From: Yoonia sp.
GTDB lineage: Archaea; Thermoplasmatota; Poseidoniia; Poseidoniales; Poseidoniaceae
Length of the DNA: 58,678 bases
NCBI GenBank assembly: GCA_964230945.1
Contig: CAXRJJ010000049.1
Location: forward strand, 1 to 58,678
Direction: 5' to 3'
Positions 1-58,678 of the stretch are shown here, in pieces. The position numbers were made by a program, and so were the translations under genes. Numbering within the stretch: position 1 is the first letter of the stretch; each line of letters begins with the position of its first letter. Below the pieces are notes generated by a model. It saw only the letters and a list, made by a program, of their open reading frames with translations, searched no databases and was not told the origin of the DNA.

Positions 1-1
1 C

Positions 2-2593
2 AACATGGCTATCGTTGATATTCAGGTTGTCAACTGGTACGATATCGGAGTCTCACTTGAGTGGGATAGCGGTGCAGAAAAGGAGTCCGGAGCAGGAACA
101 CACGATTACACATTGACTGTATCTTCTGATGGATCAGAGAATTGGTCCGCCCGTGAAGTTTCAGTCGATTTGATCATCTCAGAGGACCCAACTGGAGTTT
201 TGGATGGCGGCACAGGAACCACCACCCTAACCGCAGGAACTCCTGATACCGTTGAGATTTTCTTCAATATGACCGCTCCTTGTGATGATACTAACGGAGA
301 CGGCCAGTGGACCACCGCAGATGATGGCGAGTGTGATCCAAGAAATGGCGATGGAAATCGTACTGTGGTTGATTACCAGTCTTCATGGACGCACACTGAT
401 TCAGTCGATGTGGATGGAATGACAGAGGGTTCTTACATTGTATCTGCAGTTCTCAGGGAATACACCATCTATGGTGCAGCCCCAGAATGCCTAGAAACTT
501 GGGAAGATGAGACCGTGGATGCCGATGGAAACGTTGTGAGGTCGGACAATTCTTCGCAGAATATCTGTGAAGTGGTTGTAGAGACTGATGATAACAACTC
601 AAACAATGAAGATGATATCTCTGGATACATCGGTGTTTTCCATGATATAGCACTTACATCTGTTGCTGTTGCACAGGGATATGATGCAATGGGACAGGGT
701 GAAGCAACCACAATCGCATCCGATGGAGACATTGGAGTTGGCTACAGTATGTTGTACGCCAGTGTTGAGCACCGTGGTAGCGAACAAACCGGACCATATG
801 ATTGGCAGGTTGATTTCACAGTGACTGATTTGTCCGATGACACAACTACCTCATACACAGCAGATGAGTGTCCAAGTGGAGTTGGTGCTCCTTACGTTCA
901 CGACATGATTGGAGATACAGTAGATTCTCACCCATTCGGCTATGCTTGTGTTGGACACACCTTCTCTGCAGGTAAGTACAAGGTTGAGGCAGTGGCTTCC
1001 ATGGTCGGTGGTTCCACTCCTGATGAGAACTCAGCCAATGACGATGCATACGGTATGTTCGATGCACGAAACAATGACCCGGTACTTTCCCTCTCTCTAC
1101 AGAATCAGGGAGATATCAGAGTTGGAGATGTTATCACCCTTGACGCTAATGCATTCGATGCAGAGGATATCACAGGCGAGTCGCTAACTTATGAGTGGAA
1201 TAGAGTCACAATTGATGGAATAAGTACACCAATCGCTGAATGTAACGCTGATGATATGAACGACAAGGGATATCGTGTATGTACCGCTCCTGTTGATCAG
1301 TCTTGGTCAACTACTCTGCCGGTAAGTGTAACCGTTACTGATCCACACGGTGGAGAAGATTCAGCAACCTTGGACGTCATGGTCTGGAATGTTGGAACCG
1401 CTAGTGGCAGCTCTTCTGACGGGGCTGTTTCGATAGATTATACATTGACATACAATGCAGCATCTGCATGGATAATCAATGTCTCAGATGGTGATGCAGA
1501 AACCGGAGTTTATCTTGGTGGGGTTGAAGCAGATTCGATGTATGTTCTCGATTTGAGCCTTACTCACATGGATGCGATCGACGTTCTTGAGCAGACTTTG
1601 ACAGTATCCTTCCCAGGAGATGCCGATGAGGATTACGGTCTGTACTGGAAGAACGATCAAACAAATTGGGATGATAGTCCACTAGACACAACTGCAGTTC
1701 AGGTCAATTCAACCCACATGTCCTTTACTTGGGACGGTGGAGACGTTGGAGGCACATTGTACTCAGGTTCCCTTGGAATATTCAATGCAGCTGCATCAAC
1801 TGGAGAAGTACCAGAAGATGGAATCGCCAATGCTTGGTACGAGAACCTTGCAGGCGGACAGATTGTCGTTAAGTGGAATTTGACCAACGATGGTGCTGGC
1901 CTTCTAGATAATGATAGACTCGAGGTGTGCACCTCCGCAGATGATTGCTTCAATGCGGGGCCTGCACTTACTGCATCGCAGTATACTATCAACAACGGAG
2001 TACATGGAGAAGTGTTCAACGTAACAGTAAGAGTGGCTAACGATATCGGCGCAAACGCAGCGGTCGGTACTTTCACCGCAATAGCAGATGCCGCAGTTGA
2101 TCCTGCACCAAGCATCGCCTTTGGTGAGGTTACCAATGGCTCCAGCGCTTGGACCATCGCTTTGACCGTCACTGATGCTGGTGATGCTGACTCATTCCAC
2201 GTATGTTGGAATAGCGGTCCAATCAATAATCCAGCAGGGTTAGTACCATCCGTTGACATCTCATGCGTAAAGGCAGACAAGGCCGATACATCGGTTGACG
2301 TCAACAAGCCAGGTGTATCCGTGCACACCGTCTACCACTTTGTAATCTATGCAGAGGATGTCGCTGGTAACATTCTGGCAACAGATGCGAGCACCACAAT
2401 CGACCGCTGGGGTACTTCCTCAGGAAACACCAACACTGACGGAACCTTGGGAGACGATCTTGAGGCAGAGCAGGGTGTTCCAACCTGGGCTTGGGGTATC
2501 ATCATCGGAATCGTTGTTGTCGCATTCGGAATTGGAGCTTTCATCCTAAGCCGTGGTGGCGAAGGTGGCGAAGGCAAGGAATGGGATTACTGA
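2..2593 (+). CDS. Large acidic cell-surface protein, 5'-truncated by the window edge, with a C-terminal TM anchor
   Basis: The frame is open from nt 2. The first Met (nt 5) has no signal peptide, so the gene probably starts upstream. It has Asp/Thr/Gly-rich beta-type segments (PKD/Ig-like ...VTVTDPHGGEDSATLDVMVWN). It ends with the hydrophobic helix WAWGIIIGIVVVAFGIGAFILS plus a charged tail; stop TGA at 2591-2593. Confidence 0.8.
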   Translation, partial: NMAIVDIQVVNWYDIGVSLEWDSGAEKESGAGTHDYTLTVSSDGSENWSAREVSVDLIISEDPTGVLDGGTGTTTLTAGTPDTVEIFFNMTAPCDDTNGDGQWTTADDGECDPRNGDGNRTVVDYQSSWTHTDSVDVDGMTEGSYIVSAVLREYTIYGAAPECLETWEDETVDADGNVVRSDNSSQNICEVVVETDDNNSNNEDDISGYIGVFHDIALTSVAVAQGYDAMGQGEATTIASDGDIGVGYSMLYASVEHRGSEQTGPYDWQVDFTVTDLSDDTTTSYTADECPSGVGAPYVHDMIGDTVDSHPFGYACVGHTFSAGKYKVEAVASMVGGSTPDENSANDDAYGMFDARNNDPVLSLSLQNQGDIRVGDVITLDANAFDAEDITGESLTYEWNRVTIDGISTPIAECNADDMNDKGYRVCTAPVDQSWSTTLPVSVTVTDPHGGEDSATLDVMVWNVGTASGSSSDGAVSIDYTLTYNAASAWIINVSDGDAETGVYLGGVEADSMYVLDLSLTHMDAIDVLEQTLTVSFPGDADEDYGLYWKNDQTNWDDSPLDTTAVQVNSTHMSFTWDGGDVGGTLYSGSLGIFNAAASTGEVPEDGIANAWYENLAGGQIVVKWNLTNDGAGLLDNDRLEVCTSADDCFNAGPALTASQYTINNGVHGEVFNVTVRVANDIGANAAVGTFTAIADAAVDPAPSIAFGEVTNGSSAWTIALTVTDAGDADSFHVCWNSGPINNPAGLVPSVDISCVKADKADTSVDVNKPGVSVHTVYHFVIYAEDVAGNILATDASTTIDRWGTSSGNTNTDGTLGDDLEAEQGVPTWAWGIIIGIVVVAFGIGAFILSRGGEGGEGKEWDY

Positions 2594-2600
2594 TCCCTTA

Positions 2601-2616
2601 CTTGTTTGCAAACAAG
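2601..2616. terminator. Perfect 16-nt palindrome CTTGTTTGCAAACAAG, 7 nt after the stop of the upstream surface-protein gene
   Basis: Read directly: CTTGTTTG / CAAACAAG are exact reverse complements. A terminator function is inferred from position only. Confidence 0.35.
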
Positions 2617-2642
2617 CCGTATGCCCTCTAAGGGTTGAGATT

Positions 2643-2671
2643 GGCCGGCTGGGCTGCGCGCCCAGTCGGTC
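2643..2671. terminator. GC-rich stem-loop (about 12 bp including 2 G:U pairs, 5-nt loop)
   Basis: GGCCGGCTGGGC-TGCGC-GCCCAGTCGGTC, paired by hand. It lies downstream of the 2-2593 CDS. Function is inferred. Confidence 0.35.
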
Positions 2672-2710
2672 ACGATTTCGGTAGTTTCCGAAGCAGTGTG
2701 CATTGTTACT

Positions 2711-2728
2711 CATTTACCTTGGTAAATG
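2711..2728. repeat. 8+8 inverted repeat CATTTACC-TT-GGTAAATG; the half-site CATTTACC recurs at 2862-2869
   Basis: Seen directly in the 528-bp intergenic region upstream of the giant ORF. A 2-nt spacer is too short for an RNA hairpin, so a dimeric DNA-binding site is more plausible. Confidence 0.5.
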
Positions 2729-2893
2729 CCTCTCTTGACGATCATATTGGTGGTTTGCGGACTACCTTTGGTGATGCTCATGTTCACTGAGAGTCTTGAA
2801 TAGTTCGAGTTTGAACAAATAGTTTGATTGTAATGTAGCCACCCAATTGGAATGCTTCATTCATTTACCCTCATAACCTGACGTAACAGCGCA

Positions 2894-2935
2894 CGAAATT
2901 CTCAGAAAACTCCGTCCATAATTCCCGAAATTCTC
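2894..2935. repeat. Direct repeat of the 10-mer CGAAATTCTC (2894-2903 and 2926-2935), start-to-start spacing 32 bp
   Basis: Exact match read from the sequence, immediately upstream of a TTTATA element. A possible regulator-binding pair. Confidence 0.5.
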
Positions 2936-2952
2936 TATTTTCTTAGAGGTAA

Positions 2953-2958
2953 TTTATA
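2953..2958 (+). promoter_or_regulatory. Candidate archaeal TATA box (TTTATA)
   Basis: TTTATA within aggtaaTTTATAgcaag. It is the only TATA-like element close to the giant ORF, 53 nt before ATG 3011 and 164 nt before ATG 3122. Position-based inference only. Confidence 0.2.
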
Positions 2959-3121
2959 GCAAGTTTTCGCAATATTTGTGAATTTGGAAAATCGCTGATT
3001 TCTGAACAGTATGGCATTTTTTCAAATATTCTGTACCCCAATGCTCATAAGTGTCATAAGTTCTCCGAAGGCTTGCATACAGTCCGTATACGGAGTTGAT
3101 GACAATATGATAGGAAACAAC

Positions 3122-6100
3122 ATGAAGAAGACAACAATCTGGGGAGGGCTATTTAGCGCCCTATTCCTCTGTGCTTTGATGGCATTGATGCCATTCAGCA
3201 GCGTAGTGGCCCCAGCGAGCGAGACTGACTATACGAATGAGTCAGAGACGGCAGAAGAGAAAGCAGATCCTTTCTTCTTGCCAGAACAGATAGAACCAGT
3301 TAACTGGGAGTATGGTCTTGAGAACGAATTAGAAGGTATGAGGACTTGGAACCAGAAGGCCTTCGTGCATGATGGCGAGATTAAGTTGCTAACTGGCAGC
3401 GAACCAATCCATTATGCTGACAACGGTGTTTGGAAAGATATCGATGTCAACATCAAGGCCAATGCAAATGGCTGGGAAGTGACCGAGAACGCATTCGAGA
3501 CTTACTTCCCTGCTGATGTTGGTGCTGGTGTCACGATTCAGCTGGACCCTAACGTGGATCCACTGGTGACCGGTATTGCACCACAAGTCGTGACAATGGA
3601 TGAGTCCGGTGTTAACCCAATGGTTCACCGTGCCGCTCCTTCTCATGACGCAATCAGCGTTGGAGGAAACGTGATTCGCTATCCAGTCGCACAAGATTTC
3701 GACTTGGATTACGAGGTCACTTCAACTGGTGTCAAGCAGGATTTGATTATCCGCTCTCAGCCAGTTGTTGAGGAGATAGACTACTGGTTCGGACTGCGAG
3801 AAATTATGCGCCTACCAGTTGGATATGCTCTTTTCATTGGAGACGAAATGGTAGAGCACGAGATTCTCACTACTCAGGAACCGATGAGCATCCGCAGCCT
3901 AGAGACTGGTAGCCAGCTCGGAGAGATTCCACCTCCAGTGGTAATCGAGCCAGGGGCAGAGGCTCCATACATCGCCACATTCTTCGTCAGCGTTGAGAAT
4001 GGATTGATTTCCATCACTACCGCAGTCGAGACTTCTTGGTTGATGGATGAGAACCGCACCTTCCCTCTATCTCTTGATCCAAGCATCAAGCAGACTTCCA
4101 ACGCTGGTGGATACTGTTATGTCTATTACGGCTATTGCTATTCAAGCAGTTACCGATACATGTACAGGTATTACAATTCCCACTACTACATGCCATGGAG
4201 CAAGTATCAATTCAGCTCCAACAACCAACTGCCTTCCGGTGCAACCGCAAGTACAGTCAAGTGGAAGCAGTACATGCAATATTCATACGCATGGGGCAGC
4301 AATTCTCACACTGTTGCAATCATGAAGCAGTGTGGTACAGATGTCAGATATAATTACCAAATCACTACAGCTTCTTGTACCAGCACCAGTATGGGTAGCA
4401 GCGACCTGGGTACTGGATATGGTAATACCAAAGCAAGGAAGATGATCAGTTCGCAATGGAACAGTCCGAGCGTAGGTACTCTGGGTCTTGGTACAGGTTG
4501 GAAGTCAGCAACTCTGTCTACCAGTGGTACCAGTGATGTAGTCAGCGCATTGACCAGTAATGGCGTGATTGGTATGACATATCGAAACACCAACAGCAAT
4601 TACTACTACACTTACTCAAACCACGGTGGAACCAATAACGGATACCTCGAGATTTCCTATACTGGAGGTTCCGATACTACACCACCAACATCTGAATTCG
4701 TGCCATACGAAGCAACATCCTACAAGGAGGGTGCCCGTACCTTCTTCACTACCCTCAAGGATGGAGCTAGTATCGATACAACTTCCTCCGGTAAGCCACA
4801 TCTATACTACAGCATCAATGGTGGTTCATACACCAGTGTTGCAGCCACAAGTATTGGTACCTGCACAAGCAGCGCTACTGAGTGCCGATTTAAGGCATCT
4901 ACAGCAAGCATCAGTGCTGGAGACAGCGTGGATTACTACTGGGCATATCAAGATCTAGCTCAGACTGCAGGAATGAATCCAAACGGAAACAATTTCGCAA
5001 CTGATCCTGCTGGAGGAACCGGTTCGCCAAGCAGCGCTTCCGCTCCTTCCACACCTTACAACTTTGAAGTTGAAGATGTTGTGAATGCTGGAAATGCAAA
5101 GAAATTCGTTGTTTTGACAACTGATGTTTATGCAGGAAGCAACTGGAACCCTTCGAAGTTCTTCGACAGGCAGATGACATACTATGATGATAACGATGAG
5201 TTCGTATTCGAGTTTGACACAAGTAATTGTGGAACTGGATACAGTAATTCCTGTTTCTATGCATCTACCAGTTCAACCAATTTCTACAGCAACTGGGTGA
5301 CCCAGTGGACCACTTCACCTTCGAGCGGTTACAACGGCTTCGGCGGAACACGCTCTGGTAAGTCATTCCAGCACAAGGATTTGGGTGGATACCTAACTAT
5401 CTCTGCCCAGAATGGACCATCAATGAACTTGATTTATCATTATGATAGTTCGTCGAATGACTGGGGTCTTGTTGGACTTGATACTTCCACAGGTATCGAA
5501 GACAAGTTGACAGGTGGAACCACAAAGAACCACCGCTCTACCTATGGATACACCAAGGCTTGGAACATCAAGTTGGACGACATCTCCGGAACTGTTGGTA
5601 AGTTCGACTTCAACGGCACATACTCGTCCAGCAAATCTAACTGGATGTGCGTAGGTACCAACGGATTCTACTACTTCTTCCGTTCAACCAGCAGCAACCC
5701 AGGATGCTCATCTGGATACTACTACATCTACAGTAACTCCTACAGGTGGACTGGTTTCGCTCTGAACGCAGGATACTACGGTAGAATGGCCAGCACTGGT
5801 GACATGTCTTACAAGGTAAGCAAGGTCGCTCCAGAACCTGATCTTTCAAAGCCTAATGTGATTCACAATGTGATGAAGGACAGTCACTCTACAAAGAGGA
5901 CTTTCGCATTCAAGATTACTGATGCAGGAGAACCTCCATCTGGATTGAATACCTCATCCGCAGCAGGTGTTGGACCAACTCTCTACTATACGATTACAGA
6001 TGCTGATGGTACTGTTGGATCCCAGCAGAGCAAGGTATTGTCCCCTGATGATACCCGCAGCAACTGTGTATTGAATGCATGTACATGGACCGCAACACTA

Positions 6101-9100
6101 TCTGACTTGGAGCGAGAGAGTTCAATTTCTTACTACCTAAAGACTCAGGACCTTTCAACAGTAGCAAGTGGACCTAACGTCAACCAAACCTCTGCGAACA
6201 CCTTTGAGGTCGCATGGCCAAAGAAGGTCTTCATAGTGGAATGGCATGATATTGGATTCAATGACCAGTATACTTGTAATGTACAGGCAAGATTGTATGA
6301 TACCACGAACGAGATTGAGTTCCATTACGATCCAGATTGTGAAGTGTATTACGATTACGCAACTGTCGGTTATCAAGACCAGACACGAAACAAGGGAGCA
6401 ACTCTACGTGATGATCTTGGATACATGGGTAACACGGCAAAGGGTGTCGGTGGAAACCCACACGATGTCAACTACAGAATCTTCACTGACAGTAGTAGTC
6501 ATGGTTCGGAGGAATTCGATACTGGAGGCTTCACCGAGTTGACCAATTACAAGACCGCAATTACCGGCACCAGCAATGGCCGCCCATACCTGTACTACTG
6601 CTCCAGTTCATACTACTGGAACACCTACAAGGCTAATTGCGACGCTAACATCGACATGCCTGACGACTTCACCTTCGAGTACTTCGGAACCACCTACAAC
6701 GGTACAGTTTCGACCAACAAGGTGATGCTCAGCCGTTTCGCTGGAATGTACTTCAAGCAGACATCCTCAACCGCTCCAGAGCGTGCGATGACAACTTGGT
6801 ACAGCAACATGCCTGAATTGCCATACAAGAGCAATTCAGCTGCAAGACCAGGCCTAATCGCTCCATGGTGGGGTGGATACAGCGCATACTACTGTTATGA
6901 TACTACCAATGTTGACTGCAGTGTACGCTACCGAACCATGCCATTCGAGGGTAGGGGAACCGATATCGATGCAGATATTACTCAAGATACTTCTTGGGAT
7001 CTCATTGACAGCCCGATTCGCATCAATCCTTCAGGAGATTATCTTGCAATCAATGCTAACCTCAACATCGAGGAAGGCGTAGTGATTCAGGTTGCACAGG
7101 GCAAGGGAATTTCCTTTGATGGTTCTTGTGATAGAATGACTCTACAGGGTAACTCTGGAACCAACTCCAGTACTGGAGATTCCAATGGTATCCTCTTTGA
7201 GGGTCAGTACGGCCAGACTTGGAAGGGTATTTCCTTCACCGGAAGTTGCAGTACCGCTGCAGGAACCGATGACAGGCATGTCTTCAACTACACTACCTTT
7301 GCAAACACCACAGACTATGCAATATCTGCAGGTAGCCGACATGGAAACAGCCCATCTAGCAACTCTAACGTTGGAAACTTCACAATGCGCCATGTAGCCT
7401 TCAACAATGTAGGCGGAGCAATTTCCCACGGTAGTGGTCAGGGAACAGCATTCGCAATCAGCAATTTCGAGGTGTCGGATGCAAGCGACAGCTGTTTCAG
7501 CTTCCCAGCAGGATCTGATGTTTCTCTGACAGAAGGAGAAATGGACGGATGTAACTCTGGAAATGATGCTAGCGGTGGTGCAGTGACCTCTGATTCCGGA
7601 AGTGGTGGAAGCCTCTTTATGGAGAATGTCACCATTACCGACGCGCAGAAGAACGTTGTAAACACTGAACTGTCAGATGTAACTATAAGGAACGTTTCAG
7701 CAAGTTGGAGCGGAACTACCAATGGAGATTACGATATACGCCACACAGGAGCAGGACACCTAGAGTTGACTAACTTCGACTCAGATGATTATCCAAACTT
7801 CGAGTCTAATGCAATGACCTTTGCATTGGATGATGTTGATGTGGAGTCATCAATCAGTCTGTACCCTGGTGGATCCAGTTCCACAGCAAACGGACCATCT
7901 GGTTTGGATGCTAGCCTCAGCGATGTATCTGCTAACGGATTGAACGTTGCTAGATCAGCAATTTCTGGTAGTGATATTGATTTGAATGGCGGCGACCTAA
8001 GTATTTCTGGAAACAGCCCAAGCGCAGACCAGCAATCAATTACTGACTTGGAAGCAGGTGGAATAGGAATCAGTGGCTGTGGATTCAACATTGCTTTGAC
8101 CAATGTGGACCTAAGCGATACATCTGACACCGCTTACATCAGCAGCAGTTGTTCAAGCAGTTCAGCACCTAACACGCTTGTAGTGAACGACGGAAGTATT
8201 GCAACTGGTACCAGTTCAAACAACATCGTCTACGCTCGCAACTCCAAGATTACACTCGGAGATACTGACATAACAGGTCAGACTTCTTTCGGAAACAGCG
8301 TGGCCAAATCCAGCACAAATGGTGTCATCACATTGATTGATGTCACATGGCAAGGAAACGATTGTACTGACACGGATGGTTCGTGGGCTGGAGCAAGTGT
8401 TTGTTGGGTTGCTATATCCTCAAGCAGCGGACAGATTAACTTCGGTGGATCTGGAACAGCGGTCACCTTCAAGGAGAAGGCTGGTGCGCGCACCAACAAG
8501 GGCGGAATCGCAGTATCGACTTATGCATTGAATGCAGCAGGAACCGCAGCCACGTACTATCTAGGTACTCAGACCACAGATGGAAATGGTGAGGCTGAGG
8601 TATGGATTGTAACAAATGAACTATCTGGTTCCAGTTTGACTTCCCAGGCCCTTAGTGGTACATACTTCGATGCATCTGGACCAGCTGGTATCAACAGTAC
8701 TTTGAATGCTACATTCGGAATTGGAGACACCATGTATCTGCGTCTATCTCAGCCACCAATCGTGCTGAGCGATTCAGGAATGGACTGTGCCTACTTGGCT
8801 GCTAATGACAGCATCAAGGATAAGGATGAGGCCCCAGATGGCCAGCCTGCTGGTACATTCGTGCTCGATGATGGTTCAATCCAGATTCTAGCCGATCTAC
8901 ACATTGATGGGTGTGCTATCAAGTTGGTTGAGTCCTCAAAGTTCATCGTCAGTGGCGATGCTACATCTTCTCCAGTCTTGACCATAAGCAATGGTGGAAG
9001 CCTGATTTTGGAGTCTGGTTCTGAATTGAGAGCCGGTGTGGCAGCATATCCTGTCCACTTGGACATTGGAAATGGCGGAACCCTATCTCTGGATGCTTCG

Positions 9101-12100
9101 ACGATTAAGCAAATCAGGCAGGACAGTTCTGCTGGTGGCGCAATCATTGTCGGTAAGGGTGCAACTCTTGAGATGATCAATGGTTCAATCGCTTACGGAG
9201 ATTCAGCCAGCAGCAAGGACATGGCAACAATCATGGTAGACGGTGGAACATTCGCTGCTGATGACGCAAGCGTCATCAACAATGGTGGTACCGGAACCGG
9301 TGTTTGGTTCCAGAGAACAACTACTGTTGTGACGGATTTGACCGTGAGTGGTGCAGCCCGTGGAATCATGAGCAAGAATGCAGCACCAAGCGTCACTGGA
9401 TTTACCTTGACTAACAACGATGTTGGTGTGGAATTCTATGGAGGTATGTCATTGCCATCTATCTACCGAAGCACATTGTTGTCCGGTGAGGCAACTGGTT
9501 GGACCACTCATGCAATCGATTTGAGCGGTCAGGTTGATTCTGGCAAGCAATACCTACAGGTTGGATTCAATTCGATCTTTGGTGGAGGAAATGCCCACCC
9601 ACGCTACACTTACTACACCAGCAAGTACTACATGTTGTATGATAGAATGCGCTACGAAATCACCTTGGACGATGGAACCCAGTTCAACTATTCCTACGAC
9701 CAAGCTGGTAAGGACAGTGCAGGATACTGGAGCGATTCTTCCTCTGACAACTCCGATTACAGTGGATGGGGTCGATATGACTGCAACTACTATGGATACA
9801 GTCGAAACCCAGCTTACAGCGCATACAACTACATGTATTATCTAGCAAGGTATGCTTCACACTATGGTAGCAATGGATACTATGACTATCCAGACAACTT
9901 TGGATTCCGTTGGGAAGATGGTGGAGACATATCTTCTGGAACCATGTATTATCCATACCACTACTGGGGATACTACTACAACAACTACCATGCAATGTAT
10001 TCCAGTACTTACGCACCTCCTGAAGGTTTCAATGGACTATGGGGTAACTACAACATCTGTATTGACTATGCATACAACAATGCCTACTATATCACACCTG
10101 GAAAGGGTGCGAGAATGGCAATGCCAATCATCGATCTACAGAACACAGGAACAAACTCCGGAACATCTGGAAATATCGATACAGTAACTCTGTATGTTGA
10201 CGTTCTACACAACCGTGCAGATTACTATCAGGACCGTTTTGATATATTGGCACGAACTTCTGATGATCACAACGTCATGGGAGACTGGATGCGCGAGTCA
10301 GGAACACCATCCTTCAGCGATGGAACAATCACCGGTGCAGATGTTGGTATCGAGATTAGTGGTTCAGCTGCTGCTGGAGACGTCGAAGATGTGACCGTGA
10401 ACAGTCCAACCACCAGTGGAGTAGAAGTCACAGGTTCATCTGCTATCTCTTTCGATGGCTTGACTGTTAACGGTGGAGAGAACGGTGTCAAGGTGACCTA
10501 CACAGGTCGTGGCAAGGTTCACCTCAACAATATCGCACTAAACAACCAAAACAATGCTGGAATTCTATTCCAGAAGGATGTTTCTGGCGATTTGAGCGGA
10601 ACTATCACTGGAAGTGCTGGACCAGCTATTGAATATGGCTGGCTAACAAACACTGACAGGTCCTTCGAAAACCTTGATCTAAGTGGCAACGCGATTGGAA
10701 TTGAAACCGCTGGAAGTGGAGCCATAGAATTGTTTGATAGCGACTTCGCAAATACTGTCGATTTCAAGATTACCGGTTCAAGCTCAGTCGACTTCGTTGA
10801 TGGAACGGTAGATGAGAGCACAGTCTCCGTTTCTGGCGCTGGTATCTTCAAGCGTGCACGTAGTCTAGAAGTCACCGTCAATGCTGACAGCAATCCAATT
10901 GGAGAAGGCACTGATGTCTACTTGTTGGATAGCTCCTACAAGATGACTGGAAGTGGTGAGACCGATTCAAGTGGTGTCGCACAGGGACTGAGGTACTATA
11001 CTGCCCTTGTTGACAAGGTTGGCCTCACTAACCCCTCACTCAGCGGGTACAAATTGGGTACTGTAGCAAAGGTTGGAACCTACTCAGGAACAACCGGTGA
11101 CTTCCGCTACTACTACGATAGTGTAACACTAGATGCTAATGCAGCGTCTTCAGAGTCTGTGGATCTGGTTGAAAGGTTCGATGCTAGAGTTTGTTATTCA
11201 TTCTCTAGTACATCCTACACCATGTTGGCACAATGTGCTACCTCCACCTACCTCAGTACTAGCGGTCAAAGGACACTAAGTTGTGGAACTGGTTGTACAA
11301 TGAAAGAGTATGGATACTATGGTGGTGTTGTCTCTGACATGAGCAACATGAACATCATGGTCGACGTTCCGTTCATGTACATTGATGGTGGTAGCAACAA
11401 CAAGAACGAGTGGAACAACTCAGTTGTTATCATTACTGGTTCATACAGTTTCTACGGTGGTTCTGCTTGGAGAGCAACCTACCCATACAATGCTAAGTTG
11501 TATGTCGATGGTAGCGATTTCATAGCCATGAATGGAATGCAAGATAATGGACAACCCAACGGATACCAATTGGGATACTACTCTTGGTCGGATGTTAACC
11601 CGTGGTACAAGAACAGTAATTTCATCGGCGTTTCTACAATTGCAGCAGCCAATGAGAATGGAAACTGGATGCCTGACCACTTCGTTGTTGTTAACAACAC
11701 CATAGTCAGCAACACCGCAGTCGTTCCTGGAATCACCGCTCTAACCAACGATCAGTACTGTGTACACAATGGTGGAGTAAACGATGCAGAAATCACTGAC
11801 AACAAGTTCTACGATTGTGCAGTATCAGTACGTGCATGGCGTGGAAACACTTGGGGTATCAGTTCATCAAACTGGGGTGCTGACGACATGCTCATTGAAG
11901 ATAACGAGTTCAATGGCGGTGTTATCGACGTCTGGTTCGCATTGAGCAGCTATACTGATGATACCATTCTCAGAGGTAATACCCACACGGGTCCAGGAAT
12001 ATCCAGCTACGCTGTATATGCTCAAGACCAGCGAACAACAGGTACTCTGATTGAAGGAAACACTATTGACAATTCCGAAGAACCAATCTATCTACGTGGT

Positions 12101-15100
12101 GCTCTTGACTTCGAGATTAAGGACAACACCATTTATGGATTGGCAAACGCAGCTGAGGCTGGAATCTATGTCAGGAATGGATATGGTGAAATCGATGGAA
12201 ACACCTTGGTTGACGCCGATGGTGGAATTCTAGTTGATGGAATCAAGTACGGATACGATGTATCGGTCACTGACAACACCATCTCTAGCAGCGCCGGCCG
12301 CACAGCAATCAGCGCGGTTGGAATCTGGGCAGAGGACTGTGGTTCATCCACCTTCACTACTGGTGGCAACACCATCACTGTGATGGGTAATGCAATTGTT
12401 GCTGATGGATGCGACATCGAGGATACAGGAAGCAATCTGATTGGAACTGGTGGAACCGGATCAATGGTTTACACAGTGAACATGATGGCTACCTACTTCT
12501 CTCCGCAGAACATAACAATCTCCGAAGGTGATTCTATCCGCTGGAGATTGAAGGAATATGCACCTGGTAGCAACTACCAGCACAGCTCAGTATCCAATGA
12601 TACCGCAAGTGGTGCTCCTCTGTGGGATTCGGGTCCATTGAACCTAGGTTCAACTTACACCCGTCAGTTCAACACTGCAGGAACCTACGACTACCATTGT
12701 GGTCAGCACCCATCCTCAATGTTCGGAACAATCACCGTACAGGCAGCAGGAACCGGTTCCAGTACTTACTACAGTACAGGATTCGATGTTGCTGGAGGTA
12801 ATGATGACATTGTACTGAATGGTACCTCGATTACAGGATTCACCACTGCTTACGAGCAGACTGGCGGAAGTCTGAGTCTGATAGGCGATGCTTTGTTGTC
12901 AGCCGATGATTACGGTGCAGACCTTGACAACGTGGATGTGTCCTCTAACGGAGCAAGCCTTGTGACAACTTCCGCAACCGGAGTAGGAATGTACTTCACC
13001 GGTGGAGGCAGTTTGAATCTAGTTGACCTATCGACTGATTCTGCCCGCGGTGTTCACATCAACGGTGAGACTGATGGCGAGTTCGACTGGAATGGTGGAA
13101 CCATCAGCAGCGGTACCGGACTGTATGCTGAAGACAAGGCAGTTGGAGATATCCAGAACATGACATGGAGCGATGCCGATGTGCAGATCCACGCAGGTGA
13201 TAACACTAAGATTACCAGCGTTGGAAACACCTTGGATCCAAGCAAGATGAGTGTATCTAGTACCGGAGAAGTCTATGAGGCCAATCTACTAGATTTGGGT
13301 GTGACACACACCAATTCACCAATCAGCAATGTCGGTCTATTGATTCAGTCTGAGGGTGGCTCTAACGTAGCCTACGTCAGCCCTGATATGAGGAGCGATG
13401 CAATCTCTGTTGCGACCGCTGGAGACAGTGGAGACCTCAGTGATTGGACTGGTAATGAGAAGAACCCAGCCGATGATGCACGACCTGGAGTAGTCTCCAG
13501 CGATGGCGCCGGTGAGGACTTCATGGTGACTTGGGATCAGACCAACCTGTACCTCGCACTGACTGGAGTCGACATGGGAGCAGGCGACCTACTGATCTTC
13601 ATCGATTCAGCAAGTCAGGGAAGCACTTCTGGTTGGGAGTGGGATGGAACTACACCTACCTTCAACCACGCTGCTGATTATGCGTTCTTCGCAGAGAATG
13701 GCGACGATTCACCAAACGATGGAGACACAACTTACACATGGGGATTGAGGAAGTATTCCGATCCTAACTGGGTAGCTGACTCCTGTCAGAACATGCAGGC
13801 TTTCATTGGATGGAGCGACAACACCAACACCGAGGTCAAGATTCCTTGGAGTTGTATCGGTTCCCCATCTGATGGCGACAAGGTTCGTTTGAGCGCTGTG
13901 GTCTTGGGAGAGAGCGATGGTAGCATCGCTAGTTCCCACCCAAGCACTGGGCACGTCAAGTTGACTCTTGGACAGACCAGTCTTTCCGATGGTATGTTGA
14001 ACGACAAGCGCCTCAACTACAGAGAGTTCATCGGTAGTACCACACCAAGTGCAGCTGACGAGTACACTGTCACTGTCAAGGTCGATGCACCTGATGGCTG
14101 TGAAGATGATTGGGGCGTTCTGGCTGACTTGGATATGTCCGCAAACCGTGATGAGTCCATTGACATCCTACGTGCTTGTCCAGTCATCTCTGGCATCACC
14201 GATGTCGAGTACGATGAAGATTCTGGAGCGCACACAATCTCCTTGACAGACAAGGCTGCTGATTTGCAGGATGCTGCGGTTGATCTAACCTGGACCTACG
14301 CTGACGATTATTCAACCAACGAGGCATCTCTACTGAGTGTCAGTCTGAGCGGCCATGAGTTGACAATAACTCCAGCAGACAACCAGTTCGGAACTTACCT
14401 CATCGATTTGACCGTTGAGGACAGCCACGGATTGACTGACAGTGAGACCTTCATGGTCACCGTCAACAACGTCAACGACAAGCCGATTATCTGTAATAGT
14501 GCACGCAGCGATTGTATGCTAGTGTTCTCGGATGACGGATTCGACAACCTCAACATGCTTGATGAAGGATGGGTTGAGCACAAGAAGACACTTGGTTCAA
14601 CAATCAGCTCACCATTCATTACTGACCAGTACAATGAGCAGAACCAGACCTTGGCTAACTCTGAGGATGTACCACAGATCTACACATGGGGCGCAACTGT
14701 CGACGAAGACTGTGTTGCTTTCACTGTAGAGGTTCTACTGAACGAGTTGTGGATCAACGAGAACATGCAGAATGAGTTGGGTGGCGTATGTACCATCACA
14801 ATGACTCTGTCCGACGGAGCATCAGTTAACGATGCTGCGGATGCAGTTGATGTCACCTTCACCATCAACCCTGTTAACGATGTACCAGTGATTCCAGATT
14901 ACGATGTATCTGGAGACAGCCACATCACCGATGGAACTGGTGCGTCGATTGCAACACCATGGTCTGTGACCGTGTTGGAAGACACTGGTTGTGAAGATGG
15001 AGTTTGTGTGAACACAGATGAGTTGACTTTCAACCTCGTTAACATGAAGGAAGACAACGACCACAATGATGAGGATCTGTCCTGGACATGGGAAGAGATT

Positions 15101-16651
15101 AGCAGCAGTTGTGATGTTGACAAGTACTTCGAGTCAATCGAGATTGTAGGAGACAACATCAAGTTCACCCTGATTCAGGATGCAACAACCAACGCTCCTC
15201 CAGAAGAGAAGGACTACTTGGACGACAATGGTATCCACCAGGAGCCACCGCCAAGCATGGATGAATTCTGTGCAATCAAGTTGACACTAAGCGATACTGC
15301 AACTGCACCTTCGTACATCCCTAACTACGGTCTGGCCTCGGCTAGCTACAAGCAGGAGAGCACTGAGAAGTTGTTCAAGATCCGTGTTGATAACACACCA
15401 GAGTTGGTCGCTGACTACCTCTTTGATGTCGACGAGGGAATTGACTTCAACAGTGTACAGTTCATCATGCCTGGTACTCACGTACCAGTCGATGTCACCA
15501 TCAAGCACGAGGGTGATGAGGGACCATACAAGTACGATCAGTTGCTGAAGGTATCTTTCCTAAGTGATGGTGCAGATGGATTGACTGTCAGGGACACCTA
15601 CTACGTCGTGCCACCAGCATATGGCAAGTCGGAGGAGTTCACCAGCAAGGTTCTGATTGAAGAGACAACCACCCGTGTTGGTGCACGTGTCGATGTCATG
15701 ACCTGCAGGGCAGAAGCCTGTCCAAGCCCATCGGCTGCAACACCAAGCGACTTCATCAGCAATGTTCCGCCAGCGCATCAGGCTGAGGCAACGCTGTCGC
15801 CATGGAGTTCACCAGGAACTGTTGGATACTCATCTGCACAGGATGTTTACTCCCAGCGTAGACCTGCCCTAGAAGACAAGGATTGGTTGAACAACGTCAT
15901 GTTCACTTCGACCATCGATTCGGACCCAGAGGGTATCCTTGACTCCGGACAGGAACTACCTGTAATGGTAGACACCATCTCACCAGCGTCTGTGCCATCG
16001 TTTGCACCAGGCTTCGCAGCCATCAGCGCTGCTGGTCTATTCGTCGCTGGATTGATGTTGGCAAGCAGCCGCCGCCGCATGGATGAGGAGGAGCTAGAGG
16101 CTCTATCCATGGTTGATGACGAACAGGCTGTCAGCCCAGTTATCGCTACCATCCTTATGGTTGCAATCACTGTGGTTCTGTCTGGTGTTGTCTACGTGTG
16201 GGCAAGCGATTTGGCAGATCAGCCAAGCAAGTCGGTTCCAAGAATCGGTTTCAAGGTTGAGAAGGTCGATCCAGGCCAGAACGGCTACTGGTCCATCCAG
16301 GTAATCAGCGCTAAGGAGCCAATTGCAACACAGGCAACTGTTGTTCAGTTGGAGTGGGTAAATGCTTCAGGCAGTCAGATTGAGTCATACAGATTGGACA
16401 ACACTGAGGGTGTGTACGGATTCGCTCCGGTCAATTCGGAAAGTTTCGTCACCTTCTCAGACAGTATCGTCTGTGATTCTGCTACTGAGTGTACATCCAC
16501 TTTCGGAGACGGTGATGCAATCCACATCAGTATGACTGATAGCAGTGGAGAGTTGCTAACCGAAGGTGTTCGTGTCACTCTGAAGTACGTGCCAGTTGGA
16601 TTGGGTACTGCAAGTGTGTTGAAGACTTGGAACCTCGAGATTGGAAGCTGA
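3122..16651 (+). CDS. Giant (about 4,500 aa) secreted mosaic surface/adhesin-like protein. Contains Tyr-rich regions, right-handed beta-helix (PbH1-like) repeats, a cupredoxin domain, cadherin-like VNDxP repeats, a PGF-CTERM-like segment and a pilin-like tail.
   Basis: A single uninterrupted frame runs 3011-16651. The preferred start is ATG 3122 (MKKTTIWGGLFSALFLCALMALMPFSSVVAPASE, a signal-peptide-like N-terminus); ATG 3011 and 3107 are alternatives. Beta-helix repeats lie at about 7080-9500 and 11685-12445 (NTIxxN...GIxV). Cadherin-like modules end in VTVNNVNDKPI and FTINPVNDVPV (about 14130-14890). Confidence 0.9.
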   Translation: MKKTTIWGGLFSALFLCALMALMPFSSVVAPASETDYTNESETAEEKADPFFLPEQIEPVNWEYGLENELEGMRTWNQKAFVHDGEIKLLTGSEPIHYADNGVWKDIDVNIKANANGWEVTENAFETYFPADVGAGVTIQLDPNVDPLVTGIAPQVVTMDESGVNPMVHRAAPSHDAISVGGNVIRYPVAQDFDLDYEVTSTGVKQDLIIRSQPVVEEIDYWFGLREIMRLPVGYALFIGDEMVEHEILTTQEPMSIRSLETGSQLGEIPPPVVIEPGAEAPYIATFFVSVENGLISITTAVETSWLMDENRTFPLSLDPSIKQTSNAGGYCYVYYGYCYSSSYRYMYRYYNSHYYMPWSKYQFSSNNQLPSGATASTVKWKQYMQYSYAWGSNSHTVAIMKQCGTDVRYNYQITTASCTSTSMGSSDLGTGYGNTKARKMISSQWNSPSVGTLGLGTGWKSATLSTSGTSDVVSALTSNGVIGMTYRNTNSNYYYTYSNHGGTNNGYLEISYTGGSDTTPPTSEFVPYEATSYKEGARTFFTTLKDGASIDTTSSGKPHLYYSINGGSYTSVAATSIGTCTSSATECRFKASTASISAGDSVDYYWAYQDLAQTAGMNPNGNNFATDPAGGTGSPSSASAPSTPYNFEVEDVVNAGNAKKFVVLTTDVYAGSNWNPSKFFDRQMTYYDDNDEFVFEFDTSNCGTGYSNSCFYASTSSTNFYSNWVTQWTTSPSSGYNGFGGTRSGKSFQHKDLGGYLTISAQNGPSMNLIYHYDSSSNDWGLVGLDTSTGIEDKLTGGTTKNHRSTYGYTKAWNIKLDDISGTVGKFDFNGTYSSSKSNWMCVGTNGFYYFFRSTSSNPGCSSGYYYIYSNSYRWTGFALNAGYYGRMASTGDMSYKVSKVAPEPDLSKPNVIHNVMKDSHSTKRTFAFKITDAGEPPSGLNTSSAAGVGPTLYYTITDADGTVGSQQSKVLSPDDTRSNCVLNACTWTATLSDLERESSISYYLKTQDLSTVASGPNVNQTSANTFEVAWPKKVFIVEWHDIGFNDQYTCNVQARLYDTTNEIEFHYDPDCEVYYDYATVGYQDQTRNKGATLRDDLGYMGNTAKGVGGNPHDVNYRIFTDSSSHGSEEFDTGGFTELTNYKTAITGTSNGRPYLYYCSSSYYWNTYKANCDANIDMPDDFTFEYFGTTYNGTVSTNKVMLSRFAGMYFKQTSSTAPERAMTTWYSNMPELPYKSNSAARPGLIAPWWGGYSAYYCYDTTNVDCSVRYRTMPFEGRGTDIDADITQDTSWDLIDSPIRINPSGDYLAINANLNIEEGVVIQVAQGKGISFDGSCDRMTLQGNSGTNSSTGDSNGILFEGQYGQTWKGISFTGSCSTAAGTDDRHVFNYTTFANTTDYAISAGSRHGNSPSSNSNVGNFTMRHVAFNNVGGAISHGSGQGTAFAISNFEVSDASDSCFSFPAGSDVSLTEGEMDGCNSGNDASGGAVTSDSGSGGSLFMENVTITDAQKNVVNTELSDVTIRNVSASWSGTTNGDYDIRHTGAGHLELTNFDSDDYPNFESNAMTFALDDVDVESSISLYPGGSSSTANGPSGLDASLSDVSANGLNVARSAISGSDIDLNGGDLSISGNSPSADQQSITDLEAGGIGISGCGFNIALTNVDLSDTSDTAYISSSCSSSSAPNTLVVNDGSIATGTSSNNIVYARNSKITLGDTDITGQTSFGNSVAKSSTNGVITLIDVTWQGNDCTDTDGSWAGASVCWVAISSSSGQINFGGSGTAVTFKEKAGARTNKGGIAVSTYALNAAGTAATYYLGTQTTDGNGEAEVWIVTNELSGSSLTSQALSGTYFDASGPAGINSTLNATFGIGDTMYLRLSQPPIVLSDSGMDCAYLAANDSIKDKDEAPDGQPAGTFVLDDGSIQILADLHIDGCAIKLVESSKFIVSGDATSSPVLTISNGGSLILESGSELRAGVAAYPVHLDIGNGGTLSLDASTIKQIRQDSSAGGAIIVGKGATLEMINGSIAYGDSASSKDMATIMVDGGTFAADDASVINNGGTGTGVWFQRTTTVVTDLTVSGAARGIMSKNAAPSVTGFTLTNNDVGVEFYGGMSLPSIYRSTLLSGEATGWTTHAIDLSGQVDSGKQYLQVGFNSIFGGGNAHPRYTYYTSKYYMLYDRMRYEITLDDGTQFNYSYDQAGKDSAGYWSDSSSDNSDYSGWGRYDCNYYGYSRNPAYSAYNYMYYLARYASHYGSNGYYDYPDNFGFRWEDGGDISSGTMYYPYHYWGYYYNNYHAMYSSTYAPPEGFNGLWGNYNICIDYAYNNAYYITPGKGARMAMPIIDLQNTGTNSGTSGNIDTVTLYVDVLHNRADYYQDRFDILARTSDDHNVMGDWMRESGTPSFSDGTITGADVGIEISGSAAAGDVEDVTVNSPTTSGVEVTGSSAISFDGLTVNGGENGVKVTYTGRGKVHLNNIALNNQNNAGILFQKDVSGDLSGTITGSAGPAIEYGWLTNTDRSFENLDLSGNAIGIETAGSGAIELFDSDFANTVDFKITGSSSVDFVDGTVDESTVSVSGAGIFKRARSLEVTVNADSNPIGEGTDVYLLDSSYKMTGSGETDSSGVAQGLRYYTALVDKVGLTNPSLSGYKLGTVAKVGTYSGTTGDFRYYYDSVTLDANAASSESVDLVERFDARVCYSFSSTSYTMLAQCATSTYLSTSGQRTLSCGTGCTMKEYGYYGGVVSDMSNMNIMVDVPFMYIDGGSNNKNEWNNSVVIITGSYSFYGGSAWRATYPYNAKLYVDGSDFIAMNGMQDNGQPNGYQLGYYSWSDVNPWYKNSNFIGVSTIAAANENGNWMPDHFVVVNNTIVSNTAVVPGITALTNDQYCVHNGGVNDAEITDNKFYDCAVSVRAWRGNTWGISSSNWGADDMLIEDNEFNGGVIDVWFALSSYTDDTILRGNTHTGPGISSYAVYAQDQRTTGTLIEGNTIDNSEEPIYLRGALDFEIKDNTIYGLANAAEAGIYVRNGYGEIDGNTLVDADGGILVDGIKYGYDVSVTDNTISSSAGRTAISAVGIWAEDCGSSTFTTGGNTITVMGNAIVADGCDIEDTGSNLIGTGGTGSMVYTVNMMATYFSPQNITISEGDSIRWRLKEYAPGSNYQHSSVSNDTASGAPLWDSGPLNLGSTYTRQFNTAGTYDYHCGQHPSSMFGTITVQAAGTGSSTYYSTGFDVAGGNDDIVLNGTSITGFTTAYEQTGGSLSLIGDALLSADDYGADLDNVDVSSNGASLVTTSATGVGMYFTGGGSLNLVDLSTDSARGVHINGETDGEFDWNGGTISSGTGLYAEDKAVGDIQNMTWSDADVQIHAGDNTKITSVGNTLDPSKMSVSSTGEVYEANLLDLGVTHTNSPISNVGLLIQSEGGSNVAYVSPDMRSDAISVATAGDSGDLSDWTGNEKNPADDARPGVVSSDGAGEDFMVTWDQTNLYLALTGVDMGAGDLLIFIDSASQGSTSGWEWDGTTPTFNHAADYAFFAENGDDSPNDGDTTYTWGLRKYSDPNWVADSCQNMQAFIGWSDNTNTEVKIPWSCIGSPSDGDKVRLSAVVLGESDGSIASSHPSTGHVKLTLGQTSLSDGMLNDKRLNYREFIGSTTPSAADEYTVTVKVDAPDGCEDDWGVLADLDMSANRDESIDILRACPVISGITDVEYDEDSGAHTISLTDKAADLQDAAVDLTWTYADDYSTNEASLLSVSLSGHELTITPADNQFGTYLIDLTVEDSHGLTDSETFMVTVNNVNDKPIICNSARSDCMLVFSDDGFDNLNMLDEGWVEHKKTLGSTISSPFITDQYNEQNQTLANSEDVPQIYTWGATVDEDCVAFTVEVLLNELWINENMQNELGGVCTITMTLSDGASVNDAADAVDVTFTINPVNDVPVIPDYDVSGDSHITDGTGASIATPWSVTVLEDTGCEDGVCVNTDELTFNLVNMKEDNDHNDEDLSWTWEEISSSCDVDKYFESIEIVGDNIKFTLIQDATTNAPPEEKDYLDDNGIHQEPPPSMDEFCAIKLTLSDTATAPSYIPNYGLASASYKQESTEKLFKIRVDNTPELVADYLFDVDEGIDFNSVQFIMPGTHVPVDVTIKHEGDEGPYKYDQLLKVSFLSDGADGLTVRDTYYVVPPAYGKSEEFTSKVLIEETTTRVGARVDVMTCRAEACPSPSAATPSDFISNVPPAHQAEATLSPWSSPGTVGYSSAQDVYSQRRPALEDKDWLNNVMFTSTIDSDPEGILDSGQELPVMVDTISPASVPSFAPGFAAISAAGLFVAGLMLASSRRRMDEEELEALSMVDDEQAVSPVIATILMVAITVVLSGVVYVWASDLADQPSKSVPRIGFKVEKVDPGQNGYWSIQVISAKEPIATQATVVQLEWVNASGSQIESYRLDNTEGVYGFAPVNSESFVTFSDSIVCDSATECTSTFGDGDAIHISMTDSSGELLTEGVRVTLKYVPVGLGTASVLKTWNLEIGS
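12464..12742 (+). other. Embedded cupredoxin (type-1 blue-copper) domain within the giant ORF
   Basis: The segment reads MVYTVNMMATYFSPQNITISEGDSIRWRL...YQHSSV...GTYDYHCGQHPSSMFGTITVQ. Candidate ligands are His (12581-12583), Cys (12698-12700), His (12707-12709) and Met (12719-12721), in the pattern H...C-x2-H-x3-M. The flanking Y-x-Y-x-C and M-x-G-x-I-x-V are typical of plastocyanin/amicyanin/halocyanin. Confidence 0.7.
16007..16078 (+). other. PGF-CTERM-like archaeosortase sorting signal, located internally
   Basis: The sequence is PGF-AAISAAGLFVAGLMLASS-RRR, preceded by a Ser/Pro linker (SPASVPSFA). It has the tripartite layout of a PGF-CTERM: PGF, a hydrophobic helix and an Arg cluster. 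The next codon is ATG, not a stop. Confidence 0.6.
16109..16651 (+). other. Archaeal type-IV-pilin-like (Pilin_N/DUF1628-type) module, in-frame with the giant ORF; possibly an independent CDS
   Basis: M-VDDEQ-AVSPVIATILMVAITVVLSGVVYVWA matches the class III signal peptide plus hydrophobic helix hallmark of this family (xSPVIGxILMVAITVxLA). The module is about 180 aa, the size of stand-alone family members. Alternative start ATG 16079. AGAGG lies 9 nt upstream of ATG 16109. Confidence 0.6.
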
Positions 16652-16682
16652 TTCAAAGCAATAACAGGAGAAACAGGTCCTC

Positions 16683-16701
16683 CCCCCTGCAATGCAGGGG
16701 G
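16683..16701. terminator. GC-rich hairpin CCCCCTGC-AAT-GCAGGGGG, 32 nt after the giant ORF stop. A second hairpin, CCTAGG-CTTGT-CCTAGG, lies at 16720-16736.
   Basis: Complementarity was read directly. The position between two co-directional genes suggests a terminator or RNA-processing element. Confidence 0.4.
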
Positions 16702-16741
16702 TGGACCACTCTCGATTAGCCTAGGCTTGTCCTAGGATTGC

Positions 16742-17446
16742 TTGTATCCATTGGTAGGTGATGTGTTGACCAGTGTTCGTTGTGTTGCCTTTGATTGTGA
16801 CGGCGTCCTTGCGGATGCAGTATCATCTTGGCGTACACTACACGATCATTTTGGCACTGATACCGGAGAGATGTTGGCCAAGTTCATCGCTAGAGAAATC
16901 AATGATGAAGAGTTCATGCGCTATGACATCGCTCTGTGGAAATCTGTTCAAGAAGAGATTCATCGGGACGAACTATTCAGGGCATACTCTGGACTCAAAT
17001 TGATACCAGGTGCTCGTGAAGTAGTTCAGGCTCTGAAGGAAAGAGGCATCTTGGTGGTTATCATCAGTGCTGGTGTAGACTTGTTCGTTTCGTCAATCGC
17101 TGCAATGCTCAAAGTCGATGATTGGATAGCTAATGGCTTCAAGTTTGACGAGGATGGGCTGTTGCTCGACGAGGGTATCATGCGTGTCAGCGCACACGAC
17201 AAAGCTAGTGCAATTGATAGGCTCCTAGAGATGCATGACTTGACCCCGGAACAATTGGTCAGCGTCGGCGACAGTGAGGTGGATCTATCTATGCAAGTAG
17301 AAGGTTCAACATTCATCGGATTCAATCCTAGCCGTGAATCGTCCCATTCTGCTTTTGCAAATGCAGGGGTTCCTGTTGTGGAGAGCCGCGACTTGAGAGA
17401 TATTTGGAACCACTTATTTGGTGAGGATTTCCACCCAAAGGACTGA
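16742..17446 (+). CDS. HAD-superfamily hydrolase, phosphoserine-phosphatase-like (subfamily IB)
   Basis: Motif I is AFDCDGVLAD, motif II IISAG, and motif IV GDSEVD. There is no ATG before motif I; the start is TTG 16742 or GTG 16763. Confidence 0.7.
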   Translation: MYPLVGDVLTSVRCVAFDCDGVLADAVSSWRTLHDHFGTDTGEMLAKFIAREINDEEFMRYDIALWKSVQEEIHRDELFRAYSGLKLIPGAREVVQALKERGILVVIISAGVDLFVSSIAAMLKVDDWIANGFKFDEDGLLLDEGIMRVSAHDKASAIDRLLEMHDLTPEQLVSVGDSEVDLSMQVEGSTFIGFNPSRESSHSAFANAGVPVVESRDLRDIWNHLFGEDFHPKD

Positions 17447-17453
17447 AGCAATC

Positions 17454-18749
17454 GTGCAGTTTCGGTTGTTTGTGGCCAACCGTAGGGCAGTCTCCTTGTT
17501 CTTGGTATCCTTGCTGTTCCTCAGCAGTGGTTGTCTAGGGAATAATGCCGAACCAGGTTCTACAGATTCCGATGTTGGTTCCAAGATTGAATTAGTCATA
17601 TGGTCAACTTATGAAGTCGATTCAAAGGAAGAAGAAGGGTTTCTTGATTCCTTAGAAATATGGAAAGATGCAAATCCAGAGGTAGAGGTGGTGGTAGAAC
17701 CCAAGCCTTTCTTACAGGCAGTAAATGCCTACAAGGTAGCGGCATTGGGAGGCGAAGCACCAGATTTGATGAGGTTCTCGAATGATCAATTGGGAAGTAT
17801 AGGACCAATCAGAGACCGTGGTAGTCCACTCTTAGAGGATCTTAGGCCTTGGTTGACACCAATACAGAGAGAAGTTTGGGACCCTGTGGCTCTGCAATCG
17901 ATGCGACATGGAGAGGAATTGCTTGCTCTACCTGTGTCTCAGGATTGTGTCACTTTGTTTTACAACAAAGCATTGTTCGATGAGGAAGGACTTGCATATC
18001 CTGATGAGTATTGGACCACTGATGATTTGCTCAATGCCGCTCAACAACTGACATTTGGCGAACAGGTTGGCCTTTCTGTTCCCATCAAAGACCCCTATCG
18101 CTGGTTTGCTTTGAATAGTGGATACGGCGGCCAATTATTCGATTCAGAGGGTAACCCTAGTTTGGATTCCAATGGCTCGTCTGAAGCCTTAGAATTCTGG
18201 TTAGATCTTGAACTTGAACATGAAATCGTTCCTACTGGAACCAATATTGAGACTATGAAGAATCACTTCATTGAAGGCAGGGCTGCAATGATCATCGATG
18301 GCCCTTGGCAATGGCCAACCTATGAGAAGGCAAAGATGGATTTGGGGCAGTCACTATTACCGATAGTTTCTGAAACAGGATTACGAATGTCACCGATGGT
18401 TGGTTTCAAGGGTTGGTCGGTTTCTAAGCAAAGCCAACACAAAGAGGCGTCAGTGAGTCTTGCTCTATTCCTTTCTAGTGAAATAGTACAGAAAGAGGCT
18501 GCAGAGGATACTCGTACCATGCCGGTCTCAGAATCATTGTACGATGATGCAGAGTTGCTGGAAGATACGGTATTAGCGGGATTTATCGAGCAGGCAAAGT
18601 ATGGTTTTCCTGCACCAACCAGTAGGGCCATGACCAAGATATACTCGCATCTTCCTACAGCAATCGAAAATGCCTATCTTGAAACAAAGACTCCTGCACA
18701 GGCTTTGAGTGACGCGAATACAGCATTGATTGAGGAGTTGGAGTCATGA
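17454..18749 (+). CDS. ABC transporter substrate-binding protein (MalE-like sugar-binding family 1), lipoprotein-type
   Basis: A lipobox-like LLFLSSGC follows a basic N-terminus. The body is family-1 SBP-like (APDLMRFSNDQLG..., GPWQWPTY). The start was re-picked to GTG 17454, just after the upstream stop; the track start TTG 17418 overlaps the HAD gene. Confidence 0.8.
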   Translation: MQFRLFVANRRAVSLFLVSLLFLSSGCLGNNAEPGSTDSDVGSKIELVIWSTYEVDSKEEEGFLDSLEIWKDANPEVEVVVEPKPFLQAVNAYKVAALGGEAPDLMRFSNDQLGSIGPIRDRGSPLLEDLRPWLTPIQREVWDPVALQSMRHGEELLALPVSQDCVTLFYNKALFDEEGLAYPDEYWTTDDLLNAAQQLTFGEQVGLSVPIKDPYRWFALNSGYGGQLFDSEGNPSLDSNGSSEALEFWLDLELEHEIVPTGTNIETMKNHFIEGRAAMIIDGPWQWPTYEKAKMDLGQSLLPIVSETGLRMSPMVGFKGWSVSKQSQHKEASVSLALFLSSEIVQKEAAEDTRTMPVSESLYDDAELLEDTVLAGFIEQAKYGFPAPTSRAMTKIYSHLPTAIENAYLETKTPAQALSDANTALIEELES

Positions 18750-20185
18750 GGTTCCTCGTTTTTGCGGGCGTGATTCTGCTACTCATGGTTCCGGTTTCTG
18801 CTGCACAAGATTTCAGCCTTGATCACGACCCAAATGCAGGGGGATTCAAACGCGTTAGATTGACAATAGAATTCGTTTCGGTTCCGGATGAAGGACAACT
18901 CACCCTCATTGTCGATGGGCAGGACCATTCGCGTATTTTCCTCAGCGATGAATACAACGAATCACTACAACAACCATTGGCAGGTGAGTGGTATGATGAT
19001 TGCTGGACATCAAATGATTCGGGGGATACTTGGATACCGATATACAGAGATGATCGAGGAATGCCATGGGCGATTTTCACTTCAGGTGACAAGGCTGCTA
19101 TACGTTGTGATTTGACAGGATTTACAGTTGATGAAGAAGTTCCATTGACGGTTATTCTGAATGGTACAGAATCGTTTGAGCATACAATTACTGTCGTATC
19201 GAGTACGCAGGATGTACTTCCAGAACCTCCAAGCAGTGCCCCGATATTCTATGCCATCGGGAGCATAGTTCTCTCTTTGCTTGCCTTGTTCTCTTGGCTG
19301 CGCTGGAAAGATAGAGACCGCAGTCACCGTCATGGATTACTATTCGTTCTGCCAGCAGTTCTTGCTCTTGCGGTTCTGAGTTTCTATCCTGTAGCCTATG
19401 GAATGGTGCTTTCATTCACCGATGCCAAAGAAGAAGCTCTTGGTGATGAGGAGTTCAATGGAATAGACAACTTCGTTGAGGTATTCACTTCTGAAGGATT
19501 CCTCAGAGTTATGGTGTTCACTTTGGTTTGGACTGTACTCAATGTTTTCTTCCACGTAGGTTTAGGGGGAGCTTTGGCCTTACTTCTCAATCAAAAGATA
19601 AGAGGCAAGATGATGTATCGTACCATGTTACTGCTCCCTTGGGCTATTCCTTCGTACATCTCCGTCTTGGTATGGAAAGGAATGTTTCATCCAGAAGGAC
19701 TTGTCAATTGGTTCCTTGGCACTGAAACAGATTTCTTTTCTGGTGTCACTGAAGCACAGACCATGGTAATACTGGTCAATATCTGGCTAGGTGTTCCTTT
19801 CATGATGATGAGTATCAGTGGAGCTTTACAGTCAATTCCTGAAGATCTGCATGAGGCAGCAGAGGTAGAAGGGGTTGGAGAATGGTCTAGGCTTCGTCAC
19901 ATTACCTTGCCTTTACTCAAACCAACCGTAATGCCATTGGCTTTGATGGGTTTCATTTGGACATTCAACATGTTCAATGTCATTTACCTGCTTACTGCAG
20001 GTGGACCTAACCTATGGACTGGACCAGGTGGCACAGATATTCTAATCACTTACGTTTTCGATCTCGTCTATGAAGACGGGGCTTTGGGTTTGGCTGCTGC
20101 TTGGTCGTTCGTTATATTCCTCATACTGATGGCCTTCAGTTGGTCATTCGTCAAGGGTTCCAATGCTACGGAGGCGGCAACATGA
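18746..20185 (+). CDS. ABC sugar permease (MalF-like) with an extra N-terminal extracytoplasmic domain of about 150 aa
   Basis: EAA loop: EAAEVEGVGEWSRLRHITLPLLKP. Multiple TM helices are present. Its ATG overlaps the SBP stop (ATGA). The N-terminal signal-like helix MRFLVFAGVILLLMVPVSA is followed by a soluble segment before the first core TM. Confidence 0.85.
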   Translation: MRFLVFAGVILLLMVPVSAAQDFSLDHDPNAGGFKRVRLTIEFVSVPDEGQLTLIVDGQDHSRIFLSDEYNESLQQPLAGEWYDDCWTSNDSGDTWIPIYRDDRGMPWAIFTSGDKAAIRCDLTGFTVDEEVPLTVILNGTESFEHTITVVSSTQDVLPEPPSSAPIFYAIGSIVLSLLALFSWLRWKDRDRSHRHGLLFVLPAVLALAVLSFYPVAYGMVLSFTDAKEEALGDEEFNGIDNFVEVFTSEGFLRVMVFTLVWTVLNVFFHVGLGGALALLLNQKIRGKMMYRTMLLLPWAIPSYISVLVWKGMFHPEGLVNWFLGTETDFFSGVTEAQTMVILVNIWLGVPFMMMSISGALQSIPEDLHEAAEVEGVGEWSRLRHITLPLLKPTVMPLALMGFIWTFNMFNVIYLLTAGGPNLWTGPGGTDILITYVFDLVYEDGALGLAAAWSFVIFLILMAFSWSFVKGSNATEAAT

Positions 20186-21417
20186 GTGGAGATTTGGCCA
20201 GCAAATGGTATGTTCCATTTGAATTGGAAGTGCTTCGTAAATCAGCACTTTTGGTATCGGTGTGCAGTCTTCCCATGCTTTGGGTCATGTATCTCAGGGA
20301 TGCAGGTTTGGCATTGGTATTTCTTGGATTGTTGGCAGGCGTGGCCTCGATTTACACCCTTAATCGGGAGAATAGAGATTTGATGATGTCTTCATCTGCC
20401 TTGCAGTTATTGATTGGTGCACTAATTCTCTATCAGGCCTTAGAGTTCGGTGTTGCCGCAGTCGACATATGGTACTCCACAATCCTGTTGTGCAGTGGTG
20501 GATTTGGCTTGTTCAGTCTTTCATCACAGCGTTTGTCTAGTTGGTTAAATTCAACTTTATCCACCGATGATGCTGTGCTTGGACTTGCCCGAAATAGGAA
20601 ATTGAGCCCTCGTTGGTCGGCATTCCTCAGTCACTTCATCCTCCTTCATTTCGTTTTCATCGTCTTGGTCCCAATAATCTGGATGATCGATGTTGCTCTT
20701 TCACCCGGTCAATCAGCATCGAGTGGAATGGATATCTCTTCGTGGACCCTGAACCATTTTGCTTCGGTTCTAAACAAGAGTGACTTCTGGACGTGGGTTG
20801 GAAATTCTGTGGCGATATCCATTGGAACTACTCTGTTGGGATTGATGCTCGCAATTCCTGCTGGTTATGCATTCTCACGGCACCGCTTCACCGGACACGG
20901 AGCCATGATGTTCAGCCTACTTCTGGTGCAGATGTTCCCTGGCGTAATTATCCTAGTTCCTTACTTCATGGTCATGAAATCCTTGGGGTTACTGAATACC
21001 TGGCTAGGATTGATTCTTGCCTATTCAGTCACCGCTTTGCCGTTCTGTGTTTGGATGTTGAAAGGTTGGTTCGATACTGTTCCAGTCGACCTTGAGGAAG
21101 CTGCAGCACTCGATGGTTGTGGACAGTTTGGAATATTCTGGCGAATCATTCTACCTCTTTCATTGCCTGCAATCGCAGTAACTGCATTATTCTCTTTCCT
21201 TGCAGCATGGAACGAATTCTTGCTTGCTTTGATGTTCAATCAAAGTCCAGATATGTACACCTTACCGGTAGGTTTGGCATTCAGTATTACTCAGGCTCAG
21301 AAATGGGGAGATTTTGCAGCCATGTCGTTGTTGGTATCTCTTCCGGTAGTCATCCTTTTCATCATCTTCCAGAAGTCGCTGATTCAGGGACTATCATCTG
21401 GTGGAGTGAAAGGTTGA
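20182..21417 (+). CDS. ABC sugar permease (MalG-like) with an extra N-terminal multi-TM extension of about 170 aa
   Basis: EAA loop: EEAAALDGCGQFGIFWRIILPLSLP. ATG 20182 overlaps the upstream stop (ATGA), so the track start at 20101 is rejected. Confidence 0.85.
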   Translation: MSGDLASKWYVPFELEVLRKSALLVSVCSLPMLWVMYLRDAGLALVFLGLLAGVASIYTLNRENRDLMMSSSALQLLIGALILYQALEFGVAAVDIWYSTILLCSGGFGLFSLSSQRLSSWLNSTLSTDDAVLGLARNRKLSPRWSAFLSHFILLHFVFIVLVPIIWMIDVALSPGQSASSGMDISSWTLNHFASVLNKSDFWTWVGNSVAISIGTTLLGLMLAIPAGYAFSRHRFTGHGAMMFSLLLVQMFPGVIILVPYFMVMKSLGLLNTWLGLILAYSVTALPFCVWMLKGWFDTVPVDLEEAAALDGCGQFGIFWRIILPLSLPAIAVTALFSFLAAWNEFLLALMFNQSPDMYTLPVGLAFSITQAQKWGDFAAMSLLVSLPVVILFIIFQKSLIQGLSSGGVKG

Positions 21418-21430
21418 ATGGGGTGATGCA

Positions 21431-22501
21431 ATGGTTTCGGTGAAGTTTCAGGGAATCTCAAAAGTCTATGATGATGGCACAAGAGCAGTTGAAGGATTAA
21501 ATCTTGAAGTTGAGGAAGGAGAATTCTTGGTTTTGGTAGGGCCATCAGGTTGTGGTAAGTCGACCACTCTGAGGATGCTCGCTGGTTTGGAGGATATCAG
21601 TGAGGGCAAAATCATGATCGGTGACGCTGTAGTCAATGACTTACCTGCGCGCGCTCGAGGTTTAGGGATGGTTTTCCAATCATACGCACTATATCCACAC
21701 ATGAGTGTAGAGGATAATCTGACCTTTGGACTACGGATGAAACCTAAGGCCGAAAGGCCCCAGGCGGACGAACTCAAGGAGATGGTGCAGGATACCGCCA
21801 AGATGTTGGGAATCGAAGACATTCTTTCCAAGCGCCCTAGAGATCTTTCTGGTGGTCAAAGACAGAGAGTTGCTCTTGGAAGAGCCCTTATTCGTAGGCC
21901 CAAGGTGCTCTTGATGGACGAACCTTTGTCTAACCTTGACGCAAAGTTACGTAATCAGATGAGACTGGAATTGCGTAGATTGCACAATGAATTGGGAACC
22001 ACAACCATCTACGTGACCCATGACCAAGTCGAGGCTATGACTCTGGCTGACCGCATCGCTGTCATGAAGGATGGAGTATTGCAACAACATTGCCCTCCAC
22101 TCGAGGCGTATCATGAACCCGCCAATCCTTTTGTTGCCTCCTTTTTGGGAACTCCTCCGATGAATCTCATTGAAGGGCAGGCATCTGAGGGAGTATTCAC
22201 CAGTGGTAGCCTCAGTTTCTCTTTGCCAGACCATCTAAGTGATGTAGAGGGCGAAGGAGTGTTTGGAATCAGGCCAGAAAATGTTCAGATTCCTTCTGAT
22301 GACGGTTTGGAGGCATCACTGAATGGCATAGAACGTTTAGGTTCAGAAACCATATTCCACCTCGAGATTGAGGGTGTTGTCATCAAGGCGATATGGCACC
22401 AAAGTGGTAAGAATCGTCCTGAAGGGAACGATGCGCTTCCAGAGGGCAACTTCGGAGTCAGTCTGAATGATTCTTCAGCTATGTGGTTTACAAAGAAGTG
22501 A
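21431..22501 (+). CDS. ABC transporter ATP-binding protein (MalK/UgpC-like) with a C-terminal regulatory (TOBE-like) domain
   Basis: Walker A is GPSGCGKST, the signature is LSGGQRQRVALGRAL, and Walker B is LLMDEPLSNLD. Confidence 0.92.
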   Translation: MVSVKFQGISKVYDDGTRAVEGLNLEVEEGEFLVLVGPSGCGKSTTLRMLAGLEDISEGKIMIGDAVVNDLPARARGLGMVFQSYALYPHMSVEDNLTFGLRMKPKAERPQADELKEMVQDTAKMLGIEDILSKRPRDLSGGQRQRVALGRALIRRPKVLLMDEPLSNLDAKLRNQMRLELRRLHNELGTTTIYVTHDQVEAMTLADRIAVMKDGVLQQHCPPLEAYHEPANPFVASFLGTPPMNLIEGQASEGVFTSGSLSFSLPDHLSDVEGEGVFGIRPENVQIPSDDGLEASLNGIERLGSETIFHLEIEGVVIKAIWHQSGKNRPEGNDALPEGNFGVSLNDSSAMWFTKK

Positions 22502-22505
22502 TTCG

Positions 22506-24974
22506 ATGTTTCGAAAGAGTTGCCTGTTGTTGCTCCTCTTACTGGTTTCTATCCTTCCGGTTTCTTCCTTTGCAGATGAGACAGAGAATTTCTCTAGACA
22601 ACGTTCAACTTCAACCACTTTCAGTTATGTGGGAGATGCTACGGAAGTTATTCTTCGGGGAGAATGGGATTGGCCGATAGAGACTGCACTGACTGAGAAT
22701 TCGGGAATTTGGTCGGTGGACATGGATTTGGCAGCAGGAATGTATTGCTACAAGTTCGTTGTCGATGGCGAATGGATTCTGGATCCTGAAAATACTGAAA
22801 CTACATGGTGCGATGGTTTTGAGAATTCCTTGGTTAGGGTTGCTAACCACTCCTTGCCCTTGTTGAGTTTGTCTTCATTCGCCGTACAAGATGGAGAACT
22901 ACAAGCGTTGATTGAGTTTTCATCTTCTTCAGATGCCGATGCCCCTGTATTGGTTGAAGCGGAATTGGAAATAGGTCAGGGCGATTTACAGACGACATGG
23001 TTTGAGCAAAACTGGAGTCTGCATATATCTGCATCAGGCTTGATGGAGGGTAAGTATCGAATCAGGGTGAGTGCAAGCGATACTTCCGGAGTAGATGCCG
23101 AAGATATCCTTCTGTCATTTTGGGTTGAGGACAATGCATTCCAGTGGGATGATTCTTTGATTTACATGGTGATGACCGACCGTTTCGTCAATGGTAATTC
23201 CTCCAATGATCCACTTCCATTGGAGGGAGCGGCCAACGGTGGAGATTGGTTAGGTGGAGATTTGGAAGGAGTGATTTCACGTTTGGATGAAATCGAGGAA
23301 CTGGGTTTCAATACCATTTGGTTGAGTCCATTCAATCAAGGTCCTGATGGTTTGGAATATGCTGCTGATGGAGTACATCAAGTAGCAGGATACCACGGCT
23401 ATTGGCCGGTTGAACCGCGTTCTATCGATAGTCGACTTGGAGATGAGTGGCATCTTGAAAATCTAATTTCACAAGCACATGAACGCGGAATCAGAGTCAT
23501 GGCTGATATGGTGATTAATCACGTGCATGAAGACCATCCATACTATTCTGAACATCCCGATTGGTTCAGCGATGGTTGTATCTGTGGTTCTTCGGCTTGC
23601 GACTGGACTGAGCGCCGTTTAGACTGTCTATTCATGCCTTACATGCCAGATGTAGATTGGCGAAATAGAAATGCCAGCGAGCAATTCATCGAGGATATCA
23701 TCTGGTGGGTAGAGAGATTTGACTTGGACGCTCTACGTCTCGATGCCGTCAAACATGTAGATGATAATGCCATCAATAACATCGCTGCTAGGTTGTCGGA
23801 GCGGTTCGAGTTGACAGGAACCAGTCTTTATCTCAAAGGCGAGACAGCAATGGGTTGGTCAGGAGATAACATCGAGGACAATTTGGAGCAGTATCAGACA
23901 ATCAATCGATACATGGGTGATGGTGGCTTAGGTGGTCAAGCGGATTTCGTGCTCTACCATGCGGTTGTGGACAATGTTCTGAGTAGCGGGAACATGGGTT
24001 TGGTACATTTGGATCATTGGACATGGCAGAGTACTCAACAATACTCCGAGGGTGCAGTCATGGTTCCATATGTCGGAAGTCACGATGTGCCACGTTTCAT
24101 CAGCAGGGCAGACCCTGACTCTACTGGAACTTGGAATCAATGGGATAATCTTCCGGGAGAAGTGAGTAATTCTCTCGCTTACGAGAGATGGCATCTGGCT
24201 ATGGCTTGGCTGTTGACTATTCCTGGCGCCCCAATGATCTATGCAGGTGATGAATTCGCTATGCCAGGTGGTGCCGACCCTGATAACAGGAGGATGTTTT
24301 CTGCTTCTGGAGATTTAGATGAATGGGTAGGCCAATTGGCACAGGCTAGAATGGAACATGAACCGCTACGAAGAGGAGAATATGTTCAATTGGAGGCAGA
24401 GGAGGATGTCATGGCTTTTGCACGTCAAACAGAATCTGAACATGTCGTAGTAGTACTCAGCACAGGAGGAGATGTGTTGGATCTATCAGCACATACGTGG
24501 TTAGGAGATATGCAGGACATACTCGGTAATGCTACATTGAACGACGGAATCATGCGGTTGAATGGTCAACGTTCCGCTATTTTCGTTATCGAATCAGATG
24601 GAACAGAACTGAACCAGTCTAATCCAGATGACAACAATAGTGGTCAAGGAAACAATGCTACTGGAAACAGCACAGTTGAGGATAATGGCTCGGATGCAAA
24701 CAATACCGTAGACGGCAATACCTCTGCAAATGAAACGAATTGTCCATTGAGCGACTGCCCAGTCTGTTCAACCGGTAGAGAATCTTACACGTATACAGAT
24801 GAACAGGGATGCGATATCTGTGCGTGTCGAGATATTGACGCAGAGGAAGAGGTCGACAAGATGTCTTCAGGAGATTCTGTCTATGGATACATGCGTTGGA
24901 TATTGCTGTCTGGAATAATTTTGGTAGTTGCAGCAATATTCATTCTTGGTCGTGATGAACAGCAACCGGAGTGA
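22506..24974 (+). CDS. Secreted, C-terminally TM-anchored GH13 alpha-amylase family enzyme with an N-terminal CBM48/E-set-like domain
   Basis: Signal peptide MFRKSCLLLLLLLVSILPVSSFA. CBM-like YCYKFVVDGEWILDPEN. GH13 regions are ADMVINHV, ALRLDAVKHV, YLKGETAMGW and YVGSHDVPRF. It has an Asn-rich stalk, a 6-Cys mini-domain and the TM helix WILLSGIILVVAAIFIL. Confidence 0.88.
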   Translation: MFRKSCLLLLLLLVSILPVSSFADETENFSRQRSTSTTFSYVGDATEVILRGEWDWPIETALTENSGIWSVDMDLAAGMYCYKFVVDGEWILDPENTETTWCDGFENSLVRVANHSLPLLSLSSFAVQDGELQALIEFSSSSDADAPVLVEAELEIGQGDLQTTWFEQNWSLHISASGLMEGKYRIRVSASDTSGVDAEDILLSFWVEDNAFQWDDSLIYMVMTDRFVNGNSSNDPLPLEGAANGGDWLGGDLEGVISRLDEIEELGFNTIWLSPFNQGPDGLEYAADGVHQVAGYHGYWPVEPRSIDSRLGDEWHLENLISQAHERGIRVMADMVINHVHEDHPYYSEHPDWFSDGCICGSSACDWTERRLDCLFMPYMPDVDWRNRNASEQFIEDIIWWVERFDLDALRLDAVKHVDDNAINNIAARLSERFELTGTSLYLKGETAMGWSGDNIEDNLEQYQTINRYMGDGGLGGQADFVLYHAVVDNVLSSGNMGLVHLDHWTWQSTQQYSEGAVMVPYVGSHDVPRFISRADPDSTGTWNQWDNLPGEVSNSLAYERWHLAMAWLLTIPGAPMIYAGDEFAMPGGADPDNRRMFSASGDLDEWVGQLAQARMEHEPLRRGEYVQLEAEEDVMAFARQTESEHVVVVLSTGGDVLDLSAHTWLGDMQDILGNATLNDGIMRLNGQRSAIFVIESDGTELNQSNPDDNNSGQGNNATGNSTVEDNGSDANNTVDGNTSANETNCPLSDCPVCSTGRESYTYTDEQGCDICACRDIDAEEEVDKMSSGDSVYGYMRWILLSGIILVVAAIFILGRDEQQPE

Positions 24975-26598
24975 AACCTTCGTAGATTCTCTGATAATCT
25001 TCGATCATTCTAGCAGCTGTGAATCTTGCTCCAGTCTTGATCGCAGCGCGAGATATGGCGGCCCATCGCAATCCACCTTCTTGCCAGATTGGTAGAATCT
25101 CATGTTCGATACTGTCCAACAGGTTTCGATTGTCTCGCTCATCATTTCTTTCGTCATCATTACCACCAACCGCCCAGCCATTGATTCCATTTTCGCATGC
25201 TTCAGGCCACCATCCATCCATGATCGAGCAGTTGGGACCACCATTCATTACTGCCTTCATGCCACTTGTTCCACTGGCTTCCATGGGCCTTACAGGATTG
25301 TTCATCCACACATCGACTCCACTGGTCATCGCCGCCCCAGTCGCCATGGAATAGTCTTCAATGAAGACCACAGGGATATCATCTTCCAATTGCTTAGCAG
25401 CCTCGAAGATCTTGCGAATCAACTCCTTGCCTCCTTCATCTCGCGGATGGGCTTTACCAGAGAAGACAAACTGTATCTTGCCCGCACCAAAACGTCGCAG
25501 TCTCTCAAGGTCCCTGAATACCAAGTCCGCTCTCTTGTAGGTAGCGAATCTGCGTGCGAAACCGATGGTCAGCCTATCTTCTTCGAGTTCCACGCCGGTG
25601 GTTGAACGAACTATGTCGAACAAGACTCTTCTTGCCTTGGAGCGTGCTTGAGCAAGAGTCTCATTTTGTAACCTGCCTGCATGCGACAAGAGCAATGGGT
25701 CCTTTCTCCAGCCCGGAATTTCAGAGTCATAGAGTTCTGCCATAATTGGAGATATCCAAGTAATATGATGCGCTCCGTTGGTAATTGGTTCGATATGATA
25801 TCCTGCAAACATCTGGCTCGCAACTTCGGCATTTAGGTTTGATACGGCATTTGCCTTGCCACACAAGGAGATTGCCAAATGGCTCATCGAAGCACTTTCT
25901 TCTCCAGCCAATTCACGCGCATCATCTGGAAGTAGTTCACCAAGCACGCTTTCCATTTCTTGCCACGAGAATCTGTCATGTCCTGCGGGAACTGGGGTGT
26001 GGGTAGTGAATAGGCTCTGGGTCTTGAGTTGTTTGCGACTCCAACCTTGGCGCAACAATTCCAACGCCGCAAAGGCGCAATGTCCTTCGTTCAGATGTAC
26101 TCCTTTCAGTGGCCATACTCCAAGTGCCTTGAGGGCCCTTATTCCACCAACTCCAAGCAGATATTCTTGCCTTATTCTTGTCGAGTCATCACCGCCATAG
26201 AGACGTTCTCCTAAAGCGACGTGTTCGCTTGAGTTCTTGGGGTGCAAGGTGTCGAGGAACAATACGTCCACCGATGAACCTGAAACTCCAGAGACCCTGC
26301 GTTTCCAAATACGCGAAAATAAGGTTCTACCTTCCAGTGGCAAGGCGATTTCGATACCTGTGTCATCAAGAAATTCAGCGGGATCGAATTCGGGGTAGGT
26401 CTCACTCTGAATCCCTTGCGAATCCACATGTTGCCTTCCATATCCTTGTCTGTATAGTAGGCTAATTGCAATGAGGTCAAGTCCAGCATCAGCCGCCGCC
26501 TTGACATGGTCACCAGCGAGGACTCCAAGTCCCCCTGAATAGGTTGGAAGAGAGGATTCAAGTCCTATCTCTGCTGACAGGTATGCTATGGTCCCCAT
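24940..26598 (-). CDS. glgP: Alpha-glucan (maltodextrin/glycogen) phosphorylase, GT35, short archaeal/bacterial type
   Basis: N-terminal IAYLSAEIGL...YSGGLGVLAGDHVKAAAD and the PLP-Lys motif EASGTSGMKAVMNG. Start re-picked to ATG 26598 (the track uses GTG 26607). Its 3' end overlaps the convergent GH13 gene by 35 nt. Confidence 0.88.
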   Translation of the reverse strand: MGTIAYLSAEIGLESSLPTYSGGLGVLAGDHVKAAADAGLDLIAISLLYRQGYGRQHVDSQGIQSETYPEFDPAEFLDDTGIEIALPLEGRTLFSRIWKRRVSGVSGSSVDVLFLDTLHPKNSSEHVALGERLYGGDDSTRIRQEYLLGVGGIRALKALGVWPLKGVHLNEGHCAFAALELLRQGWSRKQLKTQSLFTTHTPVPAGHDRFSWQEMESVLGELLPDDARELAGEESASMSHLAISLCGKANAVSNLNAEVASQMFAGYHIEPITNGAHHITWISPIMAELYDSEIPGWRKDPLLLSHAGRLQNETLAQARSKARRVLFDIVRSTTGVELEEDRLTIGFARRFATYKRADLVFRDLERLRRFGAGKIQFVFSGKAHPRDEGGKELIRKIFEAAKQLEDDIPVVFIEDYSMATGAAMTSGVDVWMNNPVRPMEASGTSGMKAVMNGGPNCSIMDGWWPEACENGINGWAVGGNDDERNDERDNRNLLDSIEHEILPIWQEGGLRWAAISRAAIKTGARFTAARMIEDYQRIYEGFTPVAVHHDQE

Positions 26599-26621
26599 GC
26601 TTCGCACCCTTGTTGAACGAG

Positions 26622-27899
26622 TTATGATGTTGACTCCTTGCGCTTCAGTGTGAACTCCGGCAATTCATCCCATGTGAATTTCCAATTCCAGTTTCCATAT
26701 TCGGTCCCTGGCATATTCATTCTTGCATCACTTCCCAGTTCCATGATGTCCTGTAGTGGAATGATTGCCATACCCGCTTCTGATTGCAGCGCTAGCCGAA
26801 TCAGACACTGAGGTATCGATTCTCCTTCGATTCGATATCTTTCAAGTCGTTTCTTCGTTTGCGGAGGAGCGTTGTTCCACCATCCATTTGTGGTATCATT
26901 GTCGTGCGTTCCTGTGTATACCACTTTGTCGTATGTTATGTTCTCAGGTCGGTGTGGATTGTCTGCGTTATCGTTATCAAAGCCGAAATGGAGCACCGCC
27001 ATACCTTCCAATCCATGCCTCTTTCGTAATTCATCCACTTCTGCAGGAATGATCCCTAGGTCCTCGGCAAGGATGTGTTCAGGGCTACCAGCAACATCGA
27101 GTAACTGTTCGAGCAAGGCATCTTTCGGTCCATCTTGCCATACTCCTGATCTGGCAGTTTTGCAATCACTTGGGATTGCCCAGGCTGAATGGAATCCTCT
27201 GAAATGGTCAATTCTTACCATGTCGAATAGCCGTAGCATCCTCTCCATCCGCTGCCTCCACCATCGCCACTCTTCTGCCTCATGAGATTTCCAGTCATAG
27301 AGTACCATGCCCCAACGTTGGCCATCTTCATTGAAGTAATCTGGCGGAACTCCGGCAACGACAGTTGGCTTTCCGCTCTCGTCGAGTTGGAACAATTCTC
27401 TGTGCGCCCAGACATCAGCTGAATCATGGGCTATGAATATGGGTAAGTCACCTATGAGGGCGACACCCCTACTCTTTGCATGTGCCCTAATCTGCATCCA
27501 TCGATGCATGAACCTCTTCTGTTCATCGATGACAGTGGAAATTGAATAGCGCGATAGGGCCTTGGCATCCCTGTTCTTCAATTCATCAGGCCATTCAAAC
27601 CACGGCTTGCCACCTTGTTCTTGTTTGATGACTCGATACAATGCCCAATCCTTTAGCCAAAATGATTCAGCCGAGATGTCGAATTCTACCTCTTTCGAAT
27701 CCTCGACCCATCTATCCCATGCTGCAAATGCGGAAGGGGAGGAGTAAGGAGAGCCGTGTTCATCTGGAGGAGTAATTGGTAGCATTTGCCAGACGCTCGC
27801 TTGCGAATCTGCAATCACATCGATGAACCGTTCAGCATCTGCGAGATTTCCAGAAGGAAGTGACGTAAGGTGGCACAAGATTCCGGAGTAGTGCGCCAT
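26622..27899 (-). CDS. malQ: 4-alpha-glucanotransferase (amylomaltase, GH77)
   Basis: Motifs seen: GILCHLTSLPS, IGDLPIFIAHDSADVW, VRIDHFRGF, LAEDLG, YTGTHDNDT. Confidence 0.9.
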   Translation of the reverse strand: MAHYSGILCHLTSLPSGNLADAERFIDVIADSQASVWQMLPITPPDEHGSPYSSPSAFAAWDRWVEDSKEVEFDISAESFWLKDWALYRVIKQEQGGKPWFEWPDELKNRDAKALSRYSISTVIDEQKRFMHRWMQIRAHAKSRGVALIGDLPIFIAHDSADVWAHRELFQLDESGKPTVVAGVPPDYFNEDGQRWGMVLYDWKSHEAEEWRWWRQRMERMLRLFDMVRIDHFRGFHSAWAIPSDCKTARSGVWQDGPKDALLEQLLDVAGSPEHILAEDLGIIPAEVDELRKRHGLEGMAVLHFGFDNDNADNPHRPENITYDKVVYTGTHDNDTTNGWWNNAPPQTKKRLERYRIEGESIPQCLIRLALQSEAGMAIIPLQDIMELGSDARMNMPGTEYGNWNWKFTWDELPEFTLKRKESTS

Positions 27900-27951
27900 G
27901 TCAACCCGAACTGCCGAAAACCTTTGACAACATCATCCCTTCGCGGGGCTT

Positions 27952-30900
27952 GTGCGTCGAATAGCCATCTGCATCGTGGCGATTTTTCTCTTGCCTCAGT
28001 GGTTGACATTGGCATCCGGTGATGTTTCAGCCGACGGAGATATTTCGGACTGGGGGCCAGAGACCCTGATGGCAACCGATTCAAATGCTGTTTCTTTGCA
28101 TTTAGACTGGAATTCTACGCACCTGATGATTGCTTGGAATGGAACAGCATGGGCTTCTGAAACAGAAGGTGCTGACCTCTTTGTCTATCTCAATACCAGT
28201 GAAGATGGTGGTGCACTTTCCAAGGAATGGAATCTTGCGCATACTCTTCCATTCCTTGGCGACTTTGCTTTCGTACTGGAAGATTCGAATTATTTCGACT
28301 TGTTATCATGGAGCGGAACAACTTGGGAATCAGTAGTTGACCACGGAATAGATGCATGGATTGGTTGGGAGGAAAACAAGGTCTCTGAGATTTCGATTCC
28401 ATTGCAGAGCATAGGATCTCCAGATTCATTCGGACTTGTGGCTTGGGCGCAATGGCAAAGCGAGGGTAATGTTTGGACTTCCTTCCCACTAGAGAATCCT
28501 GCCAGCAGCAATGCTGCTGAGACTTTTACTCACTACTATCAGTTGGAATTGAACAGTAGTGATCCTTCATCTAGCGAGGTTGTCAAGGATGAGAGAGGTT
28601 TTGTCAAGGTAGATGATGCTCTGAATTTAGCGATAATTTTCCATCAGCATCAGCCGTATTACAAGAATATGCTTACCGGTAAGTACGAGATGCCTTGGGT
28701 AAGGGTACACGCGATGACAGAATATGTGGACAGCCCCGGGATATTGGCACAGAGTCCTGGAACTAAGGTGGTCTACAATCTGGTTCCTTCCTTCATGGAG
28801 CAATTGATTGACTATCATGAGAATGAGACCTTGGATGTACATACCGATTGGGCTAGAAGACCTTGGCCAGTTGATGAAACTGGAGCTGTGACTGGCTACC
28901 CTGAGATGAGCGAATTAGAGTTGCATACAATGCAATTCCAATCTTTCTGGAACAGCGGATGGGTCTACAATGTTAGTGCTGATGATGAGATATTGGGTTG
29001 GTTATATCCCGCATCCTCCGCGTACAAATCTCTGCATTCTAGGACTCTTCACAATCTCAAACCTGCTACCATAATGGACGATGAATTGTTGCCACCTCAA
29101 GATTTGCTCGACCTTCAGGTTCTATGGCATCTTTTCCAGTTGTCGCCATATTATGTGCAAGGAAATTATTCTGAATTAGGTGACCCGGAATCGGATTCGC
29201 GACCTTCTCACCGCAATGATTCGATTATTGCGTTGTTTGAACAAGGCAGTGGTTTCACATTCGATGATTTACAGGATGTCTTGGATTATCAGCACCAGCA
29301 GATGGCAAATGTGCTTCCGATGTATTCTGATTTGGCTGCCAGCGGCCAGGTAGAGTTGACTACAACACCTTACTATCACCCCATTCTACCATTGTTGATG
29401 AAACCAGGATGGACTGAAGAGGACGGCATTACTGTACGCAAGGATGCTTGGCCGGATGATACTGCCGAGCATTTGCAGAGGGGTATGGACATGTTCACTT
29501 CGCACATGGGCTTCCGTCCAACGGGAATGTGGCCGAGTGAGCAATCGACCTCTCCTGCAATGATTCAGCCACTCGTCGATGCAGGAGTTGATTGGTTTGT
29601 CACCGACGAGGAGAATCTAGCGCGTTCGACCATGTCTGACGGCAGTCATCCAAATCCAGAAGATGCAACTGTACTGGCTAGTCCATGGACGGTCACAGGA
29701 GAAGATGGTGGCGAGATTACAGCCTTCTTCCGAGACCGCGTGATTTCAGATCGCATTGCCTTCCAATACGGTTCGATGACTCCAGAAGCCGCAGTTTCCG
29801 ATTTCATCGCTCACATTGATGGAGTCAGACAGGAGTTAATCGATGCCGGAGAGGACCCAAGTAAACACATCTTGACTGTTGCTTTGGATGGAGAGAATTG
29901 GATGTTCATGTCGGAGTTCCAACATCATGATGGAGCAAGGCCTTTCATGCAGGAATGGTATTCTAGATTGGAAAGTCATCCGACGATTCGCACCATGACG
30001 CCTTCTGAATTCCTTGAAGATAATCAGGCGACTCAAAGCATCGACGTAATCAACGAAGGTTCGTGGATAGATGGAACTCTTTCCACATGGGCTGGTGAAG
30101 AGGAAGAGTCTCTGGCTTGGCAACGATTGGTAGAAGCGCGTAAAGCCTTGGTCGCATTTGAAGCAGACAATCCTACTCACTCCGGATTGACTTCCGCTTG
30201 GGAATCATTGTACATCGCTGAAGGTTCGGATTGGTTTTGGTGGTACGGTCTAGATCAGGATAGCGGCTATGATGAGTTGTGGGATACTCTGTTCAAGGTG
30301 CATCTTTCAAACATCTACAAAGCGGTAGGTCTCGATCTTCCGCCCTATCTTCTCGACCTTTGGACTAACCCTGCGCCATTCGATACGCCTTATGGTGGGG
30401 TCATGCAACCAATGATTGACGGCTTGGCATTGCCGGGAGAATGGGATGATGCTGCAAGGTATGATGCGAGCAACATGAATGGTGTACCGATGGATATCAC
30501 TTCCTTCCACGTGGGTTATGATTCCAGTAATCTACACCTCAGAGTGGACATGCCTGATGCTCTACCTGAGGAGTTACTATCTTGGGAGTCGGGTGAACCC
30601 GACCTTTCGATATATTTCATGCAATCAAATGCCATCAATTTCAATGAAGTGGAAACTAATTTCCGCACCTATTATGGAAATGAGATTCTTGGCTTCCCTG
30701 CCAAGTACATGGTCTCCTTTGATTTCTCTGAGTTAAGAGATGATGGCAGGGCCAAGTGGAACCTATTCGAGGCCAAGGGCAAGGTTGGAGATAACGAAAA
30801 GTGGGTATATTCCTCATCTTCCACTCTTGGTGGTTGTGCTGCTCAGGATGTTTATGAGTTTAGTATTCCATGGTCTGAAGTAGGGCTTGCTCCAAGGTAT

Positions 30901-32409
30901 ACGACGCGTTTGAAGGTGGTTACCTCGATTGCTAATTCAACTGCCCAAGGTGATGGTACAGAATTAGAGATGGCACCCGGGGCCCCTGCCGAAGTAGTTC
31001 TGCCGGACCTTGAGGAGTGGATAACTCTCCTCGATTTGGATGATGAAACTGGGGATGCAGATCGGGATGGGGCAATAACTGCACCATTAGCAAGCGATTT
31101 TGCTGCGGATGGTAATCTGTGGGATATTCAGAATGTCAAAATCCATCAGAGTTCTTGGAATGCGCGTTTTGAATTACAGGTTGAAGACATTACCAATATC
31201 TGGTCCATGAGCAATGGATTCAGCCATCAAATCGTACAGATTTACGTTGACCAAGGCCCCACATCATATGGCAGAACTGAGATGTTGGAAGGCGCTAATG
31301 CAGTTGTGCACGATGACTGGGCATGGGAGGTTGCGATATCTGCGACCGGAGAACCTGGAGCGGTCAAGGCGGTCATTGCAGAGACTGGAGAGACCTTGGC
31401 TAGGGGAATTGAAGTTTCAGCTGATTCTGATAGCGAAGTCATCAGTATAACGGTCAACAAAGATGTATTGGGTTCTGATGTTGCTGACTATCGATACGTG
31501 ATAGTTCTAGGAAGCCAAGACGGCTTCGGCCCCGGAAAATGGAGGGATGTTGATGATCAAGCCAAGACCTGGAGGTTGGGTGGTGGCGCAGACCCCTCTT
31601 CTGTGGATGGAATTGATTACGACCCCAACATTCTCGATATGTTAACCGAAGATGGAGTGAGTCAGAATGCTATGTTGTCCGATTACTCGGTTTCTGAACA
31701 GAGATATGCGGTGTTAACAGGAATTGAGATTCCTGAGTTGGCTCAGCAGGTGTTCGGGGCAATGGTGGATGGAATAACAGCAAACAGTGCCATCATTACT
31801 TTTCAAACAACTAGAGAAGCCACTGCTCAAGTCGCTTGTGGAGATGCTTCAGCAACCAGTTCAGCAAGTACAAACCATCAGGTTTCGATCAGTGGACTTA
31901 CAACAGGAACTGCCTATACTTGCAATATTAGCGTAGAAGGAGTCGATCCGATATCTCTGGCCTTCAACACTTCTTCTGAGATTGACGAGACACCACCAGA
32001 GATTCTCAATATTCTCAGCGTCGTCGATGAGAGTGGCAGAGTAATGATTTCGTGGTATACATCTGAAAAGGCTAGTGAGCGAGTAACTTTGACCAAGGGT
32101 GGTACTGAAATCGTGTTGGAGGGTTCTACTTTGGCTCTCGATAAGAACCACTTTTTGACTAGTGAACCACTTACCGTTGGAACATGGAATCTAGTGGTGG
32201 AGGCCAGCGATGCATCTGGAAATAGCAATAGCAGCAGCATCCAACAATTCGAAGTCGAAGAGAGTGATGCTGTCGATGAGGAGAATGAACAGGCCAAGTC
32301 GGGTGAAGTGAATCTGTTTGCTGATCCAGTAGTGCAAGTGATTGTGTTGTTCGTAATACTCTTGACTACTCTCGCAATGTTCCGTGGACGCAAGAATGAC
32401 CGCATTTGA
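27952..32409 (+). CDS. Secreted, C-terminally TM-anchored GH57 enzyme (amylopullulanase/alpha-amylase-like), 1,485 aa, with N- and C-terminal accessory beta-domains
   Basis: GTG start followed by the signal-like RRIAICIVAIFLLPQWLTLASG. GH57 regions are IIFHQHQPYY, GMWPSEQS (candidate nucleophile Glu), VALDGENW (candidate acid/base Asp) and EGSDWFWWYG. FN3-like modules lie near 31700-32200. TM anchor VVQVIVLFVILLTTLAMF. Confidence 0.85.
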   Translation: MRRIAICIVAIFLLPQWLTLASGDVSADGDISDWGPETLMATDSNAVSLHLDWNSTHLMIAWNGTAWASETEGADLFVYLNTSEDGGALSKEWNLAHTLPFLGDFAFVLEDSNYFDLLSWSGTTWESVVDHGIDAWIGWEENKVSEISIPLQSIGSPDSFGLVAWAQWQSEGNVWTSFPLENPASSNAAETFTHYYQLELNSSDPSSSEVVKDERGFVKVDDALNLAIIFHQHQPYYKNMLTGKYEMPWVRVHAMTEYVDSPGILAQSPGTKVVYNLVPSFMEQLIDYHENETLDVHTDWARRPWPVDETGAVTGYPEMSELELHTMQFQSFWNSGWVYNVSADDEILGWLYPASSAYKSLHSRTLHNLKPATIMDDELLPPQDLLDLQVLWHLFQLSPYYVQGNYSELGDPESDSRPSHRNDSIIALFEQGSGFTFDDLQDVLDYQHQQMANVLPMYSDLAASGQVELTTTPYYHPILPLLMKPGWTEEDGITVRKDAWPDDTAEHLQRGMDMFTSHMGFRPTGMWPSEQSTSPAMIQPLVDAGVDWFVTDEENLARSTMSDGSHPNPEDATVLASPWTVTGEDGGEITAFFRDRVISDRIAFQYGSMTPEAAVSDFIAHIDGVRQELIDAGEDPSKHILTVALDGENWMFMSEFQHHDGARPFMQEWYSRLESHPTIRTMTPSEFLEDNQATQSIDVINEGSWIDGTLSTWAGEEEESLAWQRLVEARKALVAFEADNPTHSGLTSAWESLYIAEGSDWFWWYGLDQDSGYDELWDTLFKVHLSNIYKAVGLDLPPYLLDLWTNPAPFDTPYGGVMQPMIDGLALPGEWDDAARYDASNMNGVPMDITSFHVGYDSSNLHLRVDMPDALPEELLSWESGEPDLSIYFMQSNAINFNEVETNFRTYYGNEILGFPAKYMVSFDFSELRDDGRAKWNLFEAKGKVGDNEKWVYSSSSTLGGCAAQDVYEFSIPWSEVGLAPRYTTRLKVVTSIANSTAQGDGTELEMAPGAPAEVVLPDLEEWITLLDLDDETGDADRDGAITAPLASDFAADGNLWDIQNVKIHQSSWNARFELQVEDITNIWSMSNGFSHQIVQIYVDQGPTSYGRTEMLEGANAVVHDDWAWEVAISATGEPGAVKAVIAETGETLARGIEVSADSDSEVISITVNKDVLGSDVADYRYVIVLGSQDGFGPGKWRDVDDQAKTWRLGGGADPSSVDGIDYDPNILDMLTEDGVSQNAMLSDYSVSEQRYAVLTGIEIPELAQQVFGAMVDGITANSAIITFQTTREATAQVACGDASATSSASTNHQVSISGLTTGTAYTCNISVEGVDPISLAFNTSSEIDETPPEILNILSVVDESGRVMISWYTSEKASERVTLTKGGTEIVLEGSTLALDKNHFLTSEPLTVGTWNLVVEASDASGNSNSSSIQQFEVEESDAVDEENEQAKSGEVNLFADPVVQVIVLFVILLTTLAMFRGRKNDRI

Positions 32410-33942
32410 TTATGCGAATGGAATAGAGGCCGTCTTGTGAGTTCCTAGGTTGACCACTGTAAGAATACAAGGTTGTGGTTGGAATCCCAACATACGCTGA
32501 TACGAGGTTTGATCCTGCCAGGTGCTGCTACAGATGAGGGTAGTGCCGCGATGATTGATACATGCATGTCCATGCACGTGTCCGGTCACGAAGATGTCAG
32601 GAATAGTTGAAATGACGAGATTATCCATCGGTTCGGGAGATAACGGAGTTTTACCACCCCATTGTGGAGCCAAATGTCTTTGCAACAGCATCTGTTTCAT
32701 CGCATCGACAGGTTTTCCGTAACTGATTGTACGCATTCCGGCAACGAAGTCGTCGATGCTCTTACCATGATATGACAACAACCTGACTCCATGTAAGGAA
32801 AATTCACAGGGGTTACCTACGAATCTAGTTGTATTGTAATCTTGTTGAATCTCGGGATCTAGTGCTGGTTGAGGTTCTGCAGGGCGTACCGCATCGTGAT
32901 TTCCTGGCAGAAGAATACACTCTACCCAATCAGGTAACAATTCGATTAGCCTAGCGAAGTGGGAATATTGCGCAAAGAGGTCGGTAATCGCCAATTCCTT
33001 GTCTTGATCTTTGTAGATTCCAACCCCGTCAACCACATCTCCAGAGAGTATGAGATACTTGATGGTGTGTCCGAGTGGGTCTTCATTCATCCATTTGGCC
33101 ATCTTATGCCATTGTGCTTCAAGGAAGGTCTTGGAACCTACGTGGATATCTGATAGGAAGGCAACGCTGACGCCTTGTTCAGCATGGGTGCGGGTTCTAA
33201 GGGGCGCTTCAGGCCAATGTAGGTCTTCAACATAGAACAGATCTCCATCTCTACTGAAGGAACCGGATACTCCAACCACATTGTCAGGCATTATCCCAGA
33301 TTTGACTACAGGGTTTGGGTCTTCGTTATCCTTGCGCAATAGACAAACCATTGACCCACTATGATCTTCCAATTCAAAGATGAGGTGCCCATTCTTGGTG
33401 TTTCTAGGGTCGCTTACCAGACCGATGGCACAGGCTATATTCTCAAAACCAGTATATCGTCGCCTCTCCGCTTGAAGTCTGGCGATGTCGCTTGCTCTAG
33501 ATGGCATACCCGTCTTGATAATCATCTGCTTGATACGTTTCAATCGGTCATTGAAACAGGAACGGATGTCGGGCATCTTACCCTCGGTGGTGCTGTTTCC
33601 AGTAATGTCCCAGTGTACTTCAACATCGCTTGAGGCATCTTTTGCCAGCATCGGAAAATCATCCATGTCATAATCAGCAAGGCCATGGGCACGCATTACT
33701 GGAACAGGTTCTTTCTCCACGATTGGGGCGACTGTACGTGCCAAGTCTTGCGGCTTTTCCACCAAGGGTGAATCGTTGATAGGCAAGGTGACGTCATCAA
33801 GAGTCAAGAATCCCGGTTCTGCGGCTTTGACAACTGCCATAGGGTCATCTAATTGCAGCAATTTATCCTTGACTTCTCTCTTAATCAAGATGCCATGCTC
33901 AAGGCAATGGTCGAAGATGGACTGCCATAACTCATCGACCAT
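32410..33942 (-). CDS. DNA polymerase II (PolD) small subunit DP1
   Basis: Calcineurin-like phosphoesterase motifs VAFLSDIHVGS, LILSGDVVDG, LLPGNHD and GHVH, in an archaeal DP1-type layout with an OB-fold-like middle region. Its stop codon directly abuts the stop of the convergent GH57 gene. Confidence 0.88.
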   Translation of the reverse strand: MVDELWQSIFDHCLEHGILIKREVKDKLLQLDDPMAVVKAAEPGFLTLDDVTLPINDSPLVEKPQDLARTVAPIVEKEPVPVMRAHGLADYDMDDFPMLAKDASSDVEVHWDITGNSTTEGKMPDIRSCFNDRLKRIKQMIIKTGMPSRASDIARLQAERRRYTGFENIACAIGLVSDPRNTKNGHLIFELEDHSGSMVCLLRKDNEDPNPVVKSGIMPDNVVGVSGSFSRDGDLFYVEDLHWPEAPLRTRTHAEQGVSVAFLSDIHVGSKTFLEAQWHKMAKWMNEDPLGHTIKYLILSGDVVDGVGIYKDQDKELAITDLFAQYSHFARLIELLPDWVECILLPGNHDAVRPAEPQPALDPEIQQDYNTTRFVGNPCEFSLHGVRLLSYHGKSIDDFVAGMRTISYGKPVDAMKQMLLQRHLAPQWGGKTPLSPEPMDNLVISTIPDIFVTGHVHGHACINHRGTTLICSSTWQDQTSYQRMLGFQPQPCILTVVNLGTHKTASIPFA

Positions 33943-33994
33943 GACCGTACCCTGAAGTGGAGTCCTTCAAGGCTTTCGATAGAGAACTCAGAAT

Positions 33995-34684
33995 TCATTC
34001 AGAGGAACTATCCCACTCGACATCTCCACCAATATCTCGATCATCATTAGACTGACCCCACACTTGATCTTGCCATGGAGCATCAGCTTTGGCTTTGGCT
34101 TCATCAACAACTCTCTTGAGTCGTTGCTCTTCTTCTCTCATTCGAATCAGTTCCTTTCTTTCTTGCGCATCAGCCTCTGCTTTGGCATCCTTAGCGCGCA
34201 AGTAGTCCCACTGTGCGATGGCGAATTGTAGAGCGAAGGTAACAAAGGATTCCTTGTTCTCTTGCCTTGAGCCTCCAAATCGTGCCTGTTTTGCACGCTC
34301 TCCATCAGGGGTTGCAACACCGACATAGACTACGCCAATCGGCTTATCGGTAGCATCTGCTGTGGGTCCTGCAATACCGGTTATCGAAATCGCCAATGTA
34401 GTTCCAGCGCGTTCCCTAGCCCCATTGGCCATCGCTAAAGCAACTTCTGCCGAAACTGCACCGTGGCTTTCCAAAGTGTCCTCGGGGACACCTAGATGCT
34501 TGTGCTTTGCTTCGTTGGTGTAAGTAATCCATGATTGGCGGTACCAAGAACTGGCTCCAGACAAGTCGGTAAGCGTGCTGGAGAGTAGTCCGCCGGTACA
34601 AGATTCTGCACAGCAGATGGTTCCATCTACAGCCTTCAGGCGTCGAGCCAGGCGCGCTGCAAGGGCGCTAACCGCCTCATCCAT
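33995..34684 (-). CDS. cinA: CinA C-terminal-domain protein (nicotinamide-nucleotide amidohydrolase PncC-like) with a charged C-terminal extension
   Basis: Motifs CAESCTGGLLSS, VTYTNEAK, GAVSAEVA, TGIAGP. Preferred start ATG 34684 (the track uses TTG 34714). The last 75 aa or so are Lys/Glu/Ala-rich then acidic. Confidence 0.8.
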   Translation of the reverse strand: MDEAVSALAARLARRLKAVDGTICCAESCTGGLLSSTLTDLSGASSWYRQSWITYTNEAKHKHLGVPEDTLESHGAVSAEVALAMANGARERAGTTLAISITGIAGPTADATDKPIGVVYVGVATPDGERAKQARFGGSRQENKESFVTFALQFAIAQWDYLRAKDAKAEADAQERKELIRMREEEQRLKRVVDEAKAKADAPWQDQVWGQSNDDRDIGGDVEWDSSSE

Positions 34685-34771
34685 GCTACTTTGGCACCAT
34701 CCATGCCACTTCAAGGTGCTGACTGCTCAGCCGAGCCCTTCAAGGGGGGATGACGTAGCAGCGGGATTGCG

Positions 34772-34844
34772 GGGCCCGTGGTCTAGGGGTTATGACAACG
34801 CCCTTACAAGGCGTGGATCACCGGTTCAAATCCGGTCGGGCCCA
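34772..34844 (+). tRNA. tRNA-Val (anticodon TAC)
   Basis: Folded by hand. Acceptor stem GGGCCCG/CGGGCCC is a perfect 7 bp. Anticodon stem ACGCC/GGCGT with loop CTTACAA (anticodon at 34805-34807). T-arm ACCGG-TTCAAAT-CCGGT, discriminator A. Length 73 nt; CCA is not encoded. Confidence 0.9.
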
Positions 34845-34875
34845 CCTGCAAAGATGAAAAGTAGCCATGCAGAAT

Positions 34876-35349
34876 TTATTCTTCCTTTTCATGAGTATAG
34901 GTTGTTTCCCCTAAAGGTACGCAACCACCATAGCAATCCTTTATCGTAATTGTAACTGAATAATTTCCTTCATGTTCAGAAATGAGTTTGATATCATCGC
35001 CTACGTCCCATGTTTCATTGTCATAATAATCCTCTCTGTCCCAACAATTTGTCTCATCAGGTTGACTGCATTCAGGGAACCAGACATCGGAACCGCCCCA
35101 CTTTTGTACTGAAATATCGACACGTGTATAGTCTAAATCAATTCCTTGTGTCATTTCTAGTTTGATATGTCCATCGTAAGGATTCTGTTCATCTGGATCG
35201 TCACTGAACGCATAAAGTGGTTCACTGGCGGTAAATTCCCAAACTACAGGCTCATACTCCTCTTGCGTTTCTGTTGCTAATTCTCCACCAAAACAGCCGG
35301 ACAAGAATAATGTTGCAACAAAAATTGGGAGGAAAATCTTTCTCTTCAT
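34876..35349 (-). CDS. Small secreted lipoprotein, unknown function
   Basis: MKRKIFLPIFVATLFLSGC is a signal peptide plus lipobox. The mature part is acidic with 6 Cys. It lies in the A+T-rich islet. Confidence 0.6.
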   Translation of the reverse strand: MKRKIFLPIFVATLFLSGCFGGELATETQEEYEPVVWEFTASEPLYAFSDDPDEQNPYDGHIKLEMTQGIDLDYTRVDISVQKWGGSDVWFPECSQPDETNCWDREDYYDNETWDVGDDIKLISEHEGNYSVTITIKDCYGGCVPLGETTYTHEKEE

Positions 35350-35557
35350 ATTACTAACACTTTACAACTGGTAATTTATAATTGCGCAAATCATGATTCT
35401 TGTTCATCTGCAAGATCTGCCATGCCGAGATATTCAAGGAACCATTCGGGTGTCGGCTTGTTATCTTCTATAATTTGAGATAATCTGGTAGCTCCATTTC
35501 TTTCGCGAGTGCGATTTGAACAGTAATTACTTTCGTTGCCTTCTCTTACAGGTAATC

Positions 35558-36376
35558 ATGGTCAGGAGTTTGGATTTAGACCCCCCTCCTCCAATAATCT
35601 TGCTTAGGCCTGTTGTTAACATCATTGTAGGGGTAGTTTTGTACTTCACACTATTCGAACAAGATACATATTTCCTGATTTTCATATTAGGTGTGGTATT
35701 TTTAGATGCATCCTCAAACACTTGGAAGTTCTTGCGAAGTAAGGACCTTAAATGCAATTTTATCGTTGAAGATGATTTGTTGACATATACTCAGAAAAGG
35801 GGCTATGAAACAGAAGTTTCTGAAGAGATCTATCTCAAGGAATTGATATTGAAGCGTATTTTTGGGGCCGATAATGAATCACCTTATATGGTAATTTTGA
35901 AATCTACAGATGATTCTTTCAAATTGAAGATCGAAGCCTTGAAAGGTAGGAAAAATCTTGAAAATTTGATTGAATTTTTGGCCTTACAAGAGAGAGTAGA
36001 TGAAGATGGAGACCCAATAGATGAATGGACTTGCAAGTCATTCGATGAATCAGCCTTGCCCAGTACGCCATCTGATGAAGAGATGGAGTTAACAGCAGGT
36101 GGGTTGATTTTTATGGCAATATTTTCGTTTTTTTGGGTTGGATTTTGTTCACTGATTAGTGCACTATTCCTCTTTGGTTCGGATGAAAATACACTATACG
36201 TATTGTTGGTCTTGTCACCATTTAATTTCGTCAGCGTGGTGATAATCTTCCATTGGGTAAAATTTCTCTTGGGACGTAATCGTGAGGCTCCATGGGTTAC
36301 CGATACAACGGAACAAGTCGATACTACAATCGAGTTGCGTGCCATTTCTTCGGGCAAACAAGATATTGAGGATTGA
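35558..36376 (+). CDS. Multi-pass membrane protein, unknown function
   Basis: Two N-terminal and two or three C-terminal hydrophobic helices flank a soluble segment of about 130 aa. Preferred start ATG 35558 (the track uses TTG 35516). A+T-rich. Confidence 0.55.
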   Translation: MVRSLDLDPPPPIILLRPVVNIIVGVVLYFTLFEQDTYFLIFILGVVFLDASSNTWKFLRSKDLKCNFIVEDDLLTYTQKRGYETEVSEEIYLKELILKRIFGADNESPYMVILKSTDDSFKLKIEALKGRKNLENLIEFLALQERVDEDGDPIDEWTCKSFDESALPSTPSDEEMELTAGGLIFMAIFSFFWVGFCSLISALFLFGSDENTLYVLLVLSPFNFVSVVIIFHWVKFLLGRNREAPWVTDTTEQVDTTIELRAISSGKQDIED

Positions 36377-36436
36377 TTCGCTATCTTGCTTAGCAATCGT
36401 AATTGAATAAGTTCCCCATTTTCGACAGATGCATTT

Positions 36437-36778
36437 TCAGATACACTGGTTACAAACAGTCTTACCATTTGCTTCGTACACTTCCTCAGGTTCGGTATTG
36501 TTACAACTTTGACAAGTGACATTTTCCGCACAAGTTCTTCGGTTGTGCCCTTCTTCACCGCATATGCTACATTTTTGAGTTCTGTTCGTATTTTCTTCGA
36601 AATCGACTCCAATCATTACGCCGGCTAACCATACGTTTACTTTGTAAAATTTGACTCCAGCTTTGTACACTCTTTTCAAGTTTCCAAAACCACTCAATGC
36701 CTCAACAACTGGACTAGAAGCAGCCAGTTCAATTGTCTCCCAAGTACTGCCCATGAAACCTGTTGGTTTAGTTTGCAT
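36437..36778 (-). CDS. Small protein with a CCHC zinc knuckle and a second Cys pair-pair motif
   Basis: CSICGEEGHNRRTC matches C-x2-C-x4-H-x4-C exactly. It is followed by C-x2-C (CQSC) ...16 aa... C-x2-C (CNQC). ATG start at 36778. Confidence 0.6.
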   Translation of the reverse strand: MQTKPTGFMGSTWETIELAASSPVVEALSGFGNLKRVYKAGVKFYKVNVWLAGVMIGVDFEENTNRTQKCSICGEEGHNRRTCAENVTCQSCNNTEPEEVYEANGKTVCNQCI

Positions 36779-36824
36779 TTATCTGTTAGGGCTGATTCTA
36801 GATGATTAGAGATCACTAATCTCG

Positions 36825-37490
36825 TCAATTTTGGCCGAGACTATTCCATAACTGCATTATTTCTTGAGCCGAGGAATATCCCTCGCAAAGGAACTGTACC
36901 TTCCCTTTGTGTTCCAAAACGAGGCTGGGGAACGAATAGGCTCCAAGCCGTCTTCGAGTATTGAACCCCGCTTGCAATTCTTCCTCGACCCCTGCCGATT
37001 CCATTTTTGCTCGAAACATTTCTTCGTCTATACCGAGATCTGTGGCCAAAGAGCAAAGGATGTCCAACTCAGATGGATTCTTGGCTTCAAGATAGTATGC
37101 TTGTTGAATGCGGTCGAACATCTGTGGTCCGAGTTCTCCTGCCGCGATAACTGCCCGGCAAGCGGGATAGGTTGAACGTCGTGGACGGCATTTCTCCCAG
37201 AAGTCCCAGTTGAACTGAGCCCCTGTTCTAGCGGTGACTTTGTGCCAAGCATCCTTGACATATGCTTTCGTTTCTTCTGGCATTGGTTCATTCGAGTCTT
37301 TAGCGAGCCCACCCATCACGAATTCGATATGGATATCTTCTCCTAACATGTCGAAGATTTCATCTCTCGCATCTTTGAAACCCCAGCACCAAGAGCACAT
37401 GGGGTCTGCAACATAGTAGAAGACTGGATCCTTTGGGATTTCATCACCTCTGCGTATTGGATTCAGCGAACAGCGCTTGTAATTCTTCAT
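36825..37490 (-). CDS. DsbA-family thioredoxin-fold protein
   Basis: YVADPMCSWCWGF carries the CxxC active site in DsbA/FrnE-like context. ATG 37490 lies 47 nt inside the end of the upstream aldolase frame. Confidence 0.7.
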   Translation of the reverse strand: MKNYKRCSLNPIRRGDEIPKDPVFYYVADPMCSWCWGFKDARDEIFDMLGEDIHIEFVMGGLAKDSNEPMPEETKAYVKDAWHKVTARTGAQFNWDFWEKCRPRRSTYPACRAVIAAGELGPQMFDRIQQAYYLEAKNPSELDILCSLATDLGIDEEMFRAKMESAGVEEELQAGFNTRRRLGAYSFPSLVLEHKGKVQFLCEGYSSAQEIMQLWNSLGQN

Positions 37491-37812
37491 CGCTCATACT
37501 ATTCAGGGCTGCGCCGATTCCTACAGCATCCATGCCGGCTGCAAACATTCTATCGACATCATTTGGTCCTAGACCTCCGACCGGAATCAGTAGGATTTGC
37601 GGGTACATTTCTCGTAATTTCAACATATCCTCCATTGTCCAATTATTTGTCGCATGAAAGAGTTTCAACGCTTCGGCCCCTTGAGATATCGCTTCTCTAG
37701 CCTCTGAGATATTTGCAACCCCTGGAACTGCAAGGGTGTTGAACCTCCTGCATTCGCTGATGAATTCTGGAGGGTTAATTGCGGAGAAGAAGAATCTGGC
37801 CCGTCTGTGCCT
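37444..37812 (-). pseudogene. eda: Remainder of the KDPG aldolase domain, in the same frame directly after the TGA. This is either a nonsense-disrupted gene or a read-through product.
   Basis: Hand translation of 37812 down to 37444 in the frame of the upstream ORF has no further stop: RHRRARFFFSAINPPEFISECRRFNTLAVPGVANISEAREAISQGAEALKLFHA...IPVGGLGPNDV...GIGAAL. This aligns to the Eda consensus GAxFxxSP...PGVxTxSE...GxxxxK(F/L)FPA...PTGG. Confidence 0.7.
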
Positions 37813-38985
37813 TCATTTCATTATCTGTCTTAATGGGTATGTCACGGTTCCCATTCCGAGACATATATTGCGTTCATGTTCCTTGAAAGCAGAACAAAGA
37901 GCGGTAGCTCTAGGTGTGTCAAAAGAGAATTCCAGAGCCTTGGCTCCTGCTTGTATCAGCCGTTCAGCAAGCTCTCTGGCCTCTTCGTGGTCATCGCTTC
38001 GAATAATCGGTATGACTCCTGCTCTTGTTAGTTGACTTCGGGTTCTAATCATGCTTCTTGTTAGCAATGGATCTTCACTCTGAATCATAACTTGGTCTCC
38101 AAGAGTGGATTGTTGCAAGGCTGCGACCTCATCTGCTCTACGCGCCCCCCATTCCTCAACTTCCGAATCCCCATATCCAACCAATGCACTAGCGCACCAA
38201 GCATCGCCTGAACCAAGATGTTCGATGGGTAAGTGAACAACAGGATTTTCTCTTGTTGAAATTACGTCTCTTGCATTGGCAATTATGCTCCAACGCTGTT
38301 GGAATCCCTGTCTTCTACCGTGAAAAGGCTCCTTTATGGTACATCCAATTCGGTTGATAAGCCACTTTCGACAAACTGCCTGTGCCTTTTCTTCGAGGCT
38401 ATCTCCATACAATTCTTCTCTTTCACAAATCCATTCAAGGTCTGAAGCGGACAAAAAAAGGAAATGCACCTTGCGTAGATGCGGCTCGATATGTTGCCAT
38501 AGTTCTTCGCGGCTGGCCAAGACAGGTCGGTGATTGATATCCAAACTGATTTTCACACCATCAAGTTCAGCGAATGTCAAGGCTCTGTTCCATAGTGACT
38601 TTGGTCCTTCACCTAGAAGTGGTGTGATTCCAGTCAAGTGAACCCACAAATTTCCAGAAAGAATGTCGCGTAGTGGGATATCGTCAGCATCCATCTTTGC
38701 GAAAGCAGATTCCGATCTTTGGTATGCGACTTTGCCTTCATCGACAAGGACGGTGTATTCGCCGACTTCTCCTTGTGAACGGAATATCAGACAATCCACT
38801 CCGAAATATGCTGCATGATTCACTATTCCTTTGTCATCTTCAGGCAGTATGCTCAGCCAAGTAGCATCCCATCCAAATTGAGTAATCGCCGTGGCGACAT
38901 TCATTTCGGCGCCGCCCACACTTTGGAAGTCCGAATCTGACATGTTTCGAAGCATCGCTTCACCGATACAGATGATGTCAGCCAT
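37813..38985 (-). CDS. kdgK: PfkB-family sugar kinase (2-keto-3-deoxygluconate kinase-like) fused to the N-terminal third of a KDPG/KHG aldolase, ending at an in-frame TGA
   Basis: Kinase motifs are ICIGEAMLR...GGAEMNVA and HLGSGDAWCASALVGY. The aldolase part is VIPIIRSDDHEEARELAERLIQAGAKALEFSFDTP...CLGMGTV, then the stop at 37813-37815. Confidence 0.8.
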   Translation of the reverse strand: MADIICIGEAMLRNMSDSDFQSVGGAEMNVATAITQFGWDATWLSILPEDDKGIVNHAAYFGVDCLIFRSQGEVGEYTVLVDEGKVAYQRSESAFAKMDADDIPLRDILSGNLWVHLTGITPLLGEGPKSLWNRALTFAELDGVKISLDINHRPVLASREELWQHIEPHLRKVHFLFLSASDLEWICEREELYGDSLEEKAQAVCRKWLINRIGCTIKEPFHGRRQGFQQRWSIIANARDVISTRENPVVHLPIEHLGSGDAWCASALVGYGDSEVEEWGARRADEVAALQQSTLGDQVMIQSEDPLLTRSMIRTRSQLTRAGVIPIIRSDDHEEARELAERLIQAGAKALEFSFDTPRATALCSAFKEHERNICLGMGTVTYPLRQIMK

Positions 38986-38994
38986 CCCTTCACC

Positions 38995-40089
38995 TCAGAT
39001 GTTGAATCTCAACAAGGCTACGGCTCCACCGAAATGAATCAGTTGTTGACCGTCGTCATGTTCGGTTGAGCATTGTACCAATTTGGCGCCAATATCGTTC
39101 AATCCTTTACACCATTCACTCCATGCCTTTCCTTCAATAGTTGCATCTGAGCGCAAAGTTTCAGCGCTGATGAGCAATGTTTCGATGGCTCCTTCGGACA
39201 TGGCCTTTGCCAGACTTTCTTCTCCATATGCTACCGGTTCATCAGTAGCTATTCTACGCCAGCATTCGCCAAGCAATTGCATCTCATGCACCAGTCCATG
39301 TTGTTCTAGAAACTCTCCCGCTAAGCCTGAAGAGAGGACTTCGTTAGCCCCTGGCCTTCCGCCAATCGATGTAGCAACACTCTTCAGTTCACGTCCTGAA
39401 TCTTGTAATTCTGCAAGCATCTTGTCTCTCGCTAGTCCAGGTCCGCATAAGAGCAACGGCATCTCCTCTGCCAACTGCATGTGTATATCTCCTGCCACTT
39501 TGCTGCGAAATGAGTCTTGAACTTCCTGACTGGCTTTACTTCCACCAGTATATTTTCCGCCCCCCCTGAGGGTGAATTGCGCGACTTCCCTGATTCCGTG
39601 CGTTGCGACCTCGAATAGATTCACTTCGTCATGTTCCACCACTGCAATCGCTAATCTTCCCTTGCCCGTTTCTTTAGCAGATCTCTGTAACAGATCGAGG
39701 TCGGTCTGTGGGAATGACTCTGCACGAATCTCTACCTCATCTCCAACTGATATCATGTGAGTATGGTGGCTACCTTTGTCGATTGGCGCCTCTTCGATAA
39801 TTCCATGGACTCTTAGGACATCGCTGAATGCATGGTTTTCATGACTCTCTATTCGCAAAACTATCCACATCCGTTTGCGTTCAGCAGCCTTGGCCCTCCC
39901 ACCTTCTTGCCCGGCGGTAGTTTGGTCTCTTCTTTCACCTAACATGCCTAGTAGTCGGCCTTTTTGGCAGAGGTGCCCTAGTGTCCACAAGTCATCGATA
40001 TCTGCGACGCGGACGCGCCACAGGTCGGGCTCGCGTTTGATGACCTTCAGGCTCTCACCGGCCGCTCTTGCGCGCCCGACAGTATTCAA
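38995..40089 (-). CDS. pelA: Pelota (Dom34) / aRF1-family mRNA surveillance factor
   Basis: N-terminal ...DIDDLWTLGHLCQKG... is the Pelota DDLW motif region, and the central and C-terminal domains are eRF1-like. The start is uncertain (TTG 40089; no nearby ATG). Confidence 0.7.
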   Translation of the reverse strand: MNTVGRARAAGESLKVIKREPDLWRVRVADIDDLWTLGHLCQKGRLLGMLGERRDQTTAGQEGGRAKAAERKRMWIVLRIESHENHAFSDVLRVHGIIEEAPIDKGSHHTHMISVGDEVEIRAESFPQTDLDLLQRSAKETGKGRLAIAVVEHDEVNLFEVATHGIREVAQFTLRGGGKYTGGSKASQEVQDSFRSKVAGDIHMQLAEEMPLLLCGPGLARDKMLAELQDSGRELKSVATSIGGRPGANEVLSSGLAGEFLEQHGLVHEMQLLGECWRRIATDEPVAYGEESLAKAMSEGAIETLLISAETLRSDATIEGKAWSEWCKGLNDIGAKLVQCSTEHDDGQQLIHFGGAVALLRFNI

Positions 40090-40108
40090 CCTGCCTTATG
40101 CTGAATCT

Positions 40109-41824
40109 TCAACTGAATAAGCCGGTTAAGTTTCCATCTTCGTCCATATCCATGTCCGCAGCGGCTGGGCGTTTAGGTAGTCCAGGCATTGTCATCATCT
40201 CTCCAAGAACTGCGACAACAAACCCTGCGCCTGCATTCAATCGGAATTCTCTGATTGGAATTTCAAAATCGGTTGGTGCCCCCAATAGGTCTGGATCATG
40301 GCTGAAGGAATATTGCGTCTTTGCCATACAGACCGGGATATTTCCGTACCCCCAGTCTTCCAGTTGTTTGAGTTGTCTGTGCGCTTTGGCAGTAATGTTG
40401 ATACCTGCTCCTCCATAGATTTGAGTTGCGATTTTCAAGGCCTTTTCCGCAATTGTTGTATCCTTTGTGAACAAGGGCGTGAAAGGTCTGCCTGCTGCGA
40501 GATGTTCCTGAGTTGCTGCAACGACTGCTTTAGCCAACTCCAAGCCTCCAATTCCTCCTCTAGAGTGCCCATCGAATACGACTACGTCTTTGGCGCCCGA
40601 ATCCAATGCTGCTAGTTTCAATGCATCCAGTTCTGCTTGGGTATCGGTATGAAATCGGTTGATGCTGACAACTACCGGCATGCCGAATTGTAGCATGTTT
40701 CGAATGTGCCTGTCGAGATTGCTCCTCGCTCCCTTTTCTACAGCCTTTGGATCAGGTTTAGCCATCTCCTCTGACGTAGGTCTTCGTGAGGCCTTCTTTC
40801 CAAGGGCGCCTCCATGGAGCTTCATTGAGCGTACGGTCACGTTGAGTACGACGCAATCAGGTCCTCTTCCACTGGTTGCTGCTTTGATGTGCATGAATTT
40901 CTCTGCACCCATATCAGAACCGAACCCAGCTTCTGTGACCACATATTCGCTACAGTCCAAGGCCACTCTATCAGCGATAATGCTGGAGTTTCCATGCGCT
41001 ATGTTTGCGAAGGGGCCTCCGTGAATGAAGGCAGGGTCATTCTCAATCGTTTGTACCAGATTAGGTAAGAATGCGCTACGAAGCAATAGTGCCATTGCAC
41101 CAGCGGCTTCCAACTGCTCTGCTCTAACCGGATTTCCCGATCTATCTTGCCCAATGATGATGTCACCTAGCCGATTACGTAGATCTTTGTAATCTGAAGC
41201 AAGAACTAGAATGGCCATCACCTCGCTTGCCGCAGTAATGTCGAACCGGTCCTCTCGAACGTAGCCATTGGCCGCACCGCCTTTGCCTACGGTGATGTTG
41301 CGCATTGCTCTATCATTGAGATCTACAACTCTTGGCCAGGTAATCCTTAGGGGGTCTATCTCCAACTCATTTCCATGTTTGATATGATTGTCAATCATTG
41401 CTGAAAGCAGATTGTGCGCCGAGGTTACCGCGTGCAAATCTCCAGTCAAATGCAGATTGATATCTTCCATGGGAAGAACCTGTGAATGCCCACCTCCTGC
41501 AGCCCCTCCCTTGATTCCGAATACTGGACCCATGCTGGGTTCTCTGATTACACAGCAAGCATCGTTTCCATTTCGATTGAGAGCCTGAGACAATCCGATA
41601 GTGGTAACAGTCTTTCCTTCCCCAAATGGAGTGGGATTGACCGACGTCACAAGAACTAGATTTCCTTGTGGCAGTTCCAGTCTTTTCTTGATTCCAGACC
41701 AAGTTACCTTGGCAACACCGTTACCTAGTCTATTCACTTCTTCGATCGGAATGTTGAGTTTCCATGCTATCTCTTCTATGGGTAGCATTGTTGCATCCCT
41801 AGCAATCTCCAAGTCACTCTGCAT
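40109..41824 (-). CDS. fhs: Formate--tetrahydrofolate ligase
   Basis: MQSDLEIARDA..., PTPFGEGKTVTTIGL, and the FTHFS family layout throughout. Start re-picked to ATG 41824 (the track uses TTG 41839). Confidence 0.92.
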   Translation of the reverse strand: MQSDLEIARDATMLPIEEIAWKLNIPIEEVNRLGNGVAKVTWSGIKKRLELPQGNLVLVTSVNPTPFGEGKTVTTIGLSQALNRNGNDACCVIREPSMGPVFGIKGGAAGGGHSQVLPMEDINLHLTGDLHAVTSAHNLLSAMIDNHIKHGNELEIDPLRITWPRVVDLNDRAMRNITVGKGGAANGYVREDRFDITAASEVMAILVLASDYKDLRNRLGDIIIGQDRSGNPVRAEQLEAAGAMALLLRSAFLPNLVQTIENDPAFIHGGPFANIAHGNSSIIADRVALDCSEYVVTEAGFGSDMGAEKFMHIKAATSGRGPDCVVLNVTVRSMKLHGGALGKKASRRPTSEEMAKPDPKAVEKGARSNLDRHIRNMLQFGMPVVVSINRFHTDTQAELDALKLAALDSGAKDVVVFDGHSRGGIGGLELAKAVVAATQEHLAAGRPFTPLFTKDTTIAEKALKIATQIYGGAGINITAKAHRQLKQLEDWGYGNIPVCMAKTQYSFSHDPDLLGAPTDFEIPIREFRLNAGAGFVVAVLGEMMTMPGLPKRPAAADMDMDEDGNLTGLFS

Positions 41825-41883
41825 GGGACTTGCTCGCAAAGGGTGGCTTCTTGAGCGTTCCCTTAACTAAGGGACTCAAGCGT

Positions 41884-43287
41884 TCATTCCTTGTCTTCAG
41901 TAACCGTTCCAAGGTAGGATGGCAACTCGACTCCAGCCATCTTGGCAACATCGTGCATTGGGGGTAGACTGTTGATGAAATTAGAGACAAAGTTTGCAGT
42001 GTTTGAACCATCTGCTCCACCTGAATCCCACACGGTGATCTTGTCGATCTGTAGGTTGCTGATGGCTTCGACCTGTCGTGCCACAATCTCCTCAATCTTC
42101 TCGACCATTAGTAGGGTTGCTGCAGCCTTGGCATCTCCACCACTTGCTGCTACCAACTTCTCGTATCCTGATGCTTTAGCGTTCAATACCTCGGCAATTC
42201 CCTCGGCTTCAGCACGGCGAATCGAAAGAATAGCGTCTGCTTCTCCTTGAGCGGTTCTGCGGTTTCTTTCTGCTTCTGCTTCGGCAGCAATTTCGATTTG
42301 GGTCTTGGCGATTTCTTCGCGTACGATTTCTTCGGCACGCAGCCTCTCTTGTTCAAGCATATACTGTGCCTTCTGAATCTCGGTCTCGGCAGTTCTGCGA
42401 GCGACTTCTGCTCTCCTGAGTGCCTCGGCTTCCTTCTCAGCCAGACCAGCATTGTAATCGGCAATGTTCGCCTTTGCTTGGTTCTCACCATCGATACCAA
42501 CGGCTTCTTGTCCTTGCACGTAAACACGTTCATCGACTTCTGCACCTTTCTTACCTTTCTCGGCTTCAGCCTGGTTCTGGGCGACGGCAACTTCTCTCTG
42601 GCGGTCTGCCTCAGCCTGTCCTACTGCACCATCCCTCTCGGCTTCTGCGACATCGACTCGTGCCTTGTTGACCGCTTCTGCAGCAGCCTTCTTACCGATA
42701 CTCTCGATGTAATCTGCCTCGTCAGTAATATCGGTAATGTTGACGTTGATTAGGTACAGTCCAACCTTGTTCAATTCAGGCTCGACATTCTGGCGGATGT
42801 ATTCAAGGAAGGATTCTCTGTCTTGGTTGATCTGCTCAATCTTCAGAGAAGCGACAGTTAGCCTGAGTTGACCGAAGATGATTTCCTTGGCCATCTCCTC
42901 AATCTGCGCTGCTTGTAGTCCAAGCAACCTCTCTGCAGCATTCTGCATGATTGCCTTGATGGTACTAACACCGATAGTGAAAGTGCTTGGAACGTTGATT
43001 CGGATGTTCTGCAGAGAGAGTGCATTCTGCAGGTCGATGTTAATGGTCATCGGTTTCAAATCAATGAAAGCATAGTCCTGAAATAGTGGCCATACGAATT
43101 TACCACCACCGTGGTGACATTGTGCGAATTGACCTTCACCAGTCTTACCATAGATGACCAAAATTTTGTCTGATGGACAACGCTTGAACCTCGATGCATA
43201 AAGCAATAGGGAAAGCGCAAACAAGCCAATAAAGGCCAAAATCGCTATTGTCATAATTCCAGTTCCATCATCTGTTGCCATTTTCAC
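41884..43287 (-). CDS. Flotillin-like SPFH/Band-7 protein (YqiK-type) with a long Ala/Glu/Arg coiled coil
   Basis: It has an N-terminal TM helix, an SPFH domain and an extended AEAE/RRAE repeat region. The start is GTG 43287 (overlapping the upstream stop) or ATG 43281. Confidence 0.85.
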   Translation of the reverse strand: MKMATDDGTGIMTIAILAFIGLFALSLLLYASRFKRCPSDKILVIYGKTGEGQFAQCHHGGGKFVWPLFQDYAFIDLKPMTINIDLQNALSLQNIRINVPSTFTIGVSTIKAIMQNAAERLLGLQAAQIEEMAKEIIFGQLRLTVASLKIEQINQDRESFLEYIRQNVEPELNKVGLYLINVNITDITDEADYIESIGKKAAAEAVNKARVDVAEAERDGAVGQAEADRQREVAVAQNQAEAEKGKKGAEVDERVYVQGQEAVGIDGENQAKANIADYNAGLAEKEAEALRRAEVARRTAETEIQKAQYMLEQERLRAEEIVREEIAKTQIEIAAEAEAERNRRTAQGEADAILSIRRAEAEGIAEVLNAKASGYEKLVAASGGDAKAAATLLMVEKIEEIVARQVEAISNLQIDKITVWDSGGADGSNTANFVSNFINSLPPMHDVAKMAGVELPSYLGTVTEDKE

Positions 43288-43883
43288 TCACTCTCGCTTG
43301 TTTGTCCATAAGGAACCACCACCATTCTCCCAGCGATGATTTCCTTGACTGTAACTGTATCTCCACTCTTGAAGTAGGCTTCCGGATCCTTTGCAACTGC
43401 ATCCAAGGTTCTCATTGCTCCTTGGACCTCTACCTGCACCTGCCCTACTTCTCCGGGTTTAATTCTCATGTATACAGTGGCATTCGCACCAACTGCATTG
43501 TCGATATTCATGTTGCCACTGCTCTGTACACTGTAGAAGACTTGGAACATCTTACCCATGGTCCACATTGAAGCACCTCCCGCAGCGGTACCGGCTAATA
43601 GAGCGACCATTTGATGCATGTCTGAACGTGAAAGAGCCAGTCCTACAAGTCCGAACATCAAGACGAATGCGACGATTCCCTGAAATGTGAATGCCTTGAA
43701 TGAAAGATCCGCACCCATGTCTACGTCGACGCCAACACCATCCAATAGGCCGCCTGCAAGACCTCCAATCATCAGTAAGAAGAACCAGGCGATGAACAGT
43801 AAACCTCCTACCAATGCTGCTGAAGCGAACAACAGGTCGAGCCCTGTTACGTCCCCTAATCCAACCCATTCGAAGAGATCCAT
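43284..43883 (-). CDS. NfeD-like membrane protein (YqiJ-type), flotillin partner
   Basis: Gly/Leu-rich TM helices are followed by an OB-fold-like C-terminus, GEVGQVQVEVQGAMRTLDAVA...GDTVTVKEI. It sits immediately upstream of the flotillin gene, as in yqiJK. Confidence 0.7.
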   Translation of the reverse strand: MDLFEWVGLGDVTGLDLLFASAALVGGLLFIAWFFLLMIGGLAGGLLDGVGVDVDMGADLSFKAFTFQGIVAFVLMFGLVGLALSRSDMHQMVALLAGTAAGGASMWTMGKMFQVFYSVQSSGNMNIDNAVGANATVYMRIKPGEVGQVQVEVQGAMRTLDAVAKDPEAYFKSGDTVTVKEIIAGRMVVVPYGQTSESE

Positions 43884-43885
43884 GT

Positions 43886-44179
43886 CTATGCCTTCCCCTG
43901 CTTCTTGTTATCTGCACTCATGGCCGAGGTTTTGTTCCTTTCCCTGTCCCTTCTAAGTAAGTCCCATTCGATGAATTTACGTTCCAAGGTAACTAATGGC
44001 CCAAGAGATAGTCCAACAATGATGGCAATCCAGATGGTGGGCACCTCCATTGCAACACCTGCTGAGATCAGTAAAATTGGTGCTAATACCCACAGGGCGC
44101 GGCGGATGAAAACCCAATATCCTCCTAATACAGACTCATGTTTATCGTCGTCAATCAAGCGATTGAGAGCGCTGGACAA
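43886..44179 (-). CDS. Small 2-TM membrane protein, unknown function
   Basis: An ORF with two hydrophobic helices and a basic C-terminal tail, tightly packed in the NfeD/flotillin operon. TTG start, uncertain. Confidence 0.45.
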   Translation of the reverse strand: MSSALNRLIDDDKHESVLGGYWVFIRRALWVLAPILLISAGVAMEVPTIWIAIIVGLSLGPLVTLERKFIEWDLLRRDRERNKTSAMSADNKKQGKA

Positions 44180-44188
44180 CTTTTCACC

Positions 44189-44539
44189 TCAAAACAAGAA
44201 TTGAGTGCTTAGCCAACAGATTGCGAACCAGATGAAGGTAATCATCAAGGATGAATTATCTCTTGTTGCGACTGGCCTCTCAACAAGAATTCCCTTTTCA
44301 TCTCTGACCAGTTCGGTTTTCTCGTGCTTATTGTAGCCCTGCAATTCGGACAAGGCTCCATTCCTCTTTTCTTGAATCCAGAAATATCCTGCGAGTGCAA
44401 TCATCGCAGCTCCGCTGGAACCAAATAGTGTGGTCAGAGGGCCTTTGAGTTCGCCCCACATTCCAAACATCATGAACAACTGGGTTAATCCCAGCAATAA
44501 CCAGATGAGCGAACCGTTGTTCTTCATCTCTATCAGCAT
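44189..44539 (-). CDS. Small 3-TM membrane protein, unknown function
   Basis: Hydrophobic helices LIWLLLGLTQLFMMFGMW, AAMIALAGYFWI and LMITFIWFAICWL. It is the first gene of the minus-strand operon. Preferred start ATG 44539. Confidence 0.5.
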   Translation of the reverse strand: MLIEMKNNGSLIWLLLGLTQLFMMFGMWGELKGPLTTLFGSSGAAMIALAGYFWIQEKRNGALSELQGYNKHEKTELVRDEKGILVERPVATRDNSSLMITFIWFAICWLSTQFLF

Positions 44540-44622
44540 GTCCAATCGTCGCTGTCATATGAGGTTGGTGCCGGATAGTTCGCTTGGGTTTTGTTCAAGT
44601 GCTCTATGTCAAGTCTCGCGCC

Positions 44623-45618
44623 ATGGTGGCGGTCCGCTACGGTAGTGCCGGCAATCCAATTGCTCATTCGCTATCTCCGGTGTTGGCGCGATTGGTCATG
44701 GCACACCTCGCTGGAGAGGGCGACGGTAAGAAGAGTGCAGACATGCAGATGAAGCGCGTGATGGTAATTCCTGCCTCAAAGGTTGAGGATGCATTGGCCT
44801 GGGCATATGTCGATACTTTGCCCAACCCTGTAGATTGGCAATTGACCGGAGCGGCGATAGATCGATTCGCTACAACCTATCGATTAGACAAAGCCATCGA
44901 AGAGGCTACAGAAGAGGTATTAGAGTGCCCTCCCGAATTGGCTCAGAAAGGTGAAATGCCACATCTCCCGGTAGGGCCTGATGGCATTCCCGGCTCTCCT
45001 GAAGAGGTCTGGCTTTCCTTGACTTCGCCGTTGAAACACCAACTTGGTTCTGCATCTTTGCGCAGAGTAGATGATTCCAAGGGTATCGAGAGCATCAATT
45101 CCTTGCGTTGGAACAACCGCGAATGGTGGGCTGCATCTACTGATGGTCCAGGTTTGGTATTAGTTGCTGAGCATATCGGCATCAACATGGAGGACTCTCC
45201 GGTTCTCGATATGCGTGGTGGAGGAGGTGCTGCGCGCAGCGTTGCTTGGGCTTGGTCGGCAGAAGGTGGTCGCCTGCGTTGGCTGGGTGGGCGCAGAGAA
45301 TTGCGAGAGGACGGTCCATGGGAGGCATCGGTAGTGGATGAAGATGTAACTCCTGCTTTGACCGTTGATTTTGAGGATCAAGGTCTTGAGGTTGAAGGTT
45401 TGCTCATGAATGCTAAATATGCTCCAATGAGTGGCAATTATACTGCCAGAATAGAGAAATTAGCGGATATTGAGAGTTCAATTGATGGGAGGTGGATGCT
45501 CGCTGCACAGCACTTGATTTCGTGGTCTACATTGTGGAGGCCGGATATTCCACATGAACTTCCAGATCTAGGCCTGTTGCTAGCTAGATTGGCTCATGTT
45601 GAAGCATCATTCGAGTGA
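44623..45618 (+). CDS. aroE: Shikimate 5-dehydrogenase-like protein (divergent, with an insertion)
   Basis: Motifs GNPIAHSLSPVL, LTSPLKHQ (catalytic Lys motif), STDGPG and a Gly-rich GGGGAARSVAWA. Preferred start ATG 44623. Confidence 0.65.
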   Translation: MVAVRYGSAGNPIAHSLSPVLARLVMAHLAGEGDGKKSADMQMKRVMVIPASKVEDALAWAYVDTLPNPVDWQLTGAAIDRFATTYRLDKAIEEATEEVLECPPELAQKGEMPHLPVGPDGIPGSPEEVWLSLTSPLKHQLGSASLRRVDDSKGIESINSLRWNNREWWAASTDGPGLVLVAEHIGINMEDSPVLDMRGGGGAARSVAWAWSAEGGRLRWLGGRRELREDGPWEASVVDEDVTPALTVDFEDQGLEVEGLLMNAKYAPMSGNYTARIEKLADIESSIDGRWMLAAQHLISWSTLWRPDIPHELPDLGLLLARLAHVEASFE

Positions 45619-45663
45619 CCGTGGAAGCGTTTCATTCAAATCATTGGGTATTCAGGAAGTAGC

Positions 45664-48387
45664 ATGGGAAGGCCAGCATTGATTCTGTCGCTGATGTTAG
45701 TTCTACCCACATTGGCTGTTGTTGCTGCAGAGGACGCTACATTCTCAGAAACTCATGATGCTGGAACGTTTGAGATTGGATACATGAATATCGAAGCGAA
45801 GAAGGCCGACGGCAGTGGTGAATTCTGGTCCTCCGTTTTGTACTATCCAGCAGAAAATGAGAGTGGCCAAGAAGTTGCTGTCAACGCAAGCGGCGCTCCT
45901 TTCCCGGTGTTGTTCTTCTACGTGGATGATGGTGAAGCGACTGATATCTACACTTGGATTGTTGGTATTGTCAAGGCCGGATATTGCGTTGCAATTTTAC
46001 CGGATGAATGGGAACGTGGTGACTCGGAGAGTTTGGTTTCAGATTTGGAAGTCCTGATATCAGGTATTGCAGAATTCAACGCCAATGGTAGCGACGACGA
46101 GTTTCCAGCTAATTTGAATGGTTCAATAGATGTAGACCATTGGGGGGTAGCGGGGCATGGAACTGGAGCAATGAACGCAGCCTTGGTGTACAATCAATGG
46201 TCCGTACATAGTAGCAAGGCCAGTATTGTGGCGCCAATGTCATTGTTCACACTTGGAATCGACATTTCTGGTGCTGACCTTGCAGACATTAGTAGTGGTC
46301 AAATTGCAGACCCCAAACTGGCATTATTCATCACGGGAACGGCCGATGAAATCGCACCTTCTTCAGAACATCTAGACAGGGTCATCGAAGTCTGGCAGGG
46401 AGGGTGGCATAGAATGGCTCCCACTGGAGCAAATCATATTCGCTATCAAGACGAGCAGGGATGGTTGGAATCACTACAGGATGGCTCAGGTAATAGAAGT
46501 GAGAGCCAACAACAGGAATATGCTACTGCCCATATTATCCCTTATCTTGACTTGATACTGAAAGGCAATCACACCAGTTGGTATAATGCAACCAATAGAG
46601 AAAACAACCCTTCACAGATTCAAGATCTCGATGCTTATCTGGACGAGAATCTGAATCATTCTAGGATGCTGAACACTCTTTCAACAAGTTCGCCTTCTGA
46701 AGAGATTCAATTGAATCAAAGTGTGAATCTAAGTTTCAATCTCAGTCATCGGGATGGTTCTGAACTCGGCAATGGTAGTAGAGAAGCATGGTGCTTACAT
46801 TGGGATGGTACACTAATTTCTGGAACATTTGCAAATGGTTCGGATACTGCCTCTTGTTCGGTGGATTCTAATTCTTTAGCGCCGGGACAACAGCAAATCA
46901 TTCTCTACGCAACTTGGGATGGAATGATGGCTTCGAATGAATTTACATTGACCCGCGGAAACACTCCTTTGGTGGTCATCGAACCTACGCCCATGTTATT
47001 CTTCGATCAACATTCTTCATTGCAGGTTCTGCCGGAATCTTTTGCTTTTGACCCCGATGGAATCGATCTTTTCTTCGTTAATGCTACATTGAATGGTAAT
47101 GGGTCAGATAATATTAGCATTCAGAATAATGGAGATAATTTGACATTGACTCATACTGGAGAGCCCGAGTGGCAAGGTACATTGGCCATTGATATGTGGA
47201 TTTCAGAAACCTCTCCCGATCCCGAATCAATCAATGTTAGTACCGTGGTAACTTTGCTTGCAGTGGATGATTCAGTAGTTCAGACCTCAACGATTCCGCA
47301 GCAGCGATTCGATGAAGATAGTGCGGGTTTGTCATTGGATATTTCTCAATGGTTTGAGGACCCGGAGAATGGAACTTTGGTTGCTTCAGGATATTCCAAT
47401 GAAGCAAACCTAAGCGTTGAGTGGATTGATGGTCTTCTTTATCTTCAGTCTACTGAGAATTGGTCTGGTGCAGCAATAGTTAATCTCACAGTCAGCGATG
47501 GCAATACTTCAGCGGTCTCGGTTGAGTTCCCAGTTGCAGTACAGGCCTTACCGGACCCTCCAGTCTTTGTCATGGAAGACATCGCTATGGAGGAGGATGA
47601 AAGTGTTCAGATTCCCCTTTCAAGTATTGCATTTGATTCGGACGGGGACGAACTGGAATACCAAGTTTCGATAGAAGATTGCCAATCAAGTCCTGTACTG
47701 GTTCAGATTCAGGGTTCTTTCTTGACATTATCAGGACAGGCGAATTGGTATGGTCTTGATTCCTGCTGGAAGTTGACGGTTAGTGATGCACAGAATAGTA
47801 TCAACAAAACATTGGAGTTGAATGTCACTTCTGTAGATGATGCGCCGACTGTTGCATGGCATGACCCTGAGGTTAGGGAGGATGGAAACATCAGCCTTGG
47901 ATTCACTTTCTTCGATGAAGATCAGCCTTCAGAACACATTCTGTACGTCGCTTGGAGGCTGGATGAATGGACGCGTCCTGCTTCAGCTGCCTGTTTGGAA
48001 TGGAGCGATGGAGCCTTGGCGTGCACAGTTCTGCTACAACCCGTTTTGAGCTCTCAGGGACAAAATCCTCTTTGGTTAAAGATTGAGAGTCAAGGAGTCA
48101 GTACGAGTGTTCAACAATTGTCTTTCAGCCTAGATGATTCAACAGTTGATAACACCTCTACAGAAGCAGATGAAACAGTTTCCATGTTTGATGATGTCAA
48201 ATTGCAAATCGCTGCTGCAGCCGTGGTTTTCATCATCATTATTGCGTTCATCGGAAATCTCCGTCGCGGCCAGCAGACCATAATTGAGGAGGTCTCGATA
48301 CCGGTCTCAGATGTGGTTGCAGAAGAGGTAATTGAGGTCGTGGAAGAGAAACCACGCGGTTTGCTGGATTTGGCTAGAAACAGGTAA
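45664..48387 (+). CDS. Secreted surface protein: N-terminal alpha/beta-hydrolase-like (dienelactone hydrolase/cutinase-like) domain, cadherin-like repeats and a C-terminal TM anchor
   Basis: Signal peptide MGRPALILSLMLVLPTLAVVAA. The hydrolase-like part is YYPAEN...APFPVLFF...GYCVAILPDEW...WGVAGHGTGAM...GTADEIAP...GANHIRY. Repeats end in AVDDSVV, LPDPPVF and VDDAPTV. TM helix AAAAVVFIIIIAFIG. Confidence 0.7.
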   Translation: MGRPALILSLMLVLPTLAVVAAEDATFSETHDAGTFEIGYMNIEAKKADGSGEFWSSVLYYPAENESGQEVAVNASGAPFPVLFFYVDDGEATDIYTWIVGIVKAGYCVAILPDEWERGDSESLVSDLEVLISGIAEFNANGSDDEFPANLNGSIDVDHWGVAGHGTGAMNAALVYNQWSVHSSKASIVAPMSLFTLGIDISGADLADISSGQIADPKLALFITGTADEIAPSSEHLDRVIEVWQGGWHRMAPTGANHIRYQDEQGWLESLQDGSGNRSESQQQEYATAHIIPYLDLILKGNHTSWYNATNRENNPSQIQDLDAYLDENLNHSRMLNTLSTSSPSEEIQLNQSVNLSFNLSHRDGSELGNGSREAWCLHWDGTLISGTFANGSDTASCSVDSNSLAPGQQQIILYATWDGMMASNEFTLTRGNTPLVVIEPTPMLFFDQHSSLQVLPESFAFDPDGIDLFFVNATLNGNGSDNISIQNNGDNLTLTHTGEPEWQGTLAIDMWISETSPDPESINVSTVVTLLAVDDSVVQTSTIPQQRFDEDSAGLSLDISQWFEDPENGTLVASGYSNEANLSVEWIDGLLYLQSTENWSGAAIVNLTVSDGNTSAVSVEFPVAVQALPDPPVFVMEDIAMEEDESVQIPLSSIAFDSDGDELEYQVSIEDCQSSPVLVQIQGSFLTLSGQANWYGLDSCWKLTVSDAQNSINKTLELNVTSVDDAPTVAWHDPEVREDGNISLGFTFFDEDQPSEHILYVAWRLDEWTRPASAACLEWSDGALACTVLLQPVLSSQGQNPLWLKIESQGVSTSVQQLSFSLDDSTVDNTSTEADETVSMFDDVKLQIAAAAVVFIIIIAFIGNLRRGQQTIIEEVSIPVSDVVAEEVIEVVEEKPRGLLDLARNR

Positions 48388-48390
48388 TGC

Positions 48391-49947
48391 TCATAGCGGG
48401 ATATTTCCATGCTTACGGGGCGGGCTCCACTGACGTTTCGATTTCAGTAGCCTCAAGGCGCGAATAAGTCGGAGCCTAGTCTCACTAGGCTCAATGACAT
48501 CATCTAACCAGCCGTTGCGGGCTGCAACATATGGGTCGCCGAACTTACGTTTGTACTCGTTAATCAAATCCTGTCTGACATCTTCTCTCTGATCTTCAGA
48601 TGCTGCGGCAATCTCTCTTCGGTGGATGATATTTACCGCACCTTCTGCACCCATCACAGCAAGCTCGGCAGTAGGCCAAGCGACGTTGTAATCTGCACGC
48701 AGATGCTTACAGGCCATCGCTAGATATGCGCCTCCGTAGGCTTTGCGAACCACCACTGTCAACTTGGGTACAGTCGCTTCGGCATAGGCGAACAGCAATT
48801 TTGCCCCGTGGCGTATGATGCCACCCCATTCCTGTACAACCCCGGGGAGAAACCCTGGTACATCTTCGAATGTTATCACTGGAATAGAGAATGCATCGCA
48901 GGTGCGAATAAATCGAGCAGCTTTGATCGATGCATCTATGTCAAGACATCCAGCCAAAACTTTGGGTTGATTTCCAACAATCCCTACGGGGTATCCATCT
49001 AAGCGAGCGAATCCAATCACTATGTTGTCTGCATACGAGGGGAACAATTCTAGCAATTCTGAATCATCTACAACTTCCCTGACGATGTCGAGCATGTCAT
49101 AAGGCCTGTTTGGGTTATCTGGGACCATTCCTTCTAATTCCTCGGACAATCTATCGTATGGGTCTGCACTAGGCAGGTGCGGTGGTTCCGCCATGTTGTG
49201 GTCTGGCAGGTGGCTGAGTAACAAGGCCACGATGTCGATGGCATCATCTTCATCTTCTGCCACTAGGCAAGCAATTCCTGAACGACTGGCGTGTAAGTCT
49301 GCGCCTCCAAGGCCTCTCGCATCTACTTCTTCTGCGATTATTTCAGGAGTCTCTAATGGACTGGACATGAATAATTGCCCATGCTCTCTGCCGAGGATAG
49401 TGAAGTCCGATAGACTGGCTGCTAAGGCAGAGACTCCAACTACTGGGCCTAAAACAAGACTGATCATTGGAATGCGTCCACTGCATTGTACCAAGCGGTC
49501 AAGCAAGTCTCCAGTGCCACCCAATGAAGCGACTCCGTCTTGAGCGCGCTGGCCTCCACCATCCCAAATACCAATCAATGGTACCTTTGCTCTTTCCGCC
49601 ATTTCTACTACTTTGGCAATTTTACGGGCGTGCATTTCACCCATGCTGCCTCCATGTACCGAGAAATCCTGTGCAAAACAATACACTCTCCTGCCATCCA
49701 AAGTTCCGTGTCCAGCGACTACTCCATCTCCAAGGTGGCTCAGCATGTGTAGATTGCCGCTACTGCTGCGATGATTGACGAAAGTATCCAATTCATTGAA
49801 ACTACCTTCGTCTACAAGTTTTCGAATGCGTTCACGTGCAGTTCCTCTACCGCTGGCGCGAATTGCCTCCAGTTTTTTCATCCCGCCTCCAGCTTCAGCC
49901 GTAGATCTGCGTTCATGCAGTTCCTCGAGCGAATCCTCGTGCGTCAT
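48391..49947 (-). CDS. Acyl-CoA carboxylase carboxyltransferase subunit (propionyl-CoA carboxylase beta / methylmalonyl-CoA carboxyltransferase family)
   Basis: A 518-aa protein with the family-typical N-terminus LEELHERR...GGG..K and a duplicated crotonase-like CT domain (GGSMGEMHARKI..., GGAYLAM). Confidence 0.88.
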   Translation of the reverse strand: MTHEDSLEELHERRSTAEAGGGMKKLEAIRASGRGTARERIRKLVDEGSFNELDTFVNHRSSSGNLHMLSHLGDGVVAGHGTLDGRRVYCFAQDFSVHGGSMGEMHARKIAKVVEMAERAKVPLIGIWDGGGQRAQDGVASLGGTGDLLDRLVQCSGRIPMISLVLGPVVGVSALAASLSDFTILGREHGQLFMSSPLETPEIIAEEVDARGLGGADLHASRSGIACLVAEDEDDAIDIVALLLSHLPDHNMAEPPHLPSADPYDRLSEELEGMVPDNPNRPYDMLDIVREVVDDSELLELFPSYADNIVIGFARLDGYPVGIVGNQPKVLAGCLDIDASIKAARFIRTCDAFSIPVITFEDVPGFLPGVVQEWGGIIRHGAKLLFAYAEATVPKLTVVVRKAYGGAYLAMACKHLRADYNVAWPTAELAVMGAEGAVNIIHRREIAAASEDQREDVRQDLINEYKRKFGDPYVAARNGWLDDVIEPSETRLRLIRALRLLKSKRQWSPPRKHGNIPL

Positions 49948-49999
49948 ATCTCTCCGTCCTATTCCTCATTATTGACCAGCGCGGTTGTCATTCTACACT

Positions 50000-51361
50000 T
50001 CATTCACTCATTGTTTCAGGATTCTCTCCTACCAAATCATCTTGCCACGCTTCAGTTATCTTTTCGATATCTTTGCCATATTGACTTAGCAGCCAATGTA
50101 GTTTGATCATTGCGGCATCTGGTCCACACCTACTGTTATGGCCCAAGATTCCCATTTCCTGTTGGATTCTACCTTTTGAGTAGACAGCCATGTTTACTGG
50201 TCCTTCGATACATTGACTACTGACTAAAGTAATCCCTCCACTATCTCTCCATCGATTCAAAGCGGCTTTCAATTCTGTATTTTCAGGAGCATCTTGCATC
50301 GGATCCTCAATGGGCAAATGCCCTAAGCCGGTTCCTTGTATGTGGATGGCATCTCCTCCCATTTTTGCCACTGCATCAATCAATTCTGCTCGGAGATAAG
50401 GTCCTGCCACTAGGTTGCTGATTCGGATGTTTGTGTCGAAGATAGTGGGGGTGCTTGAGATGGGTCTCTCATCTGTGGGATTGTAAGACTCTCGTAACTC
50501 TATGCGCGGACCTTCACGACTCAGAATGATATCAGCGATGGCATTCGCATTGATTGAACGGAAGGCATCCCTTCGACTTGAATGCGATTTGCGAACGGAA
50601 GAGCCTGGATGTACTGAACAGCGTCCATCCTCTGATGCGGCGTGCATGACTACAACTACTGAGTCGCCCAATCCTCCATCGGTTTGTGGCCCATGGGCTG
50701 CCCATTGTACTGCAGCCATCAGATTTTCAGCAGCATCGCTAGAGCCACGATCGCTGGAACGCTGAGAACCGGTTATTGCAATCCTTCCAGGAGGCCTTCC
50801 TCCCGCGCCGGACCAAGCCATTGAAAGAGCGCATGAAGTCATGTGCATCGTATCAGTCCCTTGAGTTACAACAACACCAACAGCACCTTCTTCGAAGGCT
50901 TGTGCAGTCGCCTGAGAAATCAAGTTCCAATGTTGAGGGCGCATGTCATCCGACCACATATTTCCAATTTTCACGGCCTCGATACGCGCAATTTGAGCAA
51001 GTTCAGGTATTGCAGCCAACATCTCTTCAGGCTCAAACCTTGCAACCACGGCCCCGGTACTGTAGTCGACTTTGCTTGCTATGGTTCCCCCTGTATGGAT
51101 GATGCGAATCAAGGGCAGCGCAGCATCAAATTCCAATTCCCCATTTTCGGATTCTACTCTGGGAACTGCCTCTGCAAGCAACCTCAACGAGATGATATTC
51201 GATAAGGGATGGCTGACATTGTATCCATTGTCGAGCTTAAGGGAAACAAATCCTGTATCAGCGGGTGGCAGAATAACTCCAGTGTGTTGAGTTTCTCCAG
51301 CAGGTCCTTCGACCTGCATCTCGACGCGACTACCTTCTGCGGGTATATCAGAGGGCGCCAT
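50000..51361 (-). CDS. gatD: Glutamyl-tRNA(Gln) amidotransferase subunit D
   Basis: Archaeal GatD layout: an N-terminal beta-domain (LKLDNGYNV) followed by an asparaginase domain with IIHTGGTIAS and VTQGTDTM. Preferred start ATG 51361 (the track uses TTG 51373). Confidence 0.88.
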   Translation of the reverse strand: MAPSDIPAEGSRVEMQVEGPAGETQHTGVILPPADTGFVSLKLDNGYNVSHPLSNIISLRLLAEAVPRVESENGELEFDAALPLIRIIHTGGTIASKVDYSTGAVVARFEPEEMLAAIPELAQIARIEAVKIGNMWSDDMRPQHWNLISQATAQAFEEGAVGVVVTQGTDTMHMTSCALSMAWSGAGGRPPGRIAITGSQRSSDRGSSDAAENLMAAVQWAAHGPQTDGGLGDSVVVVMHAASEDGRCSVHPGSSVRKSHSSRRDAFRSINANAIADIILSREGPRIELRESYNPTDERPISSTPTIFDTNIRISNLVAGPYLRAELIDAVAKMGGDAIHIQGTGLGHLPIEDPMQDAPENTELKAALNRWRDSGGITLVSSQCIEGPVNMAVYSKGRIQQEMGILGHNSRCGPDAAMIKLHWLLSQYGKDIEKITEAWQDDLVGENPETMSE

Positions 51362-51457
51362 ACCGTACTCCAATTATTGGAGGCACATCAACGCTGCGCG
51401 AGTGTGAAGGTCTTGAGCCGCACCATTGAAGACGGTATGGTAGGTCGGCCCACTGTT

Positions 51458-51584
51458 GCCGGGGTGGCGTAGTTGGTGGCGCGTCGGACTCATAGGGCAG
51501 CCGAAAGGCACTGTTCGCGCTGAAGTCAATCTCCGTGATGTCTGAGACATCCGAAGGTCGCGGGTTCAAGCCCCGCTCCCGGCA
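51458..51584 (+). tRNA. Intron-containing tRNA with anticodon CAT (elongator Met or Ile2-type)
   Basis: Folded by hand. Acceptor GCCGGGG/TCCCGGC, D-arm GCGT...GCGC, anticodon stem TCGGA/TCCGA with CAT at 51491-51493, T-arm GCGGG-TTCAAGC-CCCGC, discriminator A. It is 73 nt once the 54-nt intron is removed. G1:C72 argues against an initiator. Confidence 0.85.
51495..51548 (+). other. 54-nt tRNA intron at the canonical 37/38 position with a bulge-helix-bulge motif
   Basis: The central 4-bp helix CTCA (nt 32-35) pairs with TGAG in the intron 3' end. It is flanked by 3-nt bulges TAG and ACA, with an outer helix GGCA/TGTC. The intron also contains a GCC-GAAA-GGC tetraloop hairpin. Confidence 0.75.
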
Positions 51585-51666
51585 CTCACAATTGTTGAGA
51601 CTGAGTCTAATGGTATGAGTTTCTAGTTCCGTAGCATAGAAAGGCCGGACACAGGTCGCGGAGAGC

Positions 51667-52590
51667 ATGGTCGACATGCAGACAGCGATGTCGGCGGCAC
51701 GGGCAGACAGAGGTTCTCGCAAACGCAAGGACGGCGACAAGAAGGGTCGTTCTGGGCGTGATCATGGAATCGAGGCTTTCGACCCAGTCAAGCATGTCTC
51801 CAAAGAAAGAGCAGATATGTATTCCATGTGGTTAGTCATCGCCTTTTCGATAGTTGTATCTTTGATGATGCGCTATCTCGTTATGCCAAATATGGATCCT
51901 TCAGGGAATAAGGATCTTCTCTGGTTCCTACCTATCGCCTTGATTTTCCTTCTCCCTTCATTGCATAGGATGGCAATGTCGGATGAGGTTGTCGAACATT
52001 ACGGCAAAGGAACTTGGTTCAGGGCTTCCTTTTTGCACGTATTCTCTTGGTTAGCTCTTTCATTTCTATTGGCTAATCCGCCATTCGCCGATATCGGGGA
52101 ACCCGAAGTTGCAGCTGCTTGGACTGTCATGGTAATCGATGGCGAAGAATTGCGCTTGACAGATGATGATCTAGATGGAAGCGGCCAGATTGAATTTATT
52201 CTTGACGAGGGTGAAGAAAGATTGGATGGCGAGATTTGGCTGTTATTTGGAATTAGAGATAACCTGAATTCAGAAGCGGTACAAGTTTCTGCAACTCTGA
52301 CACTATTCGATGGAACTGAAATTTCTCTCAATTCATCTGAATCGAGCTTTGACAATTTGAGCGAGTGGGGAGATTCGCACCAAGGTGTAAACGGAACCTA
52401 TGCGTGGCCGACCATTGTATCCAAGGAATATGATAGAGGTATGGCAATTCGATTAGTTACTGATGGATTAGAGACGGGTATCCATGTCATCGATTTGACG
52501 CTGAGTGAAGATGGAAATCCATGGGAGAATTCACGCTCTTATTCTTGGAAGGTTATCGTTAGCGAAGCACCATTTGAAGAAGCAGAATAA
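51667..52590 (+). CDS. Membrane protein, unknown function (basic N-terminus, 3 TM helices, acidic extracytoplasmic C-domain)
   Basis: ATG start. Arg/Lys-rich first 45 aa, then helices MWLVIAFSIVVSLMM, LLWFLPIALIFLLP and FLHVFSWLALSFLLA, then a soluble acidic domain. Confidence 0.55.
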   Translation: MVDMQTAMSAARADRGSRKRKDGDKKGRSGRDHGIEAFDPVKHVSKERADMYSMWLVIAFSIVVSLMMRYLVMPNMDPSGNKDLLWFLPIALIFLLPSLHRMAMSDEVVEHYGKGTWFRASFLHVFSWLALSFLLANPPFADIGEPEVAAAWTVMVIDGEELRLTDDDLDGSGQIEFILDEGEERLDGEIWLLFGIRDNLNSEAVQVSATLTLFDGTEISLNSSESSFDNLSEWGDSHQGVNGTYAWPTIVSKEYDRGMAIRLVTDGLETGIHVIDLTLSEDGNPWENSRSYSWKVIVSEAPFEEAE

Positions 52591-52623
52591 TCAATTGGAA
52601 AAATGAAGAATCCAATTGTACCT

Positions 52624-53580
52624 TCAACTGGATAATGCTTGACAAATCCGGGCTGTCATAGCATCCAATTGCAAGTCTTCTCCACCACCTTCAACCAATC
52701 TGAAATCTATCTCTGCCATCAGTTCAGTCAAATCCAATTTGGCGGCTTCGCTGAGGAATTCAGAATTGTACAATTCACGATGTAGTTGGTTGACCATGTC
52801 TGTCCCTGCAAGACCAAATTTGTCGAGTAGTTCTCGCAGGCGTCTTCTTGCAGCGTGAAAACCATCTTCTCTGCAAGCCAGTAGATATGCTTGTAGGGCT
52901 TCTGGAGGAGCGGTTGCATTAGTCTCGTAGATCATCGCTCTGCTGACGTGTGGATTCAGTGCTGCAGCAACTTGAAGGGCAGTTATTGCTTTTCGCAAAT
53001 CCCCTCTGCTGATGTCGACTATGGCGATACAAGCATCATCATCCAATTCTACTCCTTCTTCTTTGGCAACATGTTCGATCTGTTGTTTGACATCATCATC
53101 TGGTAGCGGCCTGAATCGAAAGACTGCGCAACGAGATTGAATGGGCTCGATAATTTTGGAAGAATAATTGCAGGAGAGAATGAAGCGGCAAGTTTCAGCA
53201 TACTTTTCCATGATTCTACGTAGAGCTCCTTGTGCGTCATTGGTTAGTGCGTCGGCTTCATCGAGGAAAATGATCTTGAAATCCGCACCATGGAGGGGAG
53301 CGGTTCTAGCGAATTGCTTGACTTTGGTGCGTATGCTCTCCAGTTTTCTCTCATCGCTAGCATTCATTTCCAACATATTCTCTCTGAAGCCTTCACCAAA
53401 TACATCTCTGGCGAGGGCCATCGCTGCGGTTGTCTTTCCTGTTCCAGGGGGCCCTGCAAACAGCAGATGTGGAAAGTCGATATTGGCTGCATAAACGACC
53501 AGCCTCTCGACTGCACTGCTTTGCCCGCGTATTTGGGAAACCGAACGGGGGCGGTGCTTTTCAACCCATAATTCGCTCAT
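52624..53580 (-). CDS. rfcS: Replication factor C small subunit
   Basis: Motifs LWVEKHRP, GPPGTGKTT, IFLDEADALT, SRC and the RFC box layout. It is 318 aa with no intein. Confidence 0.92.
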   Translation of the reverse strand: MSELWVEKHRPRSVSQIRGQSSAVERLVVYAANIDFPHLLFAGPPGTGKTTAAMALARDVFGEGFRENMLEMNASDERKLESIRTKVKQFARTAPLHGADFKIIFLDEADALTNDAQGALRRIMEKYAETCRFILSCNYSSKIIEPIQSRCAVFRFRPLPDDDVKQQIEHVAKEEGVELDDDACIAIVDISRGDLRKAITALQVAAALNPHVSRAMIYETNATAPPEALQAYLLACREDGFHAARRRLRELLDKFGLAGTDMVNQLHRELYNSEFLSEAAKLDLTELMAEIDFRLVEGGGEDLQLDAMTARICQALSS

Positions 53581-53693
53581 GCAGGAGTATGGCTGAGTCG
53601 GGGGGCGATGAACCTTATCACTGACCAGTCATGGTGGGGCCGCCCTATGGGCGGCCAGTGCGAAGCATCATAACTCAGTCAGATTCGTCGCCG

Positions 53694-56600
53694 ATGGTGA
53701 GAGCCATGTCAACCGCGCCCACAAGATTCCATGTTTCTGGTAAATCGATGATTTTGGTAGCCATGTTCCTGCTAGCAGATATCGCTTATCCATTCCTTGA
53801 CAATGCACCTCTTCAGGGTTCACCTGAAGTTGATTCCGCACCATCGAATGCCTTCACTTGGACATATAACACAAGCATTGACACCCATATCGATTCAACC
53901 GTTCCTTCAAACACCTACGGTTCTGAGACCACGGCCTTGATCGGGGTAAGTGGAATATTTGAATCTCGCATGTTGATCGAGTTCGCCTTGAACTTGTCTT
54001 CTTCGATGACGGTGCATTCTGCGACACTCGATTTGGAGTGTTTCAATTCTGATGGCGATGCGACTGAGTTCTACATTACCAATGTCACTTCGGCCATCAA
54101 TGAGACCAATGCTAATTGGTTGGGGCCAAATACCTCGCAGTCCTGGGATGTTATGGGTGCGGATTCAAGCAAGGATAGGAGCGCTTGGGAGCCGAGTGTA
54201 GATATGCTCAGCAATGGTACAGTCTCACTGAACATAACTAGGCAGATTCAGGTCAGAGCGGCAAATAACTGGAGTTCGGCAAGATACATCATCTCGGGAA
54301 CCAGTTCTCAATCCGAGTGTTATACCAGCGATTATAGCAATTCTACCTACCATCCGTTGCTCAGTGTAGTGTTGAGCAATAGTAGCGCAGGCCCAGTGGG
54401 GGAATTGACTCCTGATTGGATCGAGGATGGCCATTCGCTGATGACCGGTGATTTCATTCTGTCAGCAGATACGACTCCCACGATGTCATGGAAGAGTTGG
54501 AACGGAACTGGTGTTGAAGTTCAATTATCGCAATCAAGCGAGTTCCGTCAATCTTCAGATGAAGGTGGTCATTGGACCAGTATGTCGAATGCTTCAATTT
54601 TCCAGACCGGTACGGGAACCGGTTCGATGACCGTTCCTGCTTCTGAAGCAGTCTCCAATGGTAGCACAATGTTCTACCGAATGCGCTCGATAAGTTCCGA
54701 TGATCAAATCGGAAAATGGCAGGGCGGTTGGTTCAATTTGCCGGCTCATGACATAACTGACAATGGAGATGGTACGGCAACCCTCAACATAACCTCCTCT
54801 GACCTTGGTCTAGATGACAAGACCATTTGGGATGCAGAATTGGATTCTTCTCAAAAGACCACTTCCTTGGGTTCAGAAAGCACCATCAAAATAGGGACGG
54901 ACACCTCTCCTGATACCGAATACAAGACTATGATGAGATTGAACGCACAGCATCTTGGCCTACCTGCGAATGTAACGATTGTCTCCAATGAGTTTGTTAT
55001 GCAGAAGAGTTCATCCAGTGGAACAGTACTAATTTCAGAAATCTACGTTGAAAATCACATGGATTGGGTTGAGGAGGATGCTACTTGGAATAGCCCTCTT
55101 GGAGATAGCAATGATTGGGATACAGAATTACACACTTCATTTATGAACTACAATGTGTCTTCTAGCACTTCTGAGATTCGATATAATTCTACTATTGGCT
55201 TCCAGTCTTACGTAGCTACCGGAATCACTGAACCGGTTGACTTTCTAATGGTTGGGAAAATGCCCGAGGAGAACAGTTATTCTTCAAACGAGGTCACATT
55301 CCACAGTACTGAAGCAAGTTCTTCTAGCGATCAACCGTACTGGAAAGTCACTTACAAGTGGTCTGCAAATACGTTGATTTCTGATGTCGAGATGTTGCAT
55401 CCAATCGAGGGTCAGGGAGTATGGAACCTTTCGGGACACAATCTATCTGGAAACACAACCCCCGAATTGACTTGGAAGGCTTCCGCCTCTTCAGGAAATG
55501 AAATTCTGTATCAATTTTCGGATGACAAGTTTTTCCGAAATATCGTCAAAGAAGTCAATACTGCTGTGGACAACGATTTCCAAGTTAGTGATGGTTCGTT
55601 TAACTTGACTGCCAGCGATGGTCTATCCACTGGAAATATGTATTATTGGAGAATGGCTCAGGTAGACAGCAACGGAACTTGGAGTTCTTGGAATGAGCAG
55701 TCATTCTTCATTACTGATTTGAATTCAACCTACCTTGGAGGAGATCGTTATCAATTCAATCTTCGAGATGGTAATGCTTCATCGGATGGTCTGCATCCAA
55801 GTTGTCAGGATACTTACATCGATGGTGGTACTCCCACTTCAAATTATGATTCCGAAGAAGAGATGCAGGTCTCATACAACACGATTTTCGGAGGCTCTGA
55901 GACGGCGATTCTGTTCGGCTGTCACTTGCTGACTCATGGCTTGCCAGATGGTTATGCTGTGGTCGAGGCTAAGTTGCGATACAAGATGTCATATGCCAGT
56001 GGTAGTCCATATGTTGGTGCATATGAGAGCCATCAGCATAACTGGACCGAAGAAAGGGCAACTTGGAACCAGTTCGACGGAAGAAATTCTTGGGGAACGG
56101 TAGGTGCTAAGGGATGGGAAAGAGGGCAGTTGTTGTCTTCCACTACGATAAGCGGCAGTAGCGAGTCTTGGTTTGAATGGAATGTCACCCTTGGGGTGCA
56201 GAATGCGATGCGAAATGGCGAGAACTTCGATGTTATACTAGCAGTATTGGGTGCGGGAACTGGAAATAGCAGAGAGGCATTGTTGTACGGAAATTCGGTA
56301 TCTAGTTCAAGCAATAAGGCTGAATTGATATTCACATATGTTCCAGGTTCTGCGGCACTTCCAGATGAACCGACCCCTCTTTCTCCAGCCAACGGTAGTT
56401 GGTCGGTCGATGATGGAATAGAACGTTCTACAATTCCTAATCCGCTGTTGAAGTGGAACTATTCTGGAAATACCAACGCTTCAGGTTTCGTCATTGATAT
56501 CGATAGTAATACCTCTTTCGACAGCGCTGATCTGTTATCGTATGGTTCGTGGACCAGTAGTGGTTTTGATCTTACGAACATGACCTTCCAGGTCCCTGTA

Positions 56601-58678
56601 AATCTCTCCGTCGGCGAAACATGGTACTGGCGCGTGAGAGCGATATCTTCTACTAATCAAATCGGAAATTGGAGCCAATACAATCACTTCCATGTTCCAG
56701 ATCTGACTACATGGACGGTTGATTCAGATAGTGCCGCAGTTGAATTGCGGCACAAAGAAGCGATGCCCTCCCTCGGAGTTCCGCTGTTTGTTGATACTTG
56801 GGTCGCTCATTCAGGAACTGATTTGAACAGCAGTCACGGTTCTGATAGTTCCCTGATTCTTGGTGAGAGAAGCGATGGTTCAACTGCAACTGCTCTGATG
56901 AAGATTCCCTTAACCGATATTCCAATGCCGCAGAATGCAACTCTAGAAAGAGCATTGCTCAACCTGTATTGTGAGTGGGGTACTTCAACCACTCAGCGCG
57001 TTTCTATACATGCGATCAATGGATATTGGAATGAGAGTGCTACCGGCCTTACAAGGGATGGTTCGGCCAACTGGTCTGCAAATTCGACCACTAAATTGAG
57101 CGACATAAGGAGCGATGTTTTCTTCGAAGTGCAGAATGTTTCAGTAACCAATTGGATGTCATTTGACATAACTTACCTCGCTCAGAAAGCACATGCTGCG
57201 GGAGTATCTCACATCGAATTAGCATTGGTTGCTGATGATGACCGTGGAGAAGTCAAGTTTAGCTCAAGTGACTCTAGTAGCGATCAACCTTGGGCCAATT
57301 TAACTTGGACAACTGGTGCTCAATCCGCTTCCGAGAGCGCTGCTACTGGTGGTGCTCCCAATCGAGAGGTTCTGTGGGATAATTCTAGTGTAGCCCTGCT
57401 TCCTGCTGGAACACCTACTCTGAATTGGACTCATGCCAATGGAAGTAGCATTGATTCATGGAGGCTGTACATGTTCCACGATTCCTCTGATGTAAGGGCT
57501 GGCTGGAGTATTCTGGATTCAGCTGTGGATGCAGGTTTCACTCTCGCCAATCTCAGTTATACTCCACCAAGTAATCTATCAAGCGGTAAGTGCTACCTTT
57601 GGGCGGTACAAGCTGTCGATGACCATGTTCTCGGTAGTTTCAGCCAGGGCTACACTTTCTGTTTACCTAATTGGTTGGGTGGAGCGATAAATTCAACCGA
57701 TGCCTATGCGGAGATTCAGGATGGTTCTGCATTACCGCAAATCAATGAGCCAGACTATTTCGAGGATACTTGGTTAGATGGACTCTATACTAATGCAAAT
57801 CATGCGAGCAATACCTCCCTCGTTGTGGGAGACCCTCCGCATATGGGGACATTGGGTGAAGCGACAACTGTCATGATGTACAATCTCAGCGACAATCCAA
57901 TCAAGACGCCTTATGAGGTGGTGAGTGCAACTTTGTCGTTGTACAAGAATGCCGGTGTCTCAAATTCACAGAACATCTCAGTGTCGGTATTGAACTGGGG
58001 ATTCGTGGAAGGTGCGGCTACTTGGAACCAAAGAGCCAATGGTAGCAGTTGGAATGCTGGTGGAGCATTGGGGGCTGCAGATGCGGGTCTGCCGTTAGAT
58101 GTTGTTGAAGTCTCTACAGATGGTTGGTATACATGGGATATTTCGAACGCGGCTCAATTAGGTCATCTCTATGGCCACCAAACCGTATGGTTACTGTTCC
58201 GTTCAGAAGACAGTACGAAGCAGTGGCACCAGTTTGCCAGTTCCGAAGATCCAGACATCGAGTATCGTCCGAAATTGAACTTGACTTGGCGTAGTGGAAA
58301 TGGCTGGACACCTTCTGATTCAACAGGACAAAGTCCAGCTAGTGGTAATGTCATGTGGGACGTCGACGCTGTAAGACCGACACCTCAGAATCCGTTGGAA
58401 TTAGGATGGAATAGCAGCGATTCAAATATCAGTGAATGGGAGTTCCAATATGGAACAAACTCTAGATTTATCGGTTCTTTTGTGCGGACTTGCAGTTCAT
58501 TGACCTGTACTCCCAATAGCAATGCGACCCCATATTTCGACGTGGCCAATTTGAGTTTTCACATACCCATTGATGTTAACACCACTGAAGACGAGTGGAT
58601 ATATTGGCGAGTGCGTGCAATCCAAGGAGATAGATTGGGTAATTGGAGCAGTCCTATGAGTTTCCGAATACCTGCGCC
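53694..58678 (+). CDS. Very large secreted repeat protein, 3'-truncated by the window edge (at least 1,661 codons). Five tandem units of a DNRLRE/CBM96-like beta-sandwich plus an FN3-like 'YWRVRA..GxWS' module.
   Basis: It is absent from the supplied ORF track because it has no stop in the window. I translated the frame from ATG 53694 to 58676 by hand and found no stop. The N-terminus MVRAMSTAPTRFHVSGKSMILVAMFLLADIAYPF is a signal/anchor. The exact start is uncertain, with in-frame ATGs at codons 1, 5 and 19. No competing ORF longer than 119 aa exists in any frame here. Confidence 0.85.
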   Translation, partial: MVRAMSTAPTRFHVSGKSMILVAMFLLADIAYPFLDNAPLQGSPEVDSAPSNAFTWTYNTSIDTHIDSTVPSNTYGSETTALIGVSGIFESRMLIEFALNLSSSMTVHSATLDLECFNSDGDATEFYITNVTSAINETNANWLGPNTSQSWDVMGADSSKDRSAWEPSVDMLSNGTVSLNITRQIQVRAANNWSSARYIISGTSSQSECYTSDYSNSTYHPLLSVVLSNSSAGPVGELTPDWIEDGHSLMTGDFILSADTTPTMSWKSWNGTGVEVQLSQSSEFRQSSDEGGHWTSMSNASIFQTGTGTGSMTVPASEAVSNGSTMFYRMRSISSDDQIGKWQGGWFNLPAHDITDNGDGTATLNITSSDLGLDDKTIWDAELDSSQKTTSLGSESTIKIGTDTSPDTEYKTMMRLNAQHLGLPANVTIVSNEFVMQKSSSSGTVLISEIYVENHMDWVEEDATWNSPLGDSNDWDTELHTSFMNYNVSSSTSEIRYNSTIGFQSYVATGITEPVDFLMVGKMPEENSYSSNEVTFHSTEASSSSDQPYWKVTYKWSANTLISDVEMLHPIEGQGVWNLSGHNLSGNTTPELTWKASASSGNEILYQFSDDKFFRNIVKEVNTAVDNDFQVSDGSFNLTASDGLSTGNMYYWRMAQVDSNGTWSSWNEQSFFITDLNSTYLGGDRYQFNLRDGNASSDGLHPSCQDTYIDGGTPTSNYDSEEEMQVSYNTIFGGSETAILFGCHLLTHGLPDGYAVVEAKLRYKMSYASGSPYVGAYESHQHNWTEERATWNQFDGRNSWGTVGAKGWERGQLLSSTTISGSSESWFEWNVTLGVQNAMRNGENFDVILAVLGAGTGNSREALLYGNSVSSSSNKAELIFTYVPGSAALPDEPTPLSPANGSWSVDDGIERSTIPNPLLKWNYSGNTNASGFVIDIDSNTSFDSADLLSYGSWTSSGFDLTNMTFQVPVNLSVGETWYWRVRAISSTNQIGNWSQYNHFHVPDLTTWTVDSDSAAVELRHKEAMPSLGVPLFVDTWVAHSGTDLNSSHGSDSSLILGERSDGSTATALMKIPLTDIPMPQNATLERALLNLYCEWGTSTTQRVSIHAINGYWNESATGLTRDGSANWSANSTTKLSDIRSDVFFEVQNVSVTNWMSFDITYLAQKAHAAGVSHIELALVADDDRGEVKFSSSDSSSDQPWANLTWTTGAQSASESAATGGAPNREVLWDNSSVALLPAGTPTLNWTHANGSSIDSWRLYMFHDSSDVRAGWSILDSAVDAGFTLANLSYTPPSNLSSGKCYLWAVQAVDDHVLGSFSQGYTFCLPNWLGGAINSTDAYAEIQDGSALPQINEPDYFEDTWLDGLYTNANHASNTSLVVGDPPHMGTLGEATTVMMYNLSDNPIKTPYEVVSATLSLYKNAGVSNSQNISVSVLNWGFVEGAATWNQRANGSSWNAGGALGAADAGLPLDVVEVSTDGWYTWDISNAAQLGHLYGHQTVWLLFRSEDSTKQWHQFASSEDPDIEYRPKLNLTWRSGNGWTPSDSTGQSPASGNVMWDVDAVRPTPQNPLELGWNSSDSNISEWEFQYGTNSRFIGSFVRTCSSLTCTPNSNATPYFDVANLSFHIPIDVNTTEDEWIYWRVRAIQGDRLGNWSSPMSFRIPA

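Follow-up and report, generated by a model that had tools for sequence, protein, structure and literature searches.

The 58.7-kb stretch of DNA analyzed here (hereafter, the window) encodes, as read from its sequence, a giant adhesin-like surface protein of ~4,500 residues that continues in frame into a complete type IV pilin, an arrangement kept across the Poseidoniales. A giant precursor that encloses a pilin together with the pilin's own signal is apparently new to the literature. The gene comprises the following elements (arrows indicate presumed cleavage):

2952..2960, + strand: TATA-like element aatttatag, candidate promoter 5′ of the giant gene
3011..16651, + strand: giant surface-protein ORF, 4546 aa from the first ATG (ORF listing and translation)
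3122..3211, + strand: probable Sec-type signal peptide MKKTTIWGGLFSALFLCALMALMPFSSVVA↓PASE, aa 38-67 (read from the translation)
15992..16015, + strand: motif V-P-S-F-A-P-[S/G/T], aa 4328-4335, at the outer edge of TM1; includes PGF
16001..16069, + strand: TM1, aa 4331-4353, predicted stop-transfer anchor of the adhesin (AlphaFold helix)
16070..16129, + strand: putative cytoplasmic loop RRR-MDEEELEALSMVDDEQ-A, aa 4354-4373, resembling a class III leader
16127..16132, + strand: predicted class III signal peptidase site A4373↓V4374, cut between 16129 and 16130 (by homology)
16130..16204, + strand: pilin H-domain/TM2 VSPVIATILMVAITVVLSGVVYVWA, aa 4374-4398 (Pilin_N, TIGR02537, conservation)
16205..16648, + strand: globular β-sandwich head of the pilin, aa 4399-4546 (AlphaFold and Foldseek)

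Layout of the gene and reality of the fusion

The true start of the giant ORF is likely the ATG at 3122. From there, MKKTTIWGGLFSALFLCALMALMPFSSVVA↓PASE combines a basic n-region, a hydrophobic core, and a small-x-small site, and was judged by eye to be a probable Sec signal peptide. TATA-like hexamers match at four places in the window, none of them within a long ORF; one of the four is aatttatag, which may serve as the promoter of the giant gene. Pfam domains recognized in the protein are a cupredoxin (aa 3157-3244), Big_9 (aa 3724-3817), and Pilin_N (aa 4372-4423). Toward its end, VPSFAPGF is followed by a TM helix, RRR (codons at 16070-16078), a 17-residue acidic stretch, AVSPVIATILMVAITVVLSGV (beginning at nt 16127), and a domain of 148 residues. 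Translation thus reproduced what had originally been described: the frame stays open past RRR for 190 codons, with ATG codons at 16079 and 16109. The sequence AGAGG (16096-16100) lies 8 nt 5′ of the latter.

The original prediction had considered that two neighboring genes were merged by loss of a stop codon or an assembly error (frameshift or chimera). Many public "stand-alone" homologues of 175-210 aa, labeled type IV pilin or flagellin-like protein, would agree with such an artefact. However, one of them (L002) lies behind a scaffold gap of 10 N, another (L001) belongs to a giant gene that is broken up on a pilon-polished contig, and a third (P0135) starts within TM1; those that were traced to DNA or sequence are artefacts of gaps or fragmented genes. 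The other short matches stem mostly from contigs of ~1-5 kb. Of 533 GTDB loci encoding a relative, 80 species loci were fetched, and in all 80 of these independent assemblies the frame upstream of the pilin is open without interruption, for up to 3455 aa and to the edge of the locus. A complete fused orthologue of 4372 aa resides on a 3.0-Mb long-read contig (57x according to the contig name) and shares the layout of the window protein, with a cupredoxin and a C-terminal Pilin_N domain. Among 1.8 billion representative sequences, the close relatives with full-length data are all located at the extreme C-terminal end of proteins of 2,800-5,600 aa, and more distant relatives of the pilin module are ordinary N-terminal pilins. 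Because the frame is uninterrupted throughout these comparative data, the merged-gene reading is refuted and can practically be dismissed; the fusion of the giant protein and the pilin in one frame is real.

The pilin module and the loop preceding it

That the tail is pilin-like, as originally proposed, was confirmed by profile searches and by modeling. The whole protein matched Pilin_N (PF07790) with E=8e-9 (36.7 bits versus a cutoff of 25.2) and NCBIfam TIGR02537 with 41.8 bits (cutoff 20). With phmmer against the PDB, the module matched the Haloferax volcanii pilus subunit 8fj5 (E=2e-7); a Foldseek search with the AlphaFold model also ranked 8fj5 first (E=2.9e-5), followed by 8rey, 9myg, and 8gi2. 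The best PDB matches are filament-forming type IV pilins of Haloferax, Cuniculiplasma, and Natrinema, and archaeal type IV pilins and archaellins are likewise the top Foldseek matches of the head region. The model consists of an α-helix and a β-sandwich; the head is all-β with a pLDDT of ~82-94 over most of its length, and carries the conserved motifs LATQA and VYGFxPxNSxxxVTF.

Among 76 distinct orthologues, which are ~45% identical overall, every position of the H-domain is 92-100% identical, while two to five synonymous codons are used at nearly all sites having them. As the residues are near-invariant and the synonymous codons vary freely, selection on the H-domain acts strongly at the protein level, far above that on TM1, the sequence of which differs among orthologues. 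The H-domain of PilA from H. volcanii is conserved and essential for pilus formation (PMC4371748).

The loop between the two helices is 18-22 aa long in the 76 orthologues; it starts with two to three basic residues, to which end K/R is confined, and contains 7-11 acidic ones. It terminates in [D/E/N][D/E]-x-A, where the Ala at -1 is invariant and -3 is acidic or Asn.

TM1 and the fate of the precursor

The segment comprising PGF (aa 4333-4335, nt 16007-16015), a hydrophobic run ending at aa 4353, and RRR had been taken for a PGF-CTERM sorting signal. The corresponding model, TIGR04126, yielded no match at E≤1 with the protein or the tail, nor at E≤10 with the isolated 39-aa segment; the top score among orthologues was 8.9 bits, compared with a cutoff of 24.5. 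Apart from two distant orthologues (P0134 and P0136), PGF at this position is limited to the window and relatives 96-97% identical to it; a 77%-identical relative reads PGL and the remaining orthologues PS[ILVM] or PT[IL]. What is conserved at this edge is [S/G]-F-x-P, usually as VPSFAPS, followed by ~22 hydrophobic residues and RR: among 137 distinct fused sequences, PSFAP occurs in 106 and nearly every one has [S/G]-F-x-P, and F-x-P to RR spans 22 residues in 69/76 orthologues. With neither a profile match, nor conservation of PGF, nor a C-terminal position, the PGF-CTERM identity was rejected. TM1 is rather an internal membrane helix, covered in the AlphaFold model by a helix over tail residues 70-102.

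Because the loop and the H-domain match a class III (prepilin) signal residue for residue, class III cleavage is proposed, and we consider the following route somewhat more probable than all other explanations together. The gene would encode one precursor in which three elements set the topology. The N-terminal Sec signal would export ~4,300 residues of adhesin-like ectodomain until TM1 (VPSFAP...RR) halts transfer, leaving the loop, basic and then strongly acidic, in the cytoplasm. The pilin H-domain would then re-enter the membrane in an N-in/C-out orientation, which would place the β-sandwich head outside as well. The resulting TM hairpin would be cut by a class III signal peptidase (PibD/FlaK/ArlK type) at or beside A4373↓V4374 on the cytoplasmic face; the products, released 1:1, would be a mature pilin of 173 aa and an adhesin that stays anchored through TM1 and exposes a short acidic tail to the cytoplasm. 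To our knowledge, class III peptidases are not known to process a substrate in which a TM helix and a 4,300-residue domain precede the cleavage site, and literature searches revealed no such case. Neither a peptidase nor an assembly gene is present within the window; Poseidoniaceae have archaellum-type FlaH/I/J assembly genes (PMC6461757, PMC6864105, PMC6336850).

The original prediction had also envisaged one precursor with two processing signals. Its prepilin half fits best, but the archaeosortase half fails on profile match, motif conservation, and position. The pilin module and its fusion in one frame withstood every test. The initial observation is partly confirmed and its interpretation partly supported. 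In the dual scheme, an archaeosortase-like enzyme would cut at [S/G]-F-x-P and lipid-anchor or release the adhesin, prepilin peptidase would cut after the loop, and the segment from TM1 through the loop would be removed as a spacer. The order of motif, TM helix, and Arg cluster is typical of sorting signals, the motif is conserved (and reads PGF in the two distant orthologues), and weak, sub-threshold matches were obtained to the CTERM-type models LAVTG, Heimdall-CTERM, MYXO-CTERM, and PVV-CTERM. Sortase-type systems, however, usually have many substrates, and here the motif is limited to one protein family: no other protein within 1.5 Mb of related loci contained a VPSFAP-type motif. PGF was absent from all 99 ORFs in these loci that have a C-terminal TM helix, and four other surface proteins of the window terminate in plain TM anchors. 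Dual processing is thus considered very improbable. Slightly less remote, yet still disfavored, is a nested gene: transcription or translation initiated within the loop (at ATG 16079 or 16109) would produce the pilin, also or exclusively, and the pilin would then be in excess over the adhesin. A loop Met is present in 61/76 orthologues (in 49 of the 61, 7-11 residues before the site), GAGG/GGAG resembling a Shine-Dalgarno sequence precedes 44% of loop Mets versus 3.7% of other internal Mets, and a metatranscriptomic study on MG-II/III Euryarchaeota reports a very active transcription start at a DUF1628 (Pilin_N) gene, perhaps this one, perhaps another (PMC5069720). But 15 orthologues lack a loop Met and in 12 the sole Met is at -2; the would-be leaders are devoid of K/R in 61/61 cases, whereas 100 of 101 canonical leaders contain at least one. 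The Shine-Dalgarno-like motifs arise incidentally from Glu/Asp codons, without bias toward GAG: GAA, if anything, is favored in the loop (68% versus 59% elsewhere in the gene). A TATA-like element within 180 nt upstream was found in 0/76 orthologues, conservation is not raised at the synonymous sites of TM1 and the loop, and the frame is never broken, although a merely adjacent gene would not need an open one.

Doubtful, but the most serious competitor, is a hairpin that is never cleaved: TM1 and the pilin-like helix would form a permanent double anchor, the β-sandwich would be a pilin-derived, re-used, membrane-proximal domain of the same polypeptide, and through its H-domain the adhesin may be docked to pili or to further components of the envelope. 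The topology of such a hairpin is coherent, with RR and the acidic loop on the inside and either flank on the outside, literature searches gave no precedent for internal class III processing, and position -2, if the cut is at A↓V, is charged in only 4/76 orthologues compared with 73% of canonical pilins. A passive anchor, however, leaves unexplained why, across an order, 25 helix residues are near-invariant and the Ala at -1 invariant while TM1 varies freely, and why loop length and charge distribution follow those of a class III leader.

Comparison with canonical pilins

The site A4373↓V4374 is predicted by homology to those at which PilA1-6 of H. volcanii are processed (DA↓VS, RA↓VS; PMC4371748). 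A charged residue at -2 has been described as critical to archaeal prepilin recognition (PMC4371748), which speaks against a cut at A↓V; this objection is partly offset, since 32/76 fused orthologues match [D/E][G/A/S]↓A when the cut is shifted upstream by one residue, and the Q at -2 is found in canonical pilins of the same family, too. In these N-terminal pilins, the leader consists of M, a K/R-rich part, and [D/E][E/Q/K/D][A/G], with K/R at the N-terminal end as in the loop; it measures 7-31 residues, a range that includes the loop, and the DEQA↓VSPVI context of the window occurs there identically. Canonical modular pilins of a marine euryarchaeal MAG (L083 and L084) have nearly the same H-domain. 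As the H-domain of the module matches that of the organism's canonical pilins, pilin released by class III cleavage would be expected to enter the pool from which their type IV filaments are assembled. Made 1:1 with a partner of 4,300 aa, it is an implausible major subunit of the filament; one may speculate that it most plausibly acts as a low-abundance subunit, minor or adhesin-associated.

The pilin module of the giant gene

The giant adhesin is encoded in a single open reading frame, the elements of which are listed here together with those of its tail.

3011–16651, + strand: giant gene, 4546 codons from the mechanically listed ATG 3011
16007–16015, + strand: PGF
16070–16078, + strand: RRR
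16079 and 16109, + strand: ATG codons
16096–16100, + strand: AGAGG
aa 4331–4353: first transmembrane helix (TM1)
aa 4354–4373: loop
aa 4374–4398: second transmembrane helix (TM2), the pilin H-domain
aa 4399–4546: head

The nucleotide positions of the tail elements agree with those of the original prediction. Translation is probably initiated at ATG 3122 rather than at ATG 3011, which would place 37 extra residues (window 3011–3121) in front; the N-terminus starting from ATG 3122, MKKTTIWGGLFSALFLCALMALMPFSSVVA↓PASE (↓, cleavage site), looks by eye like a Sec signal peptide. Strikingly Tyr-rich stretches of low complexity, such as YCYVYYGYCYSSSYRYMYRYYNSHYY and YDCNYYGYSRNPAYSAYNYMYYLARYASHYGSNGYYDYPD, occur in the adhesin at aa ∼365–400 (window ∼4100–4300) and aa ∼2100–2230 (window ∼9300–9700). 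The tail reads ...SPASVPSFAPGFAAISAAGLFVAGLMLASS-RRR-MDEEELEALSMVDDEQ-AVSPVIATILMVAITVVLSGVVYVWAS..., after which ∼148 more residues follow.

That this tail is an archaeal type IV pilin, as had been proposed from its motif, was borne out by every approach taken. Pilin_N (PF07790) matched aa 4372–4423 of the giant protein with 36.7 bits, profile HMM scores ranging from 36.7 to 40.4 bits (curated cutoff 25.2), and TIGR02537, the archaellin/type IV pilin N-terminal domain, scored 41.8–46.7 bits (41.8 for the giant protein; cutoff 20). Searching the sequences of the PDB with phmmer retrieved the type IV pilus subunit of Haloferax volcanii (8fj5; E = 2e-7) and also PilA2 and PilA1 of Natrinema. The last 283 residues were modeled with AlphaFold2 from an alignment of 120 sequences (mean pLDDT 73; head mostly 82–94 in 10-residue blocks); in the model, TM1 and the pilin H-domain each form a helix, and the head is all-beta. 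When this model was compared with the PDB using Foldseek, 8fj5 again ranked first (E = 2.9e-5, probability 1.0), followed by the Cuniculiplasma filament 8rey, the Natrinema structures 9myg and 8gi2, and then archaellins. Thus, HMM, motif, and fold all make the module a member of the Pilin_N family. It fails one defining feature of prepilins, the N-terminal signal: the motif begins only at residue 4373 of 4546, and is likewise not N-terminal in 80 of 80 orthologous loci; the position of the signal makes the module a variant of the family.

Conservation of the fusion across Poseidoniales

With the last 283 residues as query, 1617 homologous matches were retrieved, many of them Poseidoniales proteins aligned over 98% of the query and thus having the region preceding TM1, TM1 itself, the loop, and the pilin in one chain. 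In a scan of GTDB, using one genome per species, 533 loci were found to encode a relative; of these, 80 were retrieved, all from MAGs assigned to Poseidoniales, Poseidoniaceae, or Poseidonia. Upstream of AVSPVIATIL, the frame was open to the edge of the locus in all 80, for up to 3455 codons. On a 3.0-Mb contig labeled 57x (locus L085), a complete orthologue of 4372 aa has the same layout of cupredoxin and C-terminal Pilin_N domains, and its downstream neighbors, the genes for the DNA polymerase small subunit and CinA, are those of the window. The in-frame fusion thus holds in all of these loci, and the proposal that two genes had been merged by stop-codon loss or misassembly is refuted by the 80 open frames and by the orthologue on the long contig. 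The giant gene appears to be syntenic and present across the order.

When 1.8 billion representative sequences were searched exhaustively with HMMER for the pilin module, the relatives fell cleanly into two kinds. Close ones (E < 1e-20, where full-length data were available) always formed the extreme C-terminus of proteins of 2,785–5,559 aa, whereas distant ones (E around 1e-8) were pilins of the ordinary kind, in which the motif lies at residues 7–50. Three database proteins that seemed to be stand-alone versions of the module were rejected: P0106 (locus L002) lies behind a 10-N scaffold gap (4340–4360) inside a duplicated-looking SFAPS motif region, P0039 (locus L001) is a piece of a giant gene that is fragmented on its pilon-polished contig, and P0135 begins within TM1. 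The remaining short matches came mostly from contigs of ∼1–5 kb. Fragments of the giant gene are present in public databases (P0002–P0120) as stand-alone genes annotated 'type IV pilin' or 'flagellin-like protein'. In the MAG Poseidonia sp. JJ.4, the giant gene and its pilin tail are found on two contigs (L056 and L060) that are 84% identical at the nucleotide level over 7.6 kb; the two copies are either paralogues or come from two strains placed in one bin.

In the window, an alpha-glucan utilization cluster (17418–32409) lies between the giant gene with an adjoining HAD hydrolase gene and the genes for the DNA polymerase small subunit and CinA. It encodes a solute-binding protein, two permeases, a MalK-like ATPase, an alpha-amylase with a CBM, a phosphorylase, a GH77 4-alpha-glucanotransferase, and a GH57/glucodextranase-like surface enzyme of 1485 aa. 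As the cluster is missing from the corresponding interval in the three loci inspected (L001, L002, and L085), it looks like an insertion. A second very large ORF (53625–58678, + strand; at least 1684 codons, start near 53.7 kb) has a signal-anchor-like N-terminus (...MILVAMFLLADIAYPFL...) and runs past the end of the window.

Poseidoniales (Marine Group II), which are uncultured, are the dominant archaea in surface ocean waters; to our knowledge, their attachment to particles has been inferred from gene lists only. The adhesin–pilin fusion is conserved across this ecologically dominant order and is directly testable.

The junction and its possible processing

The segment in front of the pilin had been taken for a PGF-CTERM signal, the substrate of archaeosortase A. 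It does contain a hydrophobic span of 22 residues followed by RR or RRR, a generic feature common to any stop-transfer anchor. However, TIGR04126 matched neither the giant protein nor its tail nor the isolated segment, and none of the 36–39-aa segments of six orthologues reached the threshold (best score 8.9 bits; cutoff 24.5). PGF occurred at this position only in the window and in two relatives that are 96–97% identical (L003 and L004); PGL stands there in a 77% identical relative, and PS[ILVM] or PT[IL] in all others. What is conserved is an element three residues upstream, [S/G]-F-x-P, which mostly reads VPSFAPS (PSFAP in 106 of 137 distinct sequences); in two distant orthologues, it is at this place that PGF is read. 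Moreover, 190 codons follow the Arg cluster, and the segment is non-terminal in every orthologue. Three of the five features defining a PGF-CTERM domain (HMM match, PGF signature, and C-terminal location) were thus tested and failed, and the segment is not such a domain. Among 99 ORFs with a C-terminal transmembrane helix in 1.5 Mb of related loci, none had PGF, and in the window plus these loci, neither the SFAP motif nor further pilin motifs were encountered outside the giant-gene family. Four other proteins of the window with secretion or surface domains (5–2593, 22467–24974, 27952–32409, and 45664–48387) end in a single transmembrane helix and a short charged tail, which, judged from these ORFs, appears to be the default mode of surface anchoring in this organism.

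The junction was compared in 76 distinct orthologues. Close to the membrane, the adhesin has a conserved region, RRPxLEDxDW(C/L)NN. TM1 varies in sequence, but F-x-P and RR are separated by 22 residues in 69 of them. From RR to the Ala preceding VSPV, the loop spans 18–22 residues, 7–11 of which are acidic, with 2–3 basic residues at its start only. It ends in [D/E/N][D/E]-x-A (RRR...DDEQ-A↓VSPVIATILMVAITVVLSGVVYVWA in the window), the Ala (−1) being invariant and the aligned −3 column acidic in 89%, occasionally Asn. The 25 residues after the loop (VSPVIATILMVAITVVLSGV[V/I]YVWA) are 92–100% identical at each position, compared with an overall identity of only ∼45%. As two to five synonymous codons are in use at nearly all H-domain sites that have them, the constraint acts on the protein and not on the DNA. 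Synonymous-site conservation did not point convincingly to an embedded element; the slight dip seen at codons 88–94 of the tail alignment is attributable to clade-restricted residues. Canonical N-terminal leaders of the same family consist of M, a K/R-rich stretch, and [D/E][E/Q/K/D][A/G] before VSPVIA..., and the exact context of the window, ...DEQA-VSPVI..., recurs in several of them. In H. volcanii, processing of PilA1-6 depends on PibD at sites tabulated as DA↓VS or RA↓VS, and their H-domain is almost fully conserved and needed for pilus formation (PMC4371748). Because loop, H-domain, and canonical leaders agree in these features, loop and TM2 together read as an intact class III signal, with the stop-transfer Arg cluster that closes TM1 serving, as far as the sequence tells, as its basic n-region. 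An unrelated protein of 202 aa from a Logan assembly (P0222) has two hydrophobic segments and then, at residue ∼95, the pilin motif ...HDREA-VSPVIAVILMVAITVVLAAV...; this could be a further internal class III-like signal, or the start of the protein may have been mis-called.

The reading that we consider somewhat probable is that of a single precursor forming a transmembrane hairpin, which class III signal peptidase would cut into an anchored adhesin and a pilin. The adhesin ectodomain would be exported via Sec, transfer would stop at TM1 and leave the loop in the cytoplasm, the H-domain would re-insert with its N-terminus inside, and the peptidase would cleave at or beside A4373↓V4374. Two products in a 1:1 ratio would result, the TM1-anchored adhesin and a mature pilin of 173 aa. 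A charged residue at −2 has been described as critical for recognition of archaeal prepilins (PMC4371748), and the fact that it is found in only 4 of 76 orthologues if the cut is A↓V counts against this very site; in reply, [D/E][G/A/S]↓A, one residue upstream, would suit 32 of 76, and canonical family members also occur with Q at −2. A marine euryarchaeal MAG encodes, next to each other, two canonical modular pilins of 601 and 503 aa whose H-domain is nearly that of the giant-gene tail, and FlaH/I/J-type assembly genes or operons are present in MGIIa genomes (PMC6461757, PMC6864105, PMC6336850). It is therefore plausible that the released pilin would join a shared assembly pool for filaments. 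Given the cost of a 1:1 ratio, it would more plausibly act as a minor or adhesin-associated subunit than as the major subunit of the filament. No gene for pilus assembly, a peptidase, or a sortase was found within the 58.7-kb window.

The topology would also suit a two-helix hairpin that is never cleaved, which leaves the invariance of H-domain and −1 Ala, and the leader-like loop, unexplained and which we regard as possible, though rather unlikely. Production of the pilin from a start codon within the loop has frequent loop Met residues and an enrichment of Shine–Dalgarno-like motifs upstream in its favor, and TSS mapping by mdRNA-seq in the Red Sea recorded a very active TSS at a DUF1628 gene of MG-II/III, which may or may not be the giant-gene tail (PMC5069720). 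Yet, 15 of 76 orthologues have no Met in the loop, and in 12, Met occurs only at −2; none of the would-be leaders contains K/R, whereas 100 of 101 canonical leaders have at least one; and the Shine–Dalgarno-like motifs follow from the Glu/Asp codons, without a bias for GAG. A TATA-like element was upstream in 0 of 76 orthologues, which is a weak test, as the genome has hardly any motifs of this kind. An internal start is, on balance, improbable. In the 58.7 kb, TATA-like hexamers (TTTAWA, TATAWA, and similar) number four (2953, 35375, 35747, and 35883), one of them ∼170 nt upstream of the probable start of the giant gene, and none in the 13.6 kb of the gene itself; this scarcity suggests that spurious promoters are strongly avoided in coding DNA.

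The original prediction had also envisaged one precursor with two successive processing signals; of these, the prepilin signal stands, and the PGF-CTERM signal fails by HMM, conservation, and position. Archaeosortase-type processing at [S/G]-F-x-P instead, for which the generic tripartite shape speaks and nothing more, is highly improbable in view of the same unmatched HMM, unconserved PGF, and internal segment. A more elaborate polyprotein, with the internal class III cut and a second cut at [S/G]-F-x-P that would remove TM1 and loop, hand the adhesin to the pilin, and display it on a filament, is unlikely, if less so than an internal start; if true, it would amount to a built-in, stoichiometric delivery of tip adhesins in the most abundant planktonic archaea of the ocean.

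Comparison with known systems

The layout of adhesin, transmembrane helix, and pilin was absent from the literature found on Poseidoniales, from reviews, and from a 2026 survey of archaeal type IV filament systems; the searches yielded neither a paper linking Poseidoniales to pilins or archaeosortase nor a described polyprotein with an internal class III signal peptidase site. The parts are of known kinds (Sec signal, transmembrane anchor, class III signal, and type IV pilin), and it is their arrangement that breaks the rule of an N-terminal class III signal. If the precursor is cleaved, prepilin peptidase substrates extend to internal sites of membrane-hairpin precursors, and adhesin and pilin would be coupled at fixed stoichiometry in a new way.

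Among the closest counterparts are the Pilin_N/DUF1628 adhesion pilins (PilA1-6 of H. volcanii, 8fj5; PilA1/PilA2 of Natrinema, 9myg/8gi2; Cuniculiplasma, 8rey), which share with the tail the HMM family, the site and H-domain ...[D/E]xA↓VSPVI(A/G)xILMVAITV..., and the fold of helix and beta-sandwich; the H-domain, kept identical among the PilA1-6 paralogues, is likewise kept in the giant-gene tail. They are, however, stand-alone proteins of 130–170 aa with the class III signal at the extreme N-terminus, whereas in the giant gene, the signal lies ∼4,370 residues in, and the cytoplasmic tail of the preceding transmembrane anchor serves as n-region. Substrates of archaeosortase A such as the S-layer glycoprotein of H. 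volcanii resemble the adhesin in that a motif, ∼20 hydrophobic residues, and an Arg cluster end a large surface protein; they differ by HMM and conserved PGF, and in the giant gene, the segment is internal and restricted to a single protein family. In the bindosome of Sulfolobus, a class III signal and H-domain display sugar-binding proteins that do not form filaments, but there, the signal is N-terminal, the cargo follows it, and no transmembrane helix precedes. Non-pilin tip adhesins of the PilY1/PilC type and their cognate minor pilins in bacterial type IV pili are a functional analogy only, a large adhesin with a low-abundance pilin, as they are encoded by separate genes and have no sequence relationship to the giant protein.

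Modular pilins, finally, such as PilB/PilC of Streptococcus sanguinis and archaeal proteins of 503–829 aa (loci L083/L084), join a pilin covalently to large adhesion-type domains, and the H-domain of the archaeal ones is nearly that of the giant-gene tail. In known modular pilins, the extra module comes after the pilin and is therefore carried on the filament. In the giant gene, this order is reversed: the large part comes before the pilin, and because a transmembrane helix and a leader-like loop lie between them, the predicted processing would disconnect adhesin and pilin.

Follow-up and report, generated by a model that had tools for sequence, protein, structure and literature searches.

A giant gene runs off the end of the contig

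The window, that is, the whole stretch of 58,678 nucleotides analysed here, comprises all of contig C49, so that its end is also the contig end. Translation of its last part gave a forward-strand frame with no stop codon (53631..58676, 1,682 aa) that stays open at the 3' end, in agreement with a sequence-only reading in which the frame had been followed by hand, without a stop, from the ATG at 53694. Of the two in-frame ATGs (53631 and 53694), the second is the more plausible start in view of the N-termini of the orthologues. The frame was missing from the list of open reading frames, which would be explained if open-ended frames are not listed unless open ends are allowed.

The gene continues on two further contigs. 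C49 and C85 overlap by 360 nt with 98.6% identity, C85 and C62 by 141 nt with 100% identity, and the stop codon is located at C62:925-927. The joined product has 3,132 aa and is colinear, from aa 1 to 3132, with an ORF lying on a single contig of genome G004 (96.3% identity end to end); this intact orthologue bears out the join. A conserved protein-coding gene of a Marine Group II (MGII) archaeon has its front half in this open frame, and it occupies about 0.5% of the genome.

Architecture of the product and its repeat array

The order of elements in the product is a signal-like N-terminus, six CBM96–FN3 pairs, a seventh CBM96 domain, a stretch of about eight Ig-like domains, a single transmembrane (TM) helix and, last, an acidic tail, amounting to some 22 domains. 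Features that fall in the window are collected in Table 1. The hydrophobic segment near the N-terminus is a putative export signal, signal-peptide-like or of the signal-anchor type. Extension beyond the contig, over C85 and C62, brought the array to seven A and six B modules and revealed the C-terminal TM anchor.

Table 1. Features of the giant surface-protein gene in the window
Feature	Position	Strand	Evidence and remarks
Giant surface-protein gene, 5' 54% (1682/3132 codons)	53631..58678	+	Open to contig end; rest on C85 and C62
N-terminal hydrophobic segment SMILVAMFLLADIAYPFL	53745..53798	+	After basic n-region; read from sequence, orthologues alike
A1, DNRLRE/CBM96-fold, aa 83-247	53877..54371	+	Own HMM, E 6e-10 outside seed; one of five NF033679 stretches
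B1, FN3-like plus linker, aa 248-396	54372..54818	+	Own HMM, E 8e-8 outside seed
A2, DNRLRE/CBM96-fold, aa 400-574	54828..55352	+	Own HMM; NF033679 33.5 bits (six-frame search), just under cut-off
B2, FN3-like, aa 575-724	55353..55802	+	Own HMM; best PF25788 Ig_Rha78A_N stretch
A3, DNRLRE/CBM96-fold, aa 726-902	55806..56336	+	Own HMM; NF033679 49.7 bits; AF2 and Foldseek
B3, FN3-like, aa 903-1052	56337..56786	+	Own HMM; AF2 and Foldseek
A4, DNRLRE/CBM96-fold, aa 1054-1225	56790..57305	+	Own HMM; NF033679 63.4 bits
B4, FN3-like, aa 1226-1375	57306..57755	+	Own HMM
A5, DNRLRE/CBM96-fold, aa 1378-1552	57762..58286	+	Own HMM; NF033679 74.6 bits, best hmmscan stretch
B5, FN3-like	58287..58676	+	Own HMM; core complete, linker to aa 1711 on C85

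A two-domain unit repeated five times in the window had been proposed from the letters alone, with A modules starting at 53880, 54815, 55808, 56790 and 57765 and B modules alternating with them; all five modules of each kind were found, with A starts matching closely (Table 1), and the FN3 core of B5 stops exactly at the window end. The repeat period is 317-335 aa and protein identity between copies only 16-31%. Plain BLASTP self-comparison of the protein detected no internal repeats at E <= 10; divergence between the copies is too great for it, and the repeats called for profile methods. With four A copies as seed, an HMM found the other three (E 2e-10 to 3e-9), and one built from two B copies found the other four (E 2e-9 to 2e-4).

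Fold and putative binding surface of module A

The assignment of module A to the DNRLRE/CBM96 type was confirmed by profile searches and by structural modelling. The NF033679 model (curated cut-off 34 bits) scored 194.7 bits over five stretches in the window part, one for each copy, and 93.6 bits over two stretches in the C-terminal part. In the six-frame search A6 reached 85.1 bits, and A1 and A7 are backed by hmmscan stretches of NF033679 together with our own HMM. The Pfam CBM96 model PF24517 (gathering score 26 bits) matched A6 with 56.5 bits and is present among the precomputed matches of the orthologues, and it gave no match at E <= 1 to the five A copies of the window. A profile of the A-B unit matched the solved CBM96 proteins 8wab and 7vbo (E ~1e-13), and the AF2 model of the unit (pLDDT 94.3) had these same two structures as its top Foldseek matches (TMt 0.72 for 8wab and 0.74 for 7vbo, probability 1.0). 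The model thus places the beta-sandwich fold of 7VBO and 8WAB in module A, which also retains the core motifs of CBM96/DNRLRE domains (D-T-x-[IV], N-x-[GS]-S, W-x-E...[AT]-W-N and S-x-E...[RQ]P-x-L) and is a member at the sequence level.

Both solved relatives bind polysaccharides. The CBM96 founder, TM6-N4 of the alginate lyase Dp0100 of Defluviitalea phaphyphila (PDB 7VBO), binds alginate through groove residues defined by mutagenesis (K10, K22, K25, K27, K31, R36 and Y159), and the change R36E abolishes binding (PMC9971899); PDB 8WAB is, according to its title, the chondroitin-sulfate-binding CBM of a chondroitinase. The basic groove of 7VBO is absent here: across 98 modules, 16 of the 588 cells at the six basic columns held a basic residue, and an Arg adjoining the R36 column was kept only in A1 (12/14) and A7 (8/14). 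Conservation at groove-equivalent columns did not exceed that of the domain elsewhere. Since the groove is absent, the ligand would not be alginate bound in the manner of 7VBO, and the strong acidity of every A module (net charge -8 to -18) speaks against polyanions like those bound by both characterised relatives; binding of alginate or glycosaminoglycans by homology was rejected on both grounds.

The protein also departs from its relatives in overall design. It is archaeal and membrane-anchored, with all its copies acidic, and it carries seven copies of the domain instead of one attached to a lyase. Neither Pfam nor NCBIfam revealed a catalytic domain anywhere along the 3,132 aa, and a catalytic function was rejected on this basis. 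In the absence of an attached catalytic CAZyme module the usual CBM logic does not apply, and the protein falls outside the CAZy definition of a CBM as a non-catalytic module inside a carbohydrate-active enzyme.

Module B as an FN3-like domain

The FN3-like character proposed for module B was likewise upheld. PF25788 (Ig_Rha78A_N) scored 30.3 bits over two stretches against a cut-off of 27.4, whereas the classic Pfam fn3 model (PF00041) remained just under its 25-bit cut-off with 21.0 bits. The unit profile matched neogenin FN3 (E 0.002), residues ~190-297 of the AF2 unit model were all-beta, and Foldseek matched this half to FN3 pairs of DCC, neogenin, PTP-delta and LAR (probability 1.0), so that the modelled fold is the seven-strand FN3 beta-sandwich. 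Module B carries the motif YWR[VM]-x(5-8)-G-x-WS, and its nearest known counterparts are the FN3-like N-terminal Ig domain of GH78 alpha-L-rhamnosidases (Ig_Rha78A_N) and classical FN3 domains such as neogenin/DCC FN5-6. In contrast with those proteins, module B would serve here as a repeated spacer between lectin-fold modules.

Stalk, membrane anchor and sequons

The membrane-proximal ~780 aa fold, in an AF2 model with pLDDT 84.3, as about eight tandem Ig-like domains whose structural matches are multi-Ig chains. The likeness to multi-Ig surface rods (the bacterial S-layer proteins Sap/EA1/SbsC, giant adhesins, the GhpA neck, eukaryotic DSCAM/contactin/titin) is one of fold class only, with 9-14% identity and low global TM, and no lattice-forming or Ca-binding features were identified. 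A TM helix at aa ~2990-3017 is followed by a cytoplasmic tail of ~115 aa, acidic and rich in Pro and Gly, that terminates in a conserved Trp-rich module of ~30 aa; anchoring by PGF-CTERM/archaeosortase was rejected because the protein ends in this tail. TM and tail together had a dN/dS of 0.036, few parts of the protein are as well conserved as the end-module, and the end-module is also borne by at least two other proteins of the source genome.

Sequons are unusually frequent. The 13 counted by eye in the first ~330 aa proved exact for the 330 aa from the methionine encoded at 53694, and the window part as a whole contains 57 (3.39/100 aa), against a background of 0.44/100 aa when only ORFs shorter than 700 aa are counted and 0.65/100 aa for all ORFs, which makes the density about eightfold that of ordinary ORFs. 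The ectodomain holds 85 sequons as compared to 38.9 ± 5.3 in composition shuffles (z = 8.6, 2.2-fold), the B modules being the densest part (4.1/100 aa), and within the genome's set of 30 largest ORFs the giant protein has the highest density. The enrichment is kept in all 14 orthologues, 28 sequons are conserved, sequons are nearly absent from the cytoplasmic tails, and the genome has an STT3/AglB gene. The heavy N-glycosylation suggested by the sequence-only reading is supported by the conserved enrichment and by this gene, and the giant protein is probably heavily N-glycosylated.

Orthologues, selection and genomic context

The closest named relatives of the source archaeon are Ca. Poseidoniaceae / Poseidoniales. 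Full-length orthologues, each on a single contig, have ORFs of 3,011-3,205 aa, and all 14, from two families of the order, present seven A and six B modules in fixed number and order. Each repeat position was monophyletic across the 14 genomes (support 0.96-1.0). Since each position forms its own clade, the array is older than the split of the two families, in line with the old duplication that had been deduced from divergence at the DNA level. A3 is the best-conserved position (48% mean identity among orthologues), and A3 and A6 are the A modules with the highest conservation. The giant gene is under purifying selection: dN/dS is 0.097 for the whole and ranges from 0.04 to 0.23 among the modules, none of which stands out as a hot spot.

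The gene is single-copy and occurs in every listed Poseidoniaceae genome, and it is missing from several genera of the sister family with genomes >90% complete. The archaellum has been proposed as the adhesion apparatus of MGII (PMC6461757). Among the genera outside Poseidoniaceae three had both the giant gene and archaellin, three the giant gene only, three archaellin only and four neither; a link with the archaellum was rejected for lack of association. The gene forms a conserved cluster with two downstream genes for Ig-stalk proteins, both with a TM helix and a W/Y-rich tail end, and the start of this downstream pair overlaps the stop of the giant gene by 13 nt; its upstream neighbours are RFC and GatD, and no CAZymes were found among the neighbours. 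Three seawater metatranscriptome runs of a linked study were uninformative, as no contig matched window positions 50000-58678, the housekeeping neighbours included.

The orthologues are already labelled "DNRLRE domain-containing protein" at NCBI. The domain types and their automatic annotation are in public databases, and this is no new kind of system. Searching the literature for Poseidoniales surface proteins or giant adhesins yielded nothing specific to the gene. Archaeal surface proteins with one or more DNRLRE domains are known from Methanosarcina (Adindla et al. 2004, PMC2447325), and the Disaggr_repeat (PF06848) of disaggregatase-related proteins matched weakly here and appears among the precomputed matches of the orthologues. 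Unlike the disaggregatase-related proteins, the giant protein has no disaggregatase-associated catalytic domain, and as compared with the Methanosarcina proteins only the two sampled families of the order show this layout, in which a strictly alternating (DNRLRE-FN3)x6-DNRLRE array is borne by an Ig stalk and followed by a TM anchor and the Trp-rich tail.

Proposed role

In surface oceans few archaea are as abundant as those of Marine Group II. We know of no cultured representative, and their contact with particles, algae and polymers has, to our knowledge, been inferred from genomes only. A single-copy gene, ubiquitous in the listed Poseidoniaceae and with a layout constant over two families, is an obvious choice with which to begin experiments on binding and localisation.

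The most likely role is that of a multivalent glycan-binding or adhesion rod or of a structural envelope glycoprotein. Taken as a whole, the data would be best explained by a membrane-anchored, glycosylated CBM96-FN3 rod acting as a multivalent binder of glycans or polymers, a reading to which we give about an even chance. The protein would have type I topology: the CBM96-FN3 array, extended and heavily N-glycosylated, would project from the cell like a rod on the membrane-adjacent Ig-like stalk, and a rough estimate from ~22 beta-sandwich domains puts the length of such a filament in the order of 70-100 nm. Its seven lectin-fold modules, possibly multi-specific as a result of their long divergence, could bind extracellular glycans or other polymers, candidates being polysaccharides of algae or particles or the glycan coat of the cell itself; the FN3 modules would act as glycosylated spacers, the rod would serve in attachment or substrate capture, and the conserved tail may couple it to a putative cytoplasmic partner. 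Polysaccharide binding by both solved family members is the precedent for a lectin-type role, and the conserved cluster with two further Ig-stalk/TM/tail proteins counts for a surface role. Counted against adhesion are the distribution unlinked to the archaellum, the missing groove, the acidic modules and the missing catalytic module.

It is possible, though we consider it doubtful, that the protein is instead a structural envelope glycoprotein, S-layer-like or forming a glycocalyx canopy, in which the CBM96-fold and FN3 modules would be rigid glycosylated scaffold or self-association units and not lectins. This would suit a single-copy core gene of every listed Poseidoniaceae genome with all modules under purifying selection, the top sequon density among the genome's 30 largest ORFs, the lack of conservation in the canonical ligand groove, the conserved sequon enrichment, and a C-terminal TM anchor like that of several archaeal S-layer glycoproteins. 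The stalk resembles Ig chains of cell adhesion and likewise the bacterial S-layer proteins Sap, EA1, SbsC and SbsB, and the first description of DNRLRE came from surface/S-layer proteins of Methanosarcina and from disaggregatase (PMC2447325; PMC9971899). However, a protein of 3,132 aa and ~22 domains is far bigger than known archaeal S-layer proteins, the several nearly complete sister-family genera without the gene would need another envelope protein, and about 30 other proteins in the genome exceed 1,500 aa, so that nothing marks out the giant protein as the lattice former.

In a different reading, which we regard as unlikely, the rod would be primarily a sensor: ligand binding would be passed through the single TM helix to the Trp-rich cytoplasmic module and its partner, in an integrin- or receptor-like, outside-in manner as opposed to passive adhesion. 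High conservation of the end-module, its recurrence on at least two other proteins and the similar TM helices and W/Y-rich tails of the two downstream partners speak for it, but no gene for a partner, a kinase or a GTPase is linked to it (RFC and GatD lying upstream), one membrane-crossing helix and a disordered acidic linker do not in themselves constitute evidence of signalling, and the tail could merely anchor or sort the protein. A more specific version, in which the seven positions would represent seven binding specificities and, with the end-module and the two syntenic partners, form an archaeal outside-in adhesion receptor complex, seems to us a long shot; if true, it would give an abundant, uncultured archaeon of the ocean a functional counterpart of the multi-domain adhesion receptors of eukaryotes.

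A cell-bound accessory to CAZymes, whose CBM96 array would bring a polysaccharide-degrading enzyme to its substrate in cis or in trans, is very improbable. The idea draws on the two solved relatives, which are CBMs of polysaccharide lyases (the alginate lyase Dp0100 and the chondroitinase; PMC9971899; 8WAB), and on MGII being heterotrophs thought to use algal polymers (PMC6461757). The lack of a catalytic domain by Pfam and NCBIfam largely refutes the in-cis version, and the neighbouring genes are not CAZymes, nor are the binding residues kept. Least credible of all is a virus-facing decoy or receptor in an arms race: giant surface proteins are often targeted by viruses, and the assembly breaks inside the gene, with 5 differences in the 360 nt of the C49/C85 overlap pointing to co-existing strains, but diversifying selection was rejected because dN/dS is low in every module (0.04-0.23), and throughout the order the modules keep the same number and arrangement.

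Full-length gene reconstructed from three contigs

The frame read from ATG 53694 ran through to the window's final base without a stop, as expected from the sequence-only reading, and its longest version, from the in-frame ATG 53631, comprised 1,682 codons in this part. The window is the entire contig C49 of a MAG of 1.91 Mb (134 contigs, 82% complete), and the opening of the frame at the contig end is the likely cause of its absence from the ORF track; open-ended frames are omitted by ORF listers by default. The last 360 nt of C49 (window 58319-58678) matched nucleotides 1-360 of C85, a further contig of the same genome, with 98.6% identity and five mismatches, which probably represent strain heterogeneity. 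C85 was a single open frame across all its 3,925 nt, and its last 141 nt were identical to the start of a third contig, C62, where the stop was found at nt 925-927. The joined protein of 3,132 aa aligned over its full length (aa 1-3132) with an uninterrupted single-contig ORF of a congeneric genome, at 96.3% identity and with one gap, and single-contig ORFs of relatives measured 3,011-3,205 aa; this indicated that the three-contig join is sound.

The contig break inside the gene coincided with the 360-nt overlap of C49 and C85. Co-existing strains probably fragmented the assembly at this point, so that C49 and C85 may belong to slightly different strains. In G286, a 94.6%-complete relative of the same family, part of the orthologous region (G286:C1:434260-437566) could be aligned only through 21 stop codons and adjoined an open piece of 2,067 aa, possibly reflecting pseudogenisation or rearrangement of this copy.

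Architecture and age of the array

The product is a single-pass protein, predicted to be a type-I surface rod that carries its seven lectin-fold modules away from the membrane (see table). A modules (DNRLRE/CBM96 fold) in the window started at nt 53877, 54828, 55806, 56790 and 57762, at most 13 nt from the positions initially estimated by eye, and each was followed by a B module (FN3-like), so that the proposed two-domain alternation held. Internal repeats were undetected in a plain BLASTP self-comparison of the protein, whereas profile HMMs revealed the periodicity: a model from four A copies recovered the other three (E 2e-10 to 3e-9) and one from two B copies recovered the other four (E 2e-9 to 2e-4).

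Features of the giant protein (aa numbered from ATG 53631) and of associated loci
Feature	Position	Remarks
Basic n-region + hydrophobic segment	aa ~39-56
A modules A1-A7	aa 83-247, 400-574, 726-902, 1054-1225, 1378-1552, 1713-1875, 2021-2204	HMM
B modules B1-B6	aa 248-396, 575-724, 903-1052, 1226-1375, 1553-1711, 1877-2019	HMM
Ig-like repeats (stalk)	aa 2212-2975	about eight, ~90 aa each
TM helix	aa ~2990-3017
Tail		acidic, then Pro/Gly/Ser-rich; C-terminal end VDENGTEWWQDEAGIWWYRGPGESDWSEWRD
896-aa protein gene	C62:915-3605 (locus L029)	directly downstream of giant gene
Gene for protein of up to 845 aa	C62:~3606-6143 (locus L029)	after 896-aa gene
Other ORF ends with Trp-rich module	C60:42-989; C120:12646-13392	HMM E 5e-16; 4e-13
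tRNA	window 51458-51584 (+)	Rfam match, 127 nt, 52.6 bits; no ARAGORN call
307-aa ORF	window 51667-52590 (+)	basic N-terminus, no Pfam match
Other giant ORF	window 3011-16651 (+)	4,546 aa

Seven A and six B modules occurred in identical order in 14 of 14 full-length orthologues. In trees of 98 A and 84 B modules each position formed its own clade (support 0.96-1.0); modules at the same position were 38-43% identical between genomes, as against 21% for different positions within one genome. This indicated that the array was complete before the split of the two families of the order and has never been homogenised since. Together with the low identity among copies (16-31% in protein), the positional clades bear out an old duplication rather than a recent expansion. 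Against the closest orthologue, dN/dS was 0.097 for the whole gene and between 0.04 and 0.23 for single modules, which places all of them under purifying selection.

Fold of the modules and binding groove

The DNRLRE identity suggested for module A was recovered by NCBIfam NF033679 (DNRLRE_dom), with 194.7 bits over five stretches of the window part and 93.6 bits over two stretches of the remainder; Pfam CBM96 exceeded its threshold for A6 only. For module B the FN3-like assignment was likewise supported: Pfam PF25788 (Ig_Rha78A_N) passed and FN3 pairs were matched, while the classic fn3 model fell just under its cut-off. A profile of 82 A+B units matched PDB 8wab, a chondroitin-sulfate-binding CBM, and 7vbo, the alginate-binding protein on which CBM96 was founded (E about 1e-13), as well as neogenin FN3 domains (E 0.002). 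The AlphaFold2 model of unit 3 built on this alignment (pLDDT 94.3, pTM 0.85) had the same two structures as top Foldseek matches (TM 0.72 for 8wab, 0.74 for 7vbo), and its second half matched the FN3 pairs. The stalk model was all-beta (pLDDT 84.3) and resembled multi-Ig chains of gp210, DSCAM, titin, contactins and bacterial S-layer proteins.

Alginate binding in 7VBO needs K10, K22, K25, K27, K31, R36 and Y159 and is abolished by R36E (PMC9971899). Across 98 archaeal A modules, only 16 of 588 cells in the six basic columns were basic; these columns were no better conserved than the remainder of the domain, an Arg adjoining the R36 column was kept in A1 and A7 only, and every module was acidic (net charge -8 to -18). 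Alginate binding by the 7VBO mechanism was thus rejected: the CBM96 fold family applies, the known binding mechanism does not.

Gene neighbourhood and distribution

Gene order was conserved in both families, with an archaeal RFC small subunit (divergent) upstream of the giant gene and the two genes of locus L029 downstream, the first with its ATG overlapping the giant's stop by 13 nt. Each of the two downstream proteins begins with a signal-like N-terminus and carries a TM helix; their Ig-like repeats are paralogous to those of the giant's stalk, and their cytoplasmic tails end in a W/Y-rich stretch (GWY...W motif). Given this synteny, the giant protein and the two type-I surface proteins may form a complex. 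The giant's Trp-rich C-terminal module (~30 aa) recurred on at least two other proteins of the genome. Upstream, the tRNA is probably an intron-containing archaeal tRNA, judged by its length, and the 307-aa ORF was kept near the giant gene in 6 of 6 orthologous loci examined, in both families (35-97% identity).

The genome is assigned to Marine Group II on several grounds: its nearest named genomes are MAGs of Ca. Poseidoniaceae / Ca. Poseidoniales, and the names given to orthologues at NCBI, the archaeal RFC gene upstream and the probably intron-containing tRNA agree with this placement. The giant gene was the sole carrier of the DNRLRE domain in its genome; the domain was common in the phylum (66 of 151 genomes). 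The gene itself occurred in 99 of 151 genomes of the order, each at least 85% complete: in all listed members of Poseidoniaceae and, within the sister family, in six genera with 1.6-2.2-Mb genomes, being absent from genera with 1.3-1.6-Mb genomes. Its distribution showed no dependence on that of archaellin outside Poseidoniaceae.

Functional interpretation

The giant protein is plausibly, at middling confidence, a multivalent glycan- or polymer-binding rod for adhesion or capture, its ligand binding being putative. A structural role in the envelope or glycocalyx ranks next and is rather unlikely, and a receptor-type role, which leans on the conserved tail, is improbable. An enzyme accessory is largely excluded, since Pfam and NCBIfam detected no catalytic domain across the whole protein, as is a virus decoy by the low dN/dS and by the lack of an arms-race signature in any module compared with its closest orthologue.

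Archaeal surface proteins with DNRLRE domains have been known since 2004 (PMC2447325), the definition of CBM96 dates from 2022 (PMC9971899), and orthologues of the giant gene are already labelled by public annotation pipelines. New for this genome and family are the cross-contig reconstruction, the positional-orthology and dN/dS tests of the array, the rejection of 7VBO-type alginate binding from individual residues, the conserved cluster of three surface-protein genes and the negative archaellum association.

N-glycosylation sequons

The number of sequons given earlier for the first 330 residues, 13, was exact. The ectodomain contained 85 N-x-S/T sequons, whereas shuffling that preserved composition gave 38.9 ± 5.3 (z = 8.6). 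The window part, with 3.39 sequons per 100 aa, was the densest among the 30 largest ORFs of the genome and far above its ORFs shorter than 700 aa (0.44), in agreement with the high frequency first noted. All 14 orthologues were enriched (1.84-3.09 per 100 aa), and 28 of 86 sites recurred in half or more of the orthologues from other genera. Density was highest in B modules, cytoplasmic tails had 0-1 sequons, and an STT3/AglB homologue was encoded in the genome. Judging from these sequons, the protein is probably heavily N-glycosylated.

In the window's other giant ORF, sequons were depleted, at 0.55 per 100 aa and an observed/expected ratio of 0.44, whereas the DNRLRE giant was 2.3-fold enriched. 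Observed/expected values ranged from 0.44 to 3.1 among the approximately 30 ORFs of the genome longer than 1,500 aa. This range suggests that surface giants fall into two classes with respect to N-glycosylation.
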